Part shown: piece after piece, positions 1-64,000 of the stretch
Numbering within the stretch: position 1 is the first letter of the stretch
Layout of the letters: the number at the start of each line of letters is the position of its first letter
Source of the DNA: a virus
Length of the DNA stretch: 64,000 nt
Reading direction: 5' to 3' (one strand)
Virus record (IMG/VR): IMGVR_UViG_3300030737_000007
Coordinates: 1-64,000 of that record
The notes under the pieces: generated by a model
The model's input: the letters and a program-made list of their open reading frames with translations, nothing else
Database searches by the model: none
Told to the model about the DNA's origin: nothing
Translations under genes and position numbers: made by a program

Positions 1-1787
1 CCCACATTGGTCGTAGTGTCGATAGTGGAGTTACCTACCGTCGTGCCTGAAGTAGCAATAGGCACGACGCCGTTGGTAAGGCCAGACAGACCGCCACCCG
101 TGCAGCCGACATTCGTCACCACCGCAGTAGAGCCTGTATAGCAGAGTGTGCTGGTGCTGGGGGTGAGGTAGTTGAGTTCTAAACCTGTTGCAACGAAGGT
201 AGCTACCGTAACCGGGGCGGTATCGATCACGGTGCCCACATTCACCGCAATCGAAGAACTGACACCGCTACCTTCCGTGATCTGCTCCGTGATGGAGGCA
301 GATGTTTGGCTAACGTTTAGTGGATTTCCATTCGCGTCAACGTTAGCCCCGATGCTGAATATTCCGCTCGTATTTCCATGAAGACAGCTAGCCATGCTGT
401 TTACAGAGAAGACCGGCTCCGTGATGATGCACAGGCTGTTGTTAGGAAGGGTATAGCCGGAATTGTTGATCGAAAGCGCCTGCGACACGGCCACTGTTCC
501 AGGGTTTACGTTTCCGAAACCCAACACACTCAAAAACTGTGTTCCAGAAAAATCATCCACGTCAAAGATAGATGAGGTTTGTCCCGTAAACTCTCCGCTC
601 ACCACGAACGATGTTTGGTCGTTACCGTCTGTAGGATTCACGTACAGAGGGAGCGCAGAGGTGAGCACGCCTGAGTTGGTGATCCCGTTGTCGAGGGGTG
701 AATCGCCCAACGTCGTTGTGGATGCAGCCTGCGGAAGAAATCCTGTCGTCAGCGGCCCCACCGTCCCGCCACCTGCAACCCAGTTCCCTTCGTCATTGCA
801 GAACAGTCCGCTGGGTGTGCCATGAGGCGCGCAGTTGACGAGCTGCGTTCCCGCAGTATTCGACAGGCTGTTGAGGATTGGGCTGTTTCCGGTGATTACT
901 AGCCCGCCGCCTACCGTAAGCTTTCCGCTTACTTGTACCTGAGCCTCGAAAAGCGTATTGCTGCCGAATACCTGAGTCTGGGCCAGGCCGGGGTTGATCG
1001 CGTTGTTGAAACCAATCTGCGTGCCGGTGCTCACTGCCATAAGCTGGGGCCCAGTAGGGCTCTCGGCCAGCGAAAACACATTGCCCTCGATTGTGGACCC
1101 CATGACGTGCGAATTGGCCCCGTACCCATTCGTTCCGCGACGAAAGCTGAGCTGATTCAAGACGAGCGACGTTGGGGTTATCGAGTCCCAACAGATAGCC
1201 TCAACGATCGGAGCCGTCCAGCCGCATCCCGTCGAAGGCCAGCCGGTCGTAGATGACACAGGGATGGTTAGTGATGTGGAGGTAATGGCCGCCGTAGTCA
1301 CAAGATTTGTGACCGAGAAGGTCGGGTTGTTCTGGTCAAGATTTGCGCATGTCGGACCGGCACAATACGGTGGCAGGGCGCAGGACCCCCCTACCATGCA
1401 AGACACGCCGTTGATATCAATGACGCCCCCGCTACTGCCAGCAGAGTTGTTGCAGACATTCGGAACCACCAAACTGCCTCCGCCCGGCTTGGAGATGGTT
1501 TCCGTTACGCATTCGTTCAGAGGAATGTAGTACCCGTAGTTGCCGCTTATATCGGTAGTCACTAAAGACGACGCGATCGGAGAGGAAAGAAGCGGGTCGG
1601 AATAGATCGTGGCCGCCGCCCCTGTTGAAGTTAGAGTCACCGATACACGCGCGCCGGGCACGATTTGCGCGACGACGCCGTCATTCCCCCGCGCGATGAC
1701 TTGGGCGGTGCGATGGTATCCCGTCGTTGCTTGTCCGAATAATGGAAACGGCAAAAACAGCAAAAGTAATGTAAAGAGTAGCTTCAT
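1..1787 (-). CDS. Fibre/spike-like virion protein, partial (runs off the left edge), with an N-terminal signal-peptide-like segment
   Basis: Not in the ORF track because there is no stop in the window. ATG at 1787 overlaps the upstream TAA (TAATG). Reads MKLLFTLLLLFLPFPLFGQATTGYHRTAQVIARGNDGVVAQIVPG..., G/T/S/N-rich; frame spot-checked open at 721-780, 481-540 and 1-60. The first ~110 aa are paralogous to 1787..3157. Confidence 0.7.
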   Translation of the reverse strand, partial: MKLLFTLLLLFLPFPLFGQATTGYHRTAQVIARGNDGVVAQIVPGARVSVTLTSTGAAATIYSDPLLSSPIASSLVTTDISGNYGYYIPLNECVTETISKPGGGSLVVPNVCNNSAGSSGGVIDINGVSCMVGGSCALPPYCAGPTCANLDQNNPTFSVTNLVTTAAITSTSLTIPVSSTTGWPSTGCGWTAPIVEAICWDSITPTSLVLNQLSFRRGTNGYGANSHVMGSTIEGNVFSLAESPTGPQLMAVSTGTQIGFNNAINPGLAQTQVFGSNTLFEAQVQVSGKLTVGGGLVITGNSPILNSLSNTAGTQLVNCAPHGTPSGLFCNDEGNWVAGGGTVGPLTTGFLPQAASTTTLGDSPLDNGITNSGVLTSALPLYVNPTDGNDQTSFVVSGEFTGQTSSIFDVDDFSGTQFLSVLGFGNVNPGTVAVSQALSINNSGYTLPNNSLCIITEPVFSVNSMASCLHGNTSGIFSIGANVDANGNPLNVSQTSASITEQITEGSGVSSSIAVNVGTVIDTAPVTVATFVATGLELNYLTPSTSTLCYTGSTAVVTNVGCTGGGLSGLTNGVVPIATSGTTVGNSTIDTTTNV

Positions 1788-3157
1788 TAATTGCCCCTCG
1801 CCGACCACATGATGTAGATGGTGTTGGCCAGATTGGCCCCGCCACCGCCAACCAAAACGTTGGAGGCTGCGTGTGCTGTGAACCCTGTCGTGGCTATACT
1901 GTTATCCAGCACATTCACGCTGATGCTGTTGTTGCCCGAGCAAGCGCTTTGCGGGCATCCGTAAGCTGTCAGAATCGGAATGAGATTACTGGTGGTGGTA
2001 AACGGGAAGGGAAAGGTTACCGACTGGCTTGTTTGATTCGCTCCGGTAGGGATCGGACCCGCGCGGCCCCACTCCTCAATCGTCCCGTCTGCGCCAATTT
2101 CGTAGCATCCGTTTGCGTTACAGGTCCGCGAACTACCCGGTAAGCTGCAGTTCGAGCCGAGGGTGCAAGTCGTAGAGTTGTTGATCGTGAAGGAGGAATT
2201 CGCCAGAGACGAGTTCGGTATGGCAGAGGCCGTAACCGAAAGAATAGGCGCGGAAGTGGGGTTCGCCACGGACGGCGTAAGCCACGACGGCCATGAACCC
2301 GTGAGGAAGTCTGTGAGGGTTCCGGAACCTGTCGTGCAGACTCCATTGGTGGAGGTGCAGACAGGCGATCCTTGGATGTTCATAGGTACGCTAGCCGTGA
2401 TCACCACATCGGACATTGAGAGCGGGGTAACTCCGTCCGTGTTGTCGATGATGCTGAACAGCGACCCGGTGCCCGAGACCTGAAGGCTCCACGAGGTCGA
2501 ACCGGTATTGACGAGGTTCAGGCCCGTCTCAGAATGGCTGCTCTGGATAGTCTGGTCTTGGCCGAAGGTGTTCGCGTTGGATAGCAAGGGGAGGACCGAA
2601 CCGCTCGTTCCAATAGCCGTGGTGGCCGCCGCAGTAAACGCAACCCCGTTGGTCTTGAGGCAAGTGATCGCTCCACTCGCAACGAGCGTGCAATCCCCCG
2701 ATAGATTTTCGGGAGCGTACACAGATCCGGTCTGCCCCACGAGAATCTGACCAGCAGCAGGTGCCACGATGGTTCCAGTACCACCGTTCAAAGTTCCCAC
2801 CGGAAGGGCTAACCCAGCGTTACCGCAGATGTTGGCAACCGTGAGGGTACCGGAACTCGGGTAAGAGATGGTTTCCGTTACGCAGGTGTTGAGTGGCAGA
2901 TAGTAGTCGTAGTTACCTTGGTTATCGGTAGTCAGGATCGAACCCGGGATGGTCAGGGTCAGAAGAGGGTCGGAGTAAATTGTCGCGGCGATACCGGTTG
3001 CGGTGCTAGCGACGAAAATAGAGGATCCGGGTACGACTTGCGCTACAACTCCGGAGTTACCTCGCGCGATAATCTGATTGACGCGATGGAACCCGGCAGT
3101 CACTTGTGCGTGACACAAGGACGGGAGCAGCGCGAAAAGTAGGAGTAGCTTCTTCAT
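1787..3157 (-). CDS. Tail fibre-like protein with a signal-peptide-like N-terminus
   Basis: 456 aa, T/S/G-rich. C-terminal GCYEIGADGTIEEWG...VTFPFPF resembles the common fibre tip domain. N-terminus is MKKLLLLFALLPSLCHA-Q. Confidence 0.7.
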   Translation of the reverse strand: MKKLLLLFALLPSLCHAQVTAGFHRVNQIIARGNSGVVAQVVPGSSIFVASTATGIAATIYSDPLLTLTIPGSILTTDNQGNYDYYLPLNTCVTETISYPSSGTLTVANICGNAGLALPVGTLNGGTGTIVAPAAGQILVGQTGSVYAPENLSGDCTLVASGAITCLKTNGVAFTAAATTAIGTSGSVLPLLSNANTFGQDQTIQSSHSETGLNLVNTGSTSWSLQVSGTGSLFSIIDNTDGVTPLSMSDVVITASVPMNIQGSPVCTSTNGVCTTGSGTLTDFLTGSWPSWLTPSVANPTSAPILSVTASAIPNSSLANSSFTINNSTTCTLGSNCSLPGSSRTCNANGCYEIGADGTIEEWGRAGPIPTGANQTSQSVTFPFPFTTTSNLIPILTAYGCPQSACSGNNSISVNVLDNSIATTGFTAHAASNVLVGGGGANLANTIYIMWSARGN

Positions 3158-3429
3158 TGTTTTCCATTATCTGGACTGGTCGATTTGTCCACGCTCGCCG
3201 CGAGCTTGTTCGTTCCGTAGGGCATTAAACAAAACGTCCCCTGCCCCATAAGAATGGCGGCGGGGACCCAGAGGTCACTAATTTGTGGGTGCAGAACGCT
3301 CCAGTGCGCGAGCAGGAACCAGAGAGATGCGGTGTCCCAGCCCATGCAGAAGACAATACAGATGAGGGACGCAAACCGCCCGAAGCTGGCGTTTGAGGAG
3401 CTGCTGAGTACATCTCTAAAGAAACTCAT
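3154..3429 (-). CDS. Small membrane protein, holin-like
   Basis: 91 aa with two hydrophobic segments; overlaps both neighbours by 4 nt. Confidence 0.5.
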   Translation of the reverse strand: MSFFRDVLSSSSNASFGRFASLICIVFCMGWDTASLWFLLAHWSVLHPQISDLWVPAAILMGQGTFCLMPYGTNKLAASVDKSTSPDNGKQ

Positions 3430-4136
3430 CGTGTTCCCTTCTGGACCATCTCGGTCTGGCGGAGCGAGTTTAATTTATCTTCGATCCATAAATTTTTCTG
3501 AGTCTGAGAAAGATTTTCCGAGGAGTCCACAAGCTGCTGCAAGAAGAGCTGCATGGTCGTCATGTAGCGAGGGTCGTTGGTGTACTCGTAGCCTTTGGCG
3601 TCAAATCCAGAGTTGTAAATGAAACTCAAGTAATCCGGAATAGGCTCCCAGGTTTGGTCAACAGAGGTGAACAAGGAAGCAGAATTCTGGTACTCAACCA
3701 CGATGTTGTACACTTGGTCGGGCGCGGGAAAGATGCGGAAGGTGATATTGCCTTCGCCGTCGTCGAACTGCGCCGAGATGCGAGCAGGCTGGTTAGTCTG
3801 AGCGTCTGCCCCAAAGATCAACCCTACCTGGAGCTCGTGGGTAAGATAACCATTTACGGGTTCGTACGCGACGGCCTTCTCGATCCACCCAAAAGTAGGC
3901 AAGTTGACTACGTAATCTGTCTGTCCGATGATGGTTACAAACGTGGGGTCCGTGAAAGTAGCCGCGGTGCGATTCCACCTCCAGGCGAACGGAGGCGACA
4001 GGATGAGTTGCTTCACCCAGTCGGCGTTGGAAAACGCGGGATCGTTCGCTGTGTTCTTTTGAAACAACAGCGGCTGTAGGCGCAGAAACTGCGACGTACG
4101 ATTGATCGTCCGCTGTAACTCAATAGTGGAGGCCAC
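3426..4136 (-). CDS. Head-tail adaptor / tail tubular-like protein
   Basis: 236 aa; WRWNR, DYVVNLP, FRIFPAPDQVY and IPDYL motifs resemble phage adaptor proteins; lies in the structural block. Confidence 0.55.
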   Translation of the reverse strand: MASTIELQRTINRTSQFLRLQPLLFQKNTANDPAFSNADWVKQLILSPPFAWRWNRTAATFTDPTFVTIIGQTDYVVNLPTFGWIEKAVAYEPVNGYLTHELQVGLIFGADAQTNQPARISAQFDDGEGNITFRIFPAPDQVYNIVVEYQNSASLFTSVDQTWEPIPDYLSFIYNSGFDAKGYEYTNDPRYMTTMQLFLQQLVDSSENLSQTQKNLWIEDKLNSLRQTEMVQKGTR

Positions 4137-4137
4137 G

Positions 4138-4536
4138 TTACCTCGGAGGGATGATTGACTTGGGGAGGTTTTTTAGCAGGACCGCCGTCAGCTTTTGGGT
4201 CTGGTTCTCCAGCATGTTTTGGAAGAACGGGCGCGTCGTGTCGGAAAGGAAGGGTTCAGCGTGGTCGTGAAAAGGATCAACCAGGATGTGGCAAAGTTCG
4301 TGGGTGAGAATCAAGACCAAGTGGTCGATGTCACCCTTTTTGAAATCTTCCTCGCACATCTGGTACGTGGTGAGGTGCGCCTGCATATAGGTAGAGTCGA
4401 TACAGATGTCTGCGGCGCAACTACCTTTAGCGGCTGGGACATGTTCTATGGTGATGATCCACCCCGGAAGGTTGAGGTAATCAGCCATCCGCGTTACGAA
4501 GCTGGCGACCCAGCTCCCGTACGTCACCTTCTTCAT
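4138..4536 (-). CDS. Small HEXXH zinc metallopeptidase-like protein
   Basis: LTHELCHILVD motif, 132 aa. Confidence 0.55.
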   Translation of the reverse strand: MKKVTYGSWVASFVTRMADYLNLPGWIITIEHVPAAKGSCAADICIDSTYMQAHLTTYQMCEEDFKKGDIDHLVLILTHELCHILVDPFHDHAEPFLSDTTRPFFQNMLENQTQKLTAVLLKNLPKSIIPPR

Positions 4537-4550
4537 TTTGGCTCCGAGGA

Positions 4551-5138
4551 TTACTCGATGTCGTGGAGGTAGGACAGCTCGATCGCGGCCAGAGGATCCA
4601 TCACAGTACGGAAGCCCGATGCAGAATCTTTATTGAAGCTCTTCTTCTTGCGCCACTGGTAGAAGTCTGGGTCCGACTGCTTGAAGATTCGCTGGCAGAC
4701 AGTGCAGATACCGGTGGTCTGGCCTACGTCGCCGCGGTGCCAGATAATGGACGTGCGGCCCGCGATGTCTTTGGACTCGCTCAGCGGACTGCAACCGGCT
4801 ATGTGCTCGCAGTTGTCCTGGGCGAACTTGTTGTTGGCCTTGGTGCGCTTTTCCTGCTCGCGCTGCTGGTCCTTGAACTGCTTGTCGTTGGCTTCATTCG
4901 CCAGGTCGCGCGCAGATTTGAGGGCTTCTTTCGGTTCAGCCAGCTTGAGGATCGCATCGGTCTGAGCGGCGCTTGCGGCTGCGGCCTGCTTCTGAACCTC
5001 GATCAACTGCTGTTGCATACTGGCTACGAGCGTCAAAAGTTGCTCGGTAGACATTGCGGGCTGGACTGCTTCGACGGCCTTCGGGGTTTCGGGTGCTACA
5101 GATGCTGCGGAAGTTTCTTTGATGGTGGCATTCGCCAT
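4551..5138 (-). CDS. Hypothetical protein (coiled coil plus Cys/His cluster)
   Basis: 195 aa ORF in the operon; CEH...CTVC. Confidence 0.6.
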   Translation of the reverse strand: MANATIKETSAASVAPETPKAVEAVQPAMSTEQLLTLVASMQQQLIEVQKQAAAASAAQTDAILKLAEPKEALKSARDLANEANDKQFKDQQREQEKRTKANNKFAQDNCEHIAGCSPLSESKDIAGRTSIIWHRGDVGQTTGICTVCQRIFKQSDPDFYQWRKKKSFNKDSASGFRTVMDPLAAIELSYLHDIE

Positions 5139-5171
5139 AACGGGCTCCTAGTCCAATCCGGACTGACGGGG

Positions 5172-5846
5172 TTATATGATTTTGGTGCTGTTGCGGTGGT
5201 TATGAAGGTGCTTGTACCACAAAGAGCTTTCCCCGCCAGAGGGAGGACCAAACTCTTTGTTGCACTGCTGCTCGGTAAGGATGTTGTTTTCGATGAACCG
5301 GATTAGTACCGAGCGCCAACCCATTTCAGTGGTTCGGATCAGCACGTCGCGGGCCTCGTCGAACTCATACGAAGAGAACTCAGGCATCATGCCAAGGGTC
5401 ACGTAGCCTAGGTATTTGAAGGGATTGCCGCCCCATTCAGGCTTGTTGACGCCGTTCGTCACATACAACGCCAGATCAGTGACAATTCCACCCTGCGTGA
5501 CGTACAAACTCGGACAGATGTGATGGAGTTTCTGAAGGAACAGAGAAGCATCCATCGCCCGACCCCGACGATCTTTACGCATTTCTTCTTGATCAGGATG
5601 GCGCTGACGTTGGGTTCCGTGAGAGTTGAAGTTCATTTCCTTCAACCTGGATACATGCTCGGCGATACTGAGGCGGGGGGCTTCGAGGCACTTGAAACAC
5701 TGCGCGCCGTGGCCTGTCTTGCGAGAGGAATCTTTGGGGTAGAACTTGAAAGTCAACAGTCGCGCGCAAGACTGGCACTCGATTCCACGGATCTCGTTGT
5801 CTACGCCCGCCTCGTAGTCGATGATGTCAAACTCGTCTACGATCAT
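5172..5846 (-). CDS. Hypothetical protein with CxxC...CxxC zinc ribbon
   Basis: 224 aa; CQSC/CFKC; overlaps the upstream gene by 4 nt. Confidence 0.6.
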   Translation of the reverse strand: MIVDEFDIIDYEAGVDNEIRGIECQSCARLLTFKFYPKDSSRKTGHGAQCFKCLEAPRLSIAEHVSRLKEMNFNSHGTQRQRHPDQEEMRKDRRGRAMDASLFLQKLHHICPSLYVTQGGIVTDLALYVTNGVNKPEWGGNPFKYLGYVTLGMMPEFSSYEFDEARDVLIRTTEMGWRSVLIRFIENNILTEQQCNKEFGPPSGGESSLWYKHLHNHRNSTKII

Positions 5847-6097
5847 TCAGGCATCCAGATCTTGCTCTCTGGCGCGGCTTCTTCTTGGGGAAGAGCCTCA
5901 CTCAGCTTGGCGTCGATCGACTTGATGAAGTCGAGGACAATCTCACCGTCTTCCCCAGGCTCCGCGTTGACACCAGAAGCGCGCTCGATGATCAGAGACC
6001 CGTCTTCCTTCTTCAGGACAGCGACGATTACGTGGCCGACTACGGATTCAAAAACCAGCGGCTCGGCAAGTCCGTCTACGCGCACGGATACAGACAT
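5843..6097 (-). CDS. Hypothetical protein
   Basis: 84 aa, AGGAG RBS upstream. Confidence 0.55.
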   Translation of the reverse strand: MSVSVRVDGLAEPLVFESVVGHVIVAVLKKEDGSLIIERASGVNAEPGEDGEIVLDFIKSIDAKLSEALPQEEAAPESKIWMPE

Positions 6098-6209
6098 GTG
6101 GCTCCTTGGCCCATTGCTCGGGCGATTCCAGATAATGGAAAGTGTGCCGGTTTTGGTCTATGGGAGACCGGCGGACCCGTTCAGATGCGACCGAAGTCGC
6201 TGAACATCT

Positions 6210-6890
6210 TTATACGCGATCCAGAACAAACTCCTGCACCGAAATCGTGCTGGAAGCGGCGTTTCCGAGCGTCACTGTGGCCGACAACGAGAGGAGGGCG
6301 GCAGTCACGCTGGCAACTGAGGTAAAGGCGGTCGGGGCGGTCCACTGTTTGGTGGCACCATACGCGATATTCGCGGTATACCAACCCGTGAAGATCTGGG
6401 AAGTGGGGTCCCACTGCGCCGTGGCTTCGATATAGAAGTTGAACGCTCCGCCAGCCGCCATGGCGAGACCAGCACCCGTGGTGCCGATTACGTTATTCGA
6501 GGCGGGGGTTGTGGACGTGCCCTGACGGAGGTTGAAGGTTACCGTCTGACCCGCATTCGCGCCCGCGTTGCCGATACCAGCGATACGGATTTTCATCAAG
6601 TGGGCGTTCCACGAGTTGACGCTGAACTGGTCGTTCGACTCTCCGCTGGGGAGGCCGTACACCATCGCCGAGCGTTCAGTGACCGCCTGGTTGGCGTTGG
6701 TATCCAACCCGCCAGTTGCGCCGTAGACCTGACCGCCCGTGGGGACGACGAGAAAGTAGGGGGTTGTGCCGGTGTCAGTGTTAACCACCAGTTGGGTTTC
6801 GGTAGTGGCTACGGCGACAGTTTGCACAGGAAAACTATTCCTGACGGTTCCGCTTAGACCAATTCCCGCGACGCTGCTTGTATTCGACAT
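6210..6890 (-). CDS. Putative virion structural/decoration protein (paralog of 29284..29919)
   Basis: 226 aa, A/G/T-rich, AAGGA RBS; shares FP(V)QTVAV, Q(FV)WD and a terminal EFV(L/I)(D/N)R(V/L) with the paralog. Confidence 0.6.
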   Translation of the reverse strand: MSNTSSVAGIGLSGTVRNSFPVQTVAVATTETQLVVNTDTGTTPYFLVVPTGGQVYGATGGLDTNANQAVTERSAMVYGLPSGESNDQFSVNSWNAHLMKIRIAGIGNAGANAGQTVTFNLRQGTSTTPASNNVIGTTGAGLAMAAGGAFNFYIEATAQWDPTSQIFTGWYTANIAYGATKQWTAPTAFTSVASVTAALLSLSATVTLGNAASSTISVQEFVLDRV

Positions 6891-6951
6891 TTGTTTATTC
6901 CTTTGAAGTTATTTTTGGGTTTGCTCTAAGCCCCTGACGCAGGCTAAGGAT

Positions 6952-7578
6952 TTATGAAACGGTGTCTGCACGATTTCCAGGTTGAACTCGGGCGGGTTTG
7001 AAGATAGGTTCGGCCCCGAGTTTGCCGTTGCTTAGGTACATAGCAACCGCCCCGCCTGGGTCAACCAAAATGCTTTTATGATCCTGATATAACGTCGAGC
7101 CTAGTTCGTGAATCACGGACGAATGGGCGACGATCAGAGGGGGTACTCCGCACTCCATGAACACGTCAACCGCTTCAAAGAAGCAGGGCTGAATTCGCGT
7201 TTTGAACTCGTTGAGTGACTCGCCGCCGGGGATCTGGGTGTCGGGGTCGTCCAAGTAGACTTGAAGATCCGCTTCCGACTCGGGAGTACGCTTCTGGCCA
7301 GAGAAGTCACCTACGTTCAGGGCGCGCAGGGATTCCGATTTGTGAATTGGAATTTGCTTCTCGCGCGCGATAATCCCAGCGGTCTCGGTAGCCCGAACCT
7401 TGTCGGAACTGAAAATGTGGGAGATGTCGATCGTGCTGAAGAGGTTAGCGATTATTTCAGCATCGCGGATACCTTCAGGAGCTAGAGGAGGGTTCAGGTT
7501 ACCTCTGAAACATCCAGATTGGTTGAGCGTTGTCGAACCGTGCCTGACGATGTAGGCCACGATGGTCTTGTCGGACAT
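6952..7578 (-). CDS. Histidine phosphatase (phosphoglycerate mutase family)
   Basis: IVRHGST, SSDKVRATET, PGGES and LIVAH motifs. Confidence 0.9.
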   Translation of the reverse strand: MSDKTIVAYIVRHGSTTLNQSGCFRGNLNPPLAPEGIRDAEIIANLFSTIDISHIFSSDKVRATETAGIIAREKQIPIHKSESLRALNVGDFSGQKRTPESEADLQVYLDDPDTQIPGGESLNEFKTRIQPCFFEAVDVFMECGVPPLIVAHSSVIHELGSTLYQDHKSILVDPGGAVAMYLSNGKLGAEPIFKPARVQPGNRADTVS

Positions 7579-7589
7579 GGTGTTTCCCT

Positions 7590-7904
7590 TTAGCAGGATA
7601 GACCGATGTCACCCACGTAAAGGGTCTCAGTCGTAATACTCGCAATCAGCGCCCCGCCACCGGACACGGGCGATTCAAACTCAATTCCCTCCAGCTCGAT
7701 CTTCAGTTCCAGGAGGAACGGGGCGAACTCGGGGTGTTTCACCATCTCGGATTTTCGGTTCGCGAGAAGTTCCACGGCGAAGCGTCTGTAGTCGCGGGTG
7801 GCCGACTCGTTGCGGGCCAGGTCGCGGAGGACTCCGTCGGGAAGGTGCTGAAGATGATCCCAGCGGTCGTCCCATATATCTTTGTGTGCCATGTCGTATT
7901 CCAT
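7590..7904 (-). CDS. Hypothetical protein
   Basis: ORF directly downstream of tRNA-Thr; start moved to ATG 7904 to avoid overlapping the tRNA. Confidence 0.5.
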   Translation of the reverse strand: MEYDMAHKDIWDDRWDHLQHLPDGVLRDLARNESATRDYRRFAVELLANRKSEMVKHPEFAPFLLELKIELEGIEFESPVSGGGALIASITTETLYVGDIGLSC

Positions 7905-7922
7905 TTCTCGGAAAAATTGTTT

Positions 7923-7997
7923 TGGAGCCAAGATTCAGACTTGAACTGAAAACCTAACCATTACGAGTGGTTTGCTCTACCGTTGAGCTATCTTGGC
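7923..7997 (-). tRNA. tRNA-Thr(CGT)
   Basis: GCCAAGA acceptor pairs with TCTTGGC; TAGCTCAACGGTAGAGC D arm; AACCA-CTCGTAA-TGGTT anticodon arm; GTTCAAGT T loop; encoded CCA. Confidence 0.92.
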
Positions 7998-8460
7998 GGA
8001 AGGGTCGGACGAATTTCCGTCGTCCTTCCTACTGGCGTTGTAGACCTAACGCGTTCGGGTCGCCCATTACTCCGGGTCCAGAGCATAGCTTGTTTTGTCT
8101 ACGGCTGGTGAATTTCTGGAGCAGCGGTTGGGACGTATGCTACGTTCGGGATAACCCGGTAGACATTGGGTCTGATTCCAACCGCCGCATGGTTTGGAGC
8201 GCCCTCTCGCGCGTGTCACACCACTGGTTACGACAAGGTGTCGAAGATCAGGCCGTCGCCCAATACCAATCTCCTAAAACGCAGGCCGCTGTTCCTAATC
8301 GGTTTTGGACAGACTTGCCCGGCGAGTTTCGTACAGCGGGGATACGGTTGGAGATCGTCCGCCCGTGCCCGCTGTTCTAATACCCACCAGCCTGAACAAT
8401 CTCCTCGCGCGCCGGGGGCTAACCAGCGGGCGGCTTGACCCCGAGGAGGAACAACGACCA
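7998..8460 (-). ncRNA. Candidate large structured non-coding RNA
   Basis: No credible ORF on the transcribed strand; many local and long-range complementary segments (see findings). Confidence 0.5.
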
Positions 8461-8490
8461 GCCAAATTCCATTTTCTGGAATAAACTAAT

Positions 8491-8589
8491 TGCCGCAGGG
8501 TGCGGATTTAGACCTCGCACGGCTTCCTAGGAGCCGACCCGCCGGTGTTGAAACCCGCGGTGCCTTTACTGATTCGTGCCAACCCTGCC
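8491..8589 (-). ncRNA. Degenerate class II (long variable arm) tRNA-like element, possible UCA anticodon
   Basis: GCAGGG/CCCTGC acceptor-like stem, Ser-like D region ending AAAGGCA, loop TTTCAAC before ACCGG, variable hairpin; non-canonical T loop and no CCA. Confidence 0.35.
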
Positions 8590-8671
8590 GCAATCAAACC
8601 CGGACTGGAGAAAGGAGGGTAAATCCAGCCCGGTAAACGGCACACCGAAGCGCGCCATTTAATCTCTATGA

Positions 8672-9535
8672 CTACTCGTCATCATCTGTACTATACCACT
8701 TATACTTCCCGGTGGCAAGCAGTTCACGAAACTTTTTGAAGCGGGAGATTGGGATGGCGACCATAGTAGTTTTTCCAACGGTGCCGACCAAAAACCCGCA
8801 TATCGCCCGCTGGCTCAGACAGACAATCGCCGACCCACTCGACCCGCCGTTAGTTCCCGGCAGTTGGAGCAGCATAGCGTTCGTCCAGTTGATGTTGTTG
8901 TCGTCATCCTGGATGGAGCGATCAACCTGAGCCCGGGACACCCGACCGAAGAAAGTCTGTTTGCCGAGACCCAAGGGGCTGGCCACGTTTACTACTTGTT
9001 CGGTGTCGTCTGTGGTATCGGTACCGATTGCCACTACGGGGAATTGTTTATCTGTGGTAACTTTGAAGATGCAGAAGTCGTCGCCCTTGGTCTGCATACC
9101 GCAGCCCTCGACCTTGGCTTCGAGGAAGTCCTTCACGTTCGGCTTATCCGAGCTGATAAAGAACAAACTCTTGTCCACTACGGCGCGGTGAGTTTCTTTG
9201 TCGTCGTTCGCGGCGCAGTGAGAGGCGGTGGCAAACTCGTAAACTCCCTTGTCGTGGGAAATTGCGGTCGCCGTGCAGAGCATCTTCATGGTGCCCATTG
9301 CGTCTTGGGAGAACAGGAGGACGGTGGCGGGGTACAGAGTCTTGGAGATGAAATCAGCTTCGGACTGGCGCACAACAGAGACCGTGACCGAGGGATTCAA
9401 GGATGGATTGAGGCTCGTAAACCAACCCGTGTCCGCCGTTGCCGATTTACAGCCGTTTTGCTCGGTGCAAGGTGTTTGGGCGCGAAGCGTTCCGCAGGTT
9501 AAAACCATTACCGCAACAGCCAAGAGCTTCTGCAT
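8672..9535 (-). CDS. Trypsin-like serine protease with signal peptide
   Basis: TASHC (His), DDFCI (Asp) and GGSSGS (Ser) triad motifs; MQKLLAVAVMVLTCGTLRA-Q leader; GGGGAG RBS. Confidence 0.85.
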   Translation of the reverse strand: MQKLLAVAVMVLTCGTLRAQTPCTEQNGCKSATADTGWFTSLNPSLNPSVTVSVVRQSEADFISKTLYPATVLLFSQDAMGTMKMLCTATAISHDKGVYEFATASHCAANDDKETHRAVVDKSLFFISSDKPNVKDFLEAKVEGCGMQTKGDDFCIFKVTTDKQFPVVAIGTDTTDDTEQVVNVASPLGLGKQTFFGRVSRAQVDRSIQDDDNNINWTNAMLLQLPGTNGGSSGSAIVCLSQRAICGFLVGTVGKTTMVAIPISRFKKFRELLATGKYKWYSTDDDE

Positions 9536-9543
9536 ACTCCCCC

Positions 9544-9888
9544 TTATTTGCTTGGTGTCGCCTTCGGAACTGCTACGAGACCTGCTGTTTTGTCGTCCCA
9601 CTGGTAGCCGGGGTGCTCAGCGACGATCGCGGCGACCGTAGTCTGGTACTCGGTCTGAAGTTTCTTCTGTTCAGTCTGAAGCTGCGCTAGCTGGGTCTGA
9701 AGCAGAGAGAACTTGAGCTGGATGTTCTCCAGTGTCAGCTTCTCGACATCAGTCGGCTGCAGGGCCGGAACGACCGCCAACTGCGGGGCTGGCTTAGCGG
9801 GAGGAGCAGGTTTGGTTTGCGCGAAGGCGGGCACGGTGAGTGCGGTCGCCAAGATGAGTCCGAAGATGCTGCTTGTTCTCTTCATCAT
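9544..9888 (-). CDS. Secreted coiled-coil protein
   Basis: Signal peptide ending AFA-Q, Pro-rich linker, Q/L heptads. Confidence 0.6.
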   Translation of the reverse strand: MMKRTSSIFGLILATALTVPAFAQTKPAPPAKPAPQLAVVPALQPTDVEKLTLENIQLKFSLLQTQLAQLQTEQKKLQTEYQTTVAAIVAEHPGYQWDDKTAGLVAVPKATPSK

Positions 9889-9895
9889 TGAGTTT

Positions 9896-10042
9896 TTACC
9901 CTTTTACTTTTTTGAGGTTCTTGTTCTTACGTTTTGCTGCGGGGCTTGCGTTCCGAGTTGCGTTTGCGAGGATGGCTCCTGCCGACTTTTTCGAGACACC
10001 CTCGGATTTGGAAATCTTATTTTGAACTTCTTTGAATCCCAT
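9896..10042 (-). CDS. Small basic protein (48 aa), possible DNA-binding/core protein
   Basis: Below the ORF-track cut-off; GGAGGAG RBS; MGFKEVQNKISKSEGVSKKSAGAILANATRNASPAAKRKNKNLKKVKG. Confidence 0.6.
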   Translation of the reverse strand: MGFKEVQNKISKSEGVSKKSAGAILANATRNASPAAKRKNKNLKKVKG

Positions 10043-10215
10043 ATTGCGCTCCTCCCATAAAGGGCCAGAAGAGTATACAAAACAAAGTGGTGTTGGCCCG
10101 CTTATCTGTAATGCCCTGCTCCTTGAAAGCCTTCAGGACGAAGTAAGACTTAACACATCCGGTGAAGACCCATGCGGCGACTACAGTGTCCATACTCCCT
10201 CCAGATAATGGAAAT

Positions 10216-10291
10216 TGGCTGGGGAACTTGGGGTCGAACCAAGAACCGTTCGGTTAACAGCCGAATGCACTGCCAATTGTGCTATTCCCCA
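10216..10291 (-). tRNA. tRNA-Asn(GTT)
   Basis: TGGGGAA/TTCCCCA acceptor; TTCGG-CTGTTAA-CCGAA anticodon arm; GGTTCGAC T loop; encoded CCA. Confidence 0.93.
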
Positions 10292-10529
10292 TCGCGTCCG
10301 AGCCTGCGGTGACTTACCCTTGCGGTGCGCCGCAGGCCTCAGAGTCAAATTTGATCCCTCGGACCGCTTCCCCGGAAGTGTGCAGGCTTTCCGCTGGAAG
10401 GAGGGAACCGTTTCGTATCCAAACCCTTGCACGGGTGTAAGGACATAGGAAGCTCGGCGTCTCATGAGAAGGTACTTGTGGGTTTCCCGACGTGTGCCGT
10501 GTGTGTCAATTTCGTTCAACTATGGAACT

Positions 10530-10558
10530 ATTCTATCATAGTCAGAAAAATGTGTCAA
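10530..10558 (-). promoter_or_regulatory. Sigma70-type promoter for the tRNA/ncRNA block
   Basis: TTGACA-17 nt-TAGAAT on the minus strand; a repeat-motif copy at 10562-10574 abuts the -35. Confidence 0.75.
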
Positions 10559-10575
10559 ATTTCCATTATCTGGAA

Positions 10576-11391
10576 TTAGGCACTAAGGTCTTCGGCAAGG
10601 AACTCGTTCACCAGTTTTCGCATCTCGCGCGCGATCCCTTGGTTCTTGTGGTAACGGGTGAACAGGTTGCTGTTCCGGATCGCGGGGTCTTGTCCGGGCC
10701 AAATCCGATTCATCCCTGCGGGGTTGTCAGTCGGGTTTCGGGTGAGTACGGGGTGCCAGACATGGAATACCGCGGACGGCAGAGTCTTATGCGGGGAGTA
10801 CAGCGTGTCCATCGCCAACATGGCCGCCTGGTCTTCGCCGCCCCAGCCTTTGAATCTCGGGTCCCAGCCGCCGACCGTGTAGTACGCTTCCCGGGGAAAG
10901 ATCTGAGCCATCGCTCCGTACCAGTGGCCAACGCGAGAAGCTGGAAGTCCTTGGCTGAGTCCGGTGTTGCTGAAGTCTTCAAGAGGCGGCGGACAGGACG
11001 GTAGCCTGGGGTTTGCTGGGTCTGAGGCCGTAACACTGTTAGAAGCCGCCTCGGTTAGGCGATACAACTGGCGGTACGGGACAAACCACAGCTTAGCTTG
11101 GTGTGATCGCGCCAGTCGGATTTCTTCGGCGGCGTGCAGCATAGACTCTTTGGCAAGGAAGATGTCCGCATCAAGTACCGCAAAGATATCTCCATTGGCC
11201 CGACTGGCTGCATCGTTGACTGCGGCAGACTTTGAGAACGGTACTGAACTCGGGTCGTCGCCCAATACAATCTCAGCTTCGGGCAGGGCGGCTTCCCAAT
11301 ACTTCTTGAGCCATTCCCAGTTACGGGCTCGGACACCGTTAGGATCGTCGAGGCGAAGCGGGACTAAAATGCTGATGCCCTCACCGGCCAT
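10576..11391 (-). CDS. GT-A fold glycosyltransferase (GT2/GT7C-like)
   Basis: ISILVP start, FSKSAAVN, LDAD and GGWDPRFKGWGGED motifs. Confidence 0.88.
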   Translation of the reverse strand: MAGEGISILVPLRLDDPNGVRARNWEWLKKYWEAALPEAEIVLGDDPSSVPFSKSAAVNDAASRANGDIFAVLDADIFLAKESMLHAAEEIRLARSHQAKLWFVPYRQLYRLTEAASNSVTASDPANPRLPSCPPPLEDFSNTGLSQGLPASRVGHWYGAMAQIFPREAYYTVGGWDPRFKGWGGEDQAAMLAMDTLYSPHKTLPSAVFHVWHPVLTRNPTDNPAGMNRIWPGQDPAIRNSNLFTRYHKNQGIAREMRKLVNEFLAEDLSA

Positions 11392-12124
11392 ATAAACTAC
11401 TCAATTCCCGGTAGGCGTCAAAAACTTCGAAGCGGCGTTCATTTACCCAGTTGCGGGATGGCTCTTGCATCTTACCCAGTTCAAGTGGGAGGTGAATCGA
11501 GGCCGCGTAGTCGTGGTACTTGAACAACCCACCCTCAACTTCCAGGGCGTCGCAGGGTTCGAGTTGCCGCGGAATGCCGCCAATCGCATCTGCGGAAATA
11601 ATCCCGTGGAGGGAGGAGGTAACCAGCGCGCGGCAAGAGGCGATATCGCGCAGGACGGACAACGGTTCGGCGCGGGGGCTGATCACCTTGCACGAGACCT
11701 TGTCAGTCTGGAATTTCTCGACCAGGAACTTATCCTTCCAATGCGGGAGGATGCCCAGGTCATACTTCTTTTCTTGCGGCTCGATCAGCTCATTGGCCAG
11801 CAGGCCGGGGTCGCCGAGAGCGAAGGTACCGGTGAATCGAGAGGCGGTCAGCGGGCCGCGGAGAGCTAAAATCTTGGCGGCGGACGGGTCGAACTTGAGT
11901 GGGTAGGATTCGCGGAGGATGCCGGAACCAACCACGTATCCGGACCAACCGGCGGGCAGGTATTCTAAAAGGGACCCGACTGATACGACTTCGGATTCTC
12001 CGTTCGGGGCGTGCTGACAATCCAGGTAGGCGAAACGCTTGAGGAGCAGAGGAGCGAGCCGGTCACCGAAGTTCGGGATGCCCGTCCACCAATGCGCCTT
12101 CACGGGCCGAACTTCCGATGTCAT
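11381..12124 (-). CDS. Polysaccharide pyruvyltransferase family protein
   Basis: NFGD, VGS, RGPLT, GDPGLL and TSSLHGII motifs; start reassigned to MTSEV (ATG 12124). Confidence 0.85.
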   Translation of the reverse strand: MTSEVRPVKAHWWTGIPNFGDRLAPLLLKRFAYLDCQHAPNGESEVVSVGSLLEYLPAGWSGYVVGSGILRESYPLKFDPSAAKILALRGPLTASRFTGTFALGDPGLLANELIEPQEKKYDLGILPHWKDKFLVEKFQTDKVSCKVISPRAEPLSVLRDIASCRALVTSSLHGIISADAIGGIPRQLEPCDALEVEGGLFKYHDYAASIHLPLELGKMQEPSRNWVNERRFEVFDAYRELSSLYGR

Positions 12125-12281
12125 CCCGCCCCACCCCCTTGACCCGATTAGCTTACGGCGGCGTTTACCGCTCTGTTTATGATGAGTTGCATCGCCGGAA
12201 ACTGGCGTATAGAAAAGTATTCGGGCGGGGCTAAGAAGCGTTTCGTGCCGTCGGCGAGGAGGAGGCGTTCCATTATCTGGA

Positions 12282-12656
12282 CTAGTTGATCGCGATGGTG
12301 TTAGGCGCGCCGCCTTGGAGAGTCCCAGTGCCGCTTGTCCAGGTAATTTCACCCCAGGGTTGAGCAGGAGGAAACCAAGGAGGAGTACTGGGGTAGTAGT
12401 AGGGATATTTGTCGATCCAAGGTACGCCGCGCCCACAATGAGGACAACGACCGCAGTGCGGGCAATCAGCGCTCTGATGTCCTTGGTATGGGGCACCAGA
12501 CTGCGTTTGTGCGACAGAGGCGGTACCTTGGCTGAGGTTACTAGCCGCCTGCTGCTTGGCAGCGTACTGTTCGAGCGTGTCTTTCGAAATAGCTTTACCC
12601 ACCGGCTCGTCGGTTGAGTGCATGTACTTTGAATATCCGTCGGGCGGGTACGCCAT
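12282..12656 (-). CDS. Hypothetical protein
   Basis: 124 aa, AGGAG RBS, CPHCGRCPHCG. Confidence 0.6.
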   Translation of the reverse strand: MAYPPDGYSKYMHSTDEPVGKAISKDTLEQYAAKQQAASNLSQGTASVAQTQSGAPYQGHQSADCPHCGRCPHCGRGVPWIDKYPYYYPSTPPWFPPAQPWGEITWTSGTGTLQGGAPNTIAIN

Positions 12657-12676
12657 TTTAGATTGCTCCTAAAATT

Positions 12677-13372
12677 TTACTGCGGGGATGCTTCGCGCTG
12701 GCGGCGGTTCTTTTGGGCTTCGCTTAGCTTGGCACGGTGTTCGGGCGACAGTTGACGACCTAACTTAGCTTGCCTCATTTTCTCAAGAGTCTCGGGAGAG
12801 AATTCTCGACCGAGCATCCGTTGCCTAATCTTTTCGCACGTTTCTTCGGAGTGCGGGCCTAGCTTTACGCCGCGCGTCCGAGCGCCTATTTTCTCTTTCG
12901 TTTCCTCGGTGTGCGTTCTTCCGAAGAAAGGATTCTTTTCTCCGACCAGCAACCCCGTCAGCGTTTCACTAATCTTCTGCCTTGTTTCGGGAGCAACTGC
13001 TCGACCGTAAGAAGGACTATCTGCTCCCTTGCGAGGATTCAGCCGATTGGGGTTCAAGTCACCGTAGGAGAAGCCTTCTCCGCCGTGGGTGCTGTTGTAT
13101 CCAAACTTGCGATCAGAGGATCGTAATTCTTTGATCCATTTCCGTTCCGCGTCGTCCAAATCATCTACGTTGTCTACTACTTCAAGGGTAGACAGAACGA
13201 AAGCTCCGGGGCCGTACTTGCGAATAGCGTGGCTAAAGTAGATGTTTTTGCCTTCTTCGGCCAGCTTGACGTGGGAACGCCAGCGGACGTGAGGCTCTTG
13301 AACGGTCTTTCCTACGTAGACTTTTCCGTTCACAGTGTTCGTAATGCAATAGATTACTGCCATTTTTCTCAC
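12677..13372 (-). CDS. Free-standing GIY-YIG homing endonuclease with NUMOD3-like repeats
   Basis: VIYCITNTVNGKVYVGKT, RWRSH, GYN; repeated HTEETKEKI/HSEETCEKI motifs. Confidence 0.92.
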   Translation of the reverse strand: MRKMAVIYCITNTVNGKVYVGKTVQEPHVRWRSHVKLAEEGKNIYFSHAIRKYGPGAFVLSTLEVVDNVDDLDDAERKWIKELRSSDRKFGYNSTHGGEGFSYGDLNPNRLNPRKGADSPSYGRAVAPETRQKISETLTGLLVGEKNPFFGRTHTEETKEKIGARTRGVKLGPHSEETCEKIRQRMLGREFSPETLEKMRQAKLGRQLSPEHRAKLSEAQKNRRQREASPQ

Positions 13373-13510
13373 CTTCCCGTGAGTTTTGGTTGAGGAGGCC
13401 GTGGGGAAGCACAGCCCCCTCTTCCAAACTTTTGTAAATCTAATCCCTATAGTTATTAGACGTTCAAATCAACGAAAAATCACAACAGGTTTTAGATTTA
13501 TTTCACAACA

Positions 13511-16399
13511 CTAGCTGGAGGAAGTCTGAGACTGCAACCGGCGTAGCGTCATGGTAGAACCAGGCGAATCTGTTACCTTTTCCATTATGTGGAAACGGGC
13601 AAGTCGTTTCTGTTCCGCTTGCCTCATACGGTTGTTATTCCCGTATGTCCAGACTATTGCATACCTTTGCGGGTCTTCTTCGCTTAGTCGTTCACGGTCC
13701 CGTGTGTAGGGTTCCGCCTCGTTGGCATCACAGCGTCCGAGTCAATCAGAAGAAGTTTTACCTGCGCCGATGATTTAACGCAGGGTGTTGGTATACCTTC
13801 ACGGCTGTTATCTGCTGTATTACCAGCAAGATGAGTCATTTCTGCTCACCTCTTATGGTTCCAATTCCCATAAGGTCGGACTATCGCATCACCCCGAGGG
13901 GTGTTCTATCGCTTAGTCTCTCACGGCCCCTTTCGGGTTCCGCCCTGTCAGCCATCTCAGCTTCCAAGTCAATCAGATAGAATTTTCTAACTACGGCTCT
14001 CACCGTAGCGACGCAAGTATGTCTACGTTGTAGCTGACCCACGAACTAAGCTACGTTTACCAACACAGTCGGAGGCTGGGTCTGCACACCACCGATTTGA
14101 CGCGCAGGATCCGAAACCGAACCCTGTTCTGGAGCAGACTGGATGAAGAGCTTCACGTTTGTTACTCACCGTTGCCGATGGGGCGGGTCATTTCTGCTCG
14201 CCTCTGTACGTCACCGCACAGGTCGGACTATGTCATCACCCTCTTGCGAGGGGCAAGGTATATAGTCTCTACACGTTCCCGGATGTTCTCGGGCTTCGCT
14301 CGGCGTTTTCTCCAAAGGAGACGTTCACCGAATTAGCCTTGTGTTCGAAAGCAATTACTCGCTTAAGCTACCATTTTCAAATAGTTCTTCGATCCGTCTT
14401 CAGGATTCTTGCCGAGGAACACGGAGAAAATCGCGTCATCGCCAAAAATGTAAGTGTTGTAGAATGTGTTACCTGAGATGGTAACAGTAGGTGCCGTGGT
14501 CGTCTGCTTGAACTTAACCCCGCCGAACTTGATGACATCTTCGTTCTTCGGGAGCTCGAACAGCATAGCGCGCATGGAATCGTCACGCTTGATAATGTCG
14601 GTCAGACCATTAAAGCTCGTGTCGTTCAATACGTCGCGCACGACGTTGGGGTGGATGATTCCGCCGAACGAGTTGTCCATGAGAGGACGAGCGTTGACGG
14701 ATGCCAGCGACTGGGCCGCAGAGCGAATGTTGTTCGCAGTGAGGTAGGAGCCGTTGGCGAGCTGGATGTTCACCAGGGAATCGACCGCAACAGCCGAGTC
14801 AGCGGTAAGCTGGACAAGGGAGTTGAGGGTGAGGGCCAGGCGATAGTTCAGTTCGTTTGCAAGGTTCTGCAACAGACCTGGGTCATCGATGGCCACGTCG
14901 AGTGCCAAGTCCGAGGAATTGATAAAATCAGCGTACTGGCCGATTGTAGCAACGATCTTCGAGCTGGACTCGCTGATGGGGGAGCCCACGGTCCCTTCCG
15001 CCGCCTGGTTCAAATTGGCTGCGAGGAGAGCGTAGGTGTAGACAGTTGTGTTTTGGAGATGCCCTTTCGGGTCACCGGGCTTTCGCCCCTCTTATGTCAC
15101 CATAAGGTCGCTCTGTACGTCGCCGCACAGCTCGGACTCTATCTTCATTTCCAGATAATGGAAATGTCCGGCGTATTAGCCTCTACGGGTTCTGGTTGCC
15201 CAGTCTTCCCTCGGTATTGTCTCAAAGAGAGTTCCACCGATATAGCCGGATTTTACTTCAGCACATTAATACTGAATCTGGTTTCCCTGCCGAAGAGGCA
15301 GAGGGCGCTGCTTGGTCATGCTCAAAAAGGGCGTTTGGGCCTTGAGATTGGGCACGGCCTCGCGTTCATCATTGTGTTTAGGCCGCCAGCATCTCTGATG
15401 GGGCGCTCTGCATATCGCTATGCAGTTCAGACTGTATCTTCAGTTTCTTCAAAGCAATTAGGCGAAGATAAAGTTCTTCCCGTTTGGGCGGGCAATGAAC
15501 CTTGTGGCCTAATCCAACGTATTCCATTCCAGCTAGGGCCTCGTCTCTCTTGACTACGAGATACGGAAGCGTGTGGAGGAGAAACTGCTCAATGTGGAGT
15601 TTGTTGAACAAAGACCACTGGAAACAATTCCTTTTTCCTTTACTTCGAACGTCGCCGCCGTACAGTTTCTTGCAAGAATCAAGCACGGTCTTGTCGTTGT
15701 TCGAGATGGTCACGATCAGATGGTAGCAGATAACACCCCGAGAGAGGGTTTTGTTCACTCGGATGCAACCTTCGCCATCAAAGAAACCAGCCATGTAGGA
15801 GGGTTCTGCTTTGAGGTAACTGCTGTTCGTCTCAGTCGTTACGGACCCGTGTTGCTTCATTTCCTTGAGTTTTTGGAGGTATCCATGTTTCTGGTCCTCG
15901 GACAGATTTTCTCTGTTCTCAATAAACTCAATCAGAACGTCAGCTTGTTCCCTTTTGTATCTCAAGTAGGGCAGAATAGCTTTAAGGAAAGCAACGGTAG
16001 AAGGGAAGGATTGCAGGTACCAAATGTACCAATCCTCGCCTGCCTTGTTGTTTACATTGCGGGTAAAGCTGCCCCCGAAATGTAGCACAGACCACTGCAT
16101 CAAAGCTCTTGATTTATTGCTCAAGTATACTTTGGGTTCGAAGTAGGTCTTGCTTCCTCGTTTGTGGGTGGCGATCCGGATGCAACCTTCTGCATCGAAA
16201 ATCCCAGCCATGTAGCTTTTGGTTTTCTCTTTCACGGTTTCCTCGGTATTGTCTATATCCTTATGCTACCACACCTAGTAGTAAAAGTCAACAGAGTTTC
16301 ACCGATTTAGAACAGTTTTACTTCACCAAGAATTTAGTGAATGGCCACCAAGTTCGGTAGCGCGCCAGATGTAACGATTGATGCAGGAGAGTAACTCAT
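13511..16399 (-). CDS. Major capsid protein (N4-gp56-like), 7 exons, 327 aa after splicing
   Basis: Exons 16399-16336, 15369-15271, 15042-14381, 14153-14088, 14041-14025, 13799-13778 and 13564-13511 total 984 nt and give one open frame: MSYSPASIVTSGALPNLVAIHYEREAVPNLKAQTPF...IQFYTYALLAAN...GSKNYKLFIQSAPEQGSVSDPARQIGGWVSYNVRYTNTLRPGSTMTLRRLQSQTSSS*. Follows portal and scaffold. Confidence 0.88.
13565..13777 (-). mobile_element. Group I intron (capsid intron 6), 213 nt, ORF-less
   Basis: Exon CCTGCGT pairs with IGS GCGCAGG (U.G at the splice site); P3 CTTCTT/AAGAAG; P7 GACTA/TAGTC; terminal G. Confidence 0.9.
13800..14024 (-). mobile_element. Group I intron (capsid intron 5), 225 nt, ORF-less
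   Basis: P1 CAACGT/GCGTCG; P10 ATACTT/AGGTAT; P3 TTCTATC/GATAGAA; P7 GACTA/TAGTC; terminal G. Confidence 0.9.
14042..14087 (-). mobile_element. 46-nt coreless group I-like mini-intron (capsid intron 4)
   Basis: Removal restores ...QIGG|WVSYN...; follows U and ends in G; IGS GCCTCCGA pairs with exon TCGGTGGT; GACCCA pairs with 3' exon TGGGTC; contains an in-frame TAG. Confidence 0.75.
14154..14380 (-). mobile_element. Group I intron (capsid intron 3), 227 nt, ORF-less
   Basis: 5' site after AACTAT; P3 CAAGG/CCTTG; AATTCGGTGAA and AACGCCGAG (P4); GTAGAGACTA and GACATAGTCC (P7); terminal G. Confidence 0.9.
15043..15270 (-). mobile_element. Group I intron (capsid intron 2), 228 nt, ORF-less
   Basis: P1 TTCAGT/GCTGAA; P3 TCCGGC/GCCGGA; TATCGGTGGA and AATACCGAG; AAGATAGAGTCC; terminal G. 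Confidence 0.9.
15378..16235 (-). CDS. Double-motif LAGLIDADG homing endonuclease (intron-encoded)
   Basis: SYMAGIFDAEGCI and SYMAGFFDGEGCI motifs, each followed by LPYL..K. Confidence 0.93.
   Translation of the reverse strand: MKEKTKSYMAGIFDAEGCIRIATHKRGSKTYFEPKVYLSNKSRALMQWSVLHFGGSFTRNVNNKAGEDWYIWYLQSFPSTVAFLKAILPYLRYKREQADVLIEFIENRENLSEDQKHGYLQKLKEMKQHGSVTTETNSSYLKAEPSYMAGFFDGEGCIRVNKTLSRGVICYHLIVTISNNDKTVLDSCKKLYGGDVRSKGKRNCFQWSLFNKLHIEQFLLHTLPYLVVKRDEALAGMEYVGLGHKVHCPPKREELYLRLIALKKLKIQSELHSDMQSAPSEMLAA
16263..16291 (-). promoter_or_regulatory. Promoter inside intron 1, upstream of the endonuclease
   Basis: TTGACT-17 nt-TAGCAT with TG extension, about 30 nt before the GTG start. Confidence 0.6.
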
Positions 16400-16420
16400 G
16401 TTGGGTTGTCTTTCGTGGTA

Positions 16421-17530
16421 TTACTGTGAGCGCCGATTCAGGGCCCGGATCCGACGGGTGCCCGCCAACAAGTTGGCGATTTCCGTATCGGACAGGGATT
16501 CTAAATCCTCGACTGAGGGCGGCCTTGGGGCTTCCGGAGGCGGGACGGGTGATACGTCACTTCTCTGGATGCCTAGACCCGCTCTCGGGCGCGTCTCCGT
16601 TCGAACAATCCGTTCATCGGGGCGCGGCGCAGGTGCCGGTTCGTTGGGTTGAACCGCTACCGGCGGAGTTGGTTTGGGGGCCTTCGGGGCCTTGGCGAGT
16701 AAGTCATCGCTCGCTAGGTCCTGGAAGGCTTCCTCAAGATTTTCGACTGTCCAGACGCCGCCGGTGTAAAGTTCACCGATGTCTGCGCCCGGTTTGCCGA
16801 GTTTGTATTTTGCCAGCCACTGGATCAGCAGGGTCTCGTTCTTGCCTACTGGGTAGTAGGTGTCTGCGTTGCGGGCCAGGAATTCTTTTGCGACGGCTTC
16901 GGTTCCGAGATTCGCGTCCGCGTTCGCGCCTTTTTGGGCAAGCTGGACTAGTGTGGCCATCGAAACGCCGTACTGCTTTTGGAACAAAGTGTCGAACGCG
17001 AGGCCGGGGTCCGACTCCAACTGGGCCTTGATCTCGAAGATCTCGTCCGCAGTCAGGTTGCGAACCTGGGGCATGGCCGCCGCAGGGGCCGGGGCCGTCT
17101 TGGGTACTCCGCCCAACTTGACCTGCCGGTTGAGTTCGCGGATCTTCTGGGTCGCCTTCAGCTTGGCCGAGAGGACGTTGGTCATGAGCTCGTTCTTGTT
17201 CTTGCCCTTGAATACCTCGGCGTTCGCGCCGTTGCCCGGGTCGAGGGACGCCTTCCACCAGCCTTTGTCTTTCTCCAGCGTGATGGTAGCCCCGTCGCCG
17301 ATATCGATTACTTCGGGTCCTTCGGGTTCTAGCTCTACGATCGGCTCGGTGGGCTGGCGGATTACGCCGCCTTCCGCGATGACGACTTCCGGGTTGAGAC
17401 TCGGGTGGGCGTCGAGGTGCATCGGCTCGTCCGGGTCGATCATGTCTTCAGGACGGGTTGCAAAATCTACGAGGGGCGCGCCGAAGTTATCGGCTTCGAG
17501 CCAAGGGTCTACAACTGGGGTATTGGGCAT
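16421..17530 (-). CDS. Capsid scaffolding-like protein
   Basis: 369 aa, acidic/Pro-rich and helical, directly upstream of the capsid gene; AAAGGA RBS. Confidence 0.65.
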   Translation of the reverse strand: MPNTPVVDPWLEADNFGAPLVDFATRPEDMIDPDEPMHLDAHPSLNPEVVIAEGGVIRQPTEPIVELEPEGPEVIDIGDGATITLEKDKGWWKASLDPGNGANAEVFKGKNKNELMTNVLSAKLKATQKIRELNRQVKLGGVPKTAPAPAAAMPQVRNLTADEIFEIKAQLESDPGLAFDTLFQKQYGVSMATLVQLAQKGANADANLGTEAVAKEFLARNADTYYPVGKNETLLIQWLAKYKLGKPGADIGELYTGGVWTVENLEEAFQDLASDDLLAKAPKAPKPTPPVAVQPNEPAPAPRPDERIVRTETRPRAGLGIQRSDVSPVPPPEAPRPPSVEDLESLSDTEIANLLAGTRRIRALNRRSQ

Positions 17531-17614
17531 GTACGGTGTCCTTTGCTGAAATCCTCAGCTACGGGTGATTTGTGTTGCGATTTTGAGAACGATCATTGCG
17601 GTTTTGAGAACAGA

Positions 17615-17658
17615 TTCTCAATTTGAGAATTCCATTATCTGGAAATCTGTGGTACAAT
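17615..17658 (+). promoter_or_regulatory. Composite promoter: palindrome B + motif A + extended -10
   Basis: TTCTCAATTTGAGAA, then TTCCATTATCTGGAA, then TGTGGTACAAT; TTCCAT is 17 nt from TACAAT. Confidence 0.65.
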
Positions 17659-17675
17659 TAAAGCTCGGAGGAAAC

Positions 17676-17906
17676 ATGAAACTTCAACGAGTAGAACCGG
17701 CAGTTGTCAGCGAGTATGTAAAACTGTCTTCGGTAAACTTTGGGCTATTTGCAGAGGATCGTGCGGGCGAAATTTACGCCTACGTGGGTACCTGCTGGAC
17801 CAATTCGCAAGGCATTCCGATGAATAGCTTCGACCATTGGGTTCGAGTACTTCCAGAAGGAACTCAATTTATAATTACTTCCCAGAAAATCGGCGGAGGA
17901 TGCTAG
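17676..17906 (+). CDS. Hypothetical protein, antisense island in the late operon
   Basis: GGAGG RBS, own promoter, 76 aa, AT-richer than its flanks. Confidence 0.6.
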   Translation: MKLQRVEPAVVSEYVKLSSVNFGLFAEDRAGEIYAYVGTCWTNSQGIPMNSFDHWVRVLPEGTQFIITSQKIGGGC

Positions 17907-18250
17907 CCCTGCTGCTCCATCGCCTTCGCCACGTCCAGATGTTCCCGCGCCCCGAACAGAAACTCCTTGACTTCATCTGAGGGGTTAGCGGCGGCGTCGA
18001 TCGCCTTGGCTATGTCCTGCTTGAAGTGGGCCACGAGCGTATCCAGGGCGGCGGCGGCTGCGTGCGCGGTCGGAACTGTGGTGTCGCCCGGGGCTAATGC
18101 GATGAGGTCGTCTTTGGCGGCGTCCCGGTAGTCTTCCAGTGTTTGGATCACCGTCTCCCATGCGGGGGTGTTTACGACGACCCGGAGCTGGCGGCCTTTG
18201 TCGTAGAGTGCGAGGTCTATTTCCAGCGCGTCGATTTCGGTGTCGGTCAC
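17903..18250 (-). CDS. Hypothetical head-morphogenesis-region protein
   Basis: 115 aa helical protein between portal and scaffold. Confidence 0.6.
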   Translation of the reverse strand: MTDTEIDALEIDLALYDKGRQLRVVVNTPAWETVIQTLEDYRDAAKDDLIALAPGDTTVPTAHAAAAALDTLVAHFKQDIAKAIDAAANPSDEVKEFLFGAREHLDVAKAMEQQG

Positions 18251-18459
18251 TTGCGGGCCTCGAACTGGGCGTCGTAGTCTACGTAGCCGGGCTGGGCTGG
18301 AACGCGGATCGGGCCGAGATTGCCTGCGCGACCTTTGAGGCGGGCGGCGTCGTTGATCAGCTTGCGGAGGTCTTCGTCGGACAGGGTGTCGTACTCGCTG
18401 GGGCCTTGTTGGGAAAGTCTATCTGGGTTGGGGGTGTTCATTCTGTCTCCTTCAATCAA
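18247..18459 (-). CDS. Hypothetical protein
   Basis: Short ORF coupled (ATGA) to the next gene; the start may be the internal Met after AAGGAG. Confidence 0.45.
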   Translation of the reverse strand: MIEGDRMNTPNPDRLSQQGPSEYDTLSDEDLRKLINDAARLKGRAGNLGPIRVPAQPGYVDYDAQFEARK

Positions 18460-18489
18460 TCCGATTGAACGGGTTTTCCATTATCTGGA

Positions 18490-20559
18490 CTAAACGTCTG
18501 AGCCAAATCCGGTTTGGGCGGAGGGTTCTCCTGTTAATTCAAGGGGTTCCACAGATTTCTTAAAGCCTTCCCTTAATACATCCCGGGCTGCTCTTGCGAT
18601 ATTGCTGCTGTCGTCCCTTTGCTCAGCCGCGGCATCTTTCTGCGCCTGAAGCTGTGCTTGGGCCTGCGCCTTTTGTTGAATCTGCCCACCCTGCGATTGC
18701 TGTTGTTGCCGCTGAAGATCTTGCGGGGTCATGTCCACGATCACGTCGTTCAGGTTCTTGAAGTCGGCGGCCTCAAACCACATGTGGACCACCTCCATCA
18801 CGTTGACCTTCTTGCCTTCGATCGAGAGCGAGGAGATGACTTCGGGGTTGGACAGGAACTGAGATAGCATCGGGAGCGCTTGGGCCATGTTGCGGCGCGT
18901 CTGCATCTTGGACCCAGCGAGGATGGAGAACTTCACTCGGGCGTTCAGGATGTCGATCACGTCGCCGCCGGACTGCACGTACTCGTGCTTCAGCTCTTCC
19001 GACATGATGAAGTTCAACTGCGACTCGGGTAGCATCTCCCGGTTCATTTGCTGCATGTCGTAGAGCAGCGGCACGATGACCTGGTCGGCCAGATTGTCGA
19101 TGAACTCCGAGATGCCCGATGACGCGCCCTGCGCAAGAGCCTGAGCTCCGGCAGAACTGCGCGCGAGATTGGAGTGGCCCGAGGAACCTGCGTTGCCGCC
19201 CATGATCGGGTTGTTGCCCGAGACGGTGTCGGCGCGGCCCTGCGACATCGCCATAAGTTCCCCGGCTTCGGGGATGGCGGGCAGGCGCTGAAGCGGCTCA
19301 AGGTCGCCCTTGGTATCCACCTCGATGATCTTGCCGGGGCAGATGCGGATTGACTGAGTTGGGATGCTCTTGCCGCGGACGCGGACGAGCGGGGTGTTCA
19401 GGTTCAACGAGGCGTTGTCCAGCAGCAGGTTGGTGATGCCGGTCATCAGGCGCTGCTCGGAGCCGATCGTGCGCCCGAGGCCGAGCGACCAGTACCCGCC
19501 GGGGATATTCCACCAGCCGATAGAGTAGAACGGGATCTTGCCGTAGACGTTCTTGCCGTTGTAGATGACCAGTTTCTTCTGGAGCACCACGATGTACGTG
19601 CCGTTGTCCCACCGCTCCAGTACCTCTAGGGGTTTCTGGAAGGGGTCGGCGGTCGTGGTATCCCAGCGGGCTTCTGCACGGGCTTCCCAGAGCGGGTTGC
19701 GCCCGCCGATTTCCCCGATAGCCGGATCAGCCGTCTCTGCGGGCGGCATGAACAGCATCATGAGGTTTTCGCGGGACGGGATATCGTATCCCTCGCGGTC
19801 CCGCAGCTTGTCGAGGTCTTCCCACGTCATGTAGCGGCGGCGGACGACGTACTTGGCCTTGCGGATGTCCGGAACACGTAGCCCGGGGTCTACCAGGACT
19901 TCGCGGAGGTCTACGATGTGCTCGAACGTGGGCCGGTCGATTACTTCTTCGATGATCTCTTCTTCGAGTTCACCATCGGAGATGCGGGTGTCAGGCGCGC
20001 CGGGGATTCCGGACGGAATTACGACGGAGGGGTTCTTCCGCTTGACTATTTTGCGCTCTTGGGTGAACTTTTCCCAGCCCCATTGGAACATGGAGGTGCC
20101 AAACAGCAGGCAATTGAAGATTCCGAGCTTCAGTTCGGCCCGGAAATCCATGTCGTCGAGCTGGTAAGCAAGCAAAGCGGAGGTCGCGCGCGCCAGTTGG
20201 GCGGTCGTTCCGGGCCGTTCCTGCACCATAAACGGCGGGTTTTCGTAAAATAACCCGGACATTACCTGCGGAACTATGCCATTTACAGCCGTTGCGACCG
20301 TGAAAAAGCTGATCGAAGCGGCCTCAGATTGGGTTCCGGGCCAGTATCTGGGCTGAAAAGGGGACTGGTAGAGGGTCTGTGCGGCTACCCAGCCGAGGCA
20401 AAATTGCCTACTCAACTCAGCTTTCTCAGCGCGTTCCGCGTCTTGAAGACATAATTTGAGGGCTGGATTTTCTTCCCACACGCCCTCGGACAAAAAGCCC
20501 CGTGCTTCGGCAGGTGTTACCTGCTCATAAACGTTATATGGGGCTTCCGGCAAGTTCAT
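18490..20559 (-). CDS. Portal protein (P22/podovirus-like)
   Basis: 689 aa; LLFGTS..QWGW, AKYVVRR, YGKIPF, LLDNASL and Q-rich barrel-like C-terminus; lies between terminase and scaffold. Confidence 0.85.
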   Translation of the reverse strand: MNLPEAPYNVYEQVTPAEARGFLSEGVWEENPALKLCLQDAERAEKAELSRQFCLGWVAAQTLYQSPFQPRYWPGTQSEAASISFFTVATAVNGIVPQVMSGLFYENPPFMVQERPGTTAQLARATSALLAYQLDDMDFRAELKLGIFNCLLFGTSMFQWGWEKFTQERKIVKRKNPSVVIPSGIPGAPDTRISDGELEEEIIEEVIDRPTFEHIVDLREVLVDPGLRVPDIRKAKYVVRRRYMTWEDLDKLRDREGYDIPSRENLMMLFMPPAETADPAIGEIGGRNPLWEARAEARWDTTTADPFQKPLEVLERWDNGTYIVVLQKKLVIYNGKNVYGKIPFYSIGWWNIPGGYWSLGLGRTIGSEQRLMTGITNLLLDNASLNLNTPLVRVRGKSIPTQSIRICPGKIIEVDTKGDLEPLQRLPAIPEAGELMAMSQGRADTVSGNNPIMGGNAGSSGHSNLARSSAGAQALAQGASSGISEFIDNLADQVIVPLLYDMQQMNREMLPESQLNFIMSEELKHEYVQSGGDVIDILNARVKFSILAGSKMQTRRNMAQALPMLSQFLSNPEVISSLSIEGKKVNVMEVVHMWFEAADFKNLNDVIVDMTPQDLQRQQQQSQGGQIQQKAQAQAQLQAQKDAAAEQRDDSSNIARAARDVLREGFKKSVEPLELTGEPSAQTGFGSDV

Positions 20560-21481
20560 TTTTGTTCCTCGGGGCGAATTTGGACGGTCTTAGAGCCGTT
20601 CCAACGCTCTTTAATCGGTTGCGAACCGTAGCAGATGTGCAGCCGAGAGCCTGTCCAACTTCCTTCGTGGACATTCCGGACTGATAAAGTTCGAGCATCC
20701 TGTTGGTGTTTAGGCGCTCTTGAGGTAGATTATTGGAGGGTCGGAGAGCGATGGAGAGGCCGTCTAGCCTTCCTTTGACGCACCCCATTGAGCATCCCAG
20801 AGTATCCGCAACTTCCTGAAGCGTAAGTCCGCTTTGGTAAAGGCGCACCAAGCGGACGCTATCTACGTCCGAGCGGTATAATGGGTTTGATTCGCCGCCA
20901 ATAGACCGTTTGTTGACCAAACATTCGGGGCGAATTTTATACCCGTGCCTGTGCCGACCCTGCCCGACTAGAACACCAGCCTTCTTCATGCGCAGGGTTA
21001 CCAACTCGGTCGAGCAATTGAACTTGGCGGCGATCTCTTTGCGCGTCAGCATCTCATCAACGTAGAGATGTCGAATCTCTTCGGTCGAAATATCAGCCCG
21101 ATAGTGGCTATGTCGAGTAGGATCCGCGGCCAGCGTAGCTTTGAGAGTCTTGGCCCGAGCCTTCCGCATGTGCGGACTGATGCCGGTCCACCCGTCTCCT
21201 CCCCAAGTGCAGACATACCCGTGCTTGGAGATGTGCGCGCCGAAGAGGAGAATCCAGATGCGTTCCTGGTAGTCAGCCTCGGCTTTCGTCTCAACGGTGA
21301 GAAACGGCTCGCAGGTAAAGTTCTCGACGCCGTATTTCCGCATAGCCTTGTAGAGGGGCTGTTGTTCGCCCTTCCGTAGGTCTTTGAGGTGGTTTCTCCA
21401 CCGATGCGGGACGCCGCATTTGGTCTGGCCAACGTAGAGTTTGTCGTTGACGTGGTTCTGAATCAGATATATGGTGTACAT
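20534..21481 (-). CDS. Free-standing GIY-YIG endonuclease with three HTH repeats
   Basis: TIYLIQNHVNDKLYVGQT; repeats LYQSG.(T/S)..EV...LGC. Confidence 0.9.
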   Translation of the reverse strand: MYTIYLIQNHVNDKLYVGQTKCGVPHRWRNHLKDLRKGEQQPLYKAMRKYGVENFTCEPFLTVETKAEADYQERIWILLFGAHISKHGYVCTWGGDGWTGISPHMRKARAKTLKATLAADPTRHSHYRADISTEEIRHLYVDEMLTRKEIAAKFNCSTELVTLRMKKAGVLVGQGRHRHGYKIRPECLVNKRSIGGESNPLYRSDVDSVRLVRLYQSGLTLQEVADTLGCSMGCVKGRLDGLSIALRPSNNLPQERLNTNRMLELYQSGMSTKEVGQALGCTSATVRNRLKSVGTALRPSKFAPRNKNELAGSPI

Positions 21482-21568
21482 TGGATGAGACTATTATAGC
21501 ATAATAATGAGCCGTAAACAACCCTTTAAGGGCTTTTAGGTGTCATTTATGACTCATTATCACCGGTC

Positions 21569-21910
21569 TCAATAAGTTTGCTTGTCTGCCGTGGGCGACA
21601 TCGCACCGCTGGAAAGATCCACGCTGCCCGGGATCGATACCGCGGTGCTCTTCATACCACCTTCGCCGCCGTTCACGCTGACCTTGAAGTTCTCAGAGAT
21701 CACGCGGGAGCGATCGGACGGAACCGGCATACCCGGGCCGCCATCTTCAGTGTGGCGGGGGCCATCCTGGTTGGTGTTCTGGGGGACGAGCTTGCCTGCG
21801 CCCGAGGACATGCCAGCCGCGCCCGAAGGCCCGACAGCGGGGAAGTCAGTTGCTTTGCAATCGCGCGGATTTTCGAGGTTGCCGCTGAGTTTGATGAGAG
21901 AGTCAGACAT
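21569..21910 (-). CDS. Hypothetical protein
   Basis: 113 aa, AAAGGA RBS. Confidence 0.55.
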   Translation of the reverse strand: MSDSLIKLSGNLENPRDCKATDFPAVGPSGAAGMSSGAGKLVPQNTNQDGPRHTEDGGPGMPVPSDRSRVISENFKVSVNGGEGGMKSTAVSIPGSVDLSSGAMSPTADKQTY

Positions 21911-21913
21911 AGG

Positions 21914-22228
21914 TTATCCTTTGGATAGGCCCGCGAGCGAGCCGGTAGAGATAGATGAAGGGGACCCGGAACCAAAACTCAGTTGCGGAAAACTTGGGCC
22001 CGGCGGAGGGGCTACGTAGCCGTTGGGCCGGTCGATTCGTACGTGGGGTTGGAAGCTGATCCCGAAGAGTTCGTACATACCCGTGGCGGGGGCGTCAGAC
22101 TGGCGGGGCATGTCGGAGATGAATTTCTGTCCGGACGGGGGCCGCCACTGGGAGGGAGTCGAGGCGTCGGCCTTGTGCTCGGATAAGACGGTGCCGTCGT
22201 CGTCTACGATCTTGACTTCTATGCGCAT
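21914..22228 (-). CDS. Hypothetical protein
   Basis: Start placed at MRIEVKIV. Confidence 0.5.
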   Translation of the reverse strand: MRIEVKIVDDDGTVLSEHKADASTPSQWRPPSGQKFISDMPRQSDAPATGMYELFGISFQPHVRIDRPNGYVAPPPGPSFPQLSFGSGSPSSISTGSLAGLSKG

Positions 22229-22246
22229 GTGTGGTAGAATTTCCAG

Positions 22247-23418
22247 ATGATGAACGAAGACGATTTTAAGAAGACGTACATCGCCACATTTCTCGCGGCG
22301 TACGCTGCTAAACAATACGACTTCAACTGCCAGACGGGGTGGGAGAAAGATTTTCCGCCAATCGAAGATTCTCAGACTCTCGCCCAGGATGCGTGGAATA
22401 AGCTACAGGAGCGATCATGAATATTAGATGCCGTCTTTTCGGTTGCTGGATAAGCGACGAGCCTGAAGACCACGGGTGTTGTGGCCGATGCGGGATTTGG
22501 GTATATGACGCCGACTTCCGCCAAGCTGGGGTACCTTTGGTCGAATGGTGGCGATCAGTTCGCTCGAAATGGAAGCGCCGTTCAAACTATCGGCACCATC
22601 TCTGTGGTGTTTGTAACAAGCCAATGTACCTGACCGAAGAGAGCTGTTGCTCGTCCGAGTGCTATGACAAATGGTTCCCGTTCTAGGAGATTCCAGATAA
22701 TGGAAACAGAGAACAGCAAGAACGAACGATGTTGGCGTTGCGGCGGGAGCGGATTCCGTTCGTTTACGGAAACTATGAGCAGCCCGGGCCATCCGTGTCC
22801 AGCCTGTAACAAGAAAACTCTCATGGAACGGTTGGCTGAGATTGCCCCCAAGCGCGAGGAAAAGGTATGGGGCGAACAGAAACTAACAGCGTTTCGCTAC
22901 GAACCCATTCTTCTTCACGCCCAACTCTTCGCCAACTGGGTGGCGGAAGACTTACCCAAGAACCAAGGAGAGTTACGAGACTTACTATGGGTTTTCGGCA
23001 CGCAATTATCGGGAGATATGGAGAAGCGAATGAACCATGCAATGAACTTGGCGAATGATATGGTGAATCTCCGAGTTCCTGCGATAATCTTTGAGGGAGA
23101 AAAGAAATGAAGGACGAACGAGATTTTGATTTCCGCATTGACATGCGAACGGCTAGAAAGTTGAAGGCTGCGCTGCACAAAGGCACGTTCGATAAGCTAA
23201 CAAAGGCTGAGGCGAACGCCCTCGAAGATTTAGTATGCGAACTGCTAATGCAAGTCGAATAGGAGACGGAAATGAAGAAACTACGCAGCAAGTGCTGTCA
23301 ACGGAGCATGTGGGACGATGAACGGTACTGTCCACGCTGCGGTTGGGAATGTTACGTAGAATACATTCCAGATTCCTTAGCCACGGACAAAACTTCAGCC
23401 AAAAATCCCACTCCCTAA
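22247..23418 (+). other. Antisense island of five small plus-strand genes (22247-22420, 22417-22686, 22700-23110, 23107-23262, 23272-23418)
   Basis: Tightly coupled ORFs, several Cys-rich; preceded by TGTGGTAGAAT; inserted between terminase and portal. Confidence 0.6.
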
Positions 23419-25449
23419 GATGTTGTCCATCCCGCTGGGGGCCGAATACGCGAAGTCCTCTTGCGGGGAGAAATCATCCGGAGGTGGTTGGTAGGGGTCA
23501 AACACTACCGTGTTTCCCTCGGCGTCCGTCCGAAGCAGAATGCCAGAGCGTGGGTCAAAAGAACCCTCTTCGAAAACTTCGTTCCACCCCATGCGGTCGA
23601 TGAAGCTGAACATCTCGGTGTTGTTCTCGATGATAGCCTGCGTTGCGCGCGGGGCGTACCGGGTTTGGTAGCCTAAATTGTCCGGTATGTCATCGTGGTG
23701 ATGGTCATACATGCACTTCTCGAACTCGTTGTAGACAATCTCGATCTTGTTGTTCGGGGCCGGGTTGGCCTCCATGCAGTAGTTCGCGAACTTTAGGCGG
23801 CCTTCGGTGATCCACGGGTGGAGCGACCCCATGCGTAACTTCTTGGCGTCCTTCTGCTGCTCGGGGGTGAACCAGTCGATCCCGGCGCAGATGCCGATGA
23901 CGTACGGGTCTTGTGTCCGGAACGCCGCGGACATGATGGAGTCCTTGAGGTAGGTCGCGCCCTGAGCATTCTCGATCGCTACTACGAACGGGTGCTCTTC
24001 CTGGATCATCCGGATAATGGAAGCCACGATCTGGTGGGGCAGCAGCCGATCGCGGAAGATCTTGCGGACGTAGCCGGTGGTCTGCTTCTGGCCGTTGCGC
24101 CGCCCGTCGGGGTCTACCTGCTCTTCTTCGCCCCAGACAATCGAGGTGCCGACTGTGAAGTCGCTGCCCTTCTTCTGGCTGGAGGCCAAGTCCCATACCT
24201 GGGAGCAAGGCCCGACGCGGGGCAGGCTGGTGAACGGAACGGTGGCCTTGAGCAGCATGGCCCGGTCGAAACCGATCTGCGAGGCATTGCGGGGGTTCTG
24301 GTTGCGCTGGCCCTCGAAGGACTTCTCATCCTTGGCGAGATCCACCATGCACCAGTTGAAGCTCATTTTGTGGGGCATCAGGAGGATGCACCCGTCTGGG
24401 CCCGCTTCGTGGTACGTGACCGGCTTGCCTTCGCGCTCCAGAGCCTCTGCTACTTCGGGCTTGATCTGGATGGCCTTGCCGATAAGAATGTTCGAATTCG
24501 TGGACTTGTTTTCCATGAACTCCCAGCCAACACCCTTGGTAATCTGGATGTCGCCCAGGTTCTTGGAGAGCAGGACGCCGTAGTGGTCCTCGTCGGCGTA
24601 CCGGGTGCCGATGTAGTCGATGTAGTAGCCGCCCAACGCCAGCAGCTTCTCGGCCAGGAACAGCGCGCGCGAAATCTTCTCGCACAGCAGGGCGGTCTCA
24701 GAGTTGGTGTCGGACACCGCGTCGTCGGCCTTGATCAGTTCGTAACGCCAGCCAGCCTTGTTCTTGCCTACCGAGGAGGCGTAGACCGTGGGTTCCTTGC
24801 GGCCCGTCTTCTTGGCGGCGTACACCGGGCAGGTGAAGGTGTTCATCGCCCCGGCTTTGCCTTCTTCTACGCAGAACTCCGGCCAGAAGAGATTCATCAG
24901 CGACGGCTCTTCTTTGATGTAGAAGTGGCCCTTGATCTCTCCGACGAAGCCTTCTGCCAGGCTCTTCTCGGCGGTCAGGTAGAGGATGCGGATGGCGGGG
25001 AAGCAGAGGATCCACTGAACAGTGTCGATGTGGTCGAATGTGCTTTTTGCGCCGCCGCGGGGCCATAGCAACAACCGAGTCTTGACTTCAGACTGTTGGT
25101 TGAGGGGCTTGGACGGGTCTTTCTGGGTAAAGAGTTTGGGGAAGGCCCCGTAGTACTCTTCGTCGAAGATGTTTTCCTCGAAGGGGAGGAGGCCATTGTC
25201 TGAGATCGGGTTCGTGCCCCAGGTGAAGTACCGGGCCATCCACATCAAGTCGGTCTGGCAGCGACGGCGAACTTCTATACCAAGCCGCGACGCCCGGATG
25301 TGCTCAATCCCAAGGGAGGCTACGTTGATCAGATCTTCCCGCACTGAGAGCAGGTAGGTGTAGAGTTCTTCGTTCGGGATTTTGCTGTCGCCGCCGTGCT
25401 CTTGGCATAGGAGGTCGAAGCGATCTTGATTGTCGGGGACTTCGGGCAT
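23395..25449 (-). CDS. terL: Terminase large subunit
   Basis: LLWPRGGAKST (Walker A), LIKADD (Walker B), IGTRY, VWDLA and HDDIPD nuclease motifs. Confidence 0.9.
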   Translation of the reverse strand: MPEVPDNQDRFDLLCQEHGGDSKIPNEELYTYLLSVREDLINVASLGIEHIRASRLGIEVRRRCQTDLMWMARYFTWGTNPISDNGLLPFEENIFDEEYYGAFPKLFTQKDPSKPLNQQSEVKTRLLLWPRGGAKSTFDHIDTVQWILCFPAIRILYLTAEKSLAEGFVGEIKGHFYIKEEPSLMNLFWPEFCVEEGKAGAMNTFTCPVYAAKKTGRKEPTVYASSVGKNKAGWRYELIKADDAVSDTNSETALLCEKISRALFLAEKLLALGGYYIDYIGTRYADEDHYGVLLSKNLGDIQITKGVGWEFMENKSTNSNILIGKAIQIKPEVAEALEREGKPVTYHEAGPDGCILLMPHKMSFNWCMVDLAKDEKSFEGQRNQNPRNASQIGFDRAMLLKATVPFTSLPRVGPCSQVWDLASSQKKGSDFTVGTSIVWGEEEQVDPDGRRNGQKQTTGYVRKIFRDRLLPHQIVASIIRMIQEEHPFVVAIENAQGATYLKDSIMSAAFRTQDPYVIGICAGIDWFTPEQQKDAKKLRMGSLHPWITEGRLKFANYCMEANPAPNNKIEIVYNEFEKCMYDHHHDDIPDNLGYQTRYAPRATQAIIENNTEMFSFIDRMGWNEVFEEGSFDPRSGILLRTDAEGNTVVFDPYQPPPDDFSPQEDFAYSAPSGMDNILGSGIFG

Positions 25450-25681
25450 TGTTTAGCAGAATCCGTCGGCTTCGATTGGCTCCCGGGTATTCTTTTTGAA
25501 CCACTCTACGAGGACGCCTGCGGGGGTTCGTGCAGCAGTCAGAGAATACCGGCGGAAGGTACAGGAGGTTTCAGTCTCTTCGGGGCGGTAGTCGAGGATG
25601 CCTAGCATACTTTCGATATCGCGCTTTGAAATTTTCACGGGGTCCTTTCCATTATCTGGACAAGTGTGGTACAATTACGGG

Positions 25682-25873
25682 ATGAGCGAATACGGGATGA
25701 GCGAAAAAGATACTAGTTGCGCGACCTGTGGCGGGAAAAAGACGGACCATCCGTACGGAGAAAGTCGAGGAGTTTGCAAGTTATACAAGAGCAAGGAACC
25801 TTCCCTCCGCTCCGATCCACCGATCGTTGTGGAGATCACGCACTACTCGGGCGGGACGGGCGATCCGCAGTGA
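25682..25873 (+). CDS. Small Cys/His protein, first gene of the second antisense island
   Basis: ATG 7 nt after TGTGGTACAAT; GTGA-coupled to the next gene. Confidence 0.5.
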   Translation: MSEYGMSEKDTSCATCGGKKTDHPYGESRGVCKLYKSKEPSLRSDPPIVVEITHYSGGTGDPQ

Positions 25874-26160
25874 GTGTCTACGTAGACGACATGCAAGCGG
25901 GCTATGGGCGGATGATCATGTGCCACATGAGCGCCGATACCACTGAAGAGCTGTTGGCAATGGTGGACGCGATCGGAGTCCGCAGAAAGTGGATTCAGTA
26001 TCCCGGGACGTACAAGGAACACTTCGACGTGTGCCTAGCTAAGCGATCTAAGGCAGTTGAACTGGGTGCGGTCGAGGTGACTTCCCGAGAACTGGTCAAA
26101 CGGCAGATAGCGAAACGCCAACACGGAGATTACGGTACCAAAGTGGAGGCAAAAACATGA
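25870..26160 (+). CDS. DUF4031-like protein
   Basis: VYVDD...MCHM.ADT.EEL....AIG..RKWIQ....EHFDV pattern. Confidence 0.8.
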   Translation: MSVYVDDMQAGYGRMIMCHMSADTTEELLAMVDAIGVRRKWIQYPGTYKEHFDVCLAKRSKAVELGAVEVTSRELVKRQIAKRQHGDYGTKVEAKT

Positions 26161-26253
26161 GCGGAATACGTCGAGACAAGTGCAAGAAGTGCCGTAAGCT
26201 ATTTTGCCACTACGGACTCTGCAAACTCAAGAAGTGCAGGCGTTGTCGGAAAC

Positions 26254-27003
26254 CTAGTATTCAGGCTCATTCGAAATGACCATGATGTTCTCGACGATCC
26301 AGCACTTGGCCTGCGGGTACTCGATCCAAGCGACGGGAGAGTGTTCTGACCGCGCCTCACCGTTGAACTTAGCCAGGCCGATGCCTTCTATGATCAGCTC
26401 GGCTACTTTGACTTCGTTGGTCGGGTCACCGTCGTCTACGCTCCACACATTGGGGAAGTCGTTTCGGTGGTTGAAGTAGAGCCGGAGGTATGTGTGGGTT
26501 TTGTTGAACTCAAGCGGCATGATTTTCCGTCTGGAGATCCTTGAGGATCAGGTCGGCGTAAGCGACTTCGTTGTCCCGTTCCGCGGCCAGAGTGTGGTGT
26601 CCGGCTTCGTGTAGGTTGCGGGCAGCGATGGCTGATATCCGCCGGGTGCTCGATACGTAAAACTGGATCCGTTCAAGAATCTCTGGGTTCATTTGTTGAG
26701 GACCTGCTTGGGGTTCAGAGCTTCGGTTTCAGTTTGAGTCGTGCCGAGGTGCTTGATGCCCCACTTGACCAGAGAGTACGGCCACATTAAGAAGGTAGGA
26801 CCGGAGCGTGGATCGAGTTGATCGTCGGGAACAGGAACGTGGATATCAACTACACTCGACTCAAACTTTCCTACGGGTGCGGCGGAAAAGGTGACGCTGC
26901 CGTTGTCCCACCGGGTCAACGTGAACGACATAGGCGGATCGAACCCGTCTGAGTGTATTGAAACCGAATGTTTCTCTGAAGACCGTTGCCATTTATCACT
27001 CAT
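26254..27003 (-). other. Three small hypothetical genes (26254-26520, 26510-26692, 26689-27003)
   Basis: Overlapping/coupled ORFs on the late strand. Confidence 0.55.
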
Positions 27004-27004
27004 A

Positions 27005-27721
27005 TTAGTGGGCCAGCAAAGCTCCTGCGATAGTGGCTGATGGTAAGAAGAAGGGCTCGACCACATAGTAGGCCCGCACAAACGGGTTCTTCGAGGGGTT
27101 GAGGTACCGGTACGTAGCCTTGGTTTCTACTTTGTCGGCGGTGTCCAGCATGTGGTTGCCCGTGGCGACCGTGGTGCCGAGCTCGCTGGTGACTACCTGC
27201 ACGTTGCCCAGCGTTTGGCTGATCGCGGGGTTGGTGATCAGGGTGTCGAAGTCAGTGATGGACTTCTGGAGGGCAGTCTGCGCCGGTACAAACCCTTTGA
27301 TCACGGTATCGGTGTCGAGTACTGCAACATCCAATCCGTTTAGCGATCGCGTGGTTCCCGCCGTCACCGTCTGAAGACTCTGGCTTACCGTTCCCTCAGT
27401 CTGTGTCAGCCCGTCTAATGCGGTGTTGACGTGACCGGGGATCGTGCCGAGACTGTCCATCGTGGCTCCGACTTTTTTTCCTATCGCCTGCTCTTGAATC
27501 TGGGTTGTGACTATGGCGTCACCTACCTTGGTGGTAGTCTTACCCAAATTTGCCAGCAGGCCGCAGGGGCCGGGAGCGCACGGTTGGTTGACCGTGGTTA
27601 GAGCCGTGTTCACCTCGCCCACGATCCCGAATCCCTTGTAGAGCAGGACACACAACATAACCCCGGCCACGATATACGTAACCAAGGCTAAGTCGCGGAG
27701 GATGGAGCGAACCTTTTCCAT
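27005..27721 (-). CDS. Membrane-anchored helical protein (possible spanin-like or lysis accessory)
   Basis: N-terminal TM segment and long amphipathic helices; the ATG is supplied by the repeat motif. Confidence 0.55.
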   Translation of the reverse strand: MEKVRSILRDLALVTYIVAGVMLCVLLYKGFGIVGEVNTALTTVNQPCAPGPCGLLANLGKTTTKVGDAIVTTQIQEQAIGKKVGATMDSLGTIPGHVNTALDGLTQTEGTVSQSLQTVTAGTTRSLNGLDVAVLDTDTVIKGFVPAQTALQKSITDFDTLITNPAISQTLGNVQVVTSELGTTVATGNHMLDTADKVETKATYRYLNPSKNPFVRAYYVVEPFFLPSATIAGALLAH

Positions 27722-27730
27722 TATCTGGAA

Positions 27731-28255
27731 TTAAGCAGCAGGAGCAGGAGTCGGAGCGGTAACCGGGAAGGAGGCAACTAGGTTGTTGAGGGTATTGACC
27801 GCCAACGTCAACGCAGCCACACTCTTCGGATCAGTGATGTTGGCCGCAGCTTCGAGTTGACTTACATCTGAAGCGACACCAGCCAGCAGGCTCTTACCCG
27901 TGGGGGTAGGACCGACCGTCTTGACCAAGGTATTCACAGCCAGAAGTTCCTGCTGCGCCTTGGAGACGATGTTGCCAACGAGGGTGGCCGCCGGGCCATT
28001 ACCGTCGATCGTGAATACCGTTTCGAGCGAGATGCCGACGATGTTTACGCCGACGCTCAGAACGTTATAGAAGGCGGGCTCTTTGCCCCACCAGGATTCC
28101 AAGACTTTCTCTACCTTGGAGATGTCGCTTTCAAGTGCGGTGATAAAGCTCATTGAGGTGTCCTTGGGTGTAACTGTGGGTGCTGCTACCTGGGGAAGAG
28201 GCTGAGATACGGGAGTAACTGAAACGGTAGGTTTGGACCTGGAGAACCAGCCCAT
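27731..28255 (-). CDS. Hypothetical protein
   Basis: 174 aa ORF, TAATG-coupled. Confidence 0.6.
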   Translation of the reverse strand: MGWFSRSKPTVSVTPVSQPLPQVAAPTVTPKDTSMSFITALESDISKVEKVLESWWGKEPAFYNVLSVGVNIVGISLETVFTIDGNGPAATLVGNIVSKAQQELLAVNTLVKTVGPTPTGKSLLAGVASDVSQLEAAANITDPKSVAALTLAVNTLNNLVASFPVTAPTPAPAA

Positions 28256-28569
28256 TACATTCCTGCCGGTGCGCCGCCAGCAGCCGGGGGAGGAGCGGCA
28301 GCTTGCGCGGCGGCTGGATCCGGGGCGGCGGGAGCAGGAGGCTGGTCACCCATCGAATCGCTCATGTGCTGATTAAGGCTTTGCATGTCGGGGATCACGT
28401 GTTCTTCCGGCTCTTGCATCTGGCCGTCTGCGTCCGGCTTGTGGTGGTGGGTTGCTACAAACCCGCCCGAATGCCCGCGGCGTACGTGGATCGAATGGGG
28501 CTTGCCGCCAGACTTTGACTTGTGGCCGCCGCTGAGGGCTGACTTCGCTCGTGAGTGTTCTTTTGCCAT
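28255..28569 (-). CDS. Hypothetical His/Pro/Ala-rich protein
   Basis: 104 aa ORF in the late operon. Confidence 0.6.
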   Translation of the reverse strand: MAKEHSRAKSALSGGHKSKSGGKPHSIHVRRGHSGGFVATHHHKPDADGQMQEPEEHVIPDMQSLNQHMSDSMGDQPPAPAAPDPAAAQAAAPPPAAGGAPAGM

Positions 28570-28668
28570 AATGTTATTTCCTGACCACTAGTTTTTTGGA
28601 CCCCGAAACCGGGACCTTGACTTTAACTTTTACCTTGACGACGACGCCTTTTTTCTTCTGATCAGGCA

Positions 28669-29004
28669 TTAGACCGTCCACCAGAGGAACAAGCGCGTTC
28701 CCGTCGCAGTAAGTCCAGTAACGGCGAAGTCCCGCCAGGTCAGGTAGTCACCTGAATCCGGGTTGTCTACGTATAGGATGGTGTTCGCCGCGGACGAACC
28801 GGGCACAACCATCGGGGGGAACAGCGTAGAGCTATCAGACGGAGCCGTGATCGTAACGGTGCCCGCGGTCGAAGCCCCACCGGGCCCGACGGCCAGCGTC
28901 AGCTTTTGGACACGGATGCCTTGGAGTCGTTCACCTGACGTAGTACGATACGAAGTAATATCCGTATCAATAATTAGGGGTAAACTGTTGAGAGAATTGG
29001 CCAT
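28669..29004 (-). CDS. Hypothetical (possibly virion) protein
   Basis: 111 aa beta-rich; GGAG RBS. Confidence 0.55.
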   Translation of the reverse strand: MANSLNSLPLIIDTDITSYRTTSGERLQGIRVQKLTLAVGPGGASTAGTVTITAPSDSSTLFPPMVVPGSSAANTILYVDNPDSGDYLTWRDFAVTGLTATGTRLFLWWTV

Positions 29005-29232
29005 TTAGTTCTCCGGAAAGTATTTGCCGAGCACTCCGGACAACCGGTTGGCTACAGCCTTGTAATGAATTTTGATTCTCGGGTCGTCCGTAATCCGCTC
29101 GACCTCCCTGCAATCCTCTGCGTACTCCTCCAGTTCAAACCGGATAGCTTCGAGGGTCAGGTACTGGCCGATCGCCAGGATAATCAGGAACGCGAGCCCA
29201 ACGCCGAACACGGCAACTAGCAGGAATTCCAT
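29005..29232 (-). CDS. Small membrane protein
   Basis: N-terminal TM helix; GAGGAG RBS. Confidence 0.55.
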   Translation of the reverse strand: MEFLLVAVFGVGLAFLIILAIGQYLTLEAIRFELEEYAEDCREVERITDDPRIKIHYKAVANRLSGVLGKYFPEN

Positions 29233-29283
29233 TGGGACTCCTCGGGGGTGTTTCCACCCCCTAAGGTTCTGATTCTAAATGGA

Positions 29284-29919
29284 TTAGAGCCGGTTAATGA
29301 CGAATTCCGTGACCACGATCGAGGTCGTAGCAGCGGAAGCGATCGTGAACGAGGGGATGAAGTTCAGATCCGTCAGCCCAACCGCCGTAGCGTTCGCCGT
29401 GGTGCCCGCTGCCACCGAGGCTCCGTTGAGGTAGGCCGTGGAGGTCGTGTAGGCGAGGATCTTCGTAACCGAATCCCAAACGAACTGCGCCTTCAGCCAG
29501 TAGTTGATCGATTGCGAGGCCGTCAGACCAGCGGTACCGGTACCCGTAACAAGCAGGGTGCAGCCAGTGCCGAGCGTGCCGAGAGTATAGCCACCCGCTG
29601 TGCCCGCGCCAGAGCCCGCCGAAAACGAGGAGTTCTTAGCGTTATACAGGCTAACCTGGAAATTGGTGGTGGCCGTCGAGGTTACCTTGAGGGCGAGCGA
29701 GACTTCGAACGGGTGTCCGTCGAACACGCTGCCCGCGATGTCGGCGGGAATGCCAACGAAAAGACCCGTGGGCAAAGAGCTGGTGGACAACGGGAACTCG
29801 GGGGAAGGGAGCCCCGGATAAACTCCGGAAGCGGAAGGAGCGAGGAGCGGGGTATTGGAAGTGACCGCAACCGTCTGCGGGAAATTCTGGATACCGAACG
29901 AGGAGTCTTGACGTGCCAT
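29284..29919 (-). CDS. Putative virion structural/decoration protein (paralog of 6210..6890)
   Basis: Start MARQDSS after AAAGGA; shares motifs with 6210..6890. Confidence 0.6.
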   Translation of the reverse strand: MARQDSSFGIQNFPQTVAVTSNTPLLAPSASGVYPGLPSPEFPLSTSSLPTGLFVGIPADIAGSVFDGHPFEVSLALKVTSTATTNFQVSLYNAKNSSFSAGSGAGTAGGYTLGTLGTGCTLLVTGTGTAGLTASQSINYWLKAQFVWDSVTKILAYTTSTAYLNGASVAAGTTANATAVGLTDLNFIPSFTIASAATTSIVVTEFVINRL

Positions 29920-29987
29920 GATTTGTTGTTTCCTTTGAGGGGTGAGTTGTGTTGCGTCAGGGGCGTAAACCGACCCCACAAATACTG

Positions 29988-30332
29988 CTACCACAGACCG
30001 TTGAACGCGCCTTTAGCAGCTAAATCTTTCATCCGGTTCTGAAAAAGACGACCGTGTTCCCGACCTGTCTTGACCTTATCCCATTGTTCGACGTGGACAA
30101 GTTCGTGGATTACAGTCATGATCGTGACGGACCGGTATCGACGAAGAGCCCAGTCTAGTTCTATCAGGAACTTGCGTTTTCCTTTTGGGACAGTTCCCAG
30201 AACCGATCGGGTCCGCGCCATTATGTGCGAACTCGGAAATCCTTTTCGAACCCACTTGATCTTCACGTTCTTAAGCCTGCCGCGGAAATACCGACTGTTG
30301 GCTAGGTGATAAATCTGTTCGAGCTGCGTCAC
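29988..30332 (-). CDS. SprT-like metalloprotease domain protein
   Basis: YHLANSRYFRGRL, IHELVH and HGRLF motifs; GTGA-coupled. Confidence 0.75.
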   Translation of the reverse strand: MTQLEQIYHLANSRYFRGRLKNVKIKWVRKGFPSSHIMARTRSVLGTVPKGKRKFLIELDWALRRYRSVTIMTVIHELVHVEQWDKVKTGREHGRLFQNRMKDLAAKGAFNGLW

Positions 30333-30661
30333 CAAAGATCCTTGAGCGCCCCCAGGTTGGCGAGCCGTTTCATTTCGTCCTGGAATATCTTTCCATGCCC
30401 ACACCGTACCCGGGCCGGAGCGTTCCGGAGTTTACAGTGCGCCATCTCGTGAACCAAAAGCAAGAGAGAGTAGTTGTCCAGTTTCAGACGTTTGATCAGA
30501 GGGTGAATATGGATTCGGTAGGTTCCGTCTTCGTACGAGATAAACTCCGCGGCGTGCCCAGACGAAACATCAGCGTACCCTACGAATATATCGGGCAACG
30601 AGTTTCCGAAGTACTTTCGGTTGAAAACCCTGTATTGCTGCTTAAGCTCCCGGTTGGTCAC
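30329..30661 (-). CDS. SprT-like metalloprotease domain protein (tandem paralog)
   Basis: YRVFNRKYFGNSLP, VHEMAH and HGKIF motifs. Confidence 0.75.
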   Translation of the reverse strand: MTNRELKQQYRVFNRKYFGNSLPDIFVGYADVSSGHAAEFISYEDGTYRIHIHPLIKRLKLDNYSLLLLVHEMAHCKLRNAPARVRCGHGKIFQDEMKRLANLGALKDLW

Positions 30662-31109
30662 TGTTCCAAAGCCCCACCTCGAATTGTCTTCGTCTAGTAA
30701 GGCCGTCCAGAACTACCAACTCCCCGTTGACCCGGGCTTTATTGTACTCCAGGATCTTGAGGGGAACTTCTACATACCCGCCTTGGTTGAGTCCAGTTTC
30801 GGAAATAACGTGCTGGAGGGTACCGGCACCCAGGTTGAAGGTAAAGCTGGAGAGTGCGTCGAACTTATTCTGCGTCAGCGGCACTCGGACAAACTCGTTG
30901 ATGTACCGCTCGGATACGTGGACAAGGTCTGCTGCGAAGAGCGAGAGAGCCTGCTGGATCGTAATCGGCTTTTCCGTACCGTTTAGCGGACCGAGGTGAA
31001 GGAGATGACCCACCCCCACCGTTGCGTTTCCGGAAGCGTCGTTGTATGGAACCAGTTTGCAGCTCTCGAAGGAGAAGATACGGGCCGCGGTCTGGGAGGA
31101 GGTTGTCAT
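30642..31109 (-). CDS. Endolysin, GH24 lysozyme
   Basis: E-x8-D-x5-T triad (FESCKLVPYNDASGNATVGVGH), FDALSSFTFNLG, GLTRRR. Confidence 0.92.
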   Translation of the reverse strand: MTTSSQTAARIFSFESCKLVPYNDASGNATVGVGHLLHLGPLNGTEKPITIQQALSLFAADLVHVSERYINEFVRVPLTQNKFDALSSFTFNLGAGTLQHVISETGLNQGGYVEVPLKILEYNKARVNGELVVLDGLTRRRQFEVGLWNSDQPGA

Positions 31110-32345
31110 GGGTGGTACGACTGGGGTCCGTTTACAATTTGGAAACCGGAAATAAAATGACTTTGGTAATTTAAATAAATTACTTTAGTATTTATGAAAG
31201 GAAAAGACCCTCGGGGTGACCAGGTCACGTAGCGGTACCGGCGGCGGCCAAGGGGGTAAGGCCCGCCCCAGCCGAAACTGATTTTAGGGTCCCCTACTCT
31301 AGCCAGCCAGCGACTCGATCTAACTCACTCAGTCTAAACGAGTTAGCACGCTGTAACATGACTGGCTTTCGACTCTGATACACTGTTGCGAGTCGGGCAT
31401 CTAGTGTATTCAGCGACTCACCAAAGGGAAATTGACACAATCGCGTCACAATACCGCGTCAAGTGATTGATTCTAAAGGCTGTTGACTAATCGTAGGATT
31501 AGTCTCGATGTCGTGTTGTCCATTATTCGGATATTTTCGCGGTAAAAACACACTGAAAAGTTCCACGTAACCTATTCGTCGGGCGTGTTCAGCAATTAGG
31601 CGTGTTCGCGGTACGTGAACGGCTGGAGCAGCGTGTCGCCAGTGTAGAACGGAGAGAACGGGAACATCTCCGCTAGTTTATGCCTTGCTTCGCTTACACA
31701 CGAGTCGCATACTTCTATTGTCTTTCCCCGTTCGATCTCTACCAGCTTATAGGCTATGTCATGCTTAGGGCATTGGGCGAGCATTGTATCCTTTGGGCGC
31801 GAGTCCATTATCCGGACAAGGTTTCAGTAATCAGGTCGGTTTCAGCATTCGGTGAACCAAGGCAGACGGGTGAAACTAACTCCCATCGCTCAACTTGAAT
31901 GCTCTATCTCTACCCTTGGACTGTCTTACACTCTCTACAGTCTTATTACATCCGTTGCGGGCAAGCTGTTTCGTACTTAGCAGGCTGGTCCGTATTCTCG
32001 GAACGTTGGGCGCGCCTCAATCTTTAGTCGAAACGCCAGCGATTCACTAGGCATGTACTCTGTGACGTTGTTCGCTTGCATCCAGCGCGCGAGCTCATCT
32101 AGGCTGTTGCAGTCTTGTGCGCGTTCAGGCAGTTTGCGCGCGTCTAGCACGATAACCCTATGTCCAGACCGTCGCCGCATCTGTCCAGCCTATAGCGAAT
32201 CTCTTTGATCCATTCCGCATACCATTGCTCTATCGCGCGGTCAAGTTTGCATCTCTTGAGCGTTGCGCCGTGCCGGTATTTGTCCCTGTTGCGCGCCATA
32301 GTTGTCCGGATAATGGAAAATCGTGCTACGTGTCGCTTGTTTACC

Positions 32346-32537
32346 CTATGCCCTTGTACCTAACACGCTGTTTGGGAGTGTTGCGCGCGGTTTACGCTTC
32401 GCCCTGGGGCGCGGCTTTATCTTGCGTATCTGCGTGAGTTGCGCGCTCGCCGTTAGCTTTTGATCCATGCTCGCATTGGGGTCCTCACAGATGCGGATCA
32501 AGACTTGCTCTAATCTTTGGGCGATAGTCTTTGGCAT
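32346..32537 (-). CDS. Small basic protein at the head of the late operon
   Basis: 63 aa, helical with a K/R-rich tail; function unknown. Confidence 0.45.
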   Translation of the reverse strand: MPKTIAQRLEQVLIRICEDPNASMDQKLTASAQLTQIRKIKPRPRAKRKPRATLPNSVLGTRA

Positions 32538-32826
32538 GGGTTAGCGGTTGGGCTTGGCGTGCGGTTTTCCATTATCTGGAAAGTGGTTCTAAGCGGTTCC
32601 CTAAGTCAAGTATATAATCATTACTATACTTGCTTTAGAACCATCAACATAAGGTTTGGGGCAGAGTGTTTCCCAGTGGTTAGGGCGCTAGCGCTTTGAG
32701 CGTTGAAAGCCATAGAGGATAGGCGCGCATTCTGCCCCGTCCGTAAACCGTAAAAAGGTCTACATAGTTATTAGACGTTCAAATGAGACGAAAATCACAA
32801 CCCATCCGAAAAATAATTGAAAATAA

Positions 32827-33240
32827 TTACTTTTGGGCTTGACGTTTGGCCTGATACTCGTCTAACATGTACCGCCTATCCGCTGGCATTTCCCACCTGT
32901 TGAGGACGATAAACCCGAACTTGCCCATTCGATTGAGCGGCGGCTTATGCGTATGAATGAGATACGCCTCTGTCCACATCCTGGTTAGATCGTTCGGGAT
33001 CTCGATACACGACACATGCGTCACTCCGTTGTCTATAAATTCCTGCATTCGGTTGTGGTACAGCAGCCTGTGTCGCGGCTGGACCGATGTTCCAACATAT
33101 AGCAGCCGGTTTGCCGCCCAAACTGTGTATACAGCGGGCCGTTTCGGAGCGGTACGGGCCGCCGCAAACCATTCATTCTCTTTGGGCGTGCCTGTCTTAT
33201 ATGGATAATTGGGTGGGAGCTGAAAATCGTCTGAATACAT
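32827..33240 (-). CDS. Small GIY-YIG nuclease
   Basis: AVYTV...LLYVGTS...RHRL..H and conserved E/P.LN; ATG 7 nt after TGTGATATAAT. Confidence 0.8.
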   Translation of the reverse strand: MYSDDFQLPPNYPYKTGTPKENEWFAAARTAPKRPAVYTVWAANRLLYVGTSVQPRHRLLYHNRMQEFIDNGVTHVSCIEIPNDLTRMWTEAYLIHTHKPPLNRMGKFGFIVLNRWEMPADRRYMLDEYQAKRQAQK

Positions 33241-33280
33241 GCTCCCATTATATCACATGCAATTTATTTCAGAAAAACAC

Positions 33281-33309
33281 TTGACAATTTATTCGGTGGG
33301 GAATAATGT
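33281..33309 (+). promoter_or_regulatory. Rightward early promoter at the arm divergence point
   Basis: TTGACA followed by an AATAATGT -10-like region, back-to-back with the leftward promoter. Confidence 0.55.
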
Positions 33310-33960
33310 GAGTTTGTTGGTTCAAAGCAAACGGAGGAAACACCCCATGAAAGACGCACAACAGGCTTTCGAGGAAGCGATCGCAGCCGGTAGACTGTCA
33401 CTCAACCCAGCCGCCACCAACTATGTCGGGCATTACATGTACATGGGCCCGAACGCAGCCGGAACACTCGACACGTTCAAACATCGTCTTACCCGGCAGT
33501 ACATCGCCTAACCGAAACGTCTTTACAACCTGGGAGGTAGAAAGTGCAAACCCTAAAGAAACTAACACTTACACACGTATTGCTCGCCGTCATTGCTGTG
33601 ATGCTCGGCCTAACCTATCACCGGCTGTTTCTCATGGATCAAGACATAGAGAACAACGTAGAGTTTTCACAACAGATTGCAACAGCGTTCGGCGCGCTTC
33701 CGAGCTCGGCGCGCTAGTTCTCAGTTTGAGAATTCCAGATAATGGACATAACCGCGCGGCGCGTATCGTCGCAGAATGAGGAACTTATGGAAGATCCAAG
33801 GGACGAAATTTACCGCGAAATGGCTCGGGAAGAGTACGGCTCCGACGAATGCGAGATAGATGATAACGCAGTGGTCAGCTACGGCGAGGATGGGGCGTTC
33901 GTCGCGGCTTGGGTTTGGGTTCGCTACCCCGAGAAAAGCGAAACAGAGGACGAAGACGAA

Positions 33961-34016
33961 GCCGCCTGATGAGCCGGTGAGATCCCGGCGAAACGCTCGA
34001 ACCTGGGCGTAGCGGT
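33961..34016 (+). ncRNA. Hammerhead ribozyme (type I)
   Basis: Stem I GCCGC/GCGGT, CTGATGA, stem II GCCGG/CCGGC, GAAA, stem III CGCTC/GGGCG, GUA triplet; cleavage after A34011. Confidence 0.88.
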
Positions 34017-34202
34017 ACGCAACTTGACAACCTAACCCCTAGCCTGTAGTATGGTCTAAATCTGAAAGTGAGGCGCGATGCCTAAGCTAACCCCAACTGA
34101 GCGCGGATACATGAAGACGGAGTTTATCGAGTTCGTTTGTCTTATGGCGCTCTTGATATTCATTCTTTGGATCTGAACCGAGACCCGGCGGTATCCGGGT
34201 TA

Positions 34203-34269
34203 GCTCCCCTACAACCTGGCCGCCAAGTGGCGGGGAGCGGGCAACGGGTTTATCCCGGCTAATAGGTTG
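34203..34269 (+). ncRNA. HDV-like self-cleaving ribozyme
   Basis: P1 GCTCCCC/GGGGAGC, P2 CAACCTG/TAGGTTG, P3 GCC/GGC, P1.1 CC/GG, GCAA, P4 CGGG/CCCG, J4/2 GCTAA (catalytic C34259). L3 starts with G rather than the usual U. Confidence 0.82.
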
Positions 34270-35390
34270 AGAAAGAGAGGGTTACATGAGAAAATATCCT
34301 GAACACGAAAAACAAGCGAAGGTGCTCGACCAGAGTCAAACAATTGGCTCGTTCCTAGATAACGGCGGTCTGGGTGATGGTGTAGTTTTAGCCAAATGGG
34401 ACGAACGTCCGGGGAGGGATAATCTGTACCCCATCCACATGGATATCAACAAAATACTCGCCGCTTATTTTGAGATCGACCTCAACAAGATCGAAAAGGA
34501 AAAGCAGCAGATGCTGAAAGATCTCCGAACGGCTGCCGCATGAAACGCCATGATCTAATGCGCTACACCTACGGCGATATCTCTTACCTGGTAATAGTCC
34601 AGCGGGCAACGCTCGACGAGTTCGGGACTGTACTAGTCAAGCGGGATGACGACGGGCACTATTTCTTCGCCACGCCCGAACGGTTGGAGGCTGTAATTGC
34701 TGATCCCAGCGTTTAGCCGCTCCCCCAGCCGTTTACCACCAAAGGCCGCGACCAGGTTTAGGGCCGCGATTCTACCCGCTGGACGCAAAACAGTAAGCCG
34801 CACGGCGCGAACGGATTGGACCTGTGTAGCCTGTATGAAGGGTAAACACGGGTGCGTAAGTCGCAAATGTAACTGTGTCCGGTGTAATCTAGCTTGACGG
34901 GCACGAAACCGCAGCGTAGTATTCCATTATTTGGAAAGAGAGGGCCAAATGACTAAGAAGGACGCCGTAGCAACAGCAGTCAAGCGAGTAGACGAGACTG
35001 GGTTTACCTTCCTCGTTTTGCGCCGAGGATATGGCTATCGAGCGCAAATCTCTTCCTACCCAGTTGCGCGAGGCTGGAAGATCGCCGAACAGATTGGTGT
35101 CGGCAACGTACAGAACTTCCGCGATGACCTACAGGAATTCAACCCGATTTGTGATGTCGTTTCTTAGGAGGAACCGATGCCGAGATACAAAGTAGCTTTA
35201 GAAGTCGAGATCGAAGCCGAAAGCGCAGAGGCCGCGTTTGCTTACGTCCGGTCTTACGCCACGATCACAGACGAGTACGCGGCCCAACACGGTACGCAAT
35301 CGCAGTTTGAGTTCTATGTGTTGCCGCCAGAAGAGCTGGCCGAGGGAGAATTGGTAATTCAGTAACACGCCCGCCCGAGCGTATCGGGTA

Positions 35391-35439
35391 GTCCGCCACA
35401 AACCAGCCTCCACGCGGCGCGGACGGGTAAAGCTAATGG
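35391..35439 (+). ncRNA. Minimal HDV-like ribozyme lacking P4
   Basis: P1 GTCCGC/GCGGAC, P3 GCC/GGC, L3 TCCACGC, P1.1 CC/GG, J4/2 GCTAA (C35433); P2 is only CCA/TGG. Confidence 0.65.
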
Positions 35440-36296
35440 GCGAAAGGGAGTGTTTATGCAATGCAAGATATGCAACACCAGGACGGAAGCGCCTTACGCT
35501 GTAGCGACGAGAGTCAACAGCAAGGAGCTTTCCATCAAAAGGTATAACCGCACGGCGCAGCCGGTCAAAGGCTCGGTGTTACTATGTGGCGTGCGTTGCT
35601 CGGGCTCGGCGCTTGAACGGTTCCTACAGTCGGGCTCTCTTGAAATGCCAAACCAGCAAGGGAGGATTCCAGATAATGGACGAACAATTTGACCCCGAGA
35701 AAGTAGATCGCTGGGAGCCCCAATGGGACTATGACTTCGCGGGCATGGGAATAGACCCCGATGGCGGTTTCGTAGCCGTAGAAGATTACGACAAACTCCT
35801 ACAAGTCCACATCCAGACTCTAATCGACTTCAACGCCTGCACCCTAAAGCTCGCCGCAATGAAAGGATGACATGACCGACCTAGCCGAACGCAGCACACG
35901 CAACCGCTTCGGGACCTCCGAGGTACTGTTCACCAAGGGCAAGAACCGGAAGATAATTGTCGAGGCCCGCCCGCGGTGTGCTATCATAAAGTTCTCAGGG
36001 TTACACGCAGAGTATGAGGTTCCGTGGAGCGCGATCGCGAGCCTGGCAGTAAAGGCAGACGTGGCGGCTAAGCGGGCGGCGAAGAAAGCGAAGGTGGCGG
36101 CGTGATTGAAGTAACAACCAGCAAACAGTGGGCTTGGTGCAAAACCTGTGACGGCCTGATTGTGCGGGAGTCAGCAGATCGCATTTGGAGCCACGCCCGA
36201 TCAAACAACCATTGCCACAATTTGGTCGTAGAGCCTTTCATTTCAGCCACTGAGATAGAAATGGCTTCCTTGCTCCGAAATTCCAGATAATGGAAA

Positions 36297-36482
36297 TCAA
36301 CCCGCCGCAACAGCAGACTGAACCACAACACTAGGAAATATCACCAAGTTGGACTTCGGGGTCGCCTCTAACAAGGCGGCCCCTGTTGTTGCTACCCAGT
36401 CCTCGATGGCTTGCTCTATAATGGTTTCGACCGACAGTCCGGTCCGCACGGCGTAATCCTCGACAAGTTCTAGGTAGGTCAT
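36297..36482 (-). CDS. Small ribbon-helix-helix-like protein, candidate regulator
   Basis: Lone minus-strand gene in the right arm; A..TGLS...II..AI..W helix pattern; ATG 8 nt after TATATT. Confidence 0.45.
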   Translation of the reverse strand: MTYLELVEDYAVRTGLSVETIIEQAIEDWVATTGAALLEATPKSNLVIFPSVVVQSAVAAG

Positions 36483-36637
36483 AGTGAGCAATATAGCTCA
36501 TGCCCATCCGACATAGCAAGCATAAATCTGTGGAAATCAAATAATTCTGTAAAATTGTTTCCATTTCCGTACAACTGTGCCGCTATGCGGTGTATCATAC
36601 AGACATCCGCCCTACTAGGGCATACAGGAGATTTACA

Positions 36638-37312
36638 ATGGCGAAGCAAGCAATCCACACACCAGACCTCGCCGAGCTGCAATCGTTAGAGGGCTGGGCC
36701 CAACTAGATCCAGATGAGCGAGAGACAATCGTAACCAAGGCTGAGGACTTGGCCCGAGCACTTCACCAGGAGGGCCAATCCAAACTCAGCATCGGCTCCC
36801 ACTTGGTGGTGATCCGTGGTATACTCCACCCTAAGAAGATGTGGACTGGGTTCCTCCGGAAGAGTTTCCACATGAGCGTGGCTACGGCGTTCCGGTATAT
36901 CGCCGAGCATGAGACAGTTTCGAAGGCGCTGCCCGCCAACGTGATGAGCATTGCCATGAGCCGCGGGTATAAGATCAAGCCCCAGGCGATCGCGAAGAAC
37001 CCACCGCCCAAGACGACGGATACGAAAGAGATTGTCCATTATCTGGACAAACTGGTCCGTATCCCAAAGTCGAAGGTGATCGTGGTCGAGGCGCTGGACA
37101 CCGACCTGATGCTGAAGGAATGCCTGAACTTCTGCAAGACTCGGTTCGCGCGCGTGCCAAGTGGCCGCGCGAAGACTAACTTCACCCGGGCGCTGCTGGG
37201 TATGCTGCTCACCACTTTTGGAATGTCAGACCAGACGCTTGCTCCCGTAGCCGTCCCCGCTTTCTTTGCGGCAAAGCGGGGACGCCCGCTTGGGTCGCGT
37301 AAGGCTGCCTGA
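36638..37312 (+). CDS. DUF3102-like DNA-binding protein with C-terminal AT-hook
   Basis: IG..L...R.......W..FL...F.MS..TA.RYI pattern; KRGRPLGSRK tail; AGGAG RBS. Confidence 0.65.
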   Translation: MAKQAIHTPDLAELQSLEGWAQLDPDERETIVTKAEDLARALHQEGQSKLSIGSHLVVIRGILHPKKMWTGFLRKSFHMSVATAFRYIAEHETVSKALPANVMSIAMSRGYKIKPQAIAKNPPPKTTDTKEIVHYLDKLVRIPKSKVIVVEALDTDLMLKECLNFCKTRFARVPSGRAKTNFTRALLGMLLTTFGMSDQTLAPVAVPAFFAAKRGRPLGSRKAA

Positions 37313-37318
37313 CTGAGG

Positions 37319-37345
37319 GGGCTGGGGTTCGCCTCAGCCCTTTCT
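37319..37345 (+). terminator. Intrinsic terminator
   Basis: GGGCTGGGG-TTCG-CCTCAGCCC hairpin followed by TTTCT. Confidence 0.7.
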
Positions 37346-37994
37346 CAATTTGAGAATTGTGGAAATAAGAGTTGACTTTTTGCGGGGCGGTGGTATTCTA
37401 TGAGGCATGGGAGCCTTTGATCTCTACGGACAGTACTACGAGAATGCCCGCGACGCTCACAACGCCGAAGATGCGCAGTGCGCAGCGATTGACGCTCAGG
37501 TTGCGGCGGAACGGGTGAACCAGTCAGAGTCGTATCTCTACAGTTTGTTGGAAGGCCAGCACTGGGAGATTGTACAACTGACTGAGCGTGTTGCCGCCTT
37601 AGAAGCGAAACTATCGGAGACCAAATGAGCCTATACAGCCAAGCACGGGCCTGTGGCGTCAACCCCGACGCGGATGCGGATCCAGAGGATTATGATCGGT
37701 ACGCACATCACTATGTCTGCAACGCTTGCGCCGCAACCGAAGACTTTGCCCAGTATCGCGCCAACTATGTCTGCCCGTGGTGCGGCGAGGGAGTAATGGA
37801 GCTAGACACGCTATGACGCCCCGACAGAAAACCATGAATGAGATTTGCGACATTCTCCACGAGCAGGTCAAGGCCGACGGCATGGGTATGGACCGAGAGA
37901 GGTTCATAAAACAGCACCGACGCTTGAACCACAAGTGGTTACTGGTTGCGCTAGAGAACTTGAAGAACCCGATCAAAGATGAGGTTTCCGGATA

Positions 37995-39131
37995 ATGGAA
38001 AACGTCCTCAAGCGCGGCAACCAGTACCACTACTCAGCCACAGTCGGCAACGGCAGAAGGCTCCGGGCCTCGCTCGGCACGTCATGTCCGAAGTCGGCCA
38101 AGCGCCTAGCCCACCGTATCGGTCTAGCCATAGCCTCGGGGCCGGACAGTGAGTTGTGGCCTACCTTACGCCTCACCCTGCCCACCCAGAGTTACCGCAC
38201 CATAGCCACGGGTATGAGCGTAACCGCGCCGCCCGACTTGGCAGAGTTCGAATCCCTGTTCAAAGAGAAGCTGGACCGGCGGGAGAAGTTGGGCGAGATC
38301 ACGGCCTCGACTCACAGTCTGTACGAGGCCGCCGCCGACAGCTTTTTCAACTGGCTAATCGGCCAGAAGATCGGCCAGATCTCAGAGGTAACCCCCTCAC
38401 TGGTAGAAAAGTACCAGGTCTGGCGCAAGGAAAGAGTGTCCGAGCGGCCCCAGTCTAAAAACGGGCGCTCCCTGCTGACGGACAACACGGTGCTGGCCGC
38501 TATCTTCGAACTCGCCCAGGAGGAAAGGCTGATCCAGAAGTCTCCGTTCAAAGGCCGATTCAGAGCGTACGGTGCGCCCAAGGGTGCTGAGCCGTTTACA
38601 CCGGAGGAGATGGCAAAGCTGGAGGCTGCGACCACAGACGGCGATCGCCTCGCATTCAAGATCTTCAAGTGGACAGGTATGCGTGGGTCAGATGTTGCTG
38701 ATCTTACTTGGGCGGCGCTTGACCACATCGGCAGGACACTGCGTTGGGAGACCCGGAAGCGCGGCGTTTGGGTTACCATCCCGATATCCGAAGCTCTTGC
38801 TGATCAGTTGGGTGCGCGTTGGTACAACTCAACTGTAGTAGTGGAGGACAAGGTGCTTTCTGGCATGACGCGCCCGAAGCTATACCGCATGATCAAAGAA
38901 CTTGGCATCCGGGCTGGCGTGCCCAACTGTCATCCCCACAGATTTCGTGACACTTTAGCCGTGACATTACTTGAGCGAGGTGCTACAATTTACGACGTAG
39001 CCAAAATGCTGGGCGACTCCGTTACGACCGTAGAGAAACACTATGCACCGTTTACCGGTCGATTGCAGGAACGGGTCCGCGGGATTTTAGATTCCAGCCG
39101 GGAGTTTATGGAATTCCGGACCACGGGATAG
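37995..39131 (+). CDS. int: Tyrosine recombinase/integrase
   Basis: TGMR, K (TRKRG), HPHRFRDT, LGD (in place of LGH) and EKHY catalytic motifs. Confidence 0.93.
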   Translation: MENVLKRGNQYHYSATVGNGRRLRASLGTSCPKSAKRLAHRIGLAIASGPDSELWPTLRLTLPTQSYRTIATGMSVTAPPDLAEFESLFKEKLDRREKLGEITASTHSLYEAAADSFFNWLIGQKIGQISEVTPSLVEKYQVWRKERVSERPQSKNGRSLLTDNTVLAAIFELAQEERLIQKSPFKGRFRAYGAPKGAEPFTPEEMAKLEAATTDGDRLAFKIFKWTGMRGSDVADLTWAALDHIGRTLRWETRKRGVWVTIPISEALADQLGARWYNSTVVVEDKVLSGMTRPKLYRMIKELGIRAGVPNCHPHRFRDTLAVTLLERGATIYDVAKMLGDSVTTVEKHYAPFTGRLQERVRGILDSSREFMEFRTTG

Positions 39132-39184
39132 TCGTACCTGCAATTTCTGTTGGAGCGCATCGACCGCCTCACCAGTAGCAAGCC

Positions 39185-39884
39185 CTGAGTAGCCCTTGGA
39201 GGAGAGAGAGATGGCAAAGCAATACGTAGTTTCAGAGGAAGAGTTCATGTCTCTCATTGAGAGCCTAGAACTCCACGCCCTGCGTAAGAACAACTTCATC
39301 CGCGACGACATGGGCAAGCCGCCAACGTTTGAAGAGATTCATCGCACGTATCACTACGTGGTTGTTCGATGGGTTCAGGCTATGGGCTTCGGCGGAGTCA
39401 GAAGGTAGCAGGCTCTGAGTAGCCCCTTAGAAGAGAGGAAAGAGAGAGAGATGAAAGATAAGCGACCGTTCGCGCCGAAGAGATTGTGGATTCTGATGCA
39501 CAGAGTATGTGGTGGCACCCAATGGGCGGCGTCGATGGACTATGCATTTCCTTGGACCACGAAAGCAGCAGCGATGAGGAAGATCAAGTCGCTCGGAGAA
39601 AAGGGAAAGAACTACAGGGCGTTCAGATTCGATTGCTCCACTACTGAGTAGCCCCAGAAGAGAGGAAGAGAGATATGGCGTTCAAGGTTTTTCACAGGCG
39701 CAAAAGCGCGAGCCGGGCCGCTTTCACCATCCGCCAAATCATAAAGAATGTGGAGATTTGGCATCGCATGGAAGCCGGAAGATGTGTAGGAGATTTTGTG
39801 CCAAAGACCGACTATGACAAGTTGTTGGAAACATGCCGCAGTTTACTGGAAGTCAACGAAGCTTTACGCGACGCTGAGTAGCCC
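39185..39884 (+). repeat. Four direct repeats CTGAGTAGCCC followed by purine-rich RBS tracts, period 230/229/230 bp
   Basis: Copies start at 39185, 39415, 39644 and 39874; each precedes one unrelated ORF of 60-70 codons. Confidence 0.9.
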
Positions 39885-40100
39885 TTACCCCAGCACCAGA
39901 AGGAGAGAGAGATGAAATATCCGAAGCGCAAAGTCCTGTCGATGAGATTCTATCGCGTCCGATGCAAGCTTGGTTACGGCTCAGTGATGATGCAGTTGGA
40001 GTGTGGTCACGCGCAGGGCAGGAAGCAGAGCGAGGCCAAGAATGTCGTCGCAGGAGTATCCACCGTCACATGCAAGCAATGTGACCCCCTGTAGCAAAGA

Positions 40101-40283
40101 ACTGATGCGCTGCTGCGAAACGAGGAGATACCGATGAGTCAGGAAGAAGGGATGAAACTGGCGTTCTGCTGCCGCTGTGGAATGCCGATGCTGCGCTCCG
40201 GTGACGAACCACTACACCACGTTAGGCTTCTACACGGACTTTTGTGTTGGCTGAACTATTCAAGAGACTGATGCGCTGCTGCG
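40101..40283 (+). repeat. Direct repeat ACTGATGCGCTGCTGCG x2 flanking a 45-aa ORF (40134-40271)
   Basis: Copies at 40101-40117 and 40267-40283. Confidence 0.85.
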
Positions 40284-40678
40284 CTGAAATGAGGAAATGA
40301 AATGAGCGAAGCGAGAGAGCCAATGATTGGAACTGGCCCATGTTATGCGCCTCGGCAGTGCTGCTTTTGCGGAGCCGTCCACGAGAAGGGTGCCGTGATG
40401 GGCTATGCGGGAGAGATTCAATGCGGAGTCTGCGGCAAGGGTGGCAACGGAGAACCTGACGAGCCGGGGATGTTTTACAAGCGCGTAGGGATGGCCTAAA
40501 TGAGCAACCTTAGCGAAATGGATGAACCCTGCAAGTGCGGCCATCCTCGACATGTCCACGTAATTCGCATGATAAACACCAAGTGTGACTTTGGCTGCGC
40601 ACACGGCTTATGGAGCGACAAGGAATGTCCATGCGTGAAGTTCGTTTCCGTCGCACCACCTGAAGCAAAGTAGTCCCA

Positions 40679-40909
40679 CCACACCATAAGGAGCCACCAT
40701 GACACCGAAACAGCGCAAGATTTGGAGTGATCGGATGATTCAGAAAGAAATTCGAATGCTCAACTTCTACCGAGCTCCTCTCGCGAATAATGATCCTCCT
40801 GATGGATCATTTCTCATGGGCGCATTCTTGCAGGGATGGGATTCTGCGATGCGGGCCTCGCGGAAAAACCCCAAATCAAAGCCAACGAAGTAGCCACACC
40901 ATAAGGAGC
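40679..40909 (+). repeat. Direct repeat CCACACCATAAGGAGC x2 flanking ORF 40699-40893
   Basis: Copies at 40679-40694 and 40894-40909, each shortly after an AAGTAG stop. Confidence 0.85.
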
Positions 40910-40913
40910 AGAG

Positions 40914-41636
40914 ATGGACGACAGAGATTTTGCAGACATGGAAACCGAGGACTTCGAGCGCGAACAGGACGATTTACGCGCCAAGCTCCCAGCAGATGCT
41001 AGCCTCTCAGAGCCGCAGGAGATTCTTGGAGAGTGCGATTACAGACTCGAAGGGCCGCACAAGAAAACTCCCGAGTGTAAGAACTGGAAGGCAGCCCCAA
41101 CAGCAGCAGGGAGCGAGGAGCCGACGTCTCAGCCACGGTGCAGGAATTGCGGCCAGTTCAAAGCCATGCACGAAGGATGGAGATGGTGCGTTGGCGATCC
41201 GTGGGAGGATCATAAGAAATTCTTCATCCCCGGCGACGAACCCGAGGCCACGCAGGACTCTCCGAATAAGCCCCTAGACACACAAGAACTGCCGCCGCTG
41301 GGAATGACAATCATCACCCGAGAAGATGTAAGGCGAGCGCTGGGAATCCGTGAGCGCCAGTTACGCGAAGCCCGGGCTCGGCTCTCCCAGCTTGAGAAAG
41401 AGAACCAGTGGATCAGCGTGGAGCAGGAGTTGCCTACCGAGCGCGAGCAGGTAATGATCTCCACCGCTATCGCAGGAATAATGCTGTCCTCATGGTTTTG
41501 CTGGTTTCCAGAGAAGGGTGACCCGCCTTTATGGCACAACGTTCTTCGGGAATTTGGAGAAGTTACCCACTGGCGTCCTCTTCCATCCCCTCCCAGGGAG
41601 GCACTAAGCTCCGGGTCCGAAAGGAATTCCAGATAA
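40914..41636 (+). CDS. Mosaic hypothetical protein with C-terminal DUF551-like domain
   Basis: WISVEQELP...VTHWRPLPSPP. Confidence 0.7.
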   Translation: MDDRDFADMETEDFEREQDDLRAKLPADASLSEPQEILGECDYRLEGPHKKTPECKNWKAAPTAAGSEEPTSQPRCRNCGQFKAMHEGWRWCVGDPWEDHKKFFIPGDEPEATQDSPNKPLDTQELPPLGMTIITREDVRRALGIRERQLREARARLSQLEKENQWISVEQELPTEREQVMISTAIAGIMLSSWFCWFPEKGDPPLWHNVLREFGEVTHWRPLPSPPREALSSGSERNSR

Positions 41637-42255
41637 TGGAAACCCATGACCTGATAAACGAAGTAGTCAACCAGGCGAACATGATCGATAAAGGTATGAC
41701 CAAGATGCGGGCCAAATACTCTTTCTCAGGCACGCCGCCGGAAGGACTGAACGAAAAGTTCGCCGCGGACGCAAAAGAGTTTATGCAGTGGCACAAAATT
41801 GGTATAAGATAAGAAAGAGGACAAAATGAGATTGGGCGCAGAACCGAGCATAACTGTAAACGGTGTAGTTCTATCACAGGCCGAAGCCATGACGTTGCGG
41901 GTGGCGCTAGGTTCATTCGTTATTTCCCTCCTCTCGGAGGGATTGGGTGAAGATGAAACTGGTCTCGCCATTTCACAGGGATACAAACGTTGCGCCGATA
42001 GCATTCATAAACTTATGTGGAGGAAACCATGAACCGTCAAGAATTCGACAACGCACTTTACATCAAACCCAGTGGCCGCGAAGACCGCGAGGCCCGAGAA
42101 AAGTCTAACACCCGCCGGTTCTGGTTTCTGTGCGTTCCGGGCGGTGCGCTGGCCGCGTTTATCGTGGCGCTGGTATCCGGCTCGGGCGGGGTATTCTTCT
42201 GGGCCTGGCTGGTGTTTACCTTTCTGATTTACGGGCTTAGTATTCCGGAGGGGAA

Positions 42256-42870
42256 ATGAATTCTCAAGTTGAGAAACCAGTGGTGATGTTCGATAGCCCC
42301 GAAGCTGCCACGTATCGGACGGACATAAAGGGTTGGGTCTCGCGGGGCGGCTTGTTCTATGGGGACAACCCAGGATCGGAGCGTGGCGCGCGCTGGAGCG
42401 GCTGTACACACCAGACTTGCGAATGCGGGGCCGTTCACGAAAAGAGCCGCAGCATTTGCTGGGCCTGCGTTTCCAAACAGAGGGACGAGAAGTACAACGC
42501 CCTTCCTATGGTGGAGTGGGATGAAGCCACACCTATCTGCACGTTCGACGACGACAAGTTCTTCTTTGACGAGTCCTCCCTGCTGGACTGGATGGGTGAA
42601 CTCAAGTGGGAGGCGGAGCAACGGGGCGAAGGGCTACCGTGCGTTCAGCTTGTGCTCTGTACACCTCACCGGCTCGGGTATATCGACGAGGACCAGTGGG
42701 CCGACGACTTAGCTGAGGACGGAGAACTCCCCGCCGAGGTACAGGAAAAGCTGGACGAATTAAACGAGGCCATCAAGCGCGCGCCGGTGGTATCGTGGTG
42801 GGCTGGGGCGACCCGGATCGACGTGGAGAAGCTGTGGGAGCAGGTCGCGGCTGAGGAAGTTTCCGGATAA
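42256..42870 (+). CDS. Conserved phage hypothetical protein
   Basis: 204 aa; GWVSR.G.FYG...E..ARWSGCTH..C.CG. Confidence 0.65.
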   Translation: MNSQVEKPVVMFDSPEAATYRTDIKGWVSRGGLFYGDNPGSERGARWSGCTHQTCECGAVHEKSRSICWACVSKQRDEKYNALPMVEWDEATPICTFDDDKFFFDESSLLDWMGELKWEAEQRGEGLPCVQLVLCTPHRLGYIDEDQWADDLAEDGELPAEVQEKLDELNEAIKRAPVVSWWAGATRIDVEKLWEQVAAEEVSG

Positions 42871-45005
42871 TGGAAACGGACTTTTACCTCGACTGGGAAG
42901 TAAAATCTGTTGTGGCCCTAGATGTTCACGGGCTCGACAGGTACGCTAAGGATCCTTCGACGGCGATCCTGATGGGGGCGTACGCCGAGGGAGATCACGC
43001 ACCCAAACTCTGGCAGCCTCACCTCGAACCCAAGATGCCCGCCGAGCTGCGTGAGGCGCTTGAAGACCCGATGGTCGCTATCCACGCATGGCACAGCGCC
43101 TTTGAAAGGGTGATTTCCAAGAATGTGCTGAAGATCGACAAGCCCATCCCTGAGTGGAGATGTTCGATGTCCGCAGCGCGTTATTTGAGCTTGCCGGGAA
43201 GCCTGGACGACGCAGGCAAGATTCTGGGTCTGCGTGAAGACCAAGCCAAGATGAAGATCGGCGACAAGTTGATTCGGAAGTTTTGTATCCCGGAAGACCT
43301 TGGCGGAGAAACTACACTTTTCGGAATGAGCGAGCCCACTTTCCGATCCTGGGCGACGGACCCCGCCGAATGGGAATTATTTTGCGATTACTGCAAGCAG
43401 GATGTAGTTGCGGAGCGCGCCATCCTCAAAAAGATCCGCAAGTTCCCGTTGCCCGACTTCGAATGGGACACGTATTATCTCAACGAAATGGTCAATGCTA
43501 CTGGGTGGCCAGTGGACATGCGTCTCGTGACCGGGGCGCGTGAGATTGTCGTGCGGGAATTAGAACGCCTCGGTACCCGACTGCACGAACTCACAAAATT
43601 AGACAATTCTAACTCCGTGGAACAGTTACTACCCTGGTTAAGGGATCGTGGGTACAACTTCTCGTCGCTGAATAAAACCCTCGTCGCGCGCGCGCTCGAA
43701 GACACCCAACTGTCCGAGGACGCCCGAGAGGTTCTGATCCTGCGCGGCCAGACTTCCAAGTCATCGGTACGGAAGTACACCAACATCGCGGACATGGTGA
43801 GCTTGGACGGGCGGCTGCGGCACCAGTACACTTACTACGGCGCGGCGAGAACTGGGCGGAATGCTGCGCACGGTGTTAACGTCGGAAATCTCCCAAAACC
43901 AGTCAAGTCAGTCGAAAAGCACCTGGAGCGAGCGATCGAACTGGTGCGCGCCGGAGACTACGAGGGAGTCAAGCGAGAGTTTGACAAGCCTCTGGACGTG
44001 ATTACCTCGACCGTCCGTGCGTCCTTTCGAGCGGAGGACGGGAGTAAGTTTATCGTTTCGGATCTCACGTCAATCGAGAACGTAGCGATCATGTTCCTGT
44101 CTCGGTGCGTCTCGGGGCTAAAGGTGTTTGAGGAGAAGCGTGATCCCTACCTGGACTTCGCCGTCCACTTCTTCAAACAGAGTTACGCCGACCTCTACGC
44201 CGAGTACAAGGCGGGGGACAAGTCGAAGCGTACGCTGTGTAAACCAGCCTCCCTCGGATCTGGCTTTGGCTTGGGCGCGGGCGAAGAGTTCCTAGACGCA
44301 GACGGTAACAAACAGTGGAGCGGTCTCCTGAAATATGCCCGAGACATGGGAGTAATCATGACCCAGGAAGAGGCCACCAAAGCCATCGCTGTGTTCCGGA
44401 AAGTTTATCCCGAGGTGCCGCAGATCTGGAAGGACCTAGAGCGCGCCGCCGTCCGGGCCATACGAAACCCCGGATCATTGGTAGGCGTGGGCGTGCCTCA
44501 GTCGGACAAAGATCGTGAGTGGTATCTATCTAGAGGGCGCGCCGTAGACTTAGAGCCGTTCCTATCCTTCCGGTGCCACGGTAAGAAGATACTGGAATTG
44601 ATCCTGCCATCTGGGCGATCGCTGCATTACATTGACCCTCGCGTCGAAGAGGAACCAGCGGTTTGGGAAGGCAGATCGTACACCCGCCAGAAAATCATGT
44701 ACTACGGCAAGCAACAGAACACGTCCGCTTGGGGTTTGGTTCCCACATTCGGCGGCAAGTTGCTGGAAAACAGTGCCCAGAGCTGGGCCCGAGACATCCT
44801 CATGGAGGGCATGAAGAACGCTGCTGCGATGGGATTCGAAGTTGTCGGATCGACGTATGACGAGATCATCGCGCTGGTGCCTAATGATTCCCCCCTTGGG
44901 GTGGACCAGTTATGCGAGTGCATGACGCGGAAACCCTCGTGGATGCCCGATGGCATACCTCTTGGCGCGGCTGGTTTTGAGACACAAGAATACCGAAAAG
45001 ATTAG
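42870..45005 (+). CDS. polA: Family A DNA polymerase with 3'-5' exonuclease
   Basis: DWE exonuclease I, YCKQDV exonuclease III, ARTGR, SDLTSIE (A), RTLCKPASLGSGFG (B), ENSAQ, TYDEII (C). Confidence 0.92.
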   Translation: METDFYLDWEVKSVVALDVHGLDRYAKDPSTAILMGAYAEGDHAPKLWQPHLEPKMPAELREALEDPMVAIHAWHSAFERVISKNVLKIDKPIPEWRCSMSAARYLSLPGSLDDAGKILGLREDQAKMKIGDKLIRKFCIPEDLGGETTLFGMSEPTFRSWATDPAEWELFCDYCKQDVVAERAILKKIRKFPLPDFEWDTYYLNEMVNATGWPVDMRLVTGAREIVVRELERLGTRLHELTKLDNSNSVEQLLPWLRDRGYNFSSLNKTLVARALEDTQLSEDAREVLILRGQTSKSSVRKYTNIADMVSLDGRLRHQYTYYGAARTGRNAAHGVNVGNLPKPVKSVEKHLERAIELVRAGDYEGVKREFDKPLDVITSTVRASFRAEDGSKFIVSDLTSIENVAIMFLSRCVSGLKVFEEKRDPYLDFAVHFFKQSYADLYAEYKAGDKSKRTLCKPASLGSGFGLGAGEEFLDADGNKQWSGLLKYARDMGVIMTQEEATKAIAVFRKVYPEVPQIWKDLERAAVRAIRNPGSLVGVGVPQSDKDREWYLSRGRAVDLEPFLSFRCHGKKILELILPSGRSLHYIDPRVEEEPAVWEGRSYTRQKIMYYGKQQNTSAWGLVPTFGGKLLENSAQSWARDILMEGMKNAAAMGFEVVGSTYDEIIALVPNDSPLGVDQLCECMTRKPSWMPDGIPLGAAGFETQEYRKD

Positions 45006-45122
45006 TTGACATTTACGTCCCCGCGTGTGCTATATTCAATTCAACACAAACGTACTGGAGACAGGGACTCAGCGCTTGACCGTCATCTCCCTGTATTTTT
45101 CCGGACCCAAAGGAGAAACACC

Positions 45123-45389
45123 ATGAAGCAAATTGTGAGCGTAGTAGAAGTAGACGGCGAGGGCCTAGAAGCCCTCCTTAACCAAGATGTCCTGCTGTTC
45201 GGACTCAACTATATCTATGCCGGGAAATTAGTCGGCGTGAACACAACTTTTGTCAAACTAGAAAACGCGAAGATCGTGTACGAGACCGGTTCGTTTACTG
45301 ATAAGGGATACAAAGACGCACAGCCGCTGCCCGGCGCTTCGTGGTATGTCCAGACCTCCGCCATTGAGTCTTTCGGCCTCGGAAAGTAG
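45123..45389 (+). CDS. Small beta-barrel (Sm-like) hypothetical protein
   Basis: AAGGAG RBS; YIYAGKLVGVN...VKLENA.IVYETG. Confidence 0.65.
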   Translation: MKQIVSVVEVDGEGLEALLNQDVLLFGLNYIYAGKLVGVNTTFVKLENAKIVYETGSFTDKGYKDAQPLPGASWYVQTSAIESFGLGK

Positions 45390-45395
45390 GCGGCT

Positions 45396-45623
45396 ATGGC
45401 CCGTTCAAGCAAACAAAAATACCGCTCTTTATGGTCGCGGTCGGGGTCGCGGTCGGGGTCGGGGTCGTGGTCGGGGTCGTGGTCGGGGTCGGGGTCGTGG
45501 TCGGGGTCGTGGTCGGGGTCGCGGTCGCGGTCGCGGTCGGGGTCGCGGTCGGGGTCGTGGTCGCGGTCGCGGTCGCGGTCGTGGTCGTGGTCGCGGTCGG
45601 GGTCGGGGTCGTGGTCGCTATAA
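45396..45623 (+). CDS. Low-complexity S(G/R/W) dipeptide-repeat protein
   Basis: About 30 tandem hexamers TCGBGG (45435-45617) reading SRSGSW... Confidence 0.55.
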   Translation: MARSSKQKYRSLWSRSGSRSGSGSWSGSWSGSGSWSGSWSGSRSRSRSGSRSGSWSRSRSRSWSWSRSGSGSWSL

Positions 45624-46723
45624 CTTAACTCTAACTGCCCGCCGGGAGCAATATCCCGGTTTTCCAGATAATGGAAAGAGGTCGCACATGACGATCGAAG
45701 AAGCCACAGAAGAACTCCTTGACTTGGTGTACGACCCGCCGATCTTCCACTCCGATCCGTACGTCCAACGAAAATCAGTATAGACTTCTATAGCGGACAT
45801 CCTGGAAGGGTACGAGCCTGCTTTGCCGCCGGTTTGCCCCGAGTGTTCGCACAAGGACAGAGAGCATGACCGACTCGTAGATGAGAATACTGATATGGCG
45901 GGCGACATAGAGGATTTGGAACGCAAACTCGGGAGACTTCTAGAACAAAACGAGACCTTGCAAGACCGCAACATCTGTCTGAGCGCGCGATTGCGGGAGC
46001 TAGAAGGCGAATGACTTACTGGGGCCGAGTAACCGTTGCCGTGCTGTTCTTCTTTGCCGGAGTTGCCTTCCTCGGTGTGGGCAGTGTTAGTTTTTGGTGT
46101 TTTGCTGGGGCCGCAGTCGCTGTATTCTGGCCCAGAGGGAAGTATGACTGAACTTGAAGAGATGCGGGCCCGAGTGATAAAACTTGAGGCCCGGGTAGCA
46201 AGGCTCAAAAAGCGGCTGCTCAAGAAGAAGAAATACGAAGCGGGGTATTTGCAGGCTACGTCGGCTACCCCACAGTTGAGAGATTTGATTGACCAGAAAG
46301 ATCGGGCCGTGCTCGAAGATTGATTCCAGATAATGGAAAAGGAGAGGTATGGACAAGTCTCGCAGTTCTGTAAGCGTGTTTATCGGGTGGATGGCGGCTA
46401 TTATAATGGACGGGGTTGCCCCCAAAGCCAGTATTTGGGTGATTATCGGGTTTAGTTTTGCCGCCTACTCGGCAGCGGCGGTCATTGAGCACTTCCGTCA
46501 CGAAAAGGAACTGAACAAACTTCGCTGGCCCAAGGCGCTAGACTAATGGCTAACATCCTACAAGCAACCGAGTGGCTGAAGCAGCACAAGCGCGTCCGGC
46601 GCGCCAGCATGGGCGAGAAGGGTCACTTCGGTCTTACGCCGTCCGGGTTCGTCGTGTTCTCCGAGCCGGACTTCACCGCCACACTGCATATCAATGACCT
46701 GCTGGCGGAAGATTGGGAAGTAG

Positions 46724-47671
46724 ATGAGTAGCTTAGCTGAAATCCTCCGCCCGCAAAAACTCGACGACCTGCTGGGAAACTCTGGGATCAAAAAAGTTGT
46801 ACAATCCTGGATCGACACGGACAACTTCCCTCGGTGTCAGCTCTACACCGGCCCGGTCGGCACGGGGAAGAGTTCTCTTGCGGCGATCGTGGCGCGCGCT
46901 TGCCAAGGGAAGGGTGACTTCGAAGGCGCGGACATCCGTTCTATCAACGCCGGGGCCGTCGGGAAGGTAGACGACATGCGGGAACTAGCCGCCGAGTCCG
47001 CCAGCCGCCCGTTCCTTGGCCGCTATAGAGTGTTCATTCTAGAAGAGTTTCAGAGGTGTACGGACGCCGCACAGGACGCGATCCTTGTGCCTATGGAGAA
47101 TAACCCTTGGACAGTGTGGCTCCTTACAAGTTCTGAACCCGCCAAGATCTTGGCTTCGATCAAGTCCAGGTGTTCGGCGGCTACGTTCGAGCTGAAGCCC
47201 CTGAACCGAGGAGAGATTGCAGACTTAGTGTTGCGCGCCGCCCCCTCGGTTGCCTCTGGGACAGGCGTAGGCGTCGGAGATTTCCTCAGCAGCAAGGGCA
47301 TCACATCTCCCCGGGAAATTCTGGGTGTTCTCGATCAGCACCTGTCCGGACTGCCCCTCGAAGAGTGTATACACGGATCCGAGCACGAGCCCCTCTACTC
47401 CGCCGTAGCCTCAGCCGTGCTGTCCGGAAACTGGACAAAGACCGCCGGGCTGCTGGCCCAGATCCCTACCGCAGACTACCGAGGTATGGTGGCTATGGTA
47501 TCGGCGTACCTGGCGGGGGCACTGCTGAAGGAGCCGGTTGGAGCGCGCGCAGACGGATTGGCGGCCTGCCTGGTCGGGCTCGGGTCGAACCAGTTTGCGG
47601 ATGGCGTAGCGTACGCGGCGGCTAAGGGTCTACTTTACAAATGTGCAAAGATTTTAGGAGGCGGCAAATGA
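46724..47671 (+). CDS. Clamp-loader AAA+ subunit (DnaX/RFC-like)
   Basis: LRPQ..DDLLG, GPVGTGKSS, FILEE and SRC motifs. Confidence 0.88.
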   Translation: MSSLAEILRPQKLDDLLGNSGIKKVVQSWIDTDNFPRCQLYTGPVGTGKSSLAAIVARACQGKGDFEGADIRSINAGAVGKVDDMRELAAESASRPFLGRYRVFILEEFQRCTDAAQDAILVPMENNPWTVWLLTSSEPAKILASIKSRCSAATFELKPLNRGEIADLVLRAAPSVASGTGVGVGDFLSSKGITSPREILGVLDQHLSGLPLEECIHGSEHEPLYSAVASAVLSGNWTKTAGLLAQIPTADYRGMVAMVSAYLAGALLKEPVGARADGLAACLVGLGSNQFADGVAYAAAKGLLYKCAKILGGGK

Positions 47672-48382
47672 GCAGTGAACTCACAAACCTGTTGCAAGAA
47701 ACTTTAGAAACCCTGCGAGATAACGGCAAGACCTCCTCCGACGTGATTTGGGTCGGCAGTGGAGACGGCACAAAAGCCATTACCTGGGACCTGTTTGCCG
47801 AATTCGCCAACGTCGGATATGACTCAGGGTGCGGTGGTCATGAGATAAATGGCGGCTTGGTCGTGGTCGGAGACGACTGGTGGCTTGAACGCGGTGAGTA
47901 CGACGGTTCGGAGTGGTGGGATTTCAAAGAGCGTCCCCGCCTCCAAGAAAATCCCCTCCCGTTTAACAACGTTCTGCTGCGGGGCTATCAGGATGCTTGG
48001 ACAATTTAGCTTTCCATTAGCTGGAATTTGTGGTAAAATTGAATTCTCAAATTGAGAAAGAGGACGTATGACTACAGAGGAGCTTTCTGAATTCTACGAT
48101 GAACACAAAGACGAATTTCTCCACTTCGAGCGCGTCGAAGACAAGATAACCAACCGCCCGGATCTTCACGCTTTTCTCCGGCTTGATAAACTATTACCCA
48201 ACGCAGACCCCGTGGGGCGAGGTGCGGACGATATTGTTAGCGGAGCCGACCATGACGTTATTTACATCGGAATAGATGTCGAGGAACTCTTGGCCGTAGC
48301 CACTGATGACCAACTTATCGAACTTTACCGCTGCGGAATCTTCTACAGCGAAGACAACGATGCCCTCATTTCATTCGTCTAA
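47668..48382 (+). other. Two hypothetical genes (47668-48009, 48068-48382)
   Basis: ORFs with RBS, separated by a motif A/extended -10/palindrome B promoter (48011-48058). Confidence 0.6.
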
Positions 48383-48391
48383 AGGAGTAAC

Positions 48392-49573
48392 ATGGAATTT
48401 ACTGACCAAGAACTAGCTGCAATACGTGCCGAGCAATGTAAGGGTGCGTCCGACAACCAATTTACGCTGTTCATCAGCGAGTGCAAGAGTCGTGCGCTAC
48501 GTCCGGGTAGCCATATCCTATTTCAGCTCAGGAAGGCGAAGGAATACGATCCTGTCACCGGCGCGTACATCTCCTTCATGAAACCTTTCTACATCACCAC
48601 GATCAGCGCGCTGTTGCTGATTGCTGAACGGACAGGTAAGTATGATGGGGCCTCCGCACCCGAGTACATCTACCTCGACGACGCCGGGGAGCCGACGGTC
48701 CTCTCCGAAATCCCCCTGCCCGACAAAGAGAAGAAGTCTTTGCCCCGGGAGCCGTGGGCTGTTCGGGTCAAGGTGCGCCGTAAGGACTTCTCCGAGCCCA
48801 TCTCCAGCATTGTCCGGTTCGAATCGGTCGCCGGTACTCGCCGGGTTGAAGGCGGGGGCGTAGCGCTCACCGAGATGTGGCAGAAGAGGGGGCCCGAGCA
48901 AAACGCCAAGTGCTCCCTGGCCGCGGCGATACGCATTTGTTTCCCGGAAGAGGCTGGTCAACTGTTCATTGCAGAGGAATTGAAGAACGAACCAGAAGAT
49001 GCACCAACACCATCTCAAGCCCTTACCCCCGCACCCTCCGCCCCGATCGTCCCCAAGGTAGACCAAACGCCCGCAACCTCAACCGATGCCCCGCGACCCG
49101 GCGAAGAGAAGCCGATCCCAACACTAGTGGAGCTGATCCTGGATAAGCCCGCCGCCCCCGAACCCGAGAGGAAGAAACCAGGCCGCCCGAAGAAAGAGCC
49201 GGTTCCAGATAACGGAAACCCCGGTGAGCTTGGGATCACAGACGAGGACATCGCCCTCGCAGGCCCCTCGACCACCGAGACTCCCGAAGAGCGTGCGGCG
49301 GCCCTAGCAGACGCCCACGCATTTGTAGAAGAGGTATCGGTCGTAGCAACTGACCCGTTACCAACCAAAGAGCAGAAGGATGCCTTCGTAGCCCATGTCC
49401 GAGAAATAGTAGCGGCGGGGGTTGACAACAAGCTGTTGGGAGCGTATATTTGCGGCAGAGTAAATAAGCAAAAGTCCAGTGAGCTAACCGTAGGCGAATG
49501 GAAGTCAGCGTTTGAGATTCTGAACTCCGCCAAAGCGGCTGGGACGCTCAAGGAAGTGGTGAAGCCGGTATGA
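48392..49573 (+). CDS. Bet/RecT-like single-strand annealing protein
   Basis: N-terminal F...C....L.P, IAERTGKYDG, W...P.....KC.....IR..FP; Pro/Glu-rich tail. Confidence 0.8.
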   Translation: MEFTDQELAAIRAEQCKGASDNQFTLFISECKSRALRPGSHILFQLRKAKEYDPVTGAYISFMKPFYITTISALLLIAERTGKYDGASAPEYIYLDDAGEPTVLSEIPLPDKEKKSLPREPWAVRVKVRRKDFSEPISSIVRFESVAGTRRVEGGGVALTEMWQKRGPEQNAKCSLAAAIRICFPEEAGQLFIAEELKNEPEDAPTPSQALTPAPSAPIVPKVDQTPATSTDAPRPGEEKPIPTLVELILDKPAAPEPERKKPGRPKKEPVPDNGNPGELGITDEDIALAGPSTTETPEERAAALADAHAFVEEVSVVATDPLPTKEQKDAFVAHVREIVAAGVDNKLLGAYICGRVNKQKSSELTVGEWKSAFEILNSAKAAGTLKEVVKPV

Positions 49574-50205
49574 TTGACCACCGCGAGGCGTACTACGAAC
49601 TTACCCGCAGTATGAATTCATCAAGGTGTAGTCACCCTGCTATCGCCATACAGGTTTGCCAGACCTACGTTGATTGGCAATCCCGCAGCTACGGTTATTT
49701 TGTTACCTGTGACGCCTGCCACCAAACTGGTAAAACTTGTAGCGATCCGGATTCCGCGAAATACAGCTTCTATCAGGACGAGTTTATCCGTACCCTCGGT
49801 TCCGTCTTCAAAAACCCCGAGAAGTTAGTAAAAACCGAACCCGAAGTAGACTACGTAGACATCTACCGTCAAGTCGGCGAGAACTACGTCCTTCAAACTC
49901 AGTACCTGACTTTCGAAGAAATTGCGAGGAAATACCCTATGGCAATTCTGCCCAACCCTACCCCCTACTGGATCATCGTGTCAGATGAGGGACACGCCGC
50001 GATCCCCGCCAAGCACCTCACAAAAGAAGCCGCAGACGCCGAAGCTAAGCGCCTGACCGCCGCCAAACCTGGTGCTACGTTTACCGTGTTCGAGGCTAAG
50101 TACAGCCTGAAGACACCGAAGGCCGAGGCGGTGAAGACGACGTACGAACCGAAGGCGACACATTTCTACGATCCTTATCCGTGGGTGTATCCCATCGGGC
50201 GGTAA
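49570..50205 (+). CDS. Hypothetical protein
   Basis: 211 aa, coupled to the upstream gene. Confidence 0.55.
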   Translation: MIDHREAYYELTRSMNSSRCSHPAIAIQVCQTYVDWQSRSYGYFVTCDACHQTGKTCSDPDSAKYSFYQDEFIRTLGSVFKNPEKLVKTEPEVDYVDIYRQVGENYVLQTQYLTFEEIARKYPMAILPNPTPYWIIVSDEGHAAIPAKHLTKEAADAEAKRLTAAKPGATFTVFEAKYSLKTPKAEAVKTTYEPKATHFYDPYPWVYPIGR

Positions 50206-50238
50206 CCGCTGTAAATTCCATTATCTGGAAAGGGAAAC

Positions 50239-50682
50239 ATGTCAAAAGGTTTTAGTTTTGTAGTGGTCGGTGGCGGCCTTGGTCGCGACCCCGAGATCCG
50301 CTCTACCCAAGGGGGCAAGAGAGTTGCCTCGTTCAGCGTCGCGGTAGAAGAAGGGTACGGGGAGCGCCAATCCACGGCTTGGTATGACTGTATCGCATGG
50401 GAACCCCTCGCCGACTTCGTAGAGAAGCACCTCAAGAAGGGCAAGCAGGTCATCGTGTCCGGCAGCCTCCAAACCAGGTCATGGGACGACAAGTCCACGG
50501 GGGCCAAGCGCACCAAGACCGAGATCGTAGCCAAGGACATCAAGTTCGGGGATGACGGTAAGTCGGGCGGCTCTGGCCAACCAGCTAGGGCAGCCGCAGC
50601 CCCACCTGCCCGCCGTGAAACGCCCCAACCAGAGCGTCGGGAAGCGGCTGATCCGTTCGGCGACGAGGAAGAAGCCTTTTAG
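50239..50682 (+). CDS. ssb: Single-stranded DNA-binding protein
   Basis: G.LGRDPE.R, VASFSVAV, KKG.QV.V.G.LQTRSW, acidic tail. Confidence 0.93.
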   Translation: MSKGFSFVVVGGGLGRDPEIRSTQGGKRVASFSVAVEEGYGERQSTAWYDCIAWEPLADFVEKHLKKGKQVIVSGSLQTRSWDDKSTGAKRTKTEIVAKDIKFGDDGKSGGSGQPARAAAAPPARRETPQPERREAADPFGDEEEAF

Positions 50683-50926
50683 GAGCTACCGTGAAGATTT
50701 CAGTCACCCAGCATCACATTGACTCAGGGGTTCGGGGAAGTTGTACCTCGGACCCTATTGCTTTGGCCCTCAAGGATCTAGGTTATGAGCGGCCCTGGAT
50801 CGGCGTGCATTACATCCGGTTGGACAAGGTAGACGTACACATGCCGTCCGAGGTGTACGAGTTCTTGAAGAGATTCGACAATGGTTTACCGCCGCTCGAT
50901 CCGTTCGAGTTTTCGCTGGAGTTCTG

Positions 50927-51949
50927 ATGCCCGCTAAGAAGCAAGCCCCCAAGCCGATCGCTCTCAACGAAGAGCAGCAGGCCGTGGTGTACGCGCGCGC
51001 TGGATTCTATCAAATTCTTGCCGGGCCGGGAGCTGGTAAGAGCCAATGTGTGACAACCCGGTTCGTCCAGTTGCTAAACGAAGGAGTCTCTCCGGACGAC
51101 ATTGCCTCCATGTCCTTCACTAGTACAGCGGCCAAGAACCTCAAGGACAGGGTCGAGGCTCAAGTAGGGAAGCTAACCACCACACGTAAAGCAGGCGCTA
51201 CCACCTTTCATGGGCTGGGACTTGCCTTCGCGGTAGAGGAGCGCGAACACTTTGGATACGAACTCGCCGAATTTCCGTTATGCCCTGAGCCTCTGGCAAA
51301 TAAGCTATCCGCTATTGCCGGAAAACGATTCGAAGCTGATCCCCGCTCACTGCGCGCCTACATCAGCCTTAGAAAACGGGAACGGGTTCGTGCTTCTGCG
51401 GCTGTCTCTAGAGCTGAGGCTCGCCTCGACGCCCCGGAGCTGAAGAACGCACTTGCCTACCGTCAGTACGAGAAGTCTTTGAAAGAGAACGGGGTGCTCG
51501 ATTTTGACTCCCTCATCCTAGAGATGGTCGAGATTCTGGAGAAGAAGCCCGAGGTCCGCAAGCGCTGGACACGCGGCTGGATTATGGTGGACGAGGCGCA
51601 GGACTGCGCGAAGATAGAATGGGATCTGATCAAGCTGATCTCGGGCAGGTCGGTTATGGCGGTTGGGGATATTTCGCAGGGTCTCTACGCGTTCAGAGGA
51701 AGTGATCCAGCGCTATTCGCCCACATGTCCGAGATGTTCCCGGGAACTAAAACGCTGTTCCTGGCCCGCAATTACAGAAGTTCACCACAGATCGTAGACT
51801 TCATCCGGCCTTACGCTACGTCGGCTGAACTGGCAGAGAAGTTCCATACGTCGAATCCTGCGGGCCCCCTGCCAGTTGTGAAGGGGTTCGCAAGTAGTGC
51901 TCAAGAAGTAGAATGGATAATCGCTCAGATAAAGGAAACAATAAAGTGA
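50927..51949 (+). CDS. UvrD/PcrA helicase, N-terminal half
   Basis: LNEEQ, AGPGAGKS, SFT..AA, VDEAQD, VGD..Q.LY.FRG, NYRS. Confidence 0.9.
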   Translation: MPAKKQAPKPIALNEEQQAVVYARAGFYQILAGPGAGKSQCVTTRFVQLLNEGVSPDDIASMSFTSTAAKNLKDRVEAQVGKLTTTRKAGATTFHGLGLAFAVEEREHFGYELAEFPLCPEPLANKLSAIAGKRFEADPRSLRAYISLRKRERVRASAAVSRAEARLDAPELKNALAYRQYEKSLKENGVLDFDSLILEMVEILEKKPEVRKRWTRGWIMVDEAQDCAKIEWDLIKLISGRSVMAVGDISQGLYAFRGSDPALFAHMSEMFPGTKTLFLARNYRSSPQIVDFIRPYATSAELAEKFHTSNPAGPLPVVKGFASSAQEVEWIIAQIKETIK

Positions 51950-52704
51950 GTAGGAGAGGACAGGCCCGAAATATCCCAATGTTGGGAAAGAAATTTGGGA
52001 AGCTGACAGTTTTAGAGCGGGCAAATGGGCTGAGAAACGGGCGTTATTGGCGTTGTGAATGCGAGTGCGGGCATAGTAAGGTGGTGTTTGGTAACGAACT
52101 GCGGCGAGGAAGTACTTGGCATTGTGGGTGCTCCAACAAAGCAGTTATCGACTTGGTGGGAAGAAGATACAACAGGTTGCTTGTCTTGGGGAGGGATCTT
52201 GAGAAAGAAAGGGAGAGCAAGAAGAGAAAGGTATGGTGGAAATGCGCTTGTGACTGTGGGAACCTTAAAACCATATGCAGTTCTGATTTGACTTGGAAGC
52301 ACATTCAAAGTTGTGGATGTTTTCTAAGAGACACCCGGGGACAGTCCACCTTGAAGCACGGTTTGGCTAGAGTGGGCGCAAAAACATTAGAGTACACAAT
52401 GTGGGCGCACGCCAAGAAGCGAGCCAGAGATCGGAATATTCCTTTTGACATCAAGCCGGAAGACATTGTCATTCCCGATAAATGTCCTATATTCGGGACA
52501 CCGCTGAGGTCCAGCAAAGGCAACGGAGGCAAGATGACTTCAAACAGTCCTTCTCTTGACAGAACCATTGGTGAGCTTGGCTATGTCAAAAGCAATATTA
52601 GCGTTATCAGCCGAAGAGCTAACACTATAAAGAATGACGCCTCTTCAGAAGAACTAAGGGCTATCGCCAATTACATCGATAAGCAGACCAAAGAGGCCGC
52701 GTGA
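51946..52704 (+). CDS. HNH-type homing endonuclease inserted in UvrD
   Basis: Two W.C.C(E/D)CG...CGC repeats; PSLDR....GY.KSN..VIS..AN..K; AT-rich; GTGA overlaps at both ends. Confidence 0.8.
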   Translation: MSRRGQARNIPMLGKKFGKLTVLERANGLRNGRYWRCECECGHSKVVFGNELRRGSTWHCGCSNKAVIDLVGRRYNRLLVLGRDLEKERESKKRKVWWKCACDCGNLKTICSSDLTWKHIQSCGCFLRDTRGQSTLKHGLARVGAKTLEYTMWAHAKKRARDRNIPFDIKPEDIVIPDKCPIFGTPLRSSKGNGGKMTSNSPSLDRTIGELGYVKSNISVISRRANTIKNDASSEELRAIANYIDKQTKEAA

Positions 52705-53534
52705 CAGAAAAGCAAACAATTAGCATCCTAGCCAGAACCAATCGCGCGCTACTTCCTTTTGAGCAAGCGCTGTCGGCCGCCAACATACCCTTTTATTACG
52801 TGAATAAGAGTGGATTTTTCAACCAGACGGAGATACAACTAACTCTTGCCTACCTCGGGGCCTCCCTCTTTCCCGCGAATTACCTCATCTCTGGTATGCT
52901 TCGGGGCGATCTGCACCCGACCAAATTTCTCCCGCGTACTCGAATCTCCGCGAAGCTAAAGGAGTTGAAAGCCGAAGATGAAGACGCCTCCTACTGGGCA
53001 ATCCTTACTAAGGAACCGCAGCGCCTGGTCGAGCCCCGCAATTTGGAAGCTGTCCGTAATTTCACGCAGTTTGTGCATAGCCTGTCCCGCTACCGCGACC
53101 TGTCTGCCGCCGACGCCCTTAAACAACTCTTCGGCGCTCTCCGGATAGGAGACCACTTCTCAGAGATGGAGTACGCAGACTCGGACCCACTGGAGAACCT
53201 GGCGGCTCTATCCAAGATGGCAAGCAAGTACGGTTCAATCAAAGAGTTTTTGGATTTCTGCCGGAGGGTCGCCGCAGCGTCTAAGAAAAAGACCGGCGTG
53301 GCCTTATCGACCTGTCATAGTTTCAAAGGAATGGAAGCCGATACGGTGTACCTCGTACAGTGCTCGGAGGGTATAATCCCGCACAGCAAAGCGACTGATC
53401 TAGACGGGGAGCGTAATGTGTTTTTCGTAGGCTGCTCTAGACCTCGCCGCGAACTTGTGATAAGTTATTCAGGAACCCCCAGTGTGTTCCTTGCGCCGTT
53501 TATAAAGAAGGAGAAAGCTGATGTTCAAGCCTAG
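52701..53534 (+). CDS. UvrD/PcrA helicase, C-terminal half
   Basis: ILARTN, LSTCHSFKGME, ERNVFFVGCSR (motifs IVa-VI). Confidence 0.9.
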   Translation: MTEKQTISILARTNRALLPFEQALSAANIPFYYVNKSGFFNQTEIQLTLAYLGASLFPANYLISGMLRGDLHPTKFLPRTRISAKLKELKAEDEDASYWAILTKEPQRLVEPRNLEAVRNFTQFVHSLSRYRDLSAADALKQLFGALRIGDHFSEMEYADSDPLENLAALSKMASKYGSIKEFLDFCRRVAAASKKKTGVALSTCHSFKGMEADTVYLVQCSEGIIPHSKATDLDGERNVFFVGCSRPRRELVISYSGTPSVFLAPFIKKEKADVQA

Positions 53535-54018
53535 AGATGTGGTGCGGTACCGGTCCTCAGACACTTGGTGCCGACACGGGATCGCGGTAATCCACGGAGG
53601 TCCAGAGTGGGGTTACGCTCAAGACACTTACTGGGGCGTTACCGACAACTACTCAGATTACGGGTGGATTCGCGAGCAAGACTTGGTAGAGTCGGTGCTT
53701 ATCGGAAACCTGGATGAGTTCGAGCCGTCCCAGTACAAGGAGTGCCGGGACTTCCGCGAAGAAGATCAGTTCTACATTCCGATCGGCGGCGGTTCGGCTC
53801 AAATTTGGTACCGAAAAGGCGCGGAGCCGCAACCCGAACTCGTCTGGAAGAGACTGGTGTACGAAGTCGAGAAGGCCGAGAGCGCGATTCAGTCCGCTAA
53901 TTGGAAACGGGAATGGGCCGTCAAAGAGTTGAATCAGCATATCGCCAAACACGGAATTCCAGATAATGGAATGGAGGACATCGGTGAGGCCCTACTTCAT
54001 CCGTCTGTTTCTGCCTAA
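53521..54018 (+). CDS. Hypothetical protein
   Basis: 165 aa, AAGGAG RBS. Confidence 0.55.
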   Translation: MFKPRDVVRYRSSDTWCRHGIAVIHGGPEWGYAQDTYWGVTDNYSDYGWIREQDLVESVLIGNLDEFEPSQYKECRDFREEDQFYIPIGGGSAQIWYRKGAEPQPELVWKRLVYEVEKAESAIQSANWKREWAVKELNQHIAKHGIPDNGMEDIGEALLHPSVSA

Positions 54019-54772
54019 CTTCGCTTTTGCGAACCCCGAAGACATCCACAAGTTCCCGCCCGACGCGCAGATTCGATTTGACCCTGAGCGCACGGGAAAC
54101 GGAACTTCCCTTTTTGAGCACCCCACCGACAGCACGCATTACAACTACTACTGCATCTCGTGTTATGCCGCCGGTGGTTATAAAGATGCCTGTTTTAAGA
54201 CTTCCGCCCGAGCAGCTAAGTACAAGCTAGACGGCCCCACTCTGGATCAGCAGCAAGAAATGAAAGAGCACGGCGAGCAACACTCCATCATCTACCAATG
54301 GGCGAAAGGAATACTCAAATGAAGGGTTATTGGGAACACAGAGCTAAACTACTGAAGCTGATGGGGCGTGAGCTGTCCGTGAACGAATTGGAGTTCGTGA
54401 TCTGCATGTACTTCCTCGGTAAGAAGCCGAAGGCGGTCTACGACGTACTCAGAGAGTGGGAGGGTCGGTGAGCGACATCAAGTGGTACTCATACGAATGG
54501 GAACGCCCGCAGCAGGATCTACCGGTAATCATGCGCCGTCGGAACTACGGAAGCGACGAAACTCTCTGGGAAATGATCATGATTTCGGAGGAACTGCCTG
54601 ATTGGTTCAACGTAAGCGGCCTCGAATGGCGGCCTACTGGAATCTTCACAGAGTTCGGCGGCACGATAACCCGAAATCACCAAGGATGGCAGCAAGCTAA
54701 CTGTGTCGGCCTTGGGTCGAGCAGTTTTATGAGTGCCTTACTGGGGTCAGCGGCTTCCCAAGGAATAGGGGA

Positions 54773-55924
54773 GTGGCTGTGAGCTTCCTCTACAAGAACG
54801 CCTCCGGGCGCGAGATCCAGCACGGGTCAAATTCTTCCCTGTCCACATACCGGACATGCCGCCGTAAGTTCAAACTAAACCGAGTGGACGGCTGGAAACA
54901 GAAGGGCCACAAAGCCAGCCTTGAGTATGGCAAGGCTGTAGAAGACGCGATCATGTACTACCATGCCAACGGCCTCAAGAAGGGCGACTGCCTCGAAGAG
55001 TTCCAGCGGATATGGCTCAAGTGGGCCGACCAAGACCTTTCCTACACCGACCAAGAGGGTGACTTTTTCCAGCTTATGGGTATGGGTAAGGAGATGGCGC
55101 GGCTGTACGAGGCCCGACTTCCGAGCCTACCGATCCGCAACCCCAAATTTCAGTTGCAGTACTTGAAGAAAGTCTTTGAGGGCACCGAGCTCGCCGACCT
55201 GGAGTTCATGGGGTACGTGGACATGCTGTCTACCCTCGAAGACGGCAGCCGCCTGATCATCGACATCAAAACGGCGAAGTCCGGCCTCGACCTAACCCCG
55301 AACATGCTATCCATGGACCCCCAGCTCCGAGAGTACGCCTGGCTGTCCGGAATCCGGGATGTGGCGTTCCTGTGGTTCGTCAAGTCCAAAGCCGGGGTCA
55401 AGAAGGGCGACACCGTAAGCCTGCTGGACGAGGGTGGGGCCGAGATGACCGCCTTCAAATACCAGAAGGACGAAGAGACTCAAGAAGAGAAGGTGCTGCT
55501 CGGGCACCCGATCGCTGTCCAGATACTGGACGACCAACTATCCGAGATCAAGGGCAAAGGCTCTACCAAGTTACAAGAAGCCTTCGTCGAGAATTGGGTG
55601 GAATTGGGTATAATCAGGTGGGTTCCGCGCGACCAGATTGTTAAAGTCCGGCTCCAGTTTGTCCGTGCTACAATACCCGCAGAGATTATCCCAGAAGTCG
55701 GCAACCGTGTCGGGCATTTGATGGTGCAGATGAGGCAGTCGGCCCTAGACAACGACTATCCGCAGGACGGCGGCGTGCGATTCCCGAACCAGATCTGCAC
55801 ATGGTGTGAATTTCGGGGCTGCTGCCTGAAAGACCAAGGCTTGCGGGACGCCCTGCTTGTCCAGATCGCCCCCGCAGCAAACGAACCAGACTGGTTAGAT
55901 GACTTAGAAGAGGAGGCAGCGTGA
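54773..55924 (+). CDS. PD-(D/E)XK exonuclease (RecB/Cas4-like)
   Basis: N-terminal Cys, GYVD, IIDIKT, QL..Y, C-terminal CTWCEFRGCC. Confidence 0.85.
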   Translation: MAVSFLYKNASGREIQHGSNSSLSTYRTCRRKFKLNRVDGWKQKGHKASLEYGKAVEDAIMYYHANGLKKGDCLEEFQRIWLKWADQDLSYTDQEGDFFQLMGMGKEMARLYEARLPSLPIRNPKFQLQYLKKVFEGTELADLEFMGYVDMLSTLEDGSRLIIDIKTAKSGLDLTPNMLSMDPQLREYAWLSGIRDVAFLWFVKSKAGVKKGDTVSLLDEGGAEMTAFKYQKDEETQEEKVLLGHPIAVQILDDQLSEIKGKGSTKLQEAFVENWVELGIIRWVPRDQIVKVRLQFVRATIPAEIIPEVGNRVGHLMVQMRQSALDNDYPQDGGVRFPNQICTWCEFRGCCLKDQGLRDALLVQIAPAANEPDWLDDLEEEAA

Positions 55925-56171
55925 AATCAGTTGATTACTTATACGACATTCTCAAGAAACATCCGGACGAAGGGTGGTATATCGGCAAGAAGCGGTACAC
56001 CATCGGAACCTCAAGGATCGATGGAAAGTGGAAAGAGGCCGTATGCCTCTGCTGGCGCGATCGGGTTGGCGTGATTAGCGAATTCTACGACACCCCCGAG
56101 GAGGCTTGGGAAGTCTTTCTCGCAGCCAATTACCCGAAGGTCTTGGAGCAGTGGAAAGAGAAGGAGGCAGC

Positions 56172-56603
56172 GTGAGTCTAACCCCAAAGAAACGAGCCGA
56201 GCTGTTCAATATGTTCAAGGGGAAGTGTGCTTACTGTGGCTGCGATCTCCCCGCAAAAGGATGGCACGCCGACCACATAGAGCCTATCATCCGAGGAGGC
56301 AAGTTTGTGCCGGTCGAAAATCACGGGTACACCTCCTACAAATACGTCCAGAACGGAAAGTGCGAGAGGCCCGAGAACAACCGAGACGATAACTACTACC
56401 CCTCCTGCCGGTCATGCAATATCAACAAGAGCTCCTGCGGCTTAGAGCTGTGGCGTAAGTGCTTGGAGCGGGTGGTTGAGGGGATGCGGCGCGACCACGC
56501 TTCTTTCAGACACGCCGAGAGGTTTGGGTTGGTCAAGGAAGCGGAGACCAAGGTAGTGTTCTATTTCGAGAAATTCCAGAAAGTGGAAAGTGAGGTAGCA
56601 TGA
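56172..56603 (+). CDS. HNH endonuclease
   Basis: CAYCG, ADHIEP, CRSCNINK. Confidence 0.88.
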   Translation: MSLTPKKRAELFNMFKGKCAYCGCDLPAKGWHADHIEPIIRGGKFVPVENHGYTSYKYVQNGKCERPENNRDDNYYPSCRSCNINKSSCGLELWRKCLERVVEGMRRDHASFRHAERFGLVKEAETKVVFYFEKFQKVESEVA

Positions 56604-57021
56604 GTGAAGTATACGTATTAGTGAAGCAGGTTCCTGGTCGCCCGAACGGTGAGGTGACCTTGCATGGTGCAACAAGCGACGAGATAGTGTCTGATACTTG
56701 GTCGGCGGCGGGTCCTGATAATGTGTCTTTTCTGGTCGATACCGATTACGCGCCCGGATTTGATCCCTGCCAGTGGGAAGAGGTGGAAGAGTGAGCACAA
56801 TCCTGCGTAATGCAGTTCGGTGTAAGAAGTGTCTAGCCGTGCTAGAGTCTAAGCACCGGCATGACTTCGTCCAGTGCCCCTGCGGCGTATTCGTAGATGG
56901 CGGGCGCGACTACCTGCGCGGCGGCTGGCCCGGCGGCGAGTACGAAGACTGGGTCGAGGAGTTGCACGAGTTCGCCAATGACGAAGTTTAGCTTTCCATT
57001 ATCTGGAATTTAGGGGTAGCC

Positions 57022-58149
57022 GTGCCGAAAAGAGTCGTGGATGGGGACGCTGTATGGCGCTCCAAGAAGCTGAAACTGATGCACCCGCAGTTCCGGGCCG
57101 AGTACGCCAACCTGGTCCCGCTCGCGGAGGCTAACGGAGTGTTTGAAGTGGACGCGGACAGGATCTGGTCGGATGTCTACTCATACAACCGCGACGAAAT
57201 CTCGGTCGAAACGGTCGAAGAAATCCTCGCTAACCTAGAAGAAGTCGGTCTCCTGCGTGTCTGGGAAGAGGATCGCAAGGTCTGGGGGTATTGGGAAGGT
57301 ATCCACAAGTCTGGTCGGCTGCCAAAAGCCTCGGAACTGTCGAAATATAAGAACTTACCTCCGAACCCACCGCCGGAAAAGAGTATCAGCGGAGACTCAG
57401 CGGAGACCTCGCTGACCCTCGGCCCTAGGTTTGGTATTGGTTTGGATAGGATTGGTAATGGTTTAGATGCGGAACCGCAAGACCAAAATGAAACAATTTC
57501 TGAAGACGAGGACACGGACATGAAGCTCAAGAAAGAAATTCAGGTAGTGTGCATGAGGTACGGAGCCAACGCCGGGGGGTTCAACGAGACCTGGGAACAG
57601 ATGTCCGCTTTGGAGCAGGCCCATTCTCGCGGAGCAGTTGTCCGCAGCTTTACCGAGTTCCTGGACGAGAACCAAGGGGATGACTTCCCCCGGGGGGCTG
57701 TTTCTGCGTACCTGAGGGGCGCTGCGAGGCGTTTGTCCTCTGGAACGTCCTCAGCATCGGTCGCGGCCAAGGACCCGCAGGTGAAGGCACTGGAGGCCGA
57801 ATTGATCTACTTGTCCGACGATCGGGTAACCTTTCAGGCCGGGCACAAGATCGTTCTGGAGGAATTGCTTCGGGAACATAGCCCCGAGGAGGTTATCTCA
57901 GCTTTCAAGACGTTCATTGAGAACAAAGACCTGAATGACCCTAAGGTGCTGAACTTCGCTGCCAAGAACTTCGTGGACGCTGCAAACGGTCTGATACTCT
58001 CTGCGCGCCGCCGCAACCAAGAACGGGATCGCGACTCCGCCGCCCGAGAATCAGCTAAGCTCCGCCTCCAAGAAGAAGCAGAAGCCGAGCGGGCCGCCGC
58101 GGAAGTCGCCAAGCAGGCTGAGGAAGCGTTGTTCGATCCCCTCGCGTAA
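57022..58149 (+). CDS. Putative replication initiator-like protein
   Basis: 375 aa; N-terminal wHTH-like segment of the kind seen in phage replisome organisers; upstream of primase. Confidence 0.45.
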   Translation: MPKRVVDGDAVWRSKKLKLMHPQFRAEYANLVPLAEANGVFEVDADRIWSDVYSYNRDEISVETVEEILANLEEVGLLRVWEEDRKVWGYWEGIHKSGRLPKASELSKYKNLPPNPPPEKSISGDSAETSLTLGPRFGIGLDRIGNGLDAEPQDQNETISEDEDTDMKLKKEIQVVCMRYGANAGGFNETWEQMSALEQAHSRGAVVRSFTEFLDENQGDDFPRGAVSAYLRGAARRLSSGTSSASVAAKDPQVKALEAELIYLSDDRVTFQAGHKIVLEELLREHSPEEVISAFKTFIENKDLNDPKVLNFAAKNFVDAANGLILSARRRNQERDRDSAARESAKLRLQEEAEAERAAAEVAKQAEEALFDPLA

Positions 58150-58882
58150 CACCTATTTGCGTGACACCTGAAAGTGTGGTACACTCCGTCCAGATAATGG
58201 AAAACCGAAAGGCCCCGATGAAAATTCAGTATGTTGAACCAATCCACGACCTGGCGACCCCGCGCAAGTGCTCGGTCTGCCTTGAACCTGCCACTAGCTT
58301 CGGGTTTACCGCCAACCATCGTGGCGCGGTCAACCCTTCCTCGAAGACACCACTCTGCCCGGCCCACTCGGAACTCTAATGGAAAACACATGGGGTAAAA
58401 CAGCCTACTTAGGCCCGCGGGTAGATCAGAAGGTCTGGATCTACTACAAGCGGGAAGTGCTAGAAGCCGTGTACCTCGGGCACGGAAATTACTACCTTCA
58501 GTTTGCGCAGCGCGGCGTAGCGTTCGAGGGCCGCTGGATGCCCCGAGAGATACCAGCACCACCAGTGGAGTAGCCTTGACCATCACAGAGTTCAGAGACA
58601 AGCACCAGTCCACGATGGAAGAGAGTACCTGGATAGCCGGGTGCTATCTCGAAGAAGTAGAAGGACTTAGGTTCGGGATCGACTTCGTAACCGGGGATGC
58701 TCTGGAATTGGCCGCCTCCGCGCTGACCCGGACAATGACCAACAAATTCCGGGACGAGCAGGCGAACAAAGCTATTCTGGCTGACGTGCAATCCGAAATG
58801 CTGGCGCTATCCGCGCCGAAGCCGAACAGATTTGAAGATGATGACTGGGAAGAGCGCTGGCCGCACGGAGACGAGACTGACG

Positions 58883-60751
58883 ATGTCTGATGACCTTGAT
58901 GCAATTAAGGGGAACCCCGCGGTAATTCGGGTGTACAACTCAATTCTCAAATTGAGATCTTTGGGCGGGGGAAAGTATCAGGGACTTTGCCCGCTACCAG
59001 GACATAGCGAGAAGTCCCCGTCCTTTACCGTTTACCCCGACATGCGCGCGCACTGCTTCGGATGCAACCAGGATTTCAACATATTTACGCTGTTGCAGGC
59101 CGTCGAGGGTATTGATTTCAAGCAGGCTCTGGAGAAGGTGAAGAAAGAGATTGGCGGGTGGGAAGAGGCCAAGGAGACTACCGAACGGGCTTTCAAGCCG
59201 ATCGCCCCGACCAAAGTGTTTAAGACAATACCGCTCAGTAACTTTCAGAAGCTAGAGGAGGCTTTGGAGTATAGTGTTCCTGCTCGGGAATGGCTACTCA
59301 AGGAGCGTGGCCTAATCTACGAGGCAGTAAAGCGACTCCACGTTGGGTTTGTCCAGTCCATAGGCAATTTGGCTGGACAAGACGGGGCGGACATCGCCGA
59401 TAAGGGTTGGATCGCCTTTCCGTGTATCGAGGGTGACAAGGTAATCTCAATCAAATACCGTTCCATTATTCGGAAAAAGCCGGGTGGATTCGCACGCCAG
59501 CCGGGAATGGCGACCGCTCTCTGGAACTCCGAGACGATCGATGTATTCGAACCTGTCTACCTGACGGAAGGCGAGTTCGACTCCGCCGCGCTAGAGGCTG
59601 CGGGATTCCATGCGGTCAGCGTCCCCTCTGCCGGGGTGAAACTAACCCCAGAGCAGAAGGACCAACTGATGAAGGCGGCGTACGTAGTGCTGTCCGGAGA
59701 CAACGACCCCACTGGCTCGGGGTACATGAAGAAGCTTTGGGGTGAGCTGAATGAGCGGTGCTACCTACTAACATGGCCGGACGGCTGCAAGGATGCGAAC
59801 CAGGCGCTGAAGGAGAACTGCAAGGGTGACATAGATAAGTTCCGCGAAATGGTAGACAGTCTCACGTCTAAAGCGAAATCAACCCCGGTCCCAGATGTCT
59901 ACGCTATTCAGGAAATCATGAAGAATAGCGAGGATACCAGCCTTGCCGACCGGGCTGATCGCCTGCGGTTCCCGTGGTCCAACGTGGATAAGATGACCAT
60001 CCTGTTACCCGGGTCCGTGCTGGGGCTCACCTCGACGAACACGTCTATGGGTAAGACCCCCTTCGCGATCCAAGGAACTTTATTTGGGGCTAGGAAATAT
60101 CAGGAAGTTGTGGTAAACTGGCAGTGCGAATTAAGTCCAGCGGAAATTTCAGTGATCGTAGCGGCACAGGTGCTCCACAAGAACCGTAATTTCCTGGGCA
60201 AAGAAGACTTGAAACAAGCAGCAGAGCAACTCGACGGAGTAGCCTACTACGTCGGTAATAACCCAGTCATCACGAACATCATGGAAGTGCTTGATATCAT
60301 GGAGGCCGCAATACGTCGCTTAGGGGCCACGGTCGCAGTGCTTGATAATCTGCATTTTTATACAACAGGCATCGACGACGAGAACCGAGTCCAGACCGCG
60401 GCGATCAAGAGGATTAAGCAGATAGCAGGGACGTATGGCTGTAAATGGATTGTGGTCGGACAGCCTCGTAAGGCCTCTGCGCAGTCCAAAGGTAAAAAGA
60501 CCCACATTACCGACGCCAAAGGTTCTGGGTCATTCGGCGATACATGCGACAGCTTCATGGCGATCCACCGTGAAGTCGCGAAGCGGGACGGCGATGAAGA
60601 GTTGAGCGATATTTACGAGGACAAGGTATTAGTAGAAATGCTGAAGACGCGATCAAAGGGTACAGGTAAGTCCAGCGGGTTCTTGACCTTTTTTGGAGAG
60701 TTCGCAGAGTTTGTTCAGTTGGATACGCATCACGAGGAGGAACCGGAATAA
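58883..60751 (+). CDS. Primase-helicase (CHC2 zinc finger, TOPRIM, DnaB-like helicase)
   Basis: CP...H.EKSPSF...HCFGC, TEGEFD, DND, KDAN, SMGKT, LDNLH. Confidence 0.9.
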   Translation: MSDDLDAIKGNPAVIRVYNSILKLRSLGGGKYQGLCPLPGHSEKSPSFTVYPDMRAHCFGCNQDFNIFTLLQAVEGIDFKQALEKVKKEIGGWEEAKETTERAFKPIAPTKVFKTIPLSNFQKLEEALEYSVPAREWLLKERGLIYEAVKRLHVGFVQSIGNLAGQDGADIADKGWIAFPCIEGDKVISIKYRSIIRKKPGGFARQPGMATALWNSETIDVFEPVYLTEGEFDSAALEAAGFHAVSVPSAGVKLTPEQKDQLMKAAYVVLSGDNDPTGSGYMKKLWGELNERCYLLTWPDGCKDANQALKENCKGDIDKFREMVDSLTSKAKSTPVPDVYAIQEIMKNSEDTSLADRADRLRFPWSNVDKMTILLPGSVLGLTSTNTSMGKTPFAIQGTLFGARKYQEVVVNWQCELSPAEISVIVAAQVLHKNRNFLGKEDLKQAAEQLDGVAYYVGNNPVITNIMEVLDIMEAAIRRLGATVAVLDNLHFYTTGIDDENRVQTAAIKRIKQIAGTYGCKWIVVGQPRKASAQSKGKKTHITDAKGSGSFGDTCDSFMAIHREVAKRDGDEELSDIYEDKVLVEMLKTRSKGTGKSSGFLTFFGEFAEFVQLDTHHEEEPE

Positions 60752-61060
60752 TGGAAACTATCACTTACGCCCTAACCTGCAAAACAGAAGAAGACACGCA
60801 ACAAGTAGGTCTTCTTATCGACTACCTTTACGAGATGGACCGGCGCGCGGCGATTTTACTCGTCGAGAAATACGGGGTGAAGTCGTGAAAGTAGTCTTCC
60901 TCGCGGTCCCGTTCATTGTGTTTTTCTTCGCCGCTTTCTATTTCGCCAGCGTCCTCCCTTCGGCGTGGTGGTCCTTCCCTGCGTCCTTCCTCTGCGCGAT
61001 ATTTGACTTTTTCTTCTTCATCGCGGCGTTTGGCGAACTGATGTCCAGGATTACCAACCG

Positions 61061-62137
61061 ATGATCATCTCCTCCACAGACCTGAAGCGCGACCTCAAGA
61101 AACTCTCGGGCGTTCGCGCAGAGCAGTACGTCTTCGGCCCCCACGGAGTCTCCGCGCAGGACTCGGACGTGTGGGTCGTGGTCGCCTCCCCGCTATCCGA
61201 ACTCGGGAGTTTCAGTTTGCTCGGTAAGAAACTGACCCAGGTAGCGAACAGGATGTCCGGGCAAGTCGAGATCACCCGCACCGAGCAGTCTCTGGTCCTG
61301 AAGTCAGCCAAGGCGCGAATCGAGCTCGAAGTCAAAGACGCCCGCCCGCAGGCTTTCCCCAAGGCGAATGAGAACGGTCTCACCTTCACGGGTGACGCCG
61401 CGGTCAAGTTCAAAAAGTCGCTGGCCCTGTCCGCCGCCTCAGTAGATTCCCAGAAGTCCAAGTGGTGCGGAGACGTGGTCCACTTCGAGAGCCTGGCAAT
61501 GGGGATCGAGGACGAGTTCGCGCCCGGGTACCGACTGGTCGGAACCGACGAGAAGGTACTAACGGTAGTGTCCGAGCCGGGCGGGAGTTTCCCTCAGTTC
61601 TCGCACCTGCTCAGTCTGGCGGCCTGCGGGTTTGTCCAGATAATGGAAAACTCGATCACGTTCCGCGAAGCGGGCACATGCACCTTGATCCAGTCCCCCG
61701 GCCTTGACGTGTACGCCTCCAAACCCCTCAAGGTGTACCAGCCGATCGAGCGGATTTTAGCCGTCACGCCGGTCCTGAAATTCTATTTCAAACCCGAAGA
61801 GTGGTTGGCCGCATACCGGACAGTAGAGCCTCTGCTGGAAGAAGACGACGGCGCGCGCCCAGTGACTTTACATTTCTCGGACGGCGTGGTACAATTCTCT
61901 ACATCAGGAACAGGAACAAACGGTTTAGACGAGTCAGTTTATGAGCAAGTTGAACCCGACCCTCTATTTGATCCGCAAGAGATTACTTTGGTGGTGAACG
62001 CAGATCACTTGTCCGGGTTTTTGTCTAAGGTGACCGGCGAGGCTACACTAGCGTTCACGGCAATGAACAAGCCATTGAAGTACGAGTCGGGCGGGTTACA
62101 GACTCTGACGTTTCTTAGAAAGGGGAGTAAGAAATAA
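61061..62137 (+). CDS. Sliding clamp (DnaN/beta-like), divergent
   Basis: 358 aa three-domain size, LVGTD motif, N..HL..FL near the C-terminus; clamp loader present. Confidence 0.6.
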   Translation: MIISSTDLKRDLKKLSGVRAEQYVFGPHGVSAQDSDVWVVVASPLSELGSFSLLGKKLTQVANRMSGQVEITRTEQSLVLKSAKARIELEVKDARPQAFPKANENGLTFTGDAAVKFKKSLALSAASVDSQKSKWCGDVVHFESLAMGIEDEFAPGYRLVGTDEKVLTVVSEPGGSFPQFSHLLSLAACGFVQIMENSITFREAGTCTLIQSPGLDVYASKPLKVYQPIERILAVTPVLKFYFKPEEWLAAYRTVEPLLEEDDGARPVTLHFSDGVVQFSTSGTGTNGLDESVYEQVEPDPLFDPQEITLVVNADHLSGFLSKVTGEATLAFTAMNKPLKYESGGLQTLTFLRKGSKK

Positions 62138-63387
62138 TGCCGATTGCCGCGCACAGCGTTTCAGAAATTTTAGGGATCGGAAGCCTTCTAACTCTTGTCG
62201 GAGGAAGTTTATTCGCGTGGGCTAAAGGGCTACCAGTTCAGGTTACTAACTTCGTGTTGAACAAGTTTACGGTTGGGGTTACGATAAGAGATACAGATCC
62301 CTTGTTTCCGAGCGTACTTTTGTTGTCGCAAAAGCAAGAAAATATGAAAAGTTGCCGTCGGCTATTGGTTGAGTCTGAGCAGTTAAATTCAGACGCGTGG
62401 ACTGCGGCTTCCCTTAGTTTGGCCAGAAATACCAAAGGAAGGATACTGTTTACAAGGGCACCCGGTAAACACGTTTTTCGCTACAAAGATCAATGGGTAT
62501 TCTTTACTAGAATCGTAGACGATAAGAAGACGGGGATCGGGCGCAATGTCGAGCAAATTTTCATGAGGACGATCGGAAGAAATAGGTCGTTGTTAGAGGC
62601 CTTGTTCGCAGAAGCTAAATCCGAAGTAGATAAAACTAGATCAAACAGTCTGAATATACGCGTCTCGAACGGGGAAGGTCAGTGGTCGTACATCGCTGGA
62701 TGCGGAAAGAGATCTCTGGATTCTGTGGTTCTTAGGGGCGAATTTCTAGAGAAAATAAAGAGAGATATAGAGGTTTTTATCGCCAATGAAGATTTTTATC
62801 GGTCCACTGGGACTCCCTACCACCGTGGATATCTGCTAGAAGGACCTCCCGGTAGCGGCAAGTCTTCCTTAGTTCAGGCACTAGCTACTCACTTCGACAA
62901 GAGCCTGTTTGTCCTGTGCCTAAATGAAATACACAGTGATGCGAAGTTACGACAATTAGTGGGCGCTGTTCCTGAAGATAGTTTTCTGCTGATCGAAGAT
63001 GTGGACGCTTCTGCTTCTACGGTTTCACGCAAAAAAGATGATAGTTCGGAAGACAACGAAGACAGGATATTCACCAGGGGGCCGTCGTTAGCTGGGTTCT
63101 TGAACGTTTTAGACGGAATTTTTGCCAAGAATAAGTTGCTCGTGTTTATGACGACGAACTACCCAGACCAACTCGACGCGGCCCTCGTCCGCCCAGGAAG
63201 AATTGACATGCGTATTCGGCTTGATAACGCCGTTCCAGAGCAGGCGGCGCGGTTGTATCAAAAATTCTTTCCGACTGCTTCCATCGGAGAAGCAAATGTT
63301 TTTGCAGAACAAACAGAAGGTAATAACGTTTCGATGGCGTCACTTCAAGAACAACTCATCAAAAAAGTTCTCGGAGGTGTAGTGTAG
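62137..63387 (+). CDS. BCS1-like AAA ATPase with N-terminal membrane segment
   Basis: PG.H.F.Y...W....R (BCS1_N-like), R.LDSVVL, G.PY.RGYLL.GPPGSGKSS, IEDVD, LNVLDG, MTTN....LD.ALVRPGRID. Confidence 0.85.
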   Translation: MPIAAHSVSEILGIGSLLTLVGGSLFAWAKGLPVQVTNFVLNKFTVGVTIRDTDPLFPSVLLLSQKQENMKSCRRLLVESEQLNSDAWTAASLSLARNTKGRILFTRAPGKHVFRYKDQWVFFTRIVDDKKTGIGRNVEQIFMRTIGRNRSLLEALFAEAKSEVDKTRSNSLNIRVSNGEGQWSYIAGCGKRSLDSVVLRGEFLEKIKRDIEVFIANEDFYRSTGTPYHRGYLLEGPPGSGKSSLVQALATHFDKSLFVLCLNEIHSDAKLRQLVGAVPEDSFLLIEDVDASASTVSRKKDDSSEDNEDRIFTRGPSLAGFLNVLDGIFAKNKLLVFMTTNYPDQLDAALVRPGRIDMRIRLDNAVPEQAARLYQKFFPTASIGEANVFAEQTEGNNVSMASLQEQLIKKVLGGVV

Positions 63388-64000
63388 TGGCTATACGCGA
63401 AGAAATCGACGACCTCCTAGAGCAGATCAACTCCCACCAGATCCGGCTATCCCACAGCTACGCCCGGCTCGGGGGTATGCTCTCCGAGGTAGAGAAGTCC
63501 AAAGAGTGGGTGAACTGGGGCTTCGAGAGTTTCCCGCGCTACATGGCGTACGTGGGGGAGAAAATTGACCGGCGGAAGTCCCAGATGTACGCGGTGCTGT
63601 CCGTCGCAACCGACCTGCTGCCGTACCTGACCGAAGAGAAACTGGAAGCGATCGGGATCACCAAGGCACACGAGCTCCGGCGGTTTGTGAACACCTCGGG
63701 GCTGCGACCAGACGTGTTGCTACACGGAGGCGATGTCCAGCTAATGGAATTCGCCGCGGACCCCAAGGTAACGGCGGCCCAGCTCAGGGTGGAAGTGAAC
63801 AAACTACTCCACCAGGATGAAGACCCCCAAGGTCTCTGGTACGACCTCAAGGGCTGCTACTTCACGGTAGAAGAGAAGAAGACATGGGAGCGGGCGGTCG
63901 AGCTGGGCAAGCAGATGGCCGAGGTAGCAAGCAGTACCTCGGAACACGGACAACTCAAGGCTGCGCTGCTGCTGATGGCGCAGGAAGTAATTGGAAGCTG
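63387..64000 (+). CDS. Hypothetical protein, partial (runs off the right edge)
   Basis: GTG overlaps the upstream TAG; MAIREEIDDLLEQINSHQIRLSHSYARLG... frame stays open. Confidence 0.6.
   Translation, partial: MAIREEIDDLLEQINSHQIRLSHSYARLGGMLSEVEKSKEWVNWGFESFPRYMAYVGEKIDRRKSQMYAVLSVATDLLPYLTEEKLEAIGITKAHELRRFVNTSGLRPDVLLHGGDVQLMEFAADPKVTAAQLRVEVNKLLHQDEDPQGLWYDLKGCYFTVEEKKTWERAVELGKQMAEVASSTSEHGQLKAALLLMAQEVIGS

What the first reader, a model, noticed from the sequence alone, without database searches (positions are those of the whole stretch)
13511..16399. Major capsid gene fragmented into seven exons by six intervening sequences
Seen: all six junctions follow the U-before/G-last rule, have an internal guide pairing, and together restore a single 327-aa frame. 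Two exons are only 17 and 22 nt, and two-thirds of the locus is intron. Established: phage group I introns usually occur one to three per gene and mostly in DNA-metabolism genes. Inference: the most abundant virion protein depends on six splicing events, which may act as a timing or GTP/Mg-sensing gate. Terminase, portal and PolA are intron-free, so the concentration is specific.
Basis: partly seen in the sequence, partly recalled or inferred. Interest (0 to 1): 0.8.

Follow-up and report, generated by a model that had tools for sequence, protein, structure and literature searches.

The report
Capsid gene split by six introns
This soil phage's only major capsid gene is cut into seven pieces by five self-splicing (group I) introns and one 46-base "mini-intron" with no catalytic part. 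Related phages carry anywhere from none to about ten such inserts, so the gene is a hot-spot for mobile introns rather than a built-in switch.

Summary
On the minus strand, 16399-13511, seven exons (64, 99, 662, 66, 17, 22 and 54 nt) join into a 327-aa major capsid protein. It is 303/327 identical, without gaps, to an uninterrupted homologue. Every junction has U before the cut and G as the last insert base.

Five inserts are group I introns of one family. IVS2 and IVS3 pass Rfam's cut-off. IVS5 and IVS6 do not, but their core, including the P3/P7 pseudoknot, is supported by covariation. IVS1 carries a LAGLIDADG homing endonuclease.

The sixth insert (14087-14042, 46 nt) is too short to hold a ribozyme. 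It keeps a contiguous P10+P1 guide and the terminal G. It most likely borrows a full-size intron's core, probably IVS5, 17 nt downstream; this is inferred, not shown.

In 71 related loci the gene holds 0 to about 10 inserts at 37 or more sites. Sixteen distinct mini-introns occur at 7 sites. The intron family occurs nowhere else in this 92-kb genome.

The pattern looks like accumulation of selfish mobile elements. No RNA data could be obtained. The scan has noted coreless mini-introns before in other phage genomes.

The parts
16336..16399 (-). Exon 1 (64 nt; Met1 to first base of Tyr22)
   Evidence: tblastn with P0003 residues 1-21, 95% identity; joined frame
15370..16335 (-). IVS1: 966-nt group I intron carrying a LAGLIDADG homing endonuclease ORF (16235-15378, 285 aa)
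   Evidence: Pfam PF00961 E 1.2e-11. Rfam RF00028 gives 27.1 bits, E 6e-4, below the cut-off. The family profile hits the 5' part (16340-16232, E 2e-6) and the 3' part (15451-15373, E 1e-7). The ends are 80-82% identical to ORF-less introns at the same site in L010, L021, L049 and L072. P1 is TTCACT/GGTGAA.
15271..15369 (-). Exon 2 (99 nt)
   Evidence: Read directly and joined in frame; colinear with intron-less relatives
15043..15270 (-). IVS2: 228-nt ORF-less group I intron
   Evidence: Rfam RF00028 53 bits (cut-off 50); family profile E 7e-29; P1 is TTCAGT/GCTGAA with U.G
14381..15042 (-). Exon 3 (662 nt, the bulk of the capsid protein)
   Evidence: tblastn with P0003 residues 56-275, 90% identity, E 4e-136; 252 homologues at E<=1e-3
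14154..14380 (-). IVS3: 227-nt ORF-less group I intron
   Evidence: Rfam RF00028 50.9 bits; family profile E 1e-39
14088..14153 (-). Exon 4 (66 nt)
   Evidence: tblastn with P0003 residues 274-297
14042..14087 (-). IVS4: 46-nt coreless mini-intron. It shifts the frame by +1 and holds an in-frame TAG. Its guide GACCCA.GCCUCCGA forms P10 with the start of exon 5 (UGGGUC) and P1 with the end of exon 4 (UCGGUGGU, U.G at the cut). The last base is G.
   Evidence: 12 of 13 guide pairs; 28 of 2000 shuffles reach this. Ten distinct relatives at the same site (40-59 nt): P1+P10 95.5% paired, covariation 0.40 against 0.14 in shuffles (0/500), slid controls 38-63%.
14025..14041 (-). Exon 5 (17 nt: Trp-Val-Ser-Tyr-Asn plus two bases of Val)
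   Evidence: tblastn finds WVSYNV; joined frame; identical residues in intron-less relatives
13800..14024 (-). IVS5: 225-nt ORF-less group I intron, and the candidate helper ribozyme for IVS4
   Evidence: No Rfam hit. Family profile E 5e-30. Row 1 of alignment A1: P3, P4, P6, P7 (pseudoknot), P8 and P9 are 98.1% paired, and 28 of 33 pairs show compensatory changes. It is 85% identical to introns at site 879 of L033, L039 and L060.
13778..13799 (-). Exon 6 (22 nt: last base of Val, then Arg-Tyr-Thr-Asn-Thr-Leu-Arg)
   Evidence: tblastn finds RYTNTLR at 100% identity
13565..13777 (-). IVS6: 213-nt ORF-less group I intron
   Evidence: No Rfam hit. Family profile E 2e-31. Row 2 of A1, same covariation support. 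P1 is CCUGCGU/GCGCAGG, 7 bp. It is 83-86% identical to site-930 introns of L019, L040 and L075.
13511..13564 (-). Exon 7 (51 nt plus TAG stop)
   Evidence: tblastn with P0003 residues 311-327, 94% identity
12677..13372 (-). Free-standing GIY-YIG/NUMOD3 homing-endonuclease gene, 138 nt downstream of the capsid stop
   Evidence: Pfam PF01541 E 1e-11 and PF07460 E 6e-17; homologues sit about 140-170 nt downstream of the capsid gene in about 22 related loci

Best explanation
The phage's single major capsid gene (minus strand, 16399-13511) has been invaded six times by mobile group I-type elements of one family.

Five are complete ribozymes: IVS1 (with a LAGLIDADG homing endonuclease), IVS2, IVS3, IVS5 and IVS6. 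They should splice themselves out by the standard two-step guanosine-initiated pathway, guided by P1 helices with a U.G pair at each 5' splice site.

The sixth, IVS4 (46 nt), is an internal-deletion derivative. It has kept only the substrate parts of a group I intron: a contiguous P10+P1 internal guide and the terminal G. It is most probably excised by the same chemistry using the catalytic core of a full-size intron on the same transcript. The likeliest helper is IVS5, which starts 17 nt downstream.

All six excisions are needed to produce the 327-aa capsid protein.

The load of inserts results from homing and transposition of selfish introns within a highly conserved late gene. It is not a designed regulatory gate.

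Shown: exon structure, intron family membership, core and guide covariation, presence/absence polymorphism, purifying selection on all exons. Inferred: that splicing actually occurs, and the helper mechanism for IVS4 (my odds about 0.55 for a borrowed core).
For: 1. The joined exons give 327 aa, 303/327 identical to P0003 without gaps. Every junction is colinear with intron-less genes L006, L007 and L014.
2. IVS2 and IVS3 pass the Rfam RF00028 cut-off, as do 16 related introns. 97 of 98 distinct 185-245-nt inserts form one similarity cluster. A profile built only from relatives hits IVS3, IVS6, IVS5, IVS2 (E 1e-39 to 7e-29) and both ends of IVS1, and nothing else in the 91.9-kb genome.
3. The group I core of the IVS5/IVS6 subfamily is 98.1% paired. 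28 of 33 pairs carry compensatory changes, including in the P3/P7 pseudoknot. Slid controls pair at 35-45%.
4. Selection: against intron-less L006 there are 148 synonymous and 25 non-synonymous codon differences. Downstream of IVS4 the counts are 13 and 1. This is the only capsid gene copy in the genome.
5. Mini-introns: 16 distinct inserts of 32-59 nt at 7 sites each carry a contiguous [P10 6 nt][P1 7 nt] guide matching their own flanks (mean 12.2/13). Against flanks of other sites the mean is 7.7 (Mann-Whitney p 9e-11). There is formal covariation at the window's own site.
6. The minis share their first ~18 and last ~10 nt with full-size introns at the same sites.
7. Minis never occur in a gene that lacks a full-size intron (26/58 against 0/14, p 8e-4). 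They lie 16-52 nt upstream of a full-size intron more often than chance allows (combined p 3e-4).
8. Mobility: LAGLIDADG ORFs sit in large introns at many sites, and there is a free-standing GIY-YIG gene downstream. The same intron lineage is found at different sites.
Against: - There is no RNA evidence.
- The window's own IVS4 guide is only moderately significant taken alone (28/2000 shuffles). Its third helix with exon 5 (GUAGCU/AGCUAC) is not significant alone.
- The co-occurrence and proximity statistics ignore shared ancestry. They could also reflect co-conversion of linked elements during homing.
- Minis at site 119/120 have their nearest full-size intron 152 nt away. In L073 none is seen before the contig ends.
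- No natural case of one group I core splicing a separate coreless intron is known to me or was found in the searched papers.
- The genome record is an 85%-complete metagenomic contig, so viability is not proven.
Confidence: 0.75

Rival explanations
1. IVS4 and the other mini-introns are autonomous minimal ribozymes. They splice themselves, perhaps with folding help from flanking exon RNA, as claimed for the 67-nt PaSSU intron of Phialophora rDNA. In that case all six inserts are self-splicing.
For: Harris & Rogers (PMC3160393) describe 56-81-nt fungal introns with P1, P7, P10 and an intron/3'-exon pairing ('PM'). They report in vitro splicing of PaSSU when about 300 nt of exon is included. 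The phage minis share P1 and P10 and a PM-like helix of 7-9 bp at sites 89, 96, 120, 555 and 930.
Against: The phage minis are smaller (32-59 nt). After the 13-nt guide, only about 20-30 nt remain. By eye I saw no P7-like G-binding helix. They always coexist with a full-size intron of the family and tend to sit just upstream of one, which an autonomous element would not need.
Confidence: 0.15
2. IVS4 is not removed from the RNA. Ribosomes hop over it, as they do over the 50-nt coding gap of T4 gene 60.
For: The size (46 nt) and a hairpin involving the last codons before the gap resemble gene 60. Gene 60's gap is also part of a mobile cassette (bioRxiv 10.1101/2022.08.31.505936, listed). In L018 and L042 a stop codon directly follows the Gly codon.
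Against: - The take-off codon GGU has no matching landing codon next to the resume point. The last triplet of the gap is UCG.
- No stop codon follows take-off in the window (GUG does).
- In the site-892 relatives the insert splits the conserved Trp codon (U|GG). Only exact excision restores it.
- U before, G last and a covarying P10+P1 guide are splice-site features, not bypass features.
Confidence: 0.03
3. IVS4 is a dead remnant and the gene is a pseudogene on a defective or mis-assembled genome.
For: The record is a metagenomic contig, 85% complete. A core deletion would normally be lethal.
Against: - The exons after IVS4 are under strong purifying selection in the correct frame (13 synonymous against 1 non-synonymous difference versus L006).
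- The same kind of insert recurs at this site in 10 distinct sequences from independent assemblies, with compensatory changes in P1 and P10, and at 6 other sites.
- No second capsid gene is present.
Confidence: 0.05
4. One reading: the six splicing events are selected as a timing or GTP/Mg-sensing gate on capsid production.
For: Group I splicing needs guanosine and Mg2+ (established knowledge). Requiring six events would make the yield steeply dependent on splicing efficiency. The introns are confined to the capsid gene in this genome.
Against: Intron number and position are highly variable among close relatives: 0 to about 10 inserts, 37 or more sites, and each window site occupied in only 8-17 of 71 loci. 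Fourteen related loci have none. Homing endonucleases are abundant. No conserved arrangement suggests selection for regulation.
Confidence: 0.1

Closest known systems
[quoted passage not shown]
   Same: Same chemistry signature (U.G in P1, terminal G, P3-P9 core with P3/P7 pseudoknot). ORF-less ~200-nt forms occur beside forms that carry a homing endonuclease. Presence/absence varies between related phages (PMC11878797; PMC12880540).
   Different: Here there are six inserts in a 984-nt structural gene, up to about ten in relatives, and at least 37 sites in one gene family. The papers I read report two or three introns per phage gene, mostly in DNA-metabolism or terminase genes. One insert here has no core. 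IVS5 and IVS6 belong to a subfamily with a reduced P4-P5 region that the Rfam model does not score.
Small 'degenerate' group I introns of fungal nuclear SSU rDNA (Phialophora PaSSU 67 nt, Arthonia, Porpidia; 56-81 nt; Harris & Rogers 2011, PMC3160393)
   Same: [quoted passage not shown] They are thought to derive from larger introns by deletion. Splicing depends on RNA context outside the intron.
   Different: - The phage minis are shorter (32-59 nt).
- They lie in a protein-coding phage gene, at seven or more different sites.
- They keep a terminal G (PaSSU uses U).
- No P7 is evident.
- They always accompany full-size introns of the same family, usually 16-52 nt downstream. This suggests a borrowed core rather than a minimal autonomous ribozyme.
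T4 gene 60 translational bypass element (50-nt coding gap)
   Same: A ~50-nt non-coding insert in an essential phage gene, associated with homing-endonuclease mobility, with a hairpin at its 5' edge.
   Different: There are no matched take-off and landing codons, and no stop after take-off in the window. Relatives split a codon. The covarying P10+P1 guide, U before and G last all point to RNA splicing.
Naturally fragmented, trans-spliced group I introns of organelles, and engineered trans-acting group I ribozymes (e.g. Azoarcus, PMC3895272; the organelle cases are from my own knowledge)
   Same: They show that a group I core and its substrate helices can reside on separate RNA segments and still react.
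   Different: In those cases one intron is split into complementary halves. Here a complete intron would also have to serve a second, coreless intron that carries its own guide.

Membership tests
Group I self-splicing intron (RF00028) | 5' exon ends in U, paired as U.G with an internal guide sequence (P1) | tested here: met
   All six 5' exons end in T. A guide G lies opposite that U at intron nt 9-12: P1 is 4-7 consecutive bp for IVS1, 2, 3, 5 and 6 and 7 of 8 pairs for IVS4.
Group I self-splicing intron (RF00028) | The last intron nucleotide is G (omega-G) | tested here: met
   All six inserts end in G in the only register that restores the protein.
Group I self-splicing intron (RF00028) | Conserved catalytic core P3-P9 with the P3/P7 pseudoknot | tested here: met
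   This row covers IVS1, 2, 3, 5 and 6. IVS2 scores 53 bits and IVS3 50.9 bits against a cut-off of 50. For IVS5 and IVS6, covariation on A1 gives 98.1% paired and 28/33 compensatory pairs. IVS1 scores 27 bits in Rfam, and profile hits cover both halves around the ORF.
Group I self-splicing intron (RF00028) | Catalytic core present, tested for IVS4 specifically | tested here: not met
   IVS4 is 46 nt in total. About 27 nt remain after the 5-nt leader and the 14-nt guide. Neither Rfam nor the family profile hits it. It is therefore not filed as a self-splicing intron.
Group I self-splicing intron (RF00028) | Guanosine-dependent self-splicing of the transcript | not testable with these tools
   This needs in vitro transcription or RNA-seq.
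Mobile intron with LAGLIDADG homing endonuclease | An intron-encoded ORF with LAGLIDADG domains | tested here: met
   ORF 16235-15378 matches PF00961 at E 1.2e-11 and PF14528 at E 4e-7. It is 79-80% identical to intron ORFs at the same site in L013 and L016. Cleavage activity was not tested.
T4 gene 60-type translational bypass | Matched take-off and landing codons, with a stop codon after take-off | tested here: not met
   The take-off codon is GGU and the triplet before the resume point is UCG. The next codon after take-off is GUG, not a stop. Relatives split the Trp codon.
Small degenerate group I introns (PaSSU type) | P1, P10 and an intron/3'-exon pairing (PM) retained; P7 present | tested here: inconclusive
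   P1 and P10 are met. A PM-like helix is 6-8 bp in the window and not significant alone; it is 7-9 bp at five other sites (p 0.01-0.05 each). I looked for P7 only by eye and did not see one.
N4-gp56 family major capsid protein (TIGR04387) | Score above the curated cut-off of the equivalog model | tested here: not met
   The uninterrupted homologue P0003 scores 39.9 bits against a cut-off of 60 (E 3e-10). It matches PHROG 1357 'major head protein' at E 1e-15. Exon 3's product is 42% identical to the stretch annotated as the major head protein of Tunturiibacter phage Tunturi_3. It is a capsid protein related to, but not a curated member of, the N4 family.

The most novel reading that the evidence does not exclude
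These would be 'satellite' introns. A family of 32-59-nt coreless group I derivatives keeps only the P10+P1 guide, a 3'-exon clamp and the terminal G. They would be spliced by the ribozyme core of a neighbouring full-size intron on the same transcript, so one ribozyme serves two introns. This would be a second tier of genetic parasitism on self-splicing introns, letting essential phage genes tolerate inserts that have no catalyst of their own.
Probability: 0.5. Interest if true: 0.9.

Novelty: new variant of a known kind. Interest (0 to 1): 0.8.

Why it matters
Three points matter.

1. **Intron density.** Six inserts in a 984-nt essential structural gene, and up to about ten in relatives at 37 or more sites, is far beyond the two or three per gene reported for phages in the papers I read. 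It resembles the intron loads of fungal mitochondrial cox1. It shows that a highly conserved, highly expressed capsid gene can act as a sink for mobile introns in soil phages, probably of Acidobacteriota.

2. **Coreless mini-introns.** If they are spliced by a neighbour's ribozyme, they would be a natural case of a group I core acting on a separate substrate domain. That bears on how ribozymes recognise helices in trans. It also bears on how introns degenerate without killing their host gene, and on gene annotation. Gene callers currently split these capsid genes into fragments: many database 'proteins' of 180-290 aa are probably such pieces, which I inferred from their lengths and did not check individually.

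3. **An experimental system.** The family offers dozens of natural covarying variants with which to test the minimal requirements of group I splice-site selection.

Tried and rejected
No RNA evidence was obtained.
- A homologue search with 'longer' lengths found nothing, because capsid homologues are about 327 aa. The 'near' search worked.
- Rfam in its permissive mode did not detect IVS5, IVS6 or IVS4. I replaced it with a family profile and a covariation test.
- RNAalifold on all 97 mid-size introns gave a poor consensus. I therefore defined the core by hand on a 37-sequence subfamily alignment and tested it.
- An exact 35-nt spliced-junction probe (E4-E5-E6) found nothing in viral contigs. 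I did not scan metagenome contigs, because a hit could not be told apart from an intron-less DNA allele.
- The gene-60-type bypass was considered and rejected (no matched codons; split codon in relatives).
- An archaeal bulge-helix-bulge intron was considered only in thought and dropped. The relatives' hosts are bacteria and the U/G plus guide features fit group I.
- The third helix (IVS tail with the 3' exon) is not significant for site 891/892 sequences taken singly.
- A specific pairing between IVS4 and IVS5 was looked for by eye only. One candidate is CUGUGUUG with CAACGU|AG, which overlaps the IVS5 5' splice site. It is not conserved in L008, so I make no claim.
- PDB sequence search with P0003 gave no hit.
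- DP alignments of low-scoring or truncated loci (L025, L054, L056, L059, L060, L065/66, L079-83) give spurious short gaps. They were left out of the mini-intron counts.
Full report
**What is there**

The flagged stretch lies on the minus strand. ORF listing shows only a 216-aa frame (15013-14363) with capsid-like sequence, flanked by short broken frames and a 285-aa LAGLIDADG ORF. The window is part of a 91,894-nt IMG/VR virus record judged 85% complete.

The 216-aa piece has 252 database homologues at E<=1e-3. Many are 326-330 aa and some sources name them 'N4-gp56 family major capsid protein'. The closest isolate is Tunturiibacter (Acidobacteriota) phage Tunturi_3: exon 3's product is 42% identical to the stretch annotated as its major head protein.

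I mapped the uninterrupted 327-aa homologue P0003 back on the window and read the sequence. This gives seven exons: 16399-16336, 15369-15271, 15042-14381, 14153-14088, 14041-14025, 13799-13778 and 13564-13511. Joined, they make 984 nt, which is 327 aa plus a stop. The product is 303/327 identical to P0003 with no gap.

- The two micro-exons are 17 and 22 nt.
- 66% of the locus is insert.
- Every 5' exon ends in U and every insert ends in G.

P0003 matches PHROG 1357 'major head protein' (E 1e-15). It matches TIGR04387 at E 3e-10, below that model's cut-off. No second capsid gene exists in the record.

**Are the inserts group I introns?**

IVS2 (15270-15043) and IVS3 (14380-14154) pass Rfam RF00028's gathering score. 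IVS1 scores 27 bits. IVS5, IVS6 and IVS4 score nothing.

I fetched 79 related IMG/VR loci and aligned the window's spliced CDS to each with a spliced dynamic-programming alignment. 97 of 98 distinct 185-245-nt inserts form a single similarity cluster that includes IVS2, 3, 5 and 6. Sixteen of the relatives' introns pass Rfam's cut-off.

A profile HMM built only from relatives' introns was searched against the whole genome. It hits IVS3 (1e-39), IVS6 (2e-31), IVS5 (5e-30), IVS2 (7e-29) and the two ends of IVS1 on either side of its ORF (1e-7, 2e-6). It hits nothing else.

On a 37-sequence alignment of the IVS5/IVS6 subfamily I wrote down P3, P4, P6/6a, P7 (bulged, pseudoknotted with P3), P8 and P9 and counted pairs:
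- 98.1% of cells are paired.
- 28 of 33 pairs carry compensatory changes.
- Slid controls pair at only 35-45%.

So five inserts are bona fide group I introns. IVS1 is the ORF-bearing form of the site-64 intron. Its ends are 80-82% identical to ORF-less introns at that site, and its ORF is a LAGLIDADG endonuclease.

**The sixth insert**

IVS4 (14087-14042) is 46 nt, shifts the frame by +1 and contains an in-frame TAG. It cannot hold a ribozyme core. Yet it has the substrate half of a group I intron:
- a contiguous guide GACCCA.GCCUCCGA, whose 3' part pairs with the end of exon 4 (UCGGUGGU, U.G at the cut);
- the 5' part of that guide pairs perfectly with the first six bases of exon 5 (UGGGUC), the canonical P10/P1 arrangement;
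- a terminal G.

Relatives show that this is a class of element, not an accident. Sixteen distinct inserts of 32-59 nt occur at seven sites (CDS positions 89, 96, 120, 555, 891, 892, 930). Each has such a guide matching its own flanks at 10-13 of 13 positions, which shuffles rarely reach. Their guides score a mean of 12.2 on their own flanks against 7.7 on flanks of other sites (p 9e-11).

For the ten distinct sequences at the window's own site, P1+P10 are 95.5% paired. The pair next to the splice site shows four pair types (U.G, A-U, G-C, C-G). Covariation is 0.40 against 0.14 in shuffles (0/500).

A further helix forms between the insert's 3' part and the 3' exon at about +7 to +17. It is 7-9 bp at five sites, and weak at site 891/892.

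The minis share their first ~18 and last ~10 nt with full-size introns at the same sites. The clearest cases are L069 against L064 at 554/555, L055 against L024 at 95/96, and L052 against L055 at 118-120. They are therefore internal-deletion derivatives.

**Is the gene alive?**

Against the intron-less L006 allele the window's exons differ at 148 synonymous but only 25 non-synonymous codons. In the 23 codons downstream of IVS4 the counts are 13 and 1. All six joined junctions read the same amino acids as the uninterrupted genes. The exons after the frame-breaking 46-nt insert are thus under selection in the spliced frame. This argues that IVS4 is removed exactly.

**How IVS4 is probably removed**

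Ribosomal bypass of the gene 60 type does not fit. There is no matching landing codon and no stop after take-off. In the site-892 relatives the insert splits the conserved Trp codon.

The features point to group I chemistry, so a catalytic core is needed. The evidence on where that core comes from:
- No free-standing core of this family exists elsewhere in the genome.
- Minis never occur in a gene without a full-size intron (26/58 against 0/14 loci, p 8e-4).
- A full-size intron lies downstream in all 25 cases with data, at 16-52 nt for five of six sites (combined p 3e-4).
- In the window, exon 5 is fully engaged. Bases 1-6 form IVS4's P10, bases 7-12 can pair with the IVS4 tail, and bases 13-17 form IVS5's P1. 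This places IVS4's splice sites next to the IVS5 core.

I therefore favour excision by a borrowed core, most likely IVS5 (about 0.55). The statistics ignore phylogeny and could also reflect co-conversion.

The main rival is autonomy, as claimed for the 56-81-nt fungal rDNA introns. These keep P1, P7, P10 and an intron/3'-exon pairing, and they need long exon context to splice in vitro (PMC3160393).

**Why so many, and why here**

Across 71 well-aligned loci there are 184 distinct inserts. Of the 160 that are 120 nt or longer, 143 match the family profile, at 37 sites after merging neighbours. Loci hold from 0 (14 loci) to about 9-10 inserts (L049, L077). The window's six sites are occupied in only 8-17 of 71 relatives.

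The same intron lineage sits at different sites. IVS5 is 85% identical to site-879 introns, and IVS3 is 80% identical to a site-915 intron. This implies transposition within the gene.

Large introns at many sites encode LAGLIDADG enzymes. A free-standing GIY-YIG/NUMOD3 endonuclease gene follows the capsid gene here (12677-13372) and in about 22 relatives.

Portal (18490-20559), large terminase (23395-25449), DNA polymerase (42870-45005) and primase-helicase (58832-60751) are uninterrupted. The concentration in the capsid gene is real. The variability among close relatives argues for selfish accumulation, not for a conserved timing or GTP/Mg gate.

**Comparison with what is known**

The papers I could read report at most two or three introns per phage gene:
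- Bastillevirinae polymerase and terminase genes (PMC11878797).
- Twort orf142, as cited there.
- Jug phages, which average 18.5 introns per genome, with terL in two or three pieces (PMC12880540).

I found no paper describing coreless group I inserts in phages. The fungal small introns are the nearest precedent.

The scan's own notes show that coreless mini-introns were flagged and followed up in several other phage genomes. Those notes agree with my independent result but are not independent evidence.

**Limits**

No RNA data could be obtained. Splicing of all six inserts, and the helper mechanism in particular, remain inferences from sequence, covariation and selection.

Noticed in passing
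window 34203-34271 (+): Rfam HDV-F-prausnitzii-type HDV-like ribozyme, 45 bits against a cut-off of 44. Other first-reader notes on this genome describe a hammerhead and a second HDV-like fold nearby.
   Followed up: no
window 20534-21481 (-): A second free-standing homing-endonuclease-like gene (PHROG GIY-YIG/HNH families, E 5e-21) next to the portal gene. With the LAGLIDADG and GIY-YIG genes at the capsid locus, the structural module holds at least three endonuclease genes.
   Followed up: partly
window 7926-7997 (-) and 10219-10291 (-): Two tRNA genes (Rfam 67 and 65 bits) downstream of the structural genes.
   Followed up: no
L049 (IMGVR_UViG_3300032893_000735) 2059-5685; L077 1394-6405: Relatives whose capsid gene carries 9-10 inserts (8 full-size plus a mini-intron). 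The spliced translations are still open and about 90% identical to the window's protein.
   Followed up: partly
L050/L052 site 119/120; L061 site 89; L055 site 96; L069 site 555; L046 site 930: Mini-introns at six other sites of the same gene. Each has its own P10+P1 guide and a 7-9-bp helix to the 3' exon. At site 119/120 the nearest full-size intron is 152 nt away, which makes it the hardest case for a cis-helper model.
   Followed up: partly
L070 6962-7037 (+); L033 6928-6964 (+): Rfam hits to CyVA-1 RNA (54.6 bits) and abiF RNA (37.8 bits) downstream of the capsid gene in two related phages.
   Followed up: no
homologue list (e.g. P0001, P0004, P0012, P0018, P0062, P0075): Many database 'proteins' of 180-290 aa that are 87-95% identical to exon 3 are probably gene-caller fragments of intron-split capsid genes. 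This is inferred from their lengths only. Annotation pipelines appear to mis-call this gene family systematically.
   Followed up: no

What the first reader, a model, noticed from the sequence alone, without database searches (positions are those of the whole stretch)
14042..14087. A 46-nt coreless 'satellite' group I intron that would have to borrow a neighbour's catalytic core
Seen (minus strand): ...ATCGGTGGT|GTGCAGACCCAGCCTCCGACTGTGTTGGTAAACGTAGCTTAGTTCG|TGGGTC... It shifts the frame and contains an in-frame TAG; exact removal gives QIGG-WVSYN. It keeps the substrate elements of a group I intron: P1 (UCGGUGGU with GCCUCCGA, U.G at the cut), a perfect 6-bp P10 (GACCCA with UGGGUC), a P9-like hairpin (CUGUGUU/AACGUAG, compare TCCGACCTGTGCGGTGACGTACAG in intron 3) and terminal G. 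It lacks all of P3-P8. Full ribozymes lie 17 nt downstream and 66 nt upstream. Established: group I cores can act on P1 substrates supplied separately. Inference: a non-autonomous intron spliced by an adjacent or excised ribozyme, in an essential gene. I know of no described phage example.
Basis: partly seen in the sequence, partly recalled or inferred. Interest (0 to 1): 0.92.

Follow-up and report, generated by a model that had tools for sequence, protein, structure and literature searches.

The report
Core-less mini-intron in phage capsid gene
A 46-base insert that breaks this peat phage's capsid gene keeps the splice-site pairings of a self-splicing group I intron but has no ribozyme; in related phages such inserts always lie just upstream of a complete intron, so it probably borrows that intron's catalytic core, though no RNA data show this.

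Summary
Window 14042-14087 (minus strand) is a 46-nt, frame-breaking insert between the QIGG and WVSYN codons of an N4-gp56-type major capsid gene. Intron-less relatives read these codons contiguously.

It is not an artefact or a dead gene. In 81 related capsid loci, 182 inserts fall into two size classes: 21 minis of 38-59 nt (14 distinct, 5 sites) and full introns of 189 nt or more, with nothing between.

Every mini has:
- a U.G pair at the 5' cut and a terminal G;
- one contiguous guide pairing with both exons (P1 and P10), with compensatory changes;
- a third helix (Px) between its 3' half and the next exon.

None has room for a core. Every distinct mini lies 16-52 nt upstream of a full group I intron, and four have no intron upstream. 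The genes are under strong purifying selection.

Best reading: an internally deleted, non-autonomous group I intron spliced by a downstream intron's core. In this window the tail pairing favours the second intron downstream (I6) over the adjacent one (I5).

No RNA evidence could be obtained. I found no phage report in the literature. Earlier notes of this scan describe the same kind of element in other phage genomes.

The parts
14042..14087 (-). 46-nt core-less mini-intron
   Evidence: Insert between profile nt 894/895 of the capsid CDS. No match to Rfam RF00028 or to family model R1.
14083..14087 (-). Leader GUGCA, part of the P1 loop
   Evidence: Sequence. Variable among the minis.
14077..14082 (-). 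Guide, P10 strand GACCCA
   Evidence: Pairs with the first 6 nt of exon 5 and is contiguous with the P1 strand.
14069..14076 (-). Guide, P1 strand GCCUCCGA
   Evidence: Pairs with the last 8 nt of exon 4: 7 of 8 pairs, U.G at the cut, U:U at position -4.
14055..14068 (-). Linker CUGUGUUGGUAAAC. GGUAAAC resembles the segment after P1 in intron I6
   Evidence: Sequence comparison with I6. This is inference.
14049..14054 (-). Px strand GUAGCU
   Evidence: 6-bp duplex with exon 5 nt 7-12. A helix in the same register exists in the other minis.
14042..14048 (-). 3' tail UAGUUC plus terminal G
   Evidence: All 14 distinct minis end in G. The tail UC is complementary to GA in J7/9 of I6.
14088..14153 (-). 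Exon 4 (66 nt, KLFIQSAPEQGSVSDPARQIGG). Its last 8 nt form the 5' strand of P1
   Evidence: Spliced alignment.
14025..14041 (-). Exon 5 (17 nt, WVSYNV). Nt 1-6 pair in P10, nt 7-12 in Px, nt 14-17 in P1 of intron I5
   Evidence: The P1 of I5 was read from the sequence.
13800..14024 (-). Intron I5, a full 225-nt group I intron of the compact 'GAUUGAC' family
   Evidence: R1 183.5 bits. The family has covarying P3, P4-P6, P8, P9 and P9.1.
13778..13799 (-). Exon 6 (22 nt, RYTNTLR)
13565..13777 (-). Intron I6, a full 213-nt group I intron of the same family. Favoured helper
   Evidence: R1 182.4 bits. Its J7/9 GA matches the mini's tail UC. The other two site-894 minis lie 39 nt upstream of their homologous site-933 intron.
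13511..13564 (-). Exon 7 (PGSTMTLRRLQSQTSSS plus stop)
14154..14380 (-). Intron I3, a full group I intron upstream of exon 4
   Evidence: Rfam RF00028 50.9 bits. Boundaries.

Best explanation
The 46-nt insert is a non-autonomous 'mini' group I intron. It is the joined 5' and 3' ends of a compact group I intron whose whole catalytic core (P3-P9) has been deleted.

What it keeps is what makes an RNA a substrate for group I chemistry:
- a guide that pairs with the end of exon 4 (P1, with U.G at the cut);
- next to it on the same strand, pairing with the start of exon 5 (P10);
- a third helix (Px) that ties its 3' part to exon 5;
- a terminal G.

Shown here:
- The element is real.
- It belongs to a family kept by selection.
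- Its helices covary with the exons.
- It has no core.
- Every family member lies 16-52 nt upstream of a full intron.

Inferred:
- The core of a downstream full intron in the same pre-mRNA docks the mini's P1.
- That core carries out the two usual steps: G attack at GGU|G, then exon ligation with the mini's last G in the G-site.
- The same core then removes, or has already removed, its own intron.
- In this window the tail pairing favours I6 (39 nt away once I5 is out) over the adjacent I5.

A downstream position makes sense. The substrate is transcribed first and is already waiting when the core folds.
For: Reality and need for removal:
- Homologues are contiguous across the site.
- The gene is intact once all inserts are removed.
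- 23 sequencing runs hold at least half of the sampled words of the stretch.

A distinct class:
- 182 inserts in 81 loci split into 38-59 nt (21 inserts, 14 distinct) and 189 nt or more, with none between.

Group I substrate signature:
- U.G at the cut in 14 of 14, and a terminal G in 14 of 14.
- 180 of 196 guide cells are paired.
- 13 of 14 guide positions show compensatory change, 6 of 14 within site 895 alone.
- Guide score is 12.9/14 against the mini's own exons and 8.8/14 against exons of other sites.

Px helix:
- It starts just after P10 in most minis.
- Mean duplex energy is -9.1 kcal/mol with the mini's own exon and -4.7 kcal/mol across sites.
- It covaries with the exon's codon differences: UGUAGC/GCUACA against UGUAAC/GUUACA, and ACAACGA/UCGUUGU against AACGACG/CGUCGUU.

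No core:
- No Rfam or R1 match.

Link to a downstream helper:
- All 14 distinct minis have a full intron 16-52 nt downstream.
- L007, L056, L063 and L068 have no intron upstream.
- The chance expectation is 3e-4 (counting 4 sites) to 5e-7 (counting 8 site-partner pairs).
- The helper sites also occur without a mini; a mini never occurs without a helper.

Helpers are real ribozymes:
- 31 of 39 predicted pairs covary.

Tail pairing:
- In full introns the 2 nt before the last G pair with J7/9 in 41 of 73 cases; 0 of 2000 shuffles reach this.
- The three site-894 minis each fit their own site-933 intron: UC-GA, CC-GG, UU-AG.

Origin:
- Mini ends match the ends of family introns. L047 has UCUAAACCUU, as in its neighbour. 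L056 has GAUAACAAAUUG against GAGUAACAAAUUG.

Selection:
- Window against L052 shows 167 synonymous and 27 non-synonymous codon differences, yet a 14-nt stretch of the guide is identical.
Against: - No spliced RNA was seen. The one RNA run covers only exon 3 of a relative. The exact junction 26-mer was found only in a natural intron-less relative.
- The tail-to-helper fit holds for only 4 of 9 minis when tested against their nearest scorable helper, against about 0.18 by chance. For this window it does not fit the adjacent I5.
- The P1 of this mini has a U:U mismatch, and the site-894 subfamily (3 members) shows no compensatory change of its own.
- Tight linkage to a mobile intron could also come from co-conversion during homing.
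- Single-sequence folding is not significant.
- All data come from metagenome contigs. There is no cultured phage.
Confidence: 0.6

Rival explanations
1. The mini is spliced by group I chemistry supplied in trans by any group I ribozyme in the cell, for example an excised intron from another copy of the transcript. No specific downstream partner is needed.
For: All five full introns of this phage lie in the same very highly expressed gene, so excised cores would be abundant. P1 docking does not depend on sequence (established knowledge of group I ribozymes). The tail fit to the nearest helper is only partial.
Against: This does not explain why every distinct mini is 16-52 nt upstream of a full intron, and never only downstream of one or far from one.
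Confidence: 0.15
2. The mini splices itself as a minimal group I intron, using the exon context for structure. This has been claimed for the 67-nt PaSSU intron of Phialophora rDNA.
For: [quoted passage not shown]
Against: The phage minis have no P7 or G-binding hairpin and no spare sequence to build one; the smallest is 38 nt. The fungal claim rests on a P7 and on about 300 nt of extra exon. The strict association with a downstream full intron would be left unexplained.
Confidence: 0.07
3. The mini is removed by proteins: an endonuclease plus an RNA ligase that seals the nick in the exon-guide duplex.
For: P1 and P10 lay both exon ends side by side on one continuous guide, which is the geometry of a splinted nick.
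Against: An invariant U.G at the cut and an invariant terminal G are group I hallmarks with no known role in protein cutting. No candidate enzyme was identified, and the ends match those of group I introns.
Confidence: 0.06
4. The mini is not removed at the RNA level. Either the gene is defective, or ribosomes hop over the gap as in T4 gene 60.
For: The gap size of 38-59 nt resembles known bypass gaps. In L056 a stop codon directly follows the 5' junction.
Against: There are no matching take-off and landing codons. In site-895 minis the Trp codon is split U|GG, which hopping cannot restore. Thirteen of 14 genes are intact after removal and are under purifying selection. The guide covaries with the exons.
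Confidence: 0.04
5. The nearness to a full intron reflects how minis spread, not how they are spliced. They are carried along in the co-conversion tract when the neighbouring intron homes.
For: Exon bases around the mini are identical in the window, L052 and L058 while the rest of the gene has diverged. Homing endonuclease genes lie in I1 and just downstream of the capsid gene.
Against: Co-conversion works in both directions, yet the minis are on the upstream side at all 5 sites. This reading still needs some way to splice the mini, so it complements the main reading rather than replacing it.
Confidence: 0.08

Closest known systems
Self-splicing group I introns of phages (Rfam RF00028; T4 td, nrdB and sunY; the three introns of Staphylococcus phage Twort orf142 with exon skipping, from my own knowledge of Landthaler and Shub 1999)
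   Same: U.G at the 5' splice site inside P1. A guide whose 5' part forms P10 with the 3' exon. A terminal G. Location in an essential phage gene beside other introns. The ends are homologous to those of the compact intron family in the same gene.
   Different: P3-P9 are entirely absent, including the G-binding P7, so it cannot be a ribozyme. It has an extra helix with the 3' exon. It is 38-59 nt long, against 189 nt or more.
Small 'degenerate' group I introns of fungal nuclear SSU rDNA (Phialophora PaSSU 63-75 nt, Arthonia 63 nt, Porpidia 78 nt; PMC3160393)
   Same: Very small. [quoted passage not shown] They are thought to arise by internal deletion.
   Different: The fungal introns are drawn with a P7 and G-site, end in U, sit in rRNA, are reported to self-splice when given long exon context, and have no adjacent full intron. 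The phage minis lack P7, end in G, sit in protein-coding genes, and always precede a full intron.
Degenerate group I introns of lichen rDNA (10.1101/2021.05.01.442275)
   Same: Group I introns that have lost sequences needed for catalysis, yet are removed in vivo by outside help.
   Different: They are still about 230 nt long with most of the core. The helper is unknown and presumed to be protein. They are eukaryotic.
Group III introns of Euglena plastids and spliceosomal introns, as relatives of group II introns (own knowledge)
   Same: The same logic: an intron stripped down to its substrate parts, while catalysis is supplied by a separate RNA of the same ancestry.
   Different: A different intron class and different chemistry (lariat). 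No such split has been described for group I in nature.
Engineered group I ribozymes acting on a separate P1 substrate, such as the Tetrahymena and sunY constructs (own knowledge)
   Same: They show that a core can cleave and ligate a P1 helix that it does not carry itself.
   Different: They are laboratory constructs. Here the arrangement is natural and conserved.

Membership tests
Group I intron (self-splicing ribozyme, RF00028) | P1 helix with a U.G wobble at the 5' splice site | tested here: met
   U.G in 14 of 14 distinct minis. In the window, 7 of 8 pairs form.
Group I intron (self-splicing ribozyme, RF00028) | P10 between the guide and the start of the 3' exon, plus a terminal G | tested here: met
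   6-bp P10 contiguous with the P1 strand. All 14 minis end in G.
Group I intron (self-splicing ribozyme, RF00028) | Catalytic core P3-P9 with a G-binding site in P7 | tested here: not met
   No RF00028 hit even at E <= 10. No R1 hit. The 46 nt are accounted for by leader, guide, linker, Px strand and tail.
Group I intron (self-splicing ribozyme, RF00028) | Splices by two transesterifications started by guanosine | not testable with these tools
   Needs in vitro splicing or RNA data. None was obtained.
Compact 'GAUUGAC' group I family of this capsid gene (model R1) | 5' and 3' ends homologous to those of family members | tested here: inconclusive
   Clear for L047, L007 and L056. For the window's mini, only GGUAAAC and the tail UUCG resemble I6.
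Small degenerate fungal rDNA group I introns (PaSSU type) | [quoted passage not shown] | tested here: met
   compared with PMC3160393.
Small degenerate fungal rDNA group I introns (PaSSU type) | A retained P7 with a G-site, and a terminal U | tested here: not met
   There is no spare hairpin in minis of 38-46 nt, and the last base is G.
Translational bypass element (T4 gene 60, mitochondrial byps) | Matching take-off and landing codons flanking the gap | tested here: not met
   Take-off codon GGU against UCG before the resume codon. The Trp codon is split in site-895 minis.

The most novel reading that the evidence does not exclude
One group I ribozyme serves two introns. The mini would be a natural, substrate-only group I intron that has handed catalysis to the full intron downstream in the same transcript. 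That makes it a group I counterpart of the step from group II introns to group III and spliceosomal introns. In this window it would work as a cascade: I5 leaves first, then I6 removes the mini and itself.
Probability: 0.55. Interest if true: 0.92.

Novelty: new variant of a known kind. Interest (0 to 1): 0.85.

Why it matters
Group I introns are the textbook case of an intron that carries its own enzyme. A conserved natural family that has lost the enzyme and survives only next to a complete intron would show that group I splicing can be divided into a substrate intron and a helper ribozyme. So far that division is known only from engineered constructs and, for group II introns, from the proposed origin of the spliceosome.

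It also matters for annotation. Gene callers truncate or split such capsid genes, and 38-59-nt inserts look like frameshift errors. The element gives a small, designable test system of about 600 nt for RNA-RNA recognition between a ribozyme core and a foreign P1/P10 module.

Tried and rejected
- RNA evidence. The only RNA run that holds any of the stretch covers 400 nt of exon 3 of a relative and shows no junction.
- Spliced junction search. A scan of metagenome contigs for the exact 26-mer found one contig, a natural intron-less relative at 68-85% identity, not a cDNA. No intron-less contig is close to any intron-bearing one; the best match is 84%.
- A first protein search with lengths 'longer' found nothing because it excluded the true length range.
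- A loose DNA pattern returned 120 unrelated loci, which I ignored. Two specific patterns returned only contigs already held, so IMG/VR seems exhausted for this site.
- Single-sequence folding gave z = -0.05.
- RNAduplex between each mini and its helper gave no consistent pairing.
- The conserved leader AGCAGCAU has no complement nearby.
- Translational bypassing was considered and rejected for the reasons given under rivals.
- Cultured phages: only Tunturiibacter phage Tunturi_3 has a related capsid gene (42% identity), and it is intron-less. No intron of this family was found in 50,697 phage records.
Full report
WHAT IS THERE

The minus strand of window 13511-16399 carries a major capsid gene of the N4-gp56 type. 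Intron-less homologues are 327-329 aa long. The only cultured relative is the intron-less gene of Tunturiibacter phage Tunturi_3, at 42% identity. The window is part of a 91.9-kb IMG/VR virus record from peat.

I built a profile of 22 intron-less coding sequences and a spliced aligner. They give seven exons and six inserts:

| Part | Window coordinates | Notes |
|---|---|---|
| E1 | 16399-16336 | |
| I1 | 16335-15370 | carries a LAGLIDADG ORF |
| E2 | 15369-15271 | |
| I2 | 15270-15043 | |
| E3 | 15042-14381 | |
| I3 | 14380-14154 | |
| E4 | 14153-14088 | 66 nt |
| mini | 14087-14042 | 46 nt |
| E5 | 14041-14025 | 17 nt |
| I5 | 14024-13800 | 225 nt |
| E6 | 13799-13778 | 22 nt |
| I6 | 13777-13565 | 213 nt |
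| E7 | 13564-13511 | |

Joining the exons gives an uninterrupted 327-aa protein that aligns end to end with the homologues. Rfam recognises I2 and I3, and I1 weakly.

I5 and I6 belong to a compact family that Rfam misses. In an alignment of 22 members, 31 of 39 predicted pairs covary across P3, P4-P6, P8, P9 and P9.1, and the P7 strands are conserved.

THE OBSERVATION

The 46 nt are as quoted. They break the frame, carry an in-frame TAG and end in G.

- P10 is a perfect 6 bp.
- Folding this one sequence is not better than folding shuffles.

The assembly is sound. Twenty-three peat runs hold at least half of the sampled words of the 3-kb stretch. A run not flagged as the source has depth across the insert and no variant.

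THE FAMILY

Eighty related capsid loci from IMG/VR plus the window contain 182 inserts. Their sizes are sharply bimodal:

- 21 are 38-59 nt long;
- none is 60-188 nt;
- the rest are 189-315 nt (no ORF) or 600-2000 nt, a size that fits an intron-borne endonuclease gene such as the LAGLIDADG ORF of I1.

The 21 minis reduce to 14 distinct sequences from at least 14 data sets. They sit at five positions of the coding sequence:

| Position (profile nt) | Members |
|---|---|
| 89/90 | L068 (also L069, L070) |
| 558/559 | L056, L063 |
| 894/895 | window, L052 type, L058 type |
| 895/896 | seven types |
| 933/934 | L044 |

After removal of all inserts, 13 of the 14 genes are intact; L063 has one extra base elsewhere in the gene. 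The genes are under strong purifying selection. Window against L052 shows 167 synonymous and 27 non-synonymous codon differences. So these phages have kept their minis through long divergence, and the minis must be removed from the mRNA.

ANATOMY

Every mini has the same plan.

1. The last exon base is U, paired with a G of the mini, in 14 of 14.
2. From that G runs a strand complementary to the 5' exon (P1). Directly 5' of it, with no gap, lies a strand complementary to the first 3-7 nt of the 3' exon (P10).
 - 180 of 196 guide cells are standard pairs.
 - 13 of 14 positions show changes on both sides. Six of 14 do so among the seven site-895 minis alone, where the differences are synonymous codon changes in the exon.
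 - Each guide scores 12.9/14 on its own exons and 8.8/14 on exons of other sites.
3. A third helix, which I call Px, joins the mini's 3' half to the 3' exon just after P10.
 - It also covaries: UGUAGC/GCUACA against UGUAAC/GUUACA at site 895, and ACAACGA/UCGUUGU against AACGACG/CGUCGUU at site 558.
 - L068 has 9 bp and L044 has 8-9 bp.
 - Mean duplex energy is -9.1 kcal/mol with the mini's own exon and -4.7 kcal/mol across sites.
4. A 3-9-nt tail ends in G in most minis; L058 carries 17 nt after Px.

In the window these parts are P1 14095-14088 with 14076-14069, P10 14041-14036 with 14082-14077, and Px 14035-14030 with 14054-14049.

In the 16-18-nt exons, P10, Px and the P1 of the next intron together cover almost the whole exon. 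There is no room for a core. L044's 38 nt are fully used by leader, guide, Px strand and tail.

ORIGIN

The ends of the minis match the ends of the compact intron family in the same genes.

- L047 continues after its guide with UCUAAACCUU, exactly as its neighbour does before P3.
- L056 ends in GAUAACAAAUUG, against GAGUAACAAAUUG in full introns.
- The 5' end of the site-558 minis matches that of full introns at the same site.

Full introns also use sites 558 and 933, but none was seen at 894-896. The simplest origin is internal deletion of a full intron. Minis at sites 558 and 895 share the leader AGCAGCAUAA, which hints at a common parent or at movement between sites.

LINK TO A FULL INTRON

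- Every distinct mini is followed by a short exon of 16, 17, 18, 24, 27, 38, 39 or 52 nt and then by a full-length intron.
- L007, L056, L063 and L068 have no intron upstream at all.
- Given where the full introns lie in each gene, the chance of this pattern is 3e-4 counting one event per site, or 5e-7 counting eight site-partner pairs.
- The helper sites also occur without a mini. The reverse was never seen.
- Model R1 and Rfam find no other group I core in the 91.9-kb record, so the only ribozymes this phage has lie in the capsid transcript.

WHICH HELPER

In full introns of this gene family, the two bases before the last G pair with bases 3-4 of J7/9 (P9.0). This holds in 41 of 73 introns, and 0 of 2000 shuffles reach that number.

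Mini tails fit their nearest scorable helper in 4 of 9 cases, against about 0.18 by chance, so this is only suggestive. The three site-894 minis do each fit their own site-933 intron: UC-GA in the window, CC-GG in L052, UU-AG in L058.

The window's tail does not fit I5 (AC). In L052 and L058 the site-933 intron is the nearest one, 39 nt downstream. I5 therefore looks like a later arrival in the window. I predict the order I5 first, then the mini by I6's core, then I6.

MECHANISM AND RIVALS

The best reading is a substrate-only group I intron spliced by a downstream core in cis (0.6). The upstream position fits transcription order: the substrate already exists when the core folds.

The rivals are:

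- trans action by any excised intron (0.15);
- true self-splicing, as claimed for the fungal PaSSU intron (0.07);
- protein cutting and ligation (0.06);
- no RNA removal, or ribosome hopping (0.04). There are no matching take-off and landing codons, and the Trp codon is split U|GG in site-895 minis;
- linkage through co-conversion, which can add to the main reading but does not replace it.

WHAT IS KNOWN

Full-text searches found no phage report.

The nearest published things are the 56-81-nt 'degenerate' group I introns of fungal rDNA. These are drawn with P1, P7, P10 and a helix to the 3' exon, and are said to self-splice when given long exon context (PMC3160393). Next come the roughly 230-nt non-self-splicing lichen rDNA introns (10.1101/2021.05.01.442275).

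The phage minis share P1, P10 and the exon helix. They lack P7, end in G, sit in protein-coding genes and always precede a full intron.

Earlier notes of this scan describe the same kind of element in capsid, portal and tRNA genes of other phage genomes. Those are unchecked AI notes, and I did not use them as evidence.

VERDICT

- Observation: confirmed.
- Interpretation: supported, with corrections.
- Dependence on the helper: inferred, not shown.

Noticed in passing
window 13511-16399 (-) and loci L002-L081: This capsid gene family is extremely rich in introns. Full-length group I introns use more than 40 different insertion sites, and one gene (L066) has 8 full introns plus a mini. Exons can be as short as 16 nt.
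   Followed up: partly
L065, L068-L071, L078 (site 558); L047, L058 and others (site 218): 23 of 161 full-length inserts cannot be placed so that the exon ends in U and the intron ends in G. Those at sites 558 and 218 seem to end in UA. This could be a real non-G last base or a flaw of my aligner.
   Followed up: no
alignment A1 (I5, I6 and 20 relatives): An invariant AACA, usually within GUAACA, lies 3-6 nt before the last G of every member of the compact intron family and is kept in about half of the minis. Its role is unknown.
   Followed up: no
L007 and L066 (site 895), L063 (site 558): Minis at two different sites share the leader AGCAGCAU(A/G)A in the P1 loop. This suggests a common parent or movement of minis between sites. 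No complement was found nearby.
   Followed up: partly
window 12680-13363 (-): A free-standing GIY-YIG/NUMOD3 homing endonuclease gene lies directly downstream of the capsid gene. Intron I1 carries a LAGLIDADG ORF (15381-16265).
   Followed up: partly
window 34203-34271 (+): Rfam match to an HDV-like ribozyme (RF02682, 45 bits, just above the gathering score).
   Followed up: no
window 7926-7997 and 10219-10291 (-): Two tRNA genes (Rfam RF00005, 67 and 65 bits).
   Followed up: no
L063:4072-4074: One extra base in exon 1 of this mini-bearing capsid gene breaks the frame. It is either a sequencing error or a pseudogene, and it is the only one of 14 mini-bearing genes that is not intact.
   Followed up: no

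Follow-up and report, generated by a model that had tools for sequence, protein, structure and literature searches.

Introduction

A hammerhead and an HDV-like ribozyme are predicted to lie on the same strand of a phage genome, with a promoter and a very short open reading frame (ORF) between their cuts. What would such a pair do to a transcript that passes through it? An earlier note on this DNA, made from the sequence alone, proposed that a read-through early transcript is cut into a small unit, which could then circularize into a stable RNA for a toxin- or exclusion-like peptide. Here, we examine the two ribozymes, the unit between them and their counterparts in other genomes, and weigh this proposal against other readings of the locus.

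Results

Setting of the Locus

The window, by which we mean the whole 64,000-nt stretch of DNA that was analyzed, covers the first 64 kb of a virus record of 91.9 kb in IMG/VR that CheckV rates as 85% complete. Its genes switch from the minus to the plus strand at ≈33240. The ribozyme-bracketed unit is found 0.7–1.0 kb into the plus-strand block, among short ORFs to which no Pfam family could be assigned. No plus-strand terminator-like sites were found within 33000–35500, and a distant blastn search with 33000–36000 gave no match to the INPHARED phages. The window also contains two tRNAs (7926–7997 and 10219–10291) and two group I introns. The features of the locus are collected in Table 1; within 1.5 kb, it holds three predicted ribozymes of two classes, two promoters and very short cistrons.

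The 75-aa protein encoded upstream of the unit belongs to a conserved phage family, with 13 homologues that share an invariant AFVAAWVWV-type motif and 244 matches in metagenomes. The 85-aa protein encoded downstream has homologues of 32–48% identity on five viral contigs, none of which carries the ribozyme (no match to RF02682), while 29 contigs encode the 85-aa protein letter for letter. No viral relatives were found for a neighboring 240-aa gene.

Table 1. Predicted features of the ribozyme locus, in window coordinates.
Feature	Position	Strand	Basis and details
75-aa gene, conserved phage family	33742–33969	+	ORF list; TGA stop (33967–33969) inside hammerhead core
Type I hammerhead ribozyme	33961–34016	+	Descriptor, MFE fold, family covariance model; predicted cut after A34011
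Hammerhead stem I	33961–33965 with 34012–16	+	5 pairs, one of them G-U
Hammerhead core CUGAUGA	33966–33972	+	Contains TGA stop (33967–33969) of ORF 33742–33969
Hammerhead stem II	33973–77 with 33985–89 (element 33973–33989)	+	5 pairs
Hammerhead GAAA	33990–93	+	
Hammerhead stem III	33993–99 with 34004–10 (element 33993–34010)	+	7 pairs
Sigma-70-type promoter, TTGACA-17-TAGTAT	34024–34052	+	10 of 12 consensus positions; inferred start near 34059
32-codon ORF	34078–34176	+	ORF list; GAGG ribosome-binding site 4 nt before ATG
G+C-rich hairpin	34183–34200	+	6 pairs, loop CGGUAU; ends 2 nt before predicted cut of HDV-like ribozyme 1
HDV-like ribozyme 1	34203–34269	+	RF02682; predicted cut before G34203, catalytic C34259
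Ribozyme 1, P1	34203–09/34232–38	+	7 bp, by inspection
Ribozyme 1, P2	34212–17/34264–69	+	Perfect 6 bp, outside Rfam model
Ribozyme 1, P3	34219–21/34229–31	+	7-nt L3
Ribozyme 1, P1.1	C34223–24/G34239–40	+	Two G-C pairs, outside Rfam model
Ribozyme 1, P4	34245–48/34254–57	+	
85-aa gene	34286–34543	+	ORF list; ribosome-binding site begins a few nt past HDV-like ribozyme 1
Second promoter, same type, TTGACG-17-TAGTAT	34894–34922	+	Sequence motif
Hairpin before ribozyme 2	35374–35388	+	5 pairs, loop GCGUA; ends 2 nt before predicted cut
Probable P4-less (minimal) HDV-like ribozyme 2	35391–35441	+	RF02682, 19.2 bits; anatomy by eye

The Hammerhead Ribozyme

When both strands of the window were searched with a descriptor for type I hammerhead ribozymes, exactly one site was found. 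In 300 dinucleotide shuffles, the same descriptor found 0.013 sites per window if stems of 3 bp were allowed, and no site if 4 bp were required. The motif is complete and, as the earlier note had stated, its cut is predicted after A34011 and the TGA of the upstream gene lies within its CUGAUGA. The conserved core is intact, comprising CUGAUGA, GAAA, an A33993–U34010 pair and a nucleotide other than G, A34011, at the predicted cut, which is preceded by GUA. The three stems have 5, 5 and 7 pairs with no mispair beside the core; loops cap stems II and III, leaving stem I as the open one. The minimum free energy (MFE) fold of 33955–34022 is the corresponding three-way junction. Since ≈250,000 windows had been scanned, a bare descriptor match could still be due to chance, and comparative evidence was therefore needed.

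The Rfam hammerhead models did not provide it. None reached its gathering score: the only one to match, Hammerhead_3, gave 20.9 bits against 48.5, and RF00163 had no match. Hammerhead_3 is a permuted type III model, and it matched the core of the window hammerhead. A weak hammerhead-like match at 35322–35390 (15.4 bits) was rejected as a ribozyme; its core reads CAGAAGA and it lacks the GAAA.

Relatives of the Hammerhead

Among 80 metagenome loci encoding homologues of the 75-aa protein, one (L065) carries a type I hammerhead in the corresponding position. The ORF of the homologue again ends GCC GCC TGA inside the core, and stems II and III differ in sequence from those in the window, yet pair. 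Further relatives were fetched with a pattern that fixed only stem I, the core and the GUA. This pattern matched 49 times in 36 viral (phage) contigs, compared to ≈0.5 matches expected by our own chance estimate, and 40 times in 39 bacterial contigs (Rhizobium, Inquilinus, cyanobacteria, Acidobacteriota, Paenibacillus and others). The pattern was derived from the window sequence, which leaves stem I and the core invariant by design; the independent family signal lies in stems II and III, loop II and the flanks.

Across the matches, stems II and III differ freely in sequence, yet keep pairing. In a structural alignment of 63 sequences, 98.5% of the cells were paired, compared to 71.6% in shuffles and 33–49% in slid controls, the alignment having been fitted to the model, which somewhat favors structure. 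Twelve of the 17 pairs change on both sides. A 7-nt loop II (UGRRAYY) and RAG/UA flanks of stem I are common to the window and to L097, L111, L140, L143 and L163. A covariance model, referred to as R2, was built from the 63 sequences with the window excluded. It scored the window hammerhead at 62.5 bits (E 1.8e-13), the only match in 430 kb of sequence that included the rest of the phage.

The relatives behaved like the window hammerhead toward Rfam: 29 scanned loci, holding most of the 49 covarying relatives, were all below the gathering score of every Rfam hammerhead model. The failure of these models on the window hammerhead is therefore uninformative. By sequence and family criteria, the hammerhead is genuine, with cleavage predicted after A34011, and it belongs to a covarying type I subfamily that falls below the Rfam thresholds.

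This subfamily is patchy among relatives of the flanking genes. The 90 loci with flanking-gene homologues yielded one clear hammerhead, in L065, which alone satisfied the descriptor, and a doubtful one, in L021, which was not counted: it has a C-U mispair beside the core and was missed by the family model. No Rfam ribozymes were found in the flanking-gene relatives L002–L011. The absence from most relatives suggests that the ribozymes are gained and lost easily.

HDV-like Ribozymes and Their Hairpins

The other boundary of the unit also agrees with the earlier note, which had put an HDV-like cut before 34203. RF02682, the model of the HDV ribozyme from F. prausnitzii, matched 34203–34271 with 45 bits against a gathering score of 44 (E 1.5e-8 in the whole record). 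All parts of the nested double pseudoknot, P1, P1.1, P2, P3 and P4, could be identified, with G34203 at +1 and C34259 opening J4/2. This ribozyme is real by every sequence test available to us, and is predicted to cleave. The G+C-rich hairpin just upstream appears in the predicted fold of 34012–34202.

The second-best RF02682 match in the genome is on the same strand and in the same context. It has a P1 of 6 bp, L3 UCCACGC, P1.1 CC/GG and J4/2 CUAA, and a P2 of only 3 bp. The score of 19.2 bits (E 0.0145) is below the Rfam threshold, and we consider 35391–35441 a probable second HDV-like ribozyme. An HDV descriptor of our own was at noise level with a short (3-bp) P2 in G+C-rich DNA, and was dropped as evidence. 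Downstream of ribozyme 2 come a ribosome-binding site and then an ATG, at 35456. The whole layout of hairpin, ribozyme, ribosome-binding site and ORF recurs 1.2 kb downstream of the first copy.

A strict HDV-like DNA pattern, which the window copy also fits, found eight stretches. Three of these (L107, L134 and L136) have ribozyme anatomy, and the other five lack P1. The HDV-like cut lies 1–3 nt past the end of a G+C-rich hairpin in all four of the cases compared, namely both window copies, L107 and L134. A ribosome-binding site and ATG follow within ≈15 nt of the ribozyme in both window copies and L107.

Theta ribozymes, the tRNA-associated form, are defined by a cut within 5 nt of a tRNA 3' end. 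There is no tRNA at either HDV-like cut in the window, where the only two tRNAs are those listed above. In L136, the same kind of ribozyme directly follows a tRNA, as in published theta ribozymes. We also considered the hairpins as tRNA-like elements and rejected the idea; they have no acceptor strand and end only 2–3 nt before the cut.

The Unit between the Cuts

The segment between the predicted cuts, 34012–34202, is 191 nt long and does contain the promoter and the small hydrophobic ORF that the earlier note had assigned to it. The motif TTGAC-N18-TANNAT occurs five times in the window, compared to 0.2 expected, and every copy is aligned with the local gene direction. We take the promoter at 34024–34052 as real on these sequence grounds.

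The N-terminal half of the 32-aa peptide is charged, and its last 17 residues form a hydrophobic tail with a mean Kyte–Doolittle value of ≈2.8 (our own arithmetic). The codon score of the ORF was 0.165 per codon, close to the mean of 0.154 in the real genes of this phage, and only 1.2% of 85 spurious small ORFs scored as high. No homologue was found among 1.84 billion representative proteins, no Pfam family matched, and ESM look-alikes were at chance level only (≤0.81). It is likely, judging from codon usage and composition, that 34078–34176 encodes a small membrane peptide. A role for it as a toxin or in exclusion is a guess. With its own promoter, the unit looks like a moron that is insulated from the flanking operon.

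Placement of Ribozymes in Other Genomes

In 20 of 38 distinct contexts of the hammerhead subfamily, the UGA in the core ends a reading frame that is open for at least 50 codons. In ≈10 further contexts, a long frame stops 9–12 nt upstream. The distance from the hammerhead cut to the next ORF with a ribosome-binding site is mostly 25–80 nt.

An alignment of two hammerheads with MAFFT was not structure-aware, and a single-sequence model was used instead to search for additional copies. With this model, several loci were found to hold multiple hammerheads: seven within 5 kb in L097, and three each in L102, L118, L127 and L128. In L118, they form near-identical tandem units. Other arrays mix classes, with two hammerheads and a twister in each of L101 and L121. 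In L107, two twisters share a 2.7-kb stretch of one strand with a hammerhead and an RF02682 HDV-like ribozyme. L107 is the only other phage found in which a hammerhead is followed by an HDV-like ribozyme, and the two enclose ≈1.2 kb with three reading frames. Overall, only one of 28 hammerhead-bearing viral records has an RF02682 match. This low number and the patchiness among relatives of the flanking genes indicate that the ribozyme elements are sporadic and dispensable.

Discussion

Proposed Ribozyme Processing of a Phage Transcript

The locus is probably best read as a case of ribozyme processing, in which an early transcript is cut independently of the host and a moron-like peptide cassette is insulated from its neighbors. 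The operon that starts at the strand switch near 33240 would carry three constitutive, cis-acting self-cleaving ribozymes at its gene junctions, and its transcript would be cut into defined pieces without a host nuclease. The hammerhead would cut 42 nt downstream of the TGA that ends the 75-aa gene, giving the upstream mRNA a 3' end that is formed by the folded stems II and III and bears a 2',3'-cyclic phosphate. This cut would also detach read-through RNA from the cassette downstream. That cassette would consist of its own promoter, the 32-codon ORF for the membrane peptide and a 3' hairpin. HDV-like ribozyme 1 would cut 2 nt past this hairpin, leaving it as a presumably protective end on the peptide RNA, which would be ≈144 nt long when made from its own promoter and 191 nt when derived from read-through. 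The next mRNA would start with a 5'-OH and a compact ribozyme fold right before its ribosome-binding site.

The expected effect, by analogy with the RNase III sites in T7 early mRNA, would be that the stability and translation of adjacent cistrons are uncoupled. Each intercistronic cut in T7 provides the mRNA upstream of it with a 3' hairpin. The T7 system needs a host enzyme that cuts a double-stranded stem, whereas the RNA in the window would be self-cleaving, with 5'-OH and cyclic phosphate ends as the products. A 5'-OH can destabilize RNA in hosts with RNase J1, as for glmS in Bacillus, and the direction of any stability effect would therefore depend on the host.

This reading fits a known pattern, in which phages carry ribozymes where one gene ends and the next begins. 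Clustered prophage hammerheads, in three arrays, were shown to cleave both in vitro and in E. coli, and a function in the processing of polycistronic RNA was proposed for them (Perreault et al. 2011, PMC3088659). A 2019 review took the same view of processing, while calling the biology of bacterial and phage ribozyme arrays largely unknown (PMC6765202).

Alternative Readings

The circular RNA of the earlier note presupposes that read-through RNA is cut by both ribozymes and that host RtcB then joins the ends of the 191-nt piece, giving a stable circular mRNA that encodes a toxin- or exclusion-like peptide. The end chemistry quoted for it is established: both hammerhead and HDV-like ribozymes leave a 5'-OH and a 2',3'-cyclic phosphate, and RtcB joins such ends. 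The geometry is exact, as the excised piece would keep 5 nt of the hammerhead and nothing of the HDV-like ribozyme, and the enclosed ORF appears to be coding. If the proposal were true, the circle would be resistant to exonucleases and encode a 32-residue membrane peptide, the first case of a circular RNA with coding function to be produced by a DNA phage. However, because the promoter is inside the unit, most peptide transcripts would start near 34059, lacking the hammerhead and carrying a 5' triphosphate that RtcB cannot join. A ribozyme-made circular RNA would be expected to have an end-holding helix or rod-like fold and a ligating ribozyme or ligase, and neither was found in the 191-nt RNA and the phage record. 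The fold of this RNA was no better than that of shuffles (z = +0.28), its ends are unapposed with no helix to join them, and RtcB was not found in the 92-kb phage record (85% complete). The ribozymes are of different classes, so that neither can religate the ends. The corresponding pair in L107 spans ≈1.2 kb with three reading frames rather than a small unit, and the arrays of related hammerheads are situated at ordinary gene junctions. A search for circular or spliced products from clustered hammerheads of phages found none (Perreault et al. 2011, PMC3088659). Geometry and end chemistry permit circularization, but nothing favors it; the claim that the unit is made to circularize is unsupported, and we consider it highly improbable.

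The position of the stop codon suggests a different refinement, in which cleavage by the hammerhead is gated by translation. A ribosome terminating on the 75-aa gene would cover stem I, the core and part of stem II, and cleavage would report on upstream translation. The stop codon is inside the core in the window, in L065 and in L107, as well as in the 20 of 38 family contexts described above, and regulated cleavage has been raised as a possibility for phage hammerheads (Perreault et al. 2011, PMC3088659). However, part of this pattern is automatic: CUGAUGA comprises two in-frame UGA codons, and any ORF that enters this frame must stop there, which would happen in about one-third of cases by chance. 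In addition, many members of the family have the stop 9–12 nt upstream instead. Gating would be a regulatory refinement of the processing model and is more plausible than the circle, but on balance we think it unlikely.

A more skeptical view of the ribozymes is that they are neutral or selfish passengers at the borders of mobile gene cassettes, perhaps active, but of no use for phage gene expression. Their sporadic distribution among relatives, the resemblance of the enclosed unit to an inserted moron and the near-identical tandem hammerheads in L118 are all consistent with this. It is difficult to reconcile with the intact cores and covarying stems across many lineages, which point to selection for the fold, with the consistent position between a stop codon and the next ribosome-binding site, or with the hairpin that accompanies all four HDV-like cuts, and we regard it as quite unlikely. 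The same degree of doubt applies to the possibility that the RNA between the cuts is a small non-coding RNA in which the 32-codon ORF is not translated. Such a role would fit a short RNA that ends in a hairpin, as many small RNAs do, and a peptide whose homologues are absent from 1.84 billion representative proteins, but not the phage-like codon usage, matched by so few spurious small ORFs, the GAGG ribosome-binding site and the unremarkable fold.

Comparison with Known Systems

One parallel is engineered. Synthetic cassettes with a 5' hammerhead and a 3' HDV ribozyme are used to release guide RNAs nearly without scars. The order and geometry are the same as in the window: each ribozyme cuts at its edge toward the insert, which is the 3' edge of the hammerhead and the 5' edge of the HDV-type ribozyme. 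The natural unit differs from these cassettes in having a promoter, by virtue of which most RNA would bypass the hammerhead.

Among natural systems, the clustered prophage hammerheads of Agrobacterium tumefaciens, Azorhizobium caulinodans and Clostridium scindens are similar in having consensus-core hammerheads at phage gene junctions, several per transcript, and polycistronic processing was proposed and circular or spliced products were considered for them (Perreault et al. 2011, PMC3088659). In the window, the downstream partner is HDV-like rather than a second hammerhead, the unit is only 191 nt long with its own promoter, and the type I subfamily is below all Rfam hammerhead thresholds.

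The HDV-like ribozymes resemble HDV-F-prausnitzii (RF02682) and the non-tRNA minimal HDV-like/theta ribozymes of Caudoviricetes, which share the nested double pseudoknot and the catalytic C in J4/2 (Kienbeck et al. 2024, PMC10879173). In that study, as here, the ribozymes are in phage non-coding sequence, in the sense orientation relative to the nearest gene, with a structured RNA that ends at the cut; its 526 non-tRNA matches in phage non-coding regions were left open as to function (PMC10879173). The window differs from that set in having a G+C-rich hairpin instead of a tRNA, in its environmental rather than gut origin, and in a second copy that lacks P4 and is below threshold.

Self-cleaving ribozymes of different classes have also been found co-located within a few hundred nucleotides on one strand in bacteria and phages (PMC6765202). 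The combination of a hammerhead with an HDV-like ribozyme is a rare pairing among these, in keeping with its single occurrence in 28 hammerhead viral records. In kind, the locus leaves the known picture unchanged.

Significance

The type I hammerhead subfamily described here is widespread and escapes the Rfam thresholds, which means that phage ribozyme arrays are under-annotated. About half of its members have the stop codon of the preceding gene within the ribozyme core. HDV-like ribozymes outside a tRNA context are accompanied by an upstream hairpin and a downstream ribosome-binding site. For the question of what the thousands of self-cleaving ribozymes of phages and bacteria do, this locus offers a compact test case that fits on one small construct, on which processing, end protection and a possible coupling to translation termination could all be addressed.

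Hammerhead Arrays and a Putative Tertiary Contact

The type I hammerhead subfamily characterized by a CCGC/GCGG stem I and a GUA cut site is widespread, with members both in phages and across many bacterial phyla (comparison loci L094–L129 and L139–L177). When 29 of the viral loci (L094–L129) were scanned with Rfam, no subfamily member reached the hammerhead gathering score, and arrays of these ribozymes therefore go unannotated. On one phage contig (L097:5677–10568, +), seven hammerhead matches were found on a single strand in less than 5 kb, at a spacing of approximately one per gene junction. L102, L118, L127 and L128 had three matches each. Two hammerheads in L118 (2516–2876, −), spaced 297 nt apart, were near-identical and had near-identical flanks, which looks like the tandem duplication of a short unit bearing a hammerhead. 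Mixed arrays also occur: a 2.7 kb stretch of L107 (8934–11601, +) carried two Twister-P5 ribozymes, a hammerhead with the stop codon of the upstream gene inside its core, and an HDV-like ribozyme (48.4 bits with RF02682, the Rfam HDV-F-prausnitzii model), all on one strand.

In several hammerheads, including those in L107, L108, L122 and L126, loop II has the sequence UUGGC or UGGU, complementary to a GCCAA immediately 3′ of stem I. This complementarity suggests that a pseudoknot provides the tertiary contact in that subgroup. The subgroup to which the window hammerhead belongs has UGRRAYY in loop II instead.

Promoters and Other Features of the Window

The promoter type TTGAC-N18-TA(G)NAT recurs in the window, with five copies versus 0.2 expected, all oriented along the local gene direction; GTAG often precedes the last three bases.

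Coordinates of promoters, ribozyme-associated elements and introns in the window
Feature	Position	Strand	Score
TTGAC-N18-TA(G)NAT promoter	10530–10558	−	
TTGAC-N18-TA(G)NAT promoter	16263–16291	−	
TTGAC-N18-TA(G)NAT promoter	22212–22240	+	
TTGAC-N18-TA(G)NAT promoter	34024–34052	+	
TTGAC-N18-TA(G)NAT promoter	34894–34922	+	
Hairpin 5′ of ribozyme 2	35374–35388	+	
Ribozyme 2, probable HDV-like, P4-less	35391–35441	+	RF02682, 19.2 bits (below threshold)
Group I intron	14204–14392	−	50.9 bits (at Rfam gathering score)
Group I intron	15113–15280	−	53 bits (at Rfam gathering score)

The 75-residue protein encoded at 33742–33969 is one member of a large family of uncharacterised phage proteins. In the family alignment (A1) the motif DDNAVVS.G..GAFVAAWVWV is invariant, and a CxxC...CxxC extension is present at the C-terminus of some of the proteins. 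The two group I introns are separated by about 0.7 kb within a minus-strand gene block.

HDV-like Ribozymes in the Window and in Other Contigs

The probable ribozyme 2 has the same layout as the first HDV-like ribozyme of the window (ribozyme 1), with a hairpin before it and an RBS–ATG after it. Just 5′ of ribozyme 2, a single-sequence hammerhead model gave a weak match (35322–35390, +; 15.4 bits), with CAGAAGA in the core position and GAAA absent; this is either a decayed hammerhead or a chance similarity.

A close relative of ribozyme 1 was found on the minus strand of L134 (about 2380–2470), with an identical P1 core, a similar L3 and a UUCG-loop hairpin on its 5′ side; its +1 nucleotide is A, not G, and faces a C. 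On a 181-kb viral contig (L136:8820–8980, +), the tRNA that closes an array of at least 11 tRNA genes is followed without a gap by an HDV-like ribozyme, an order that corresponds to the theta-ribozyme arrangement.
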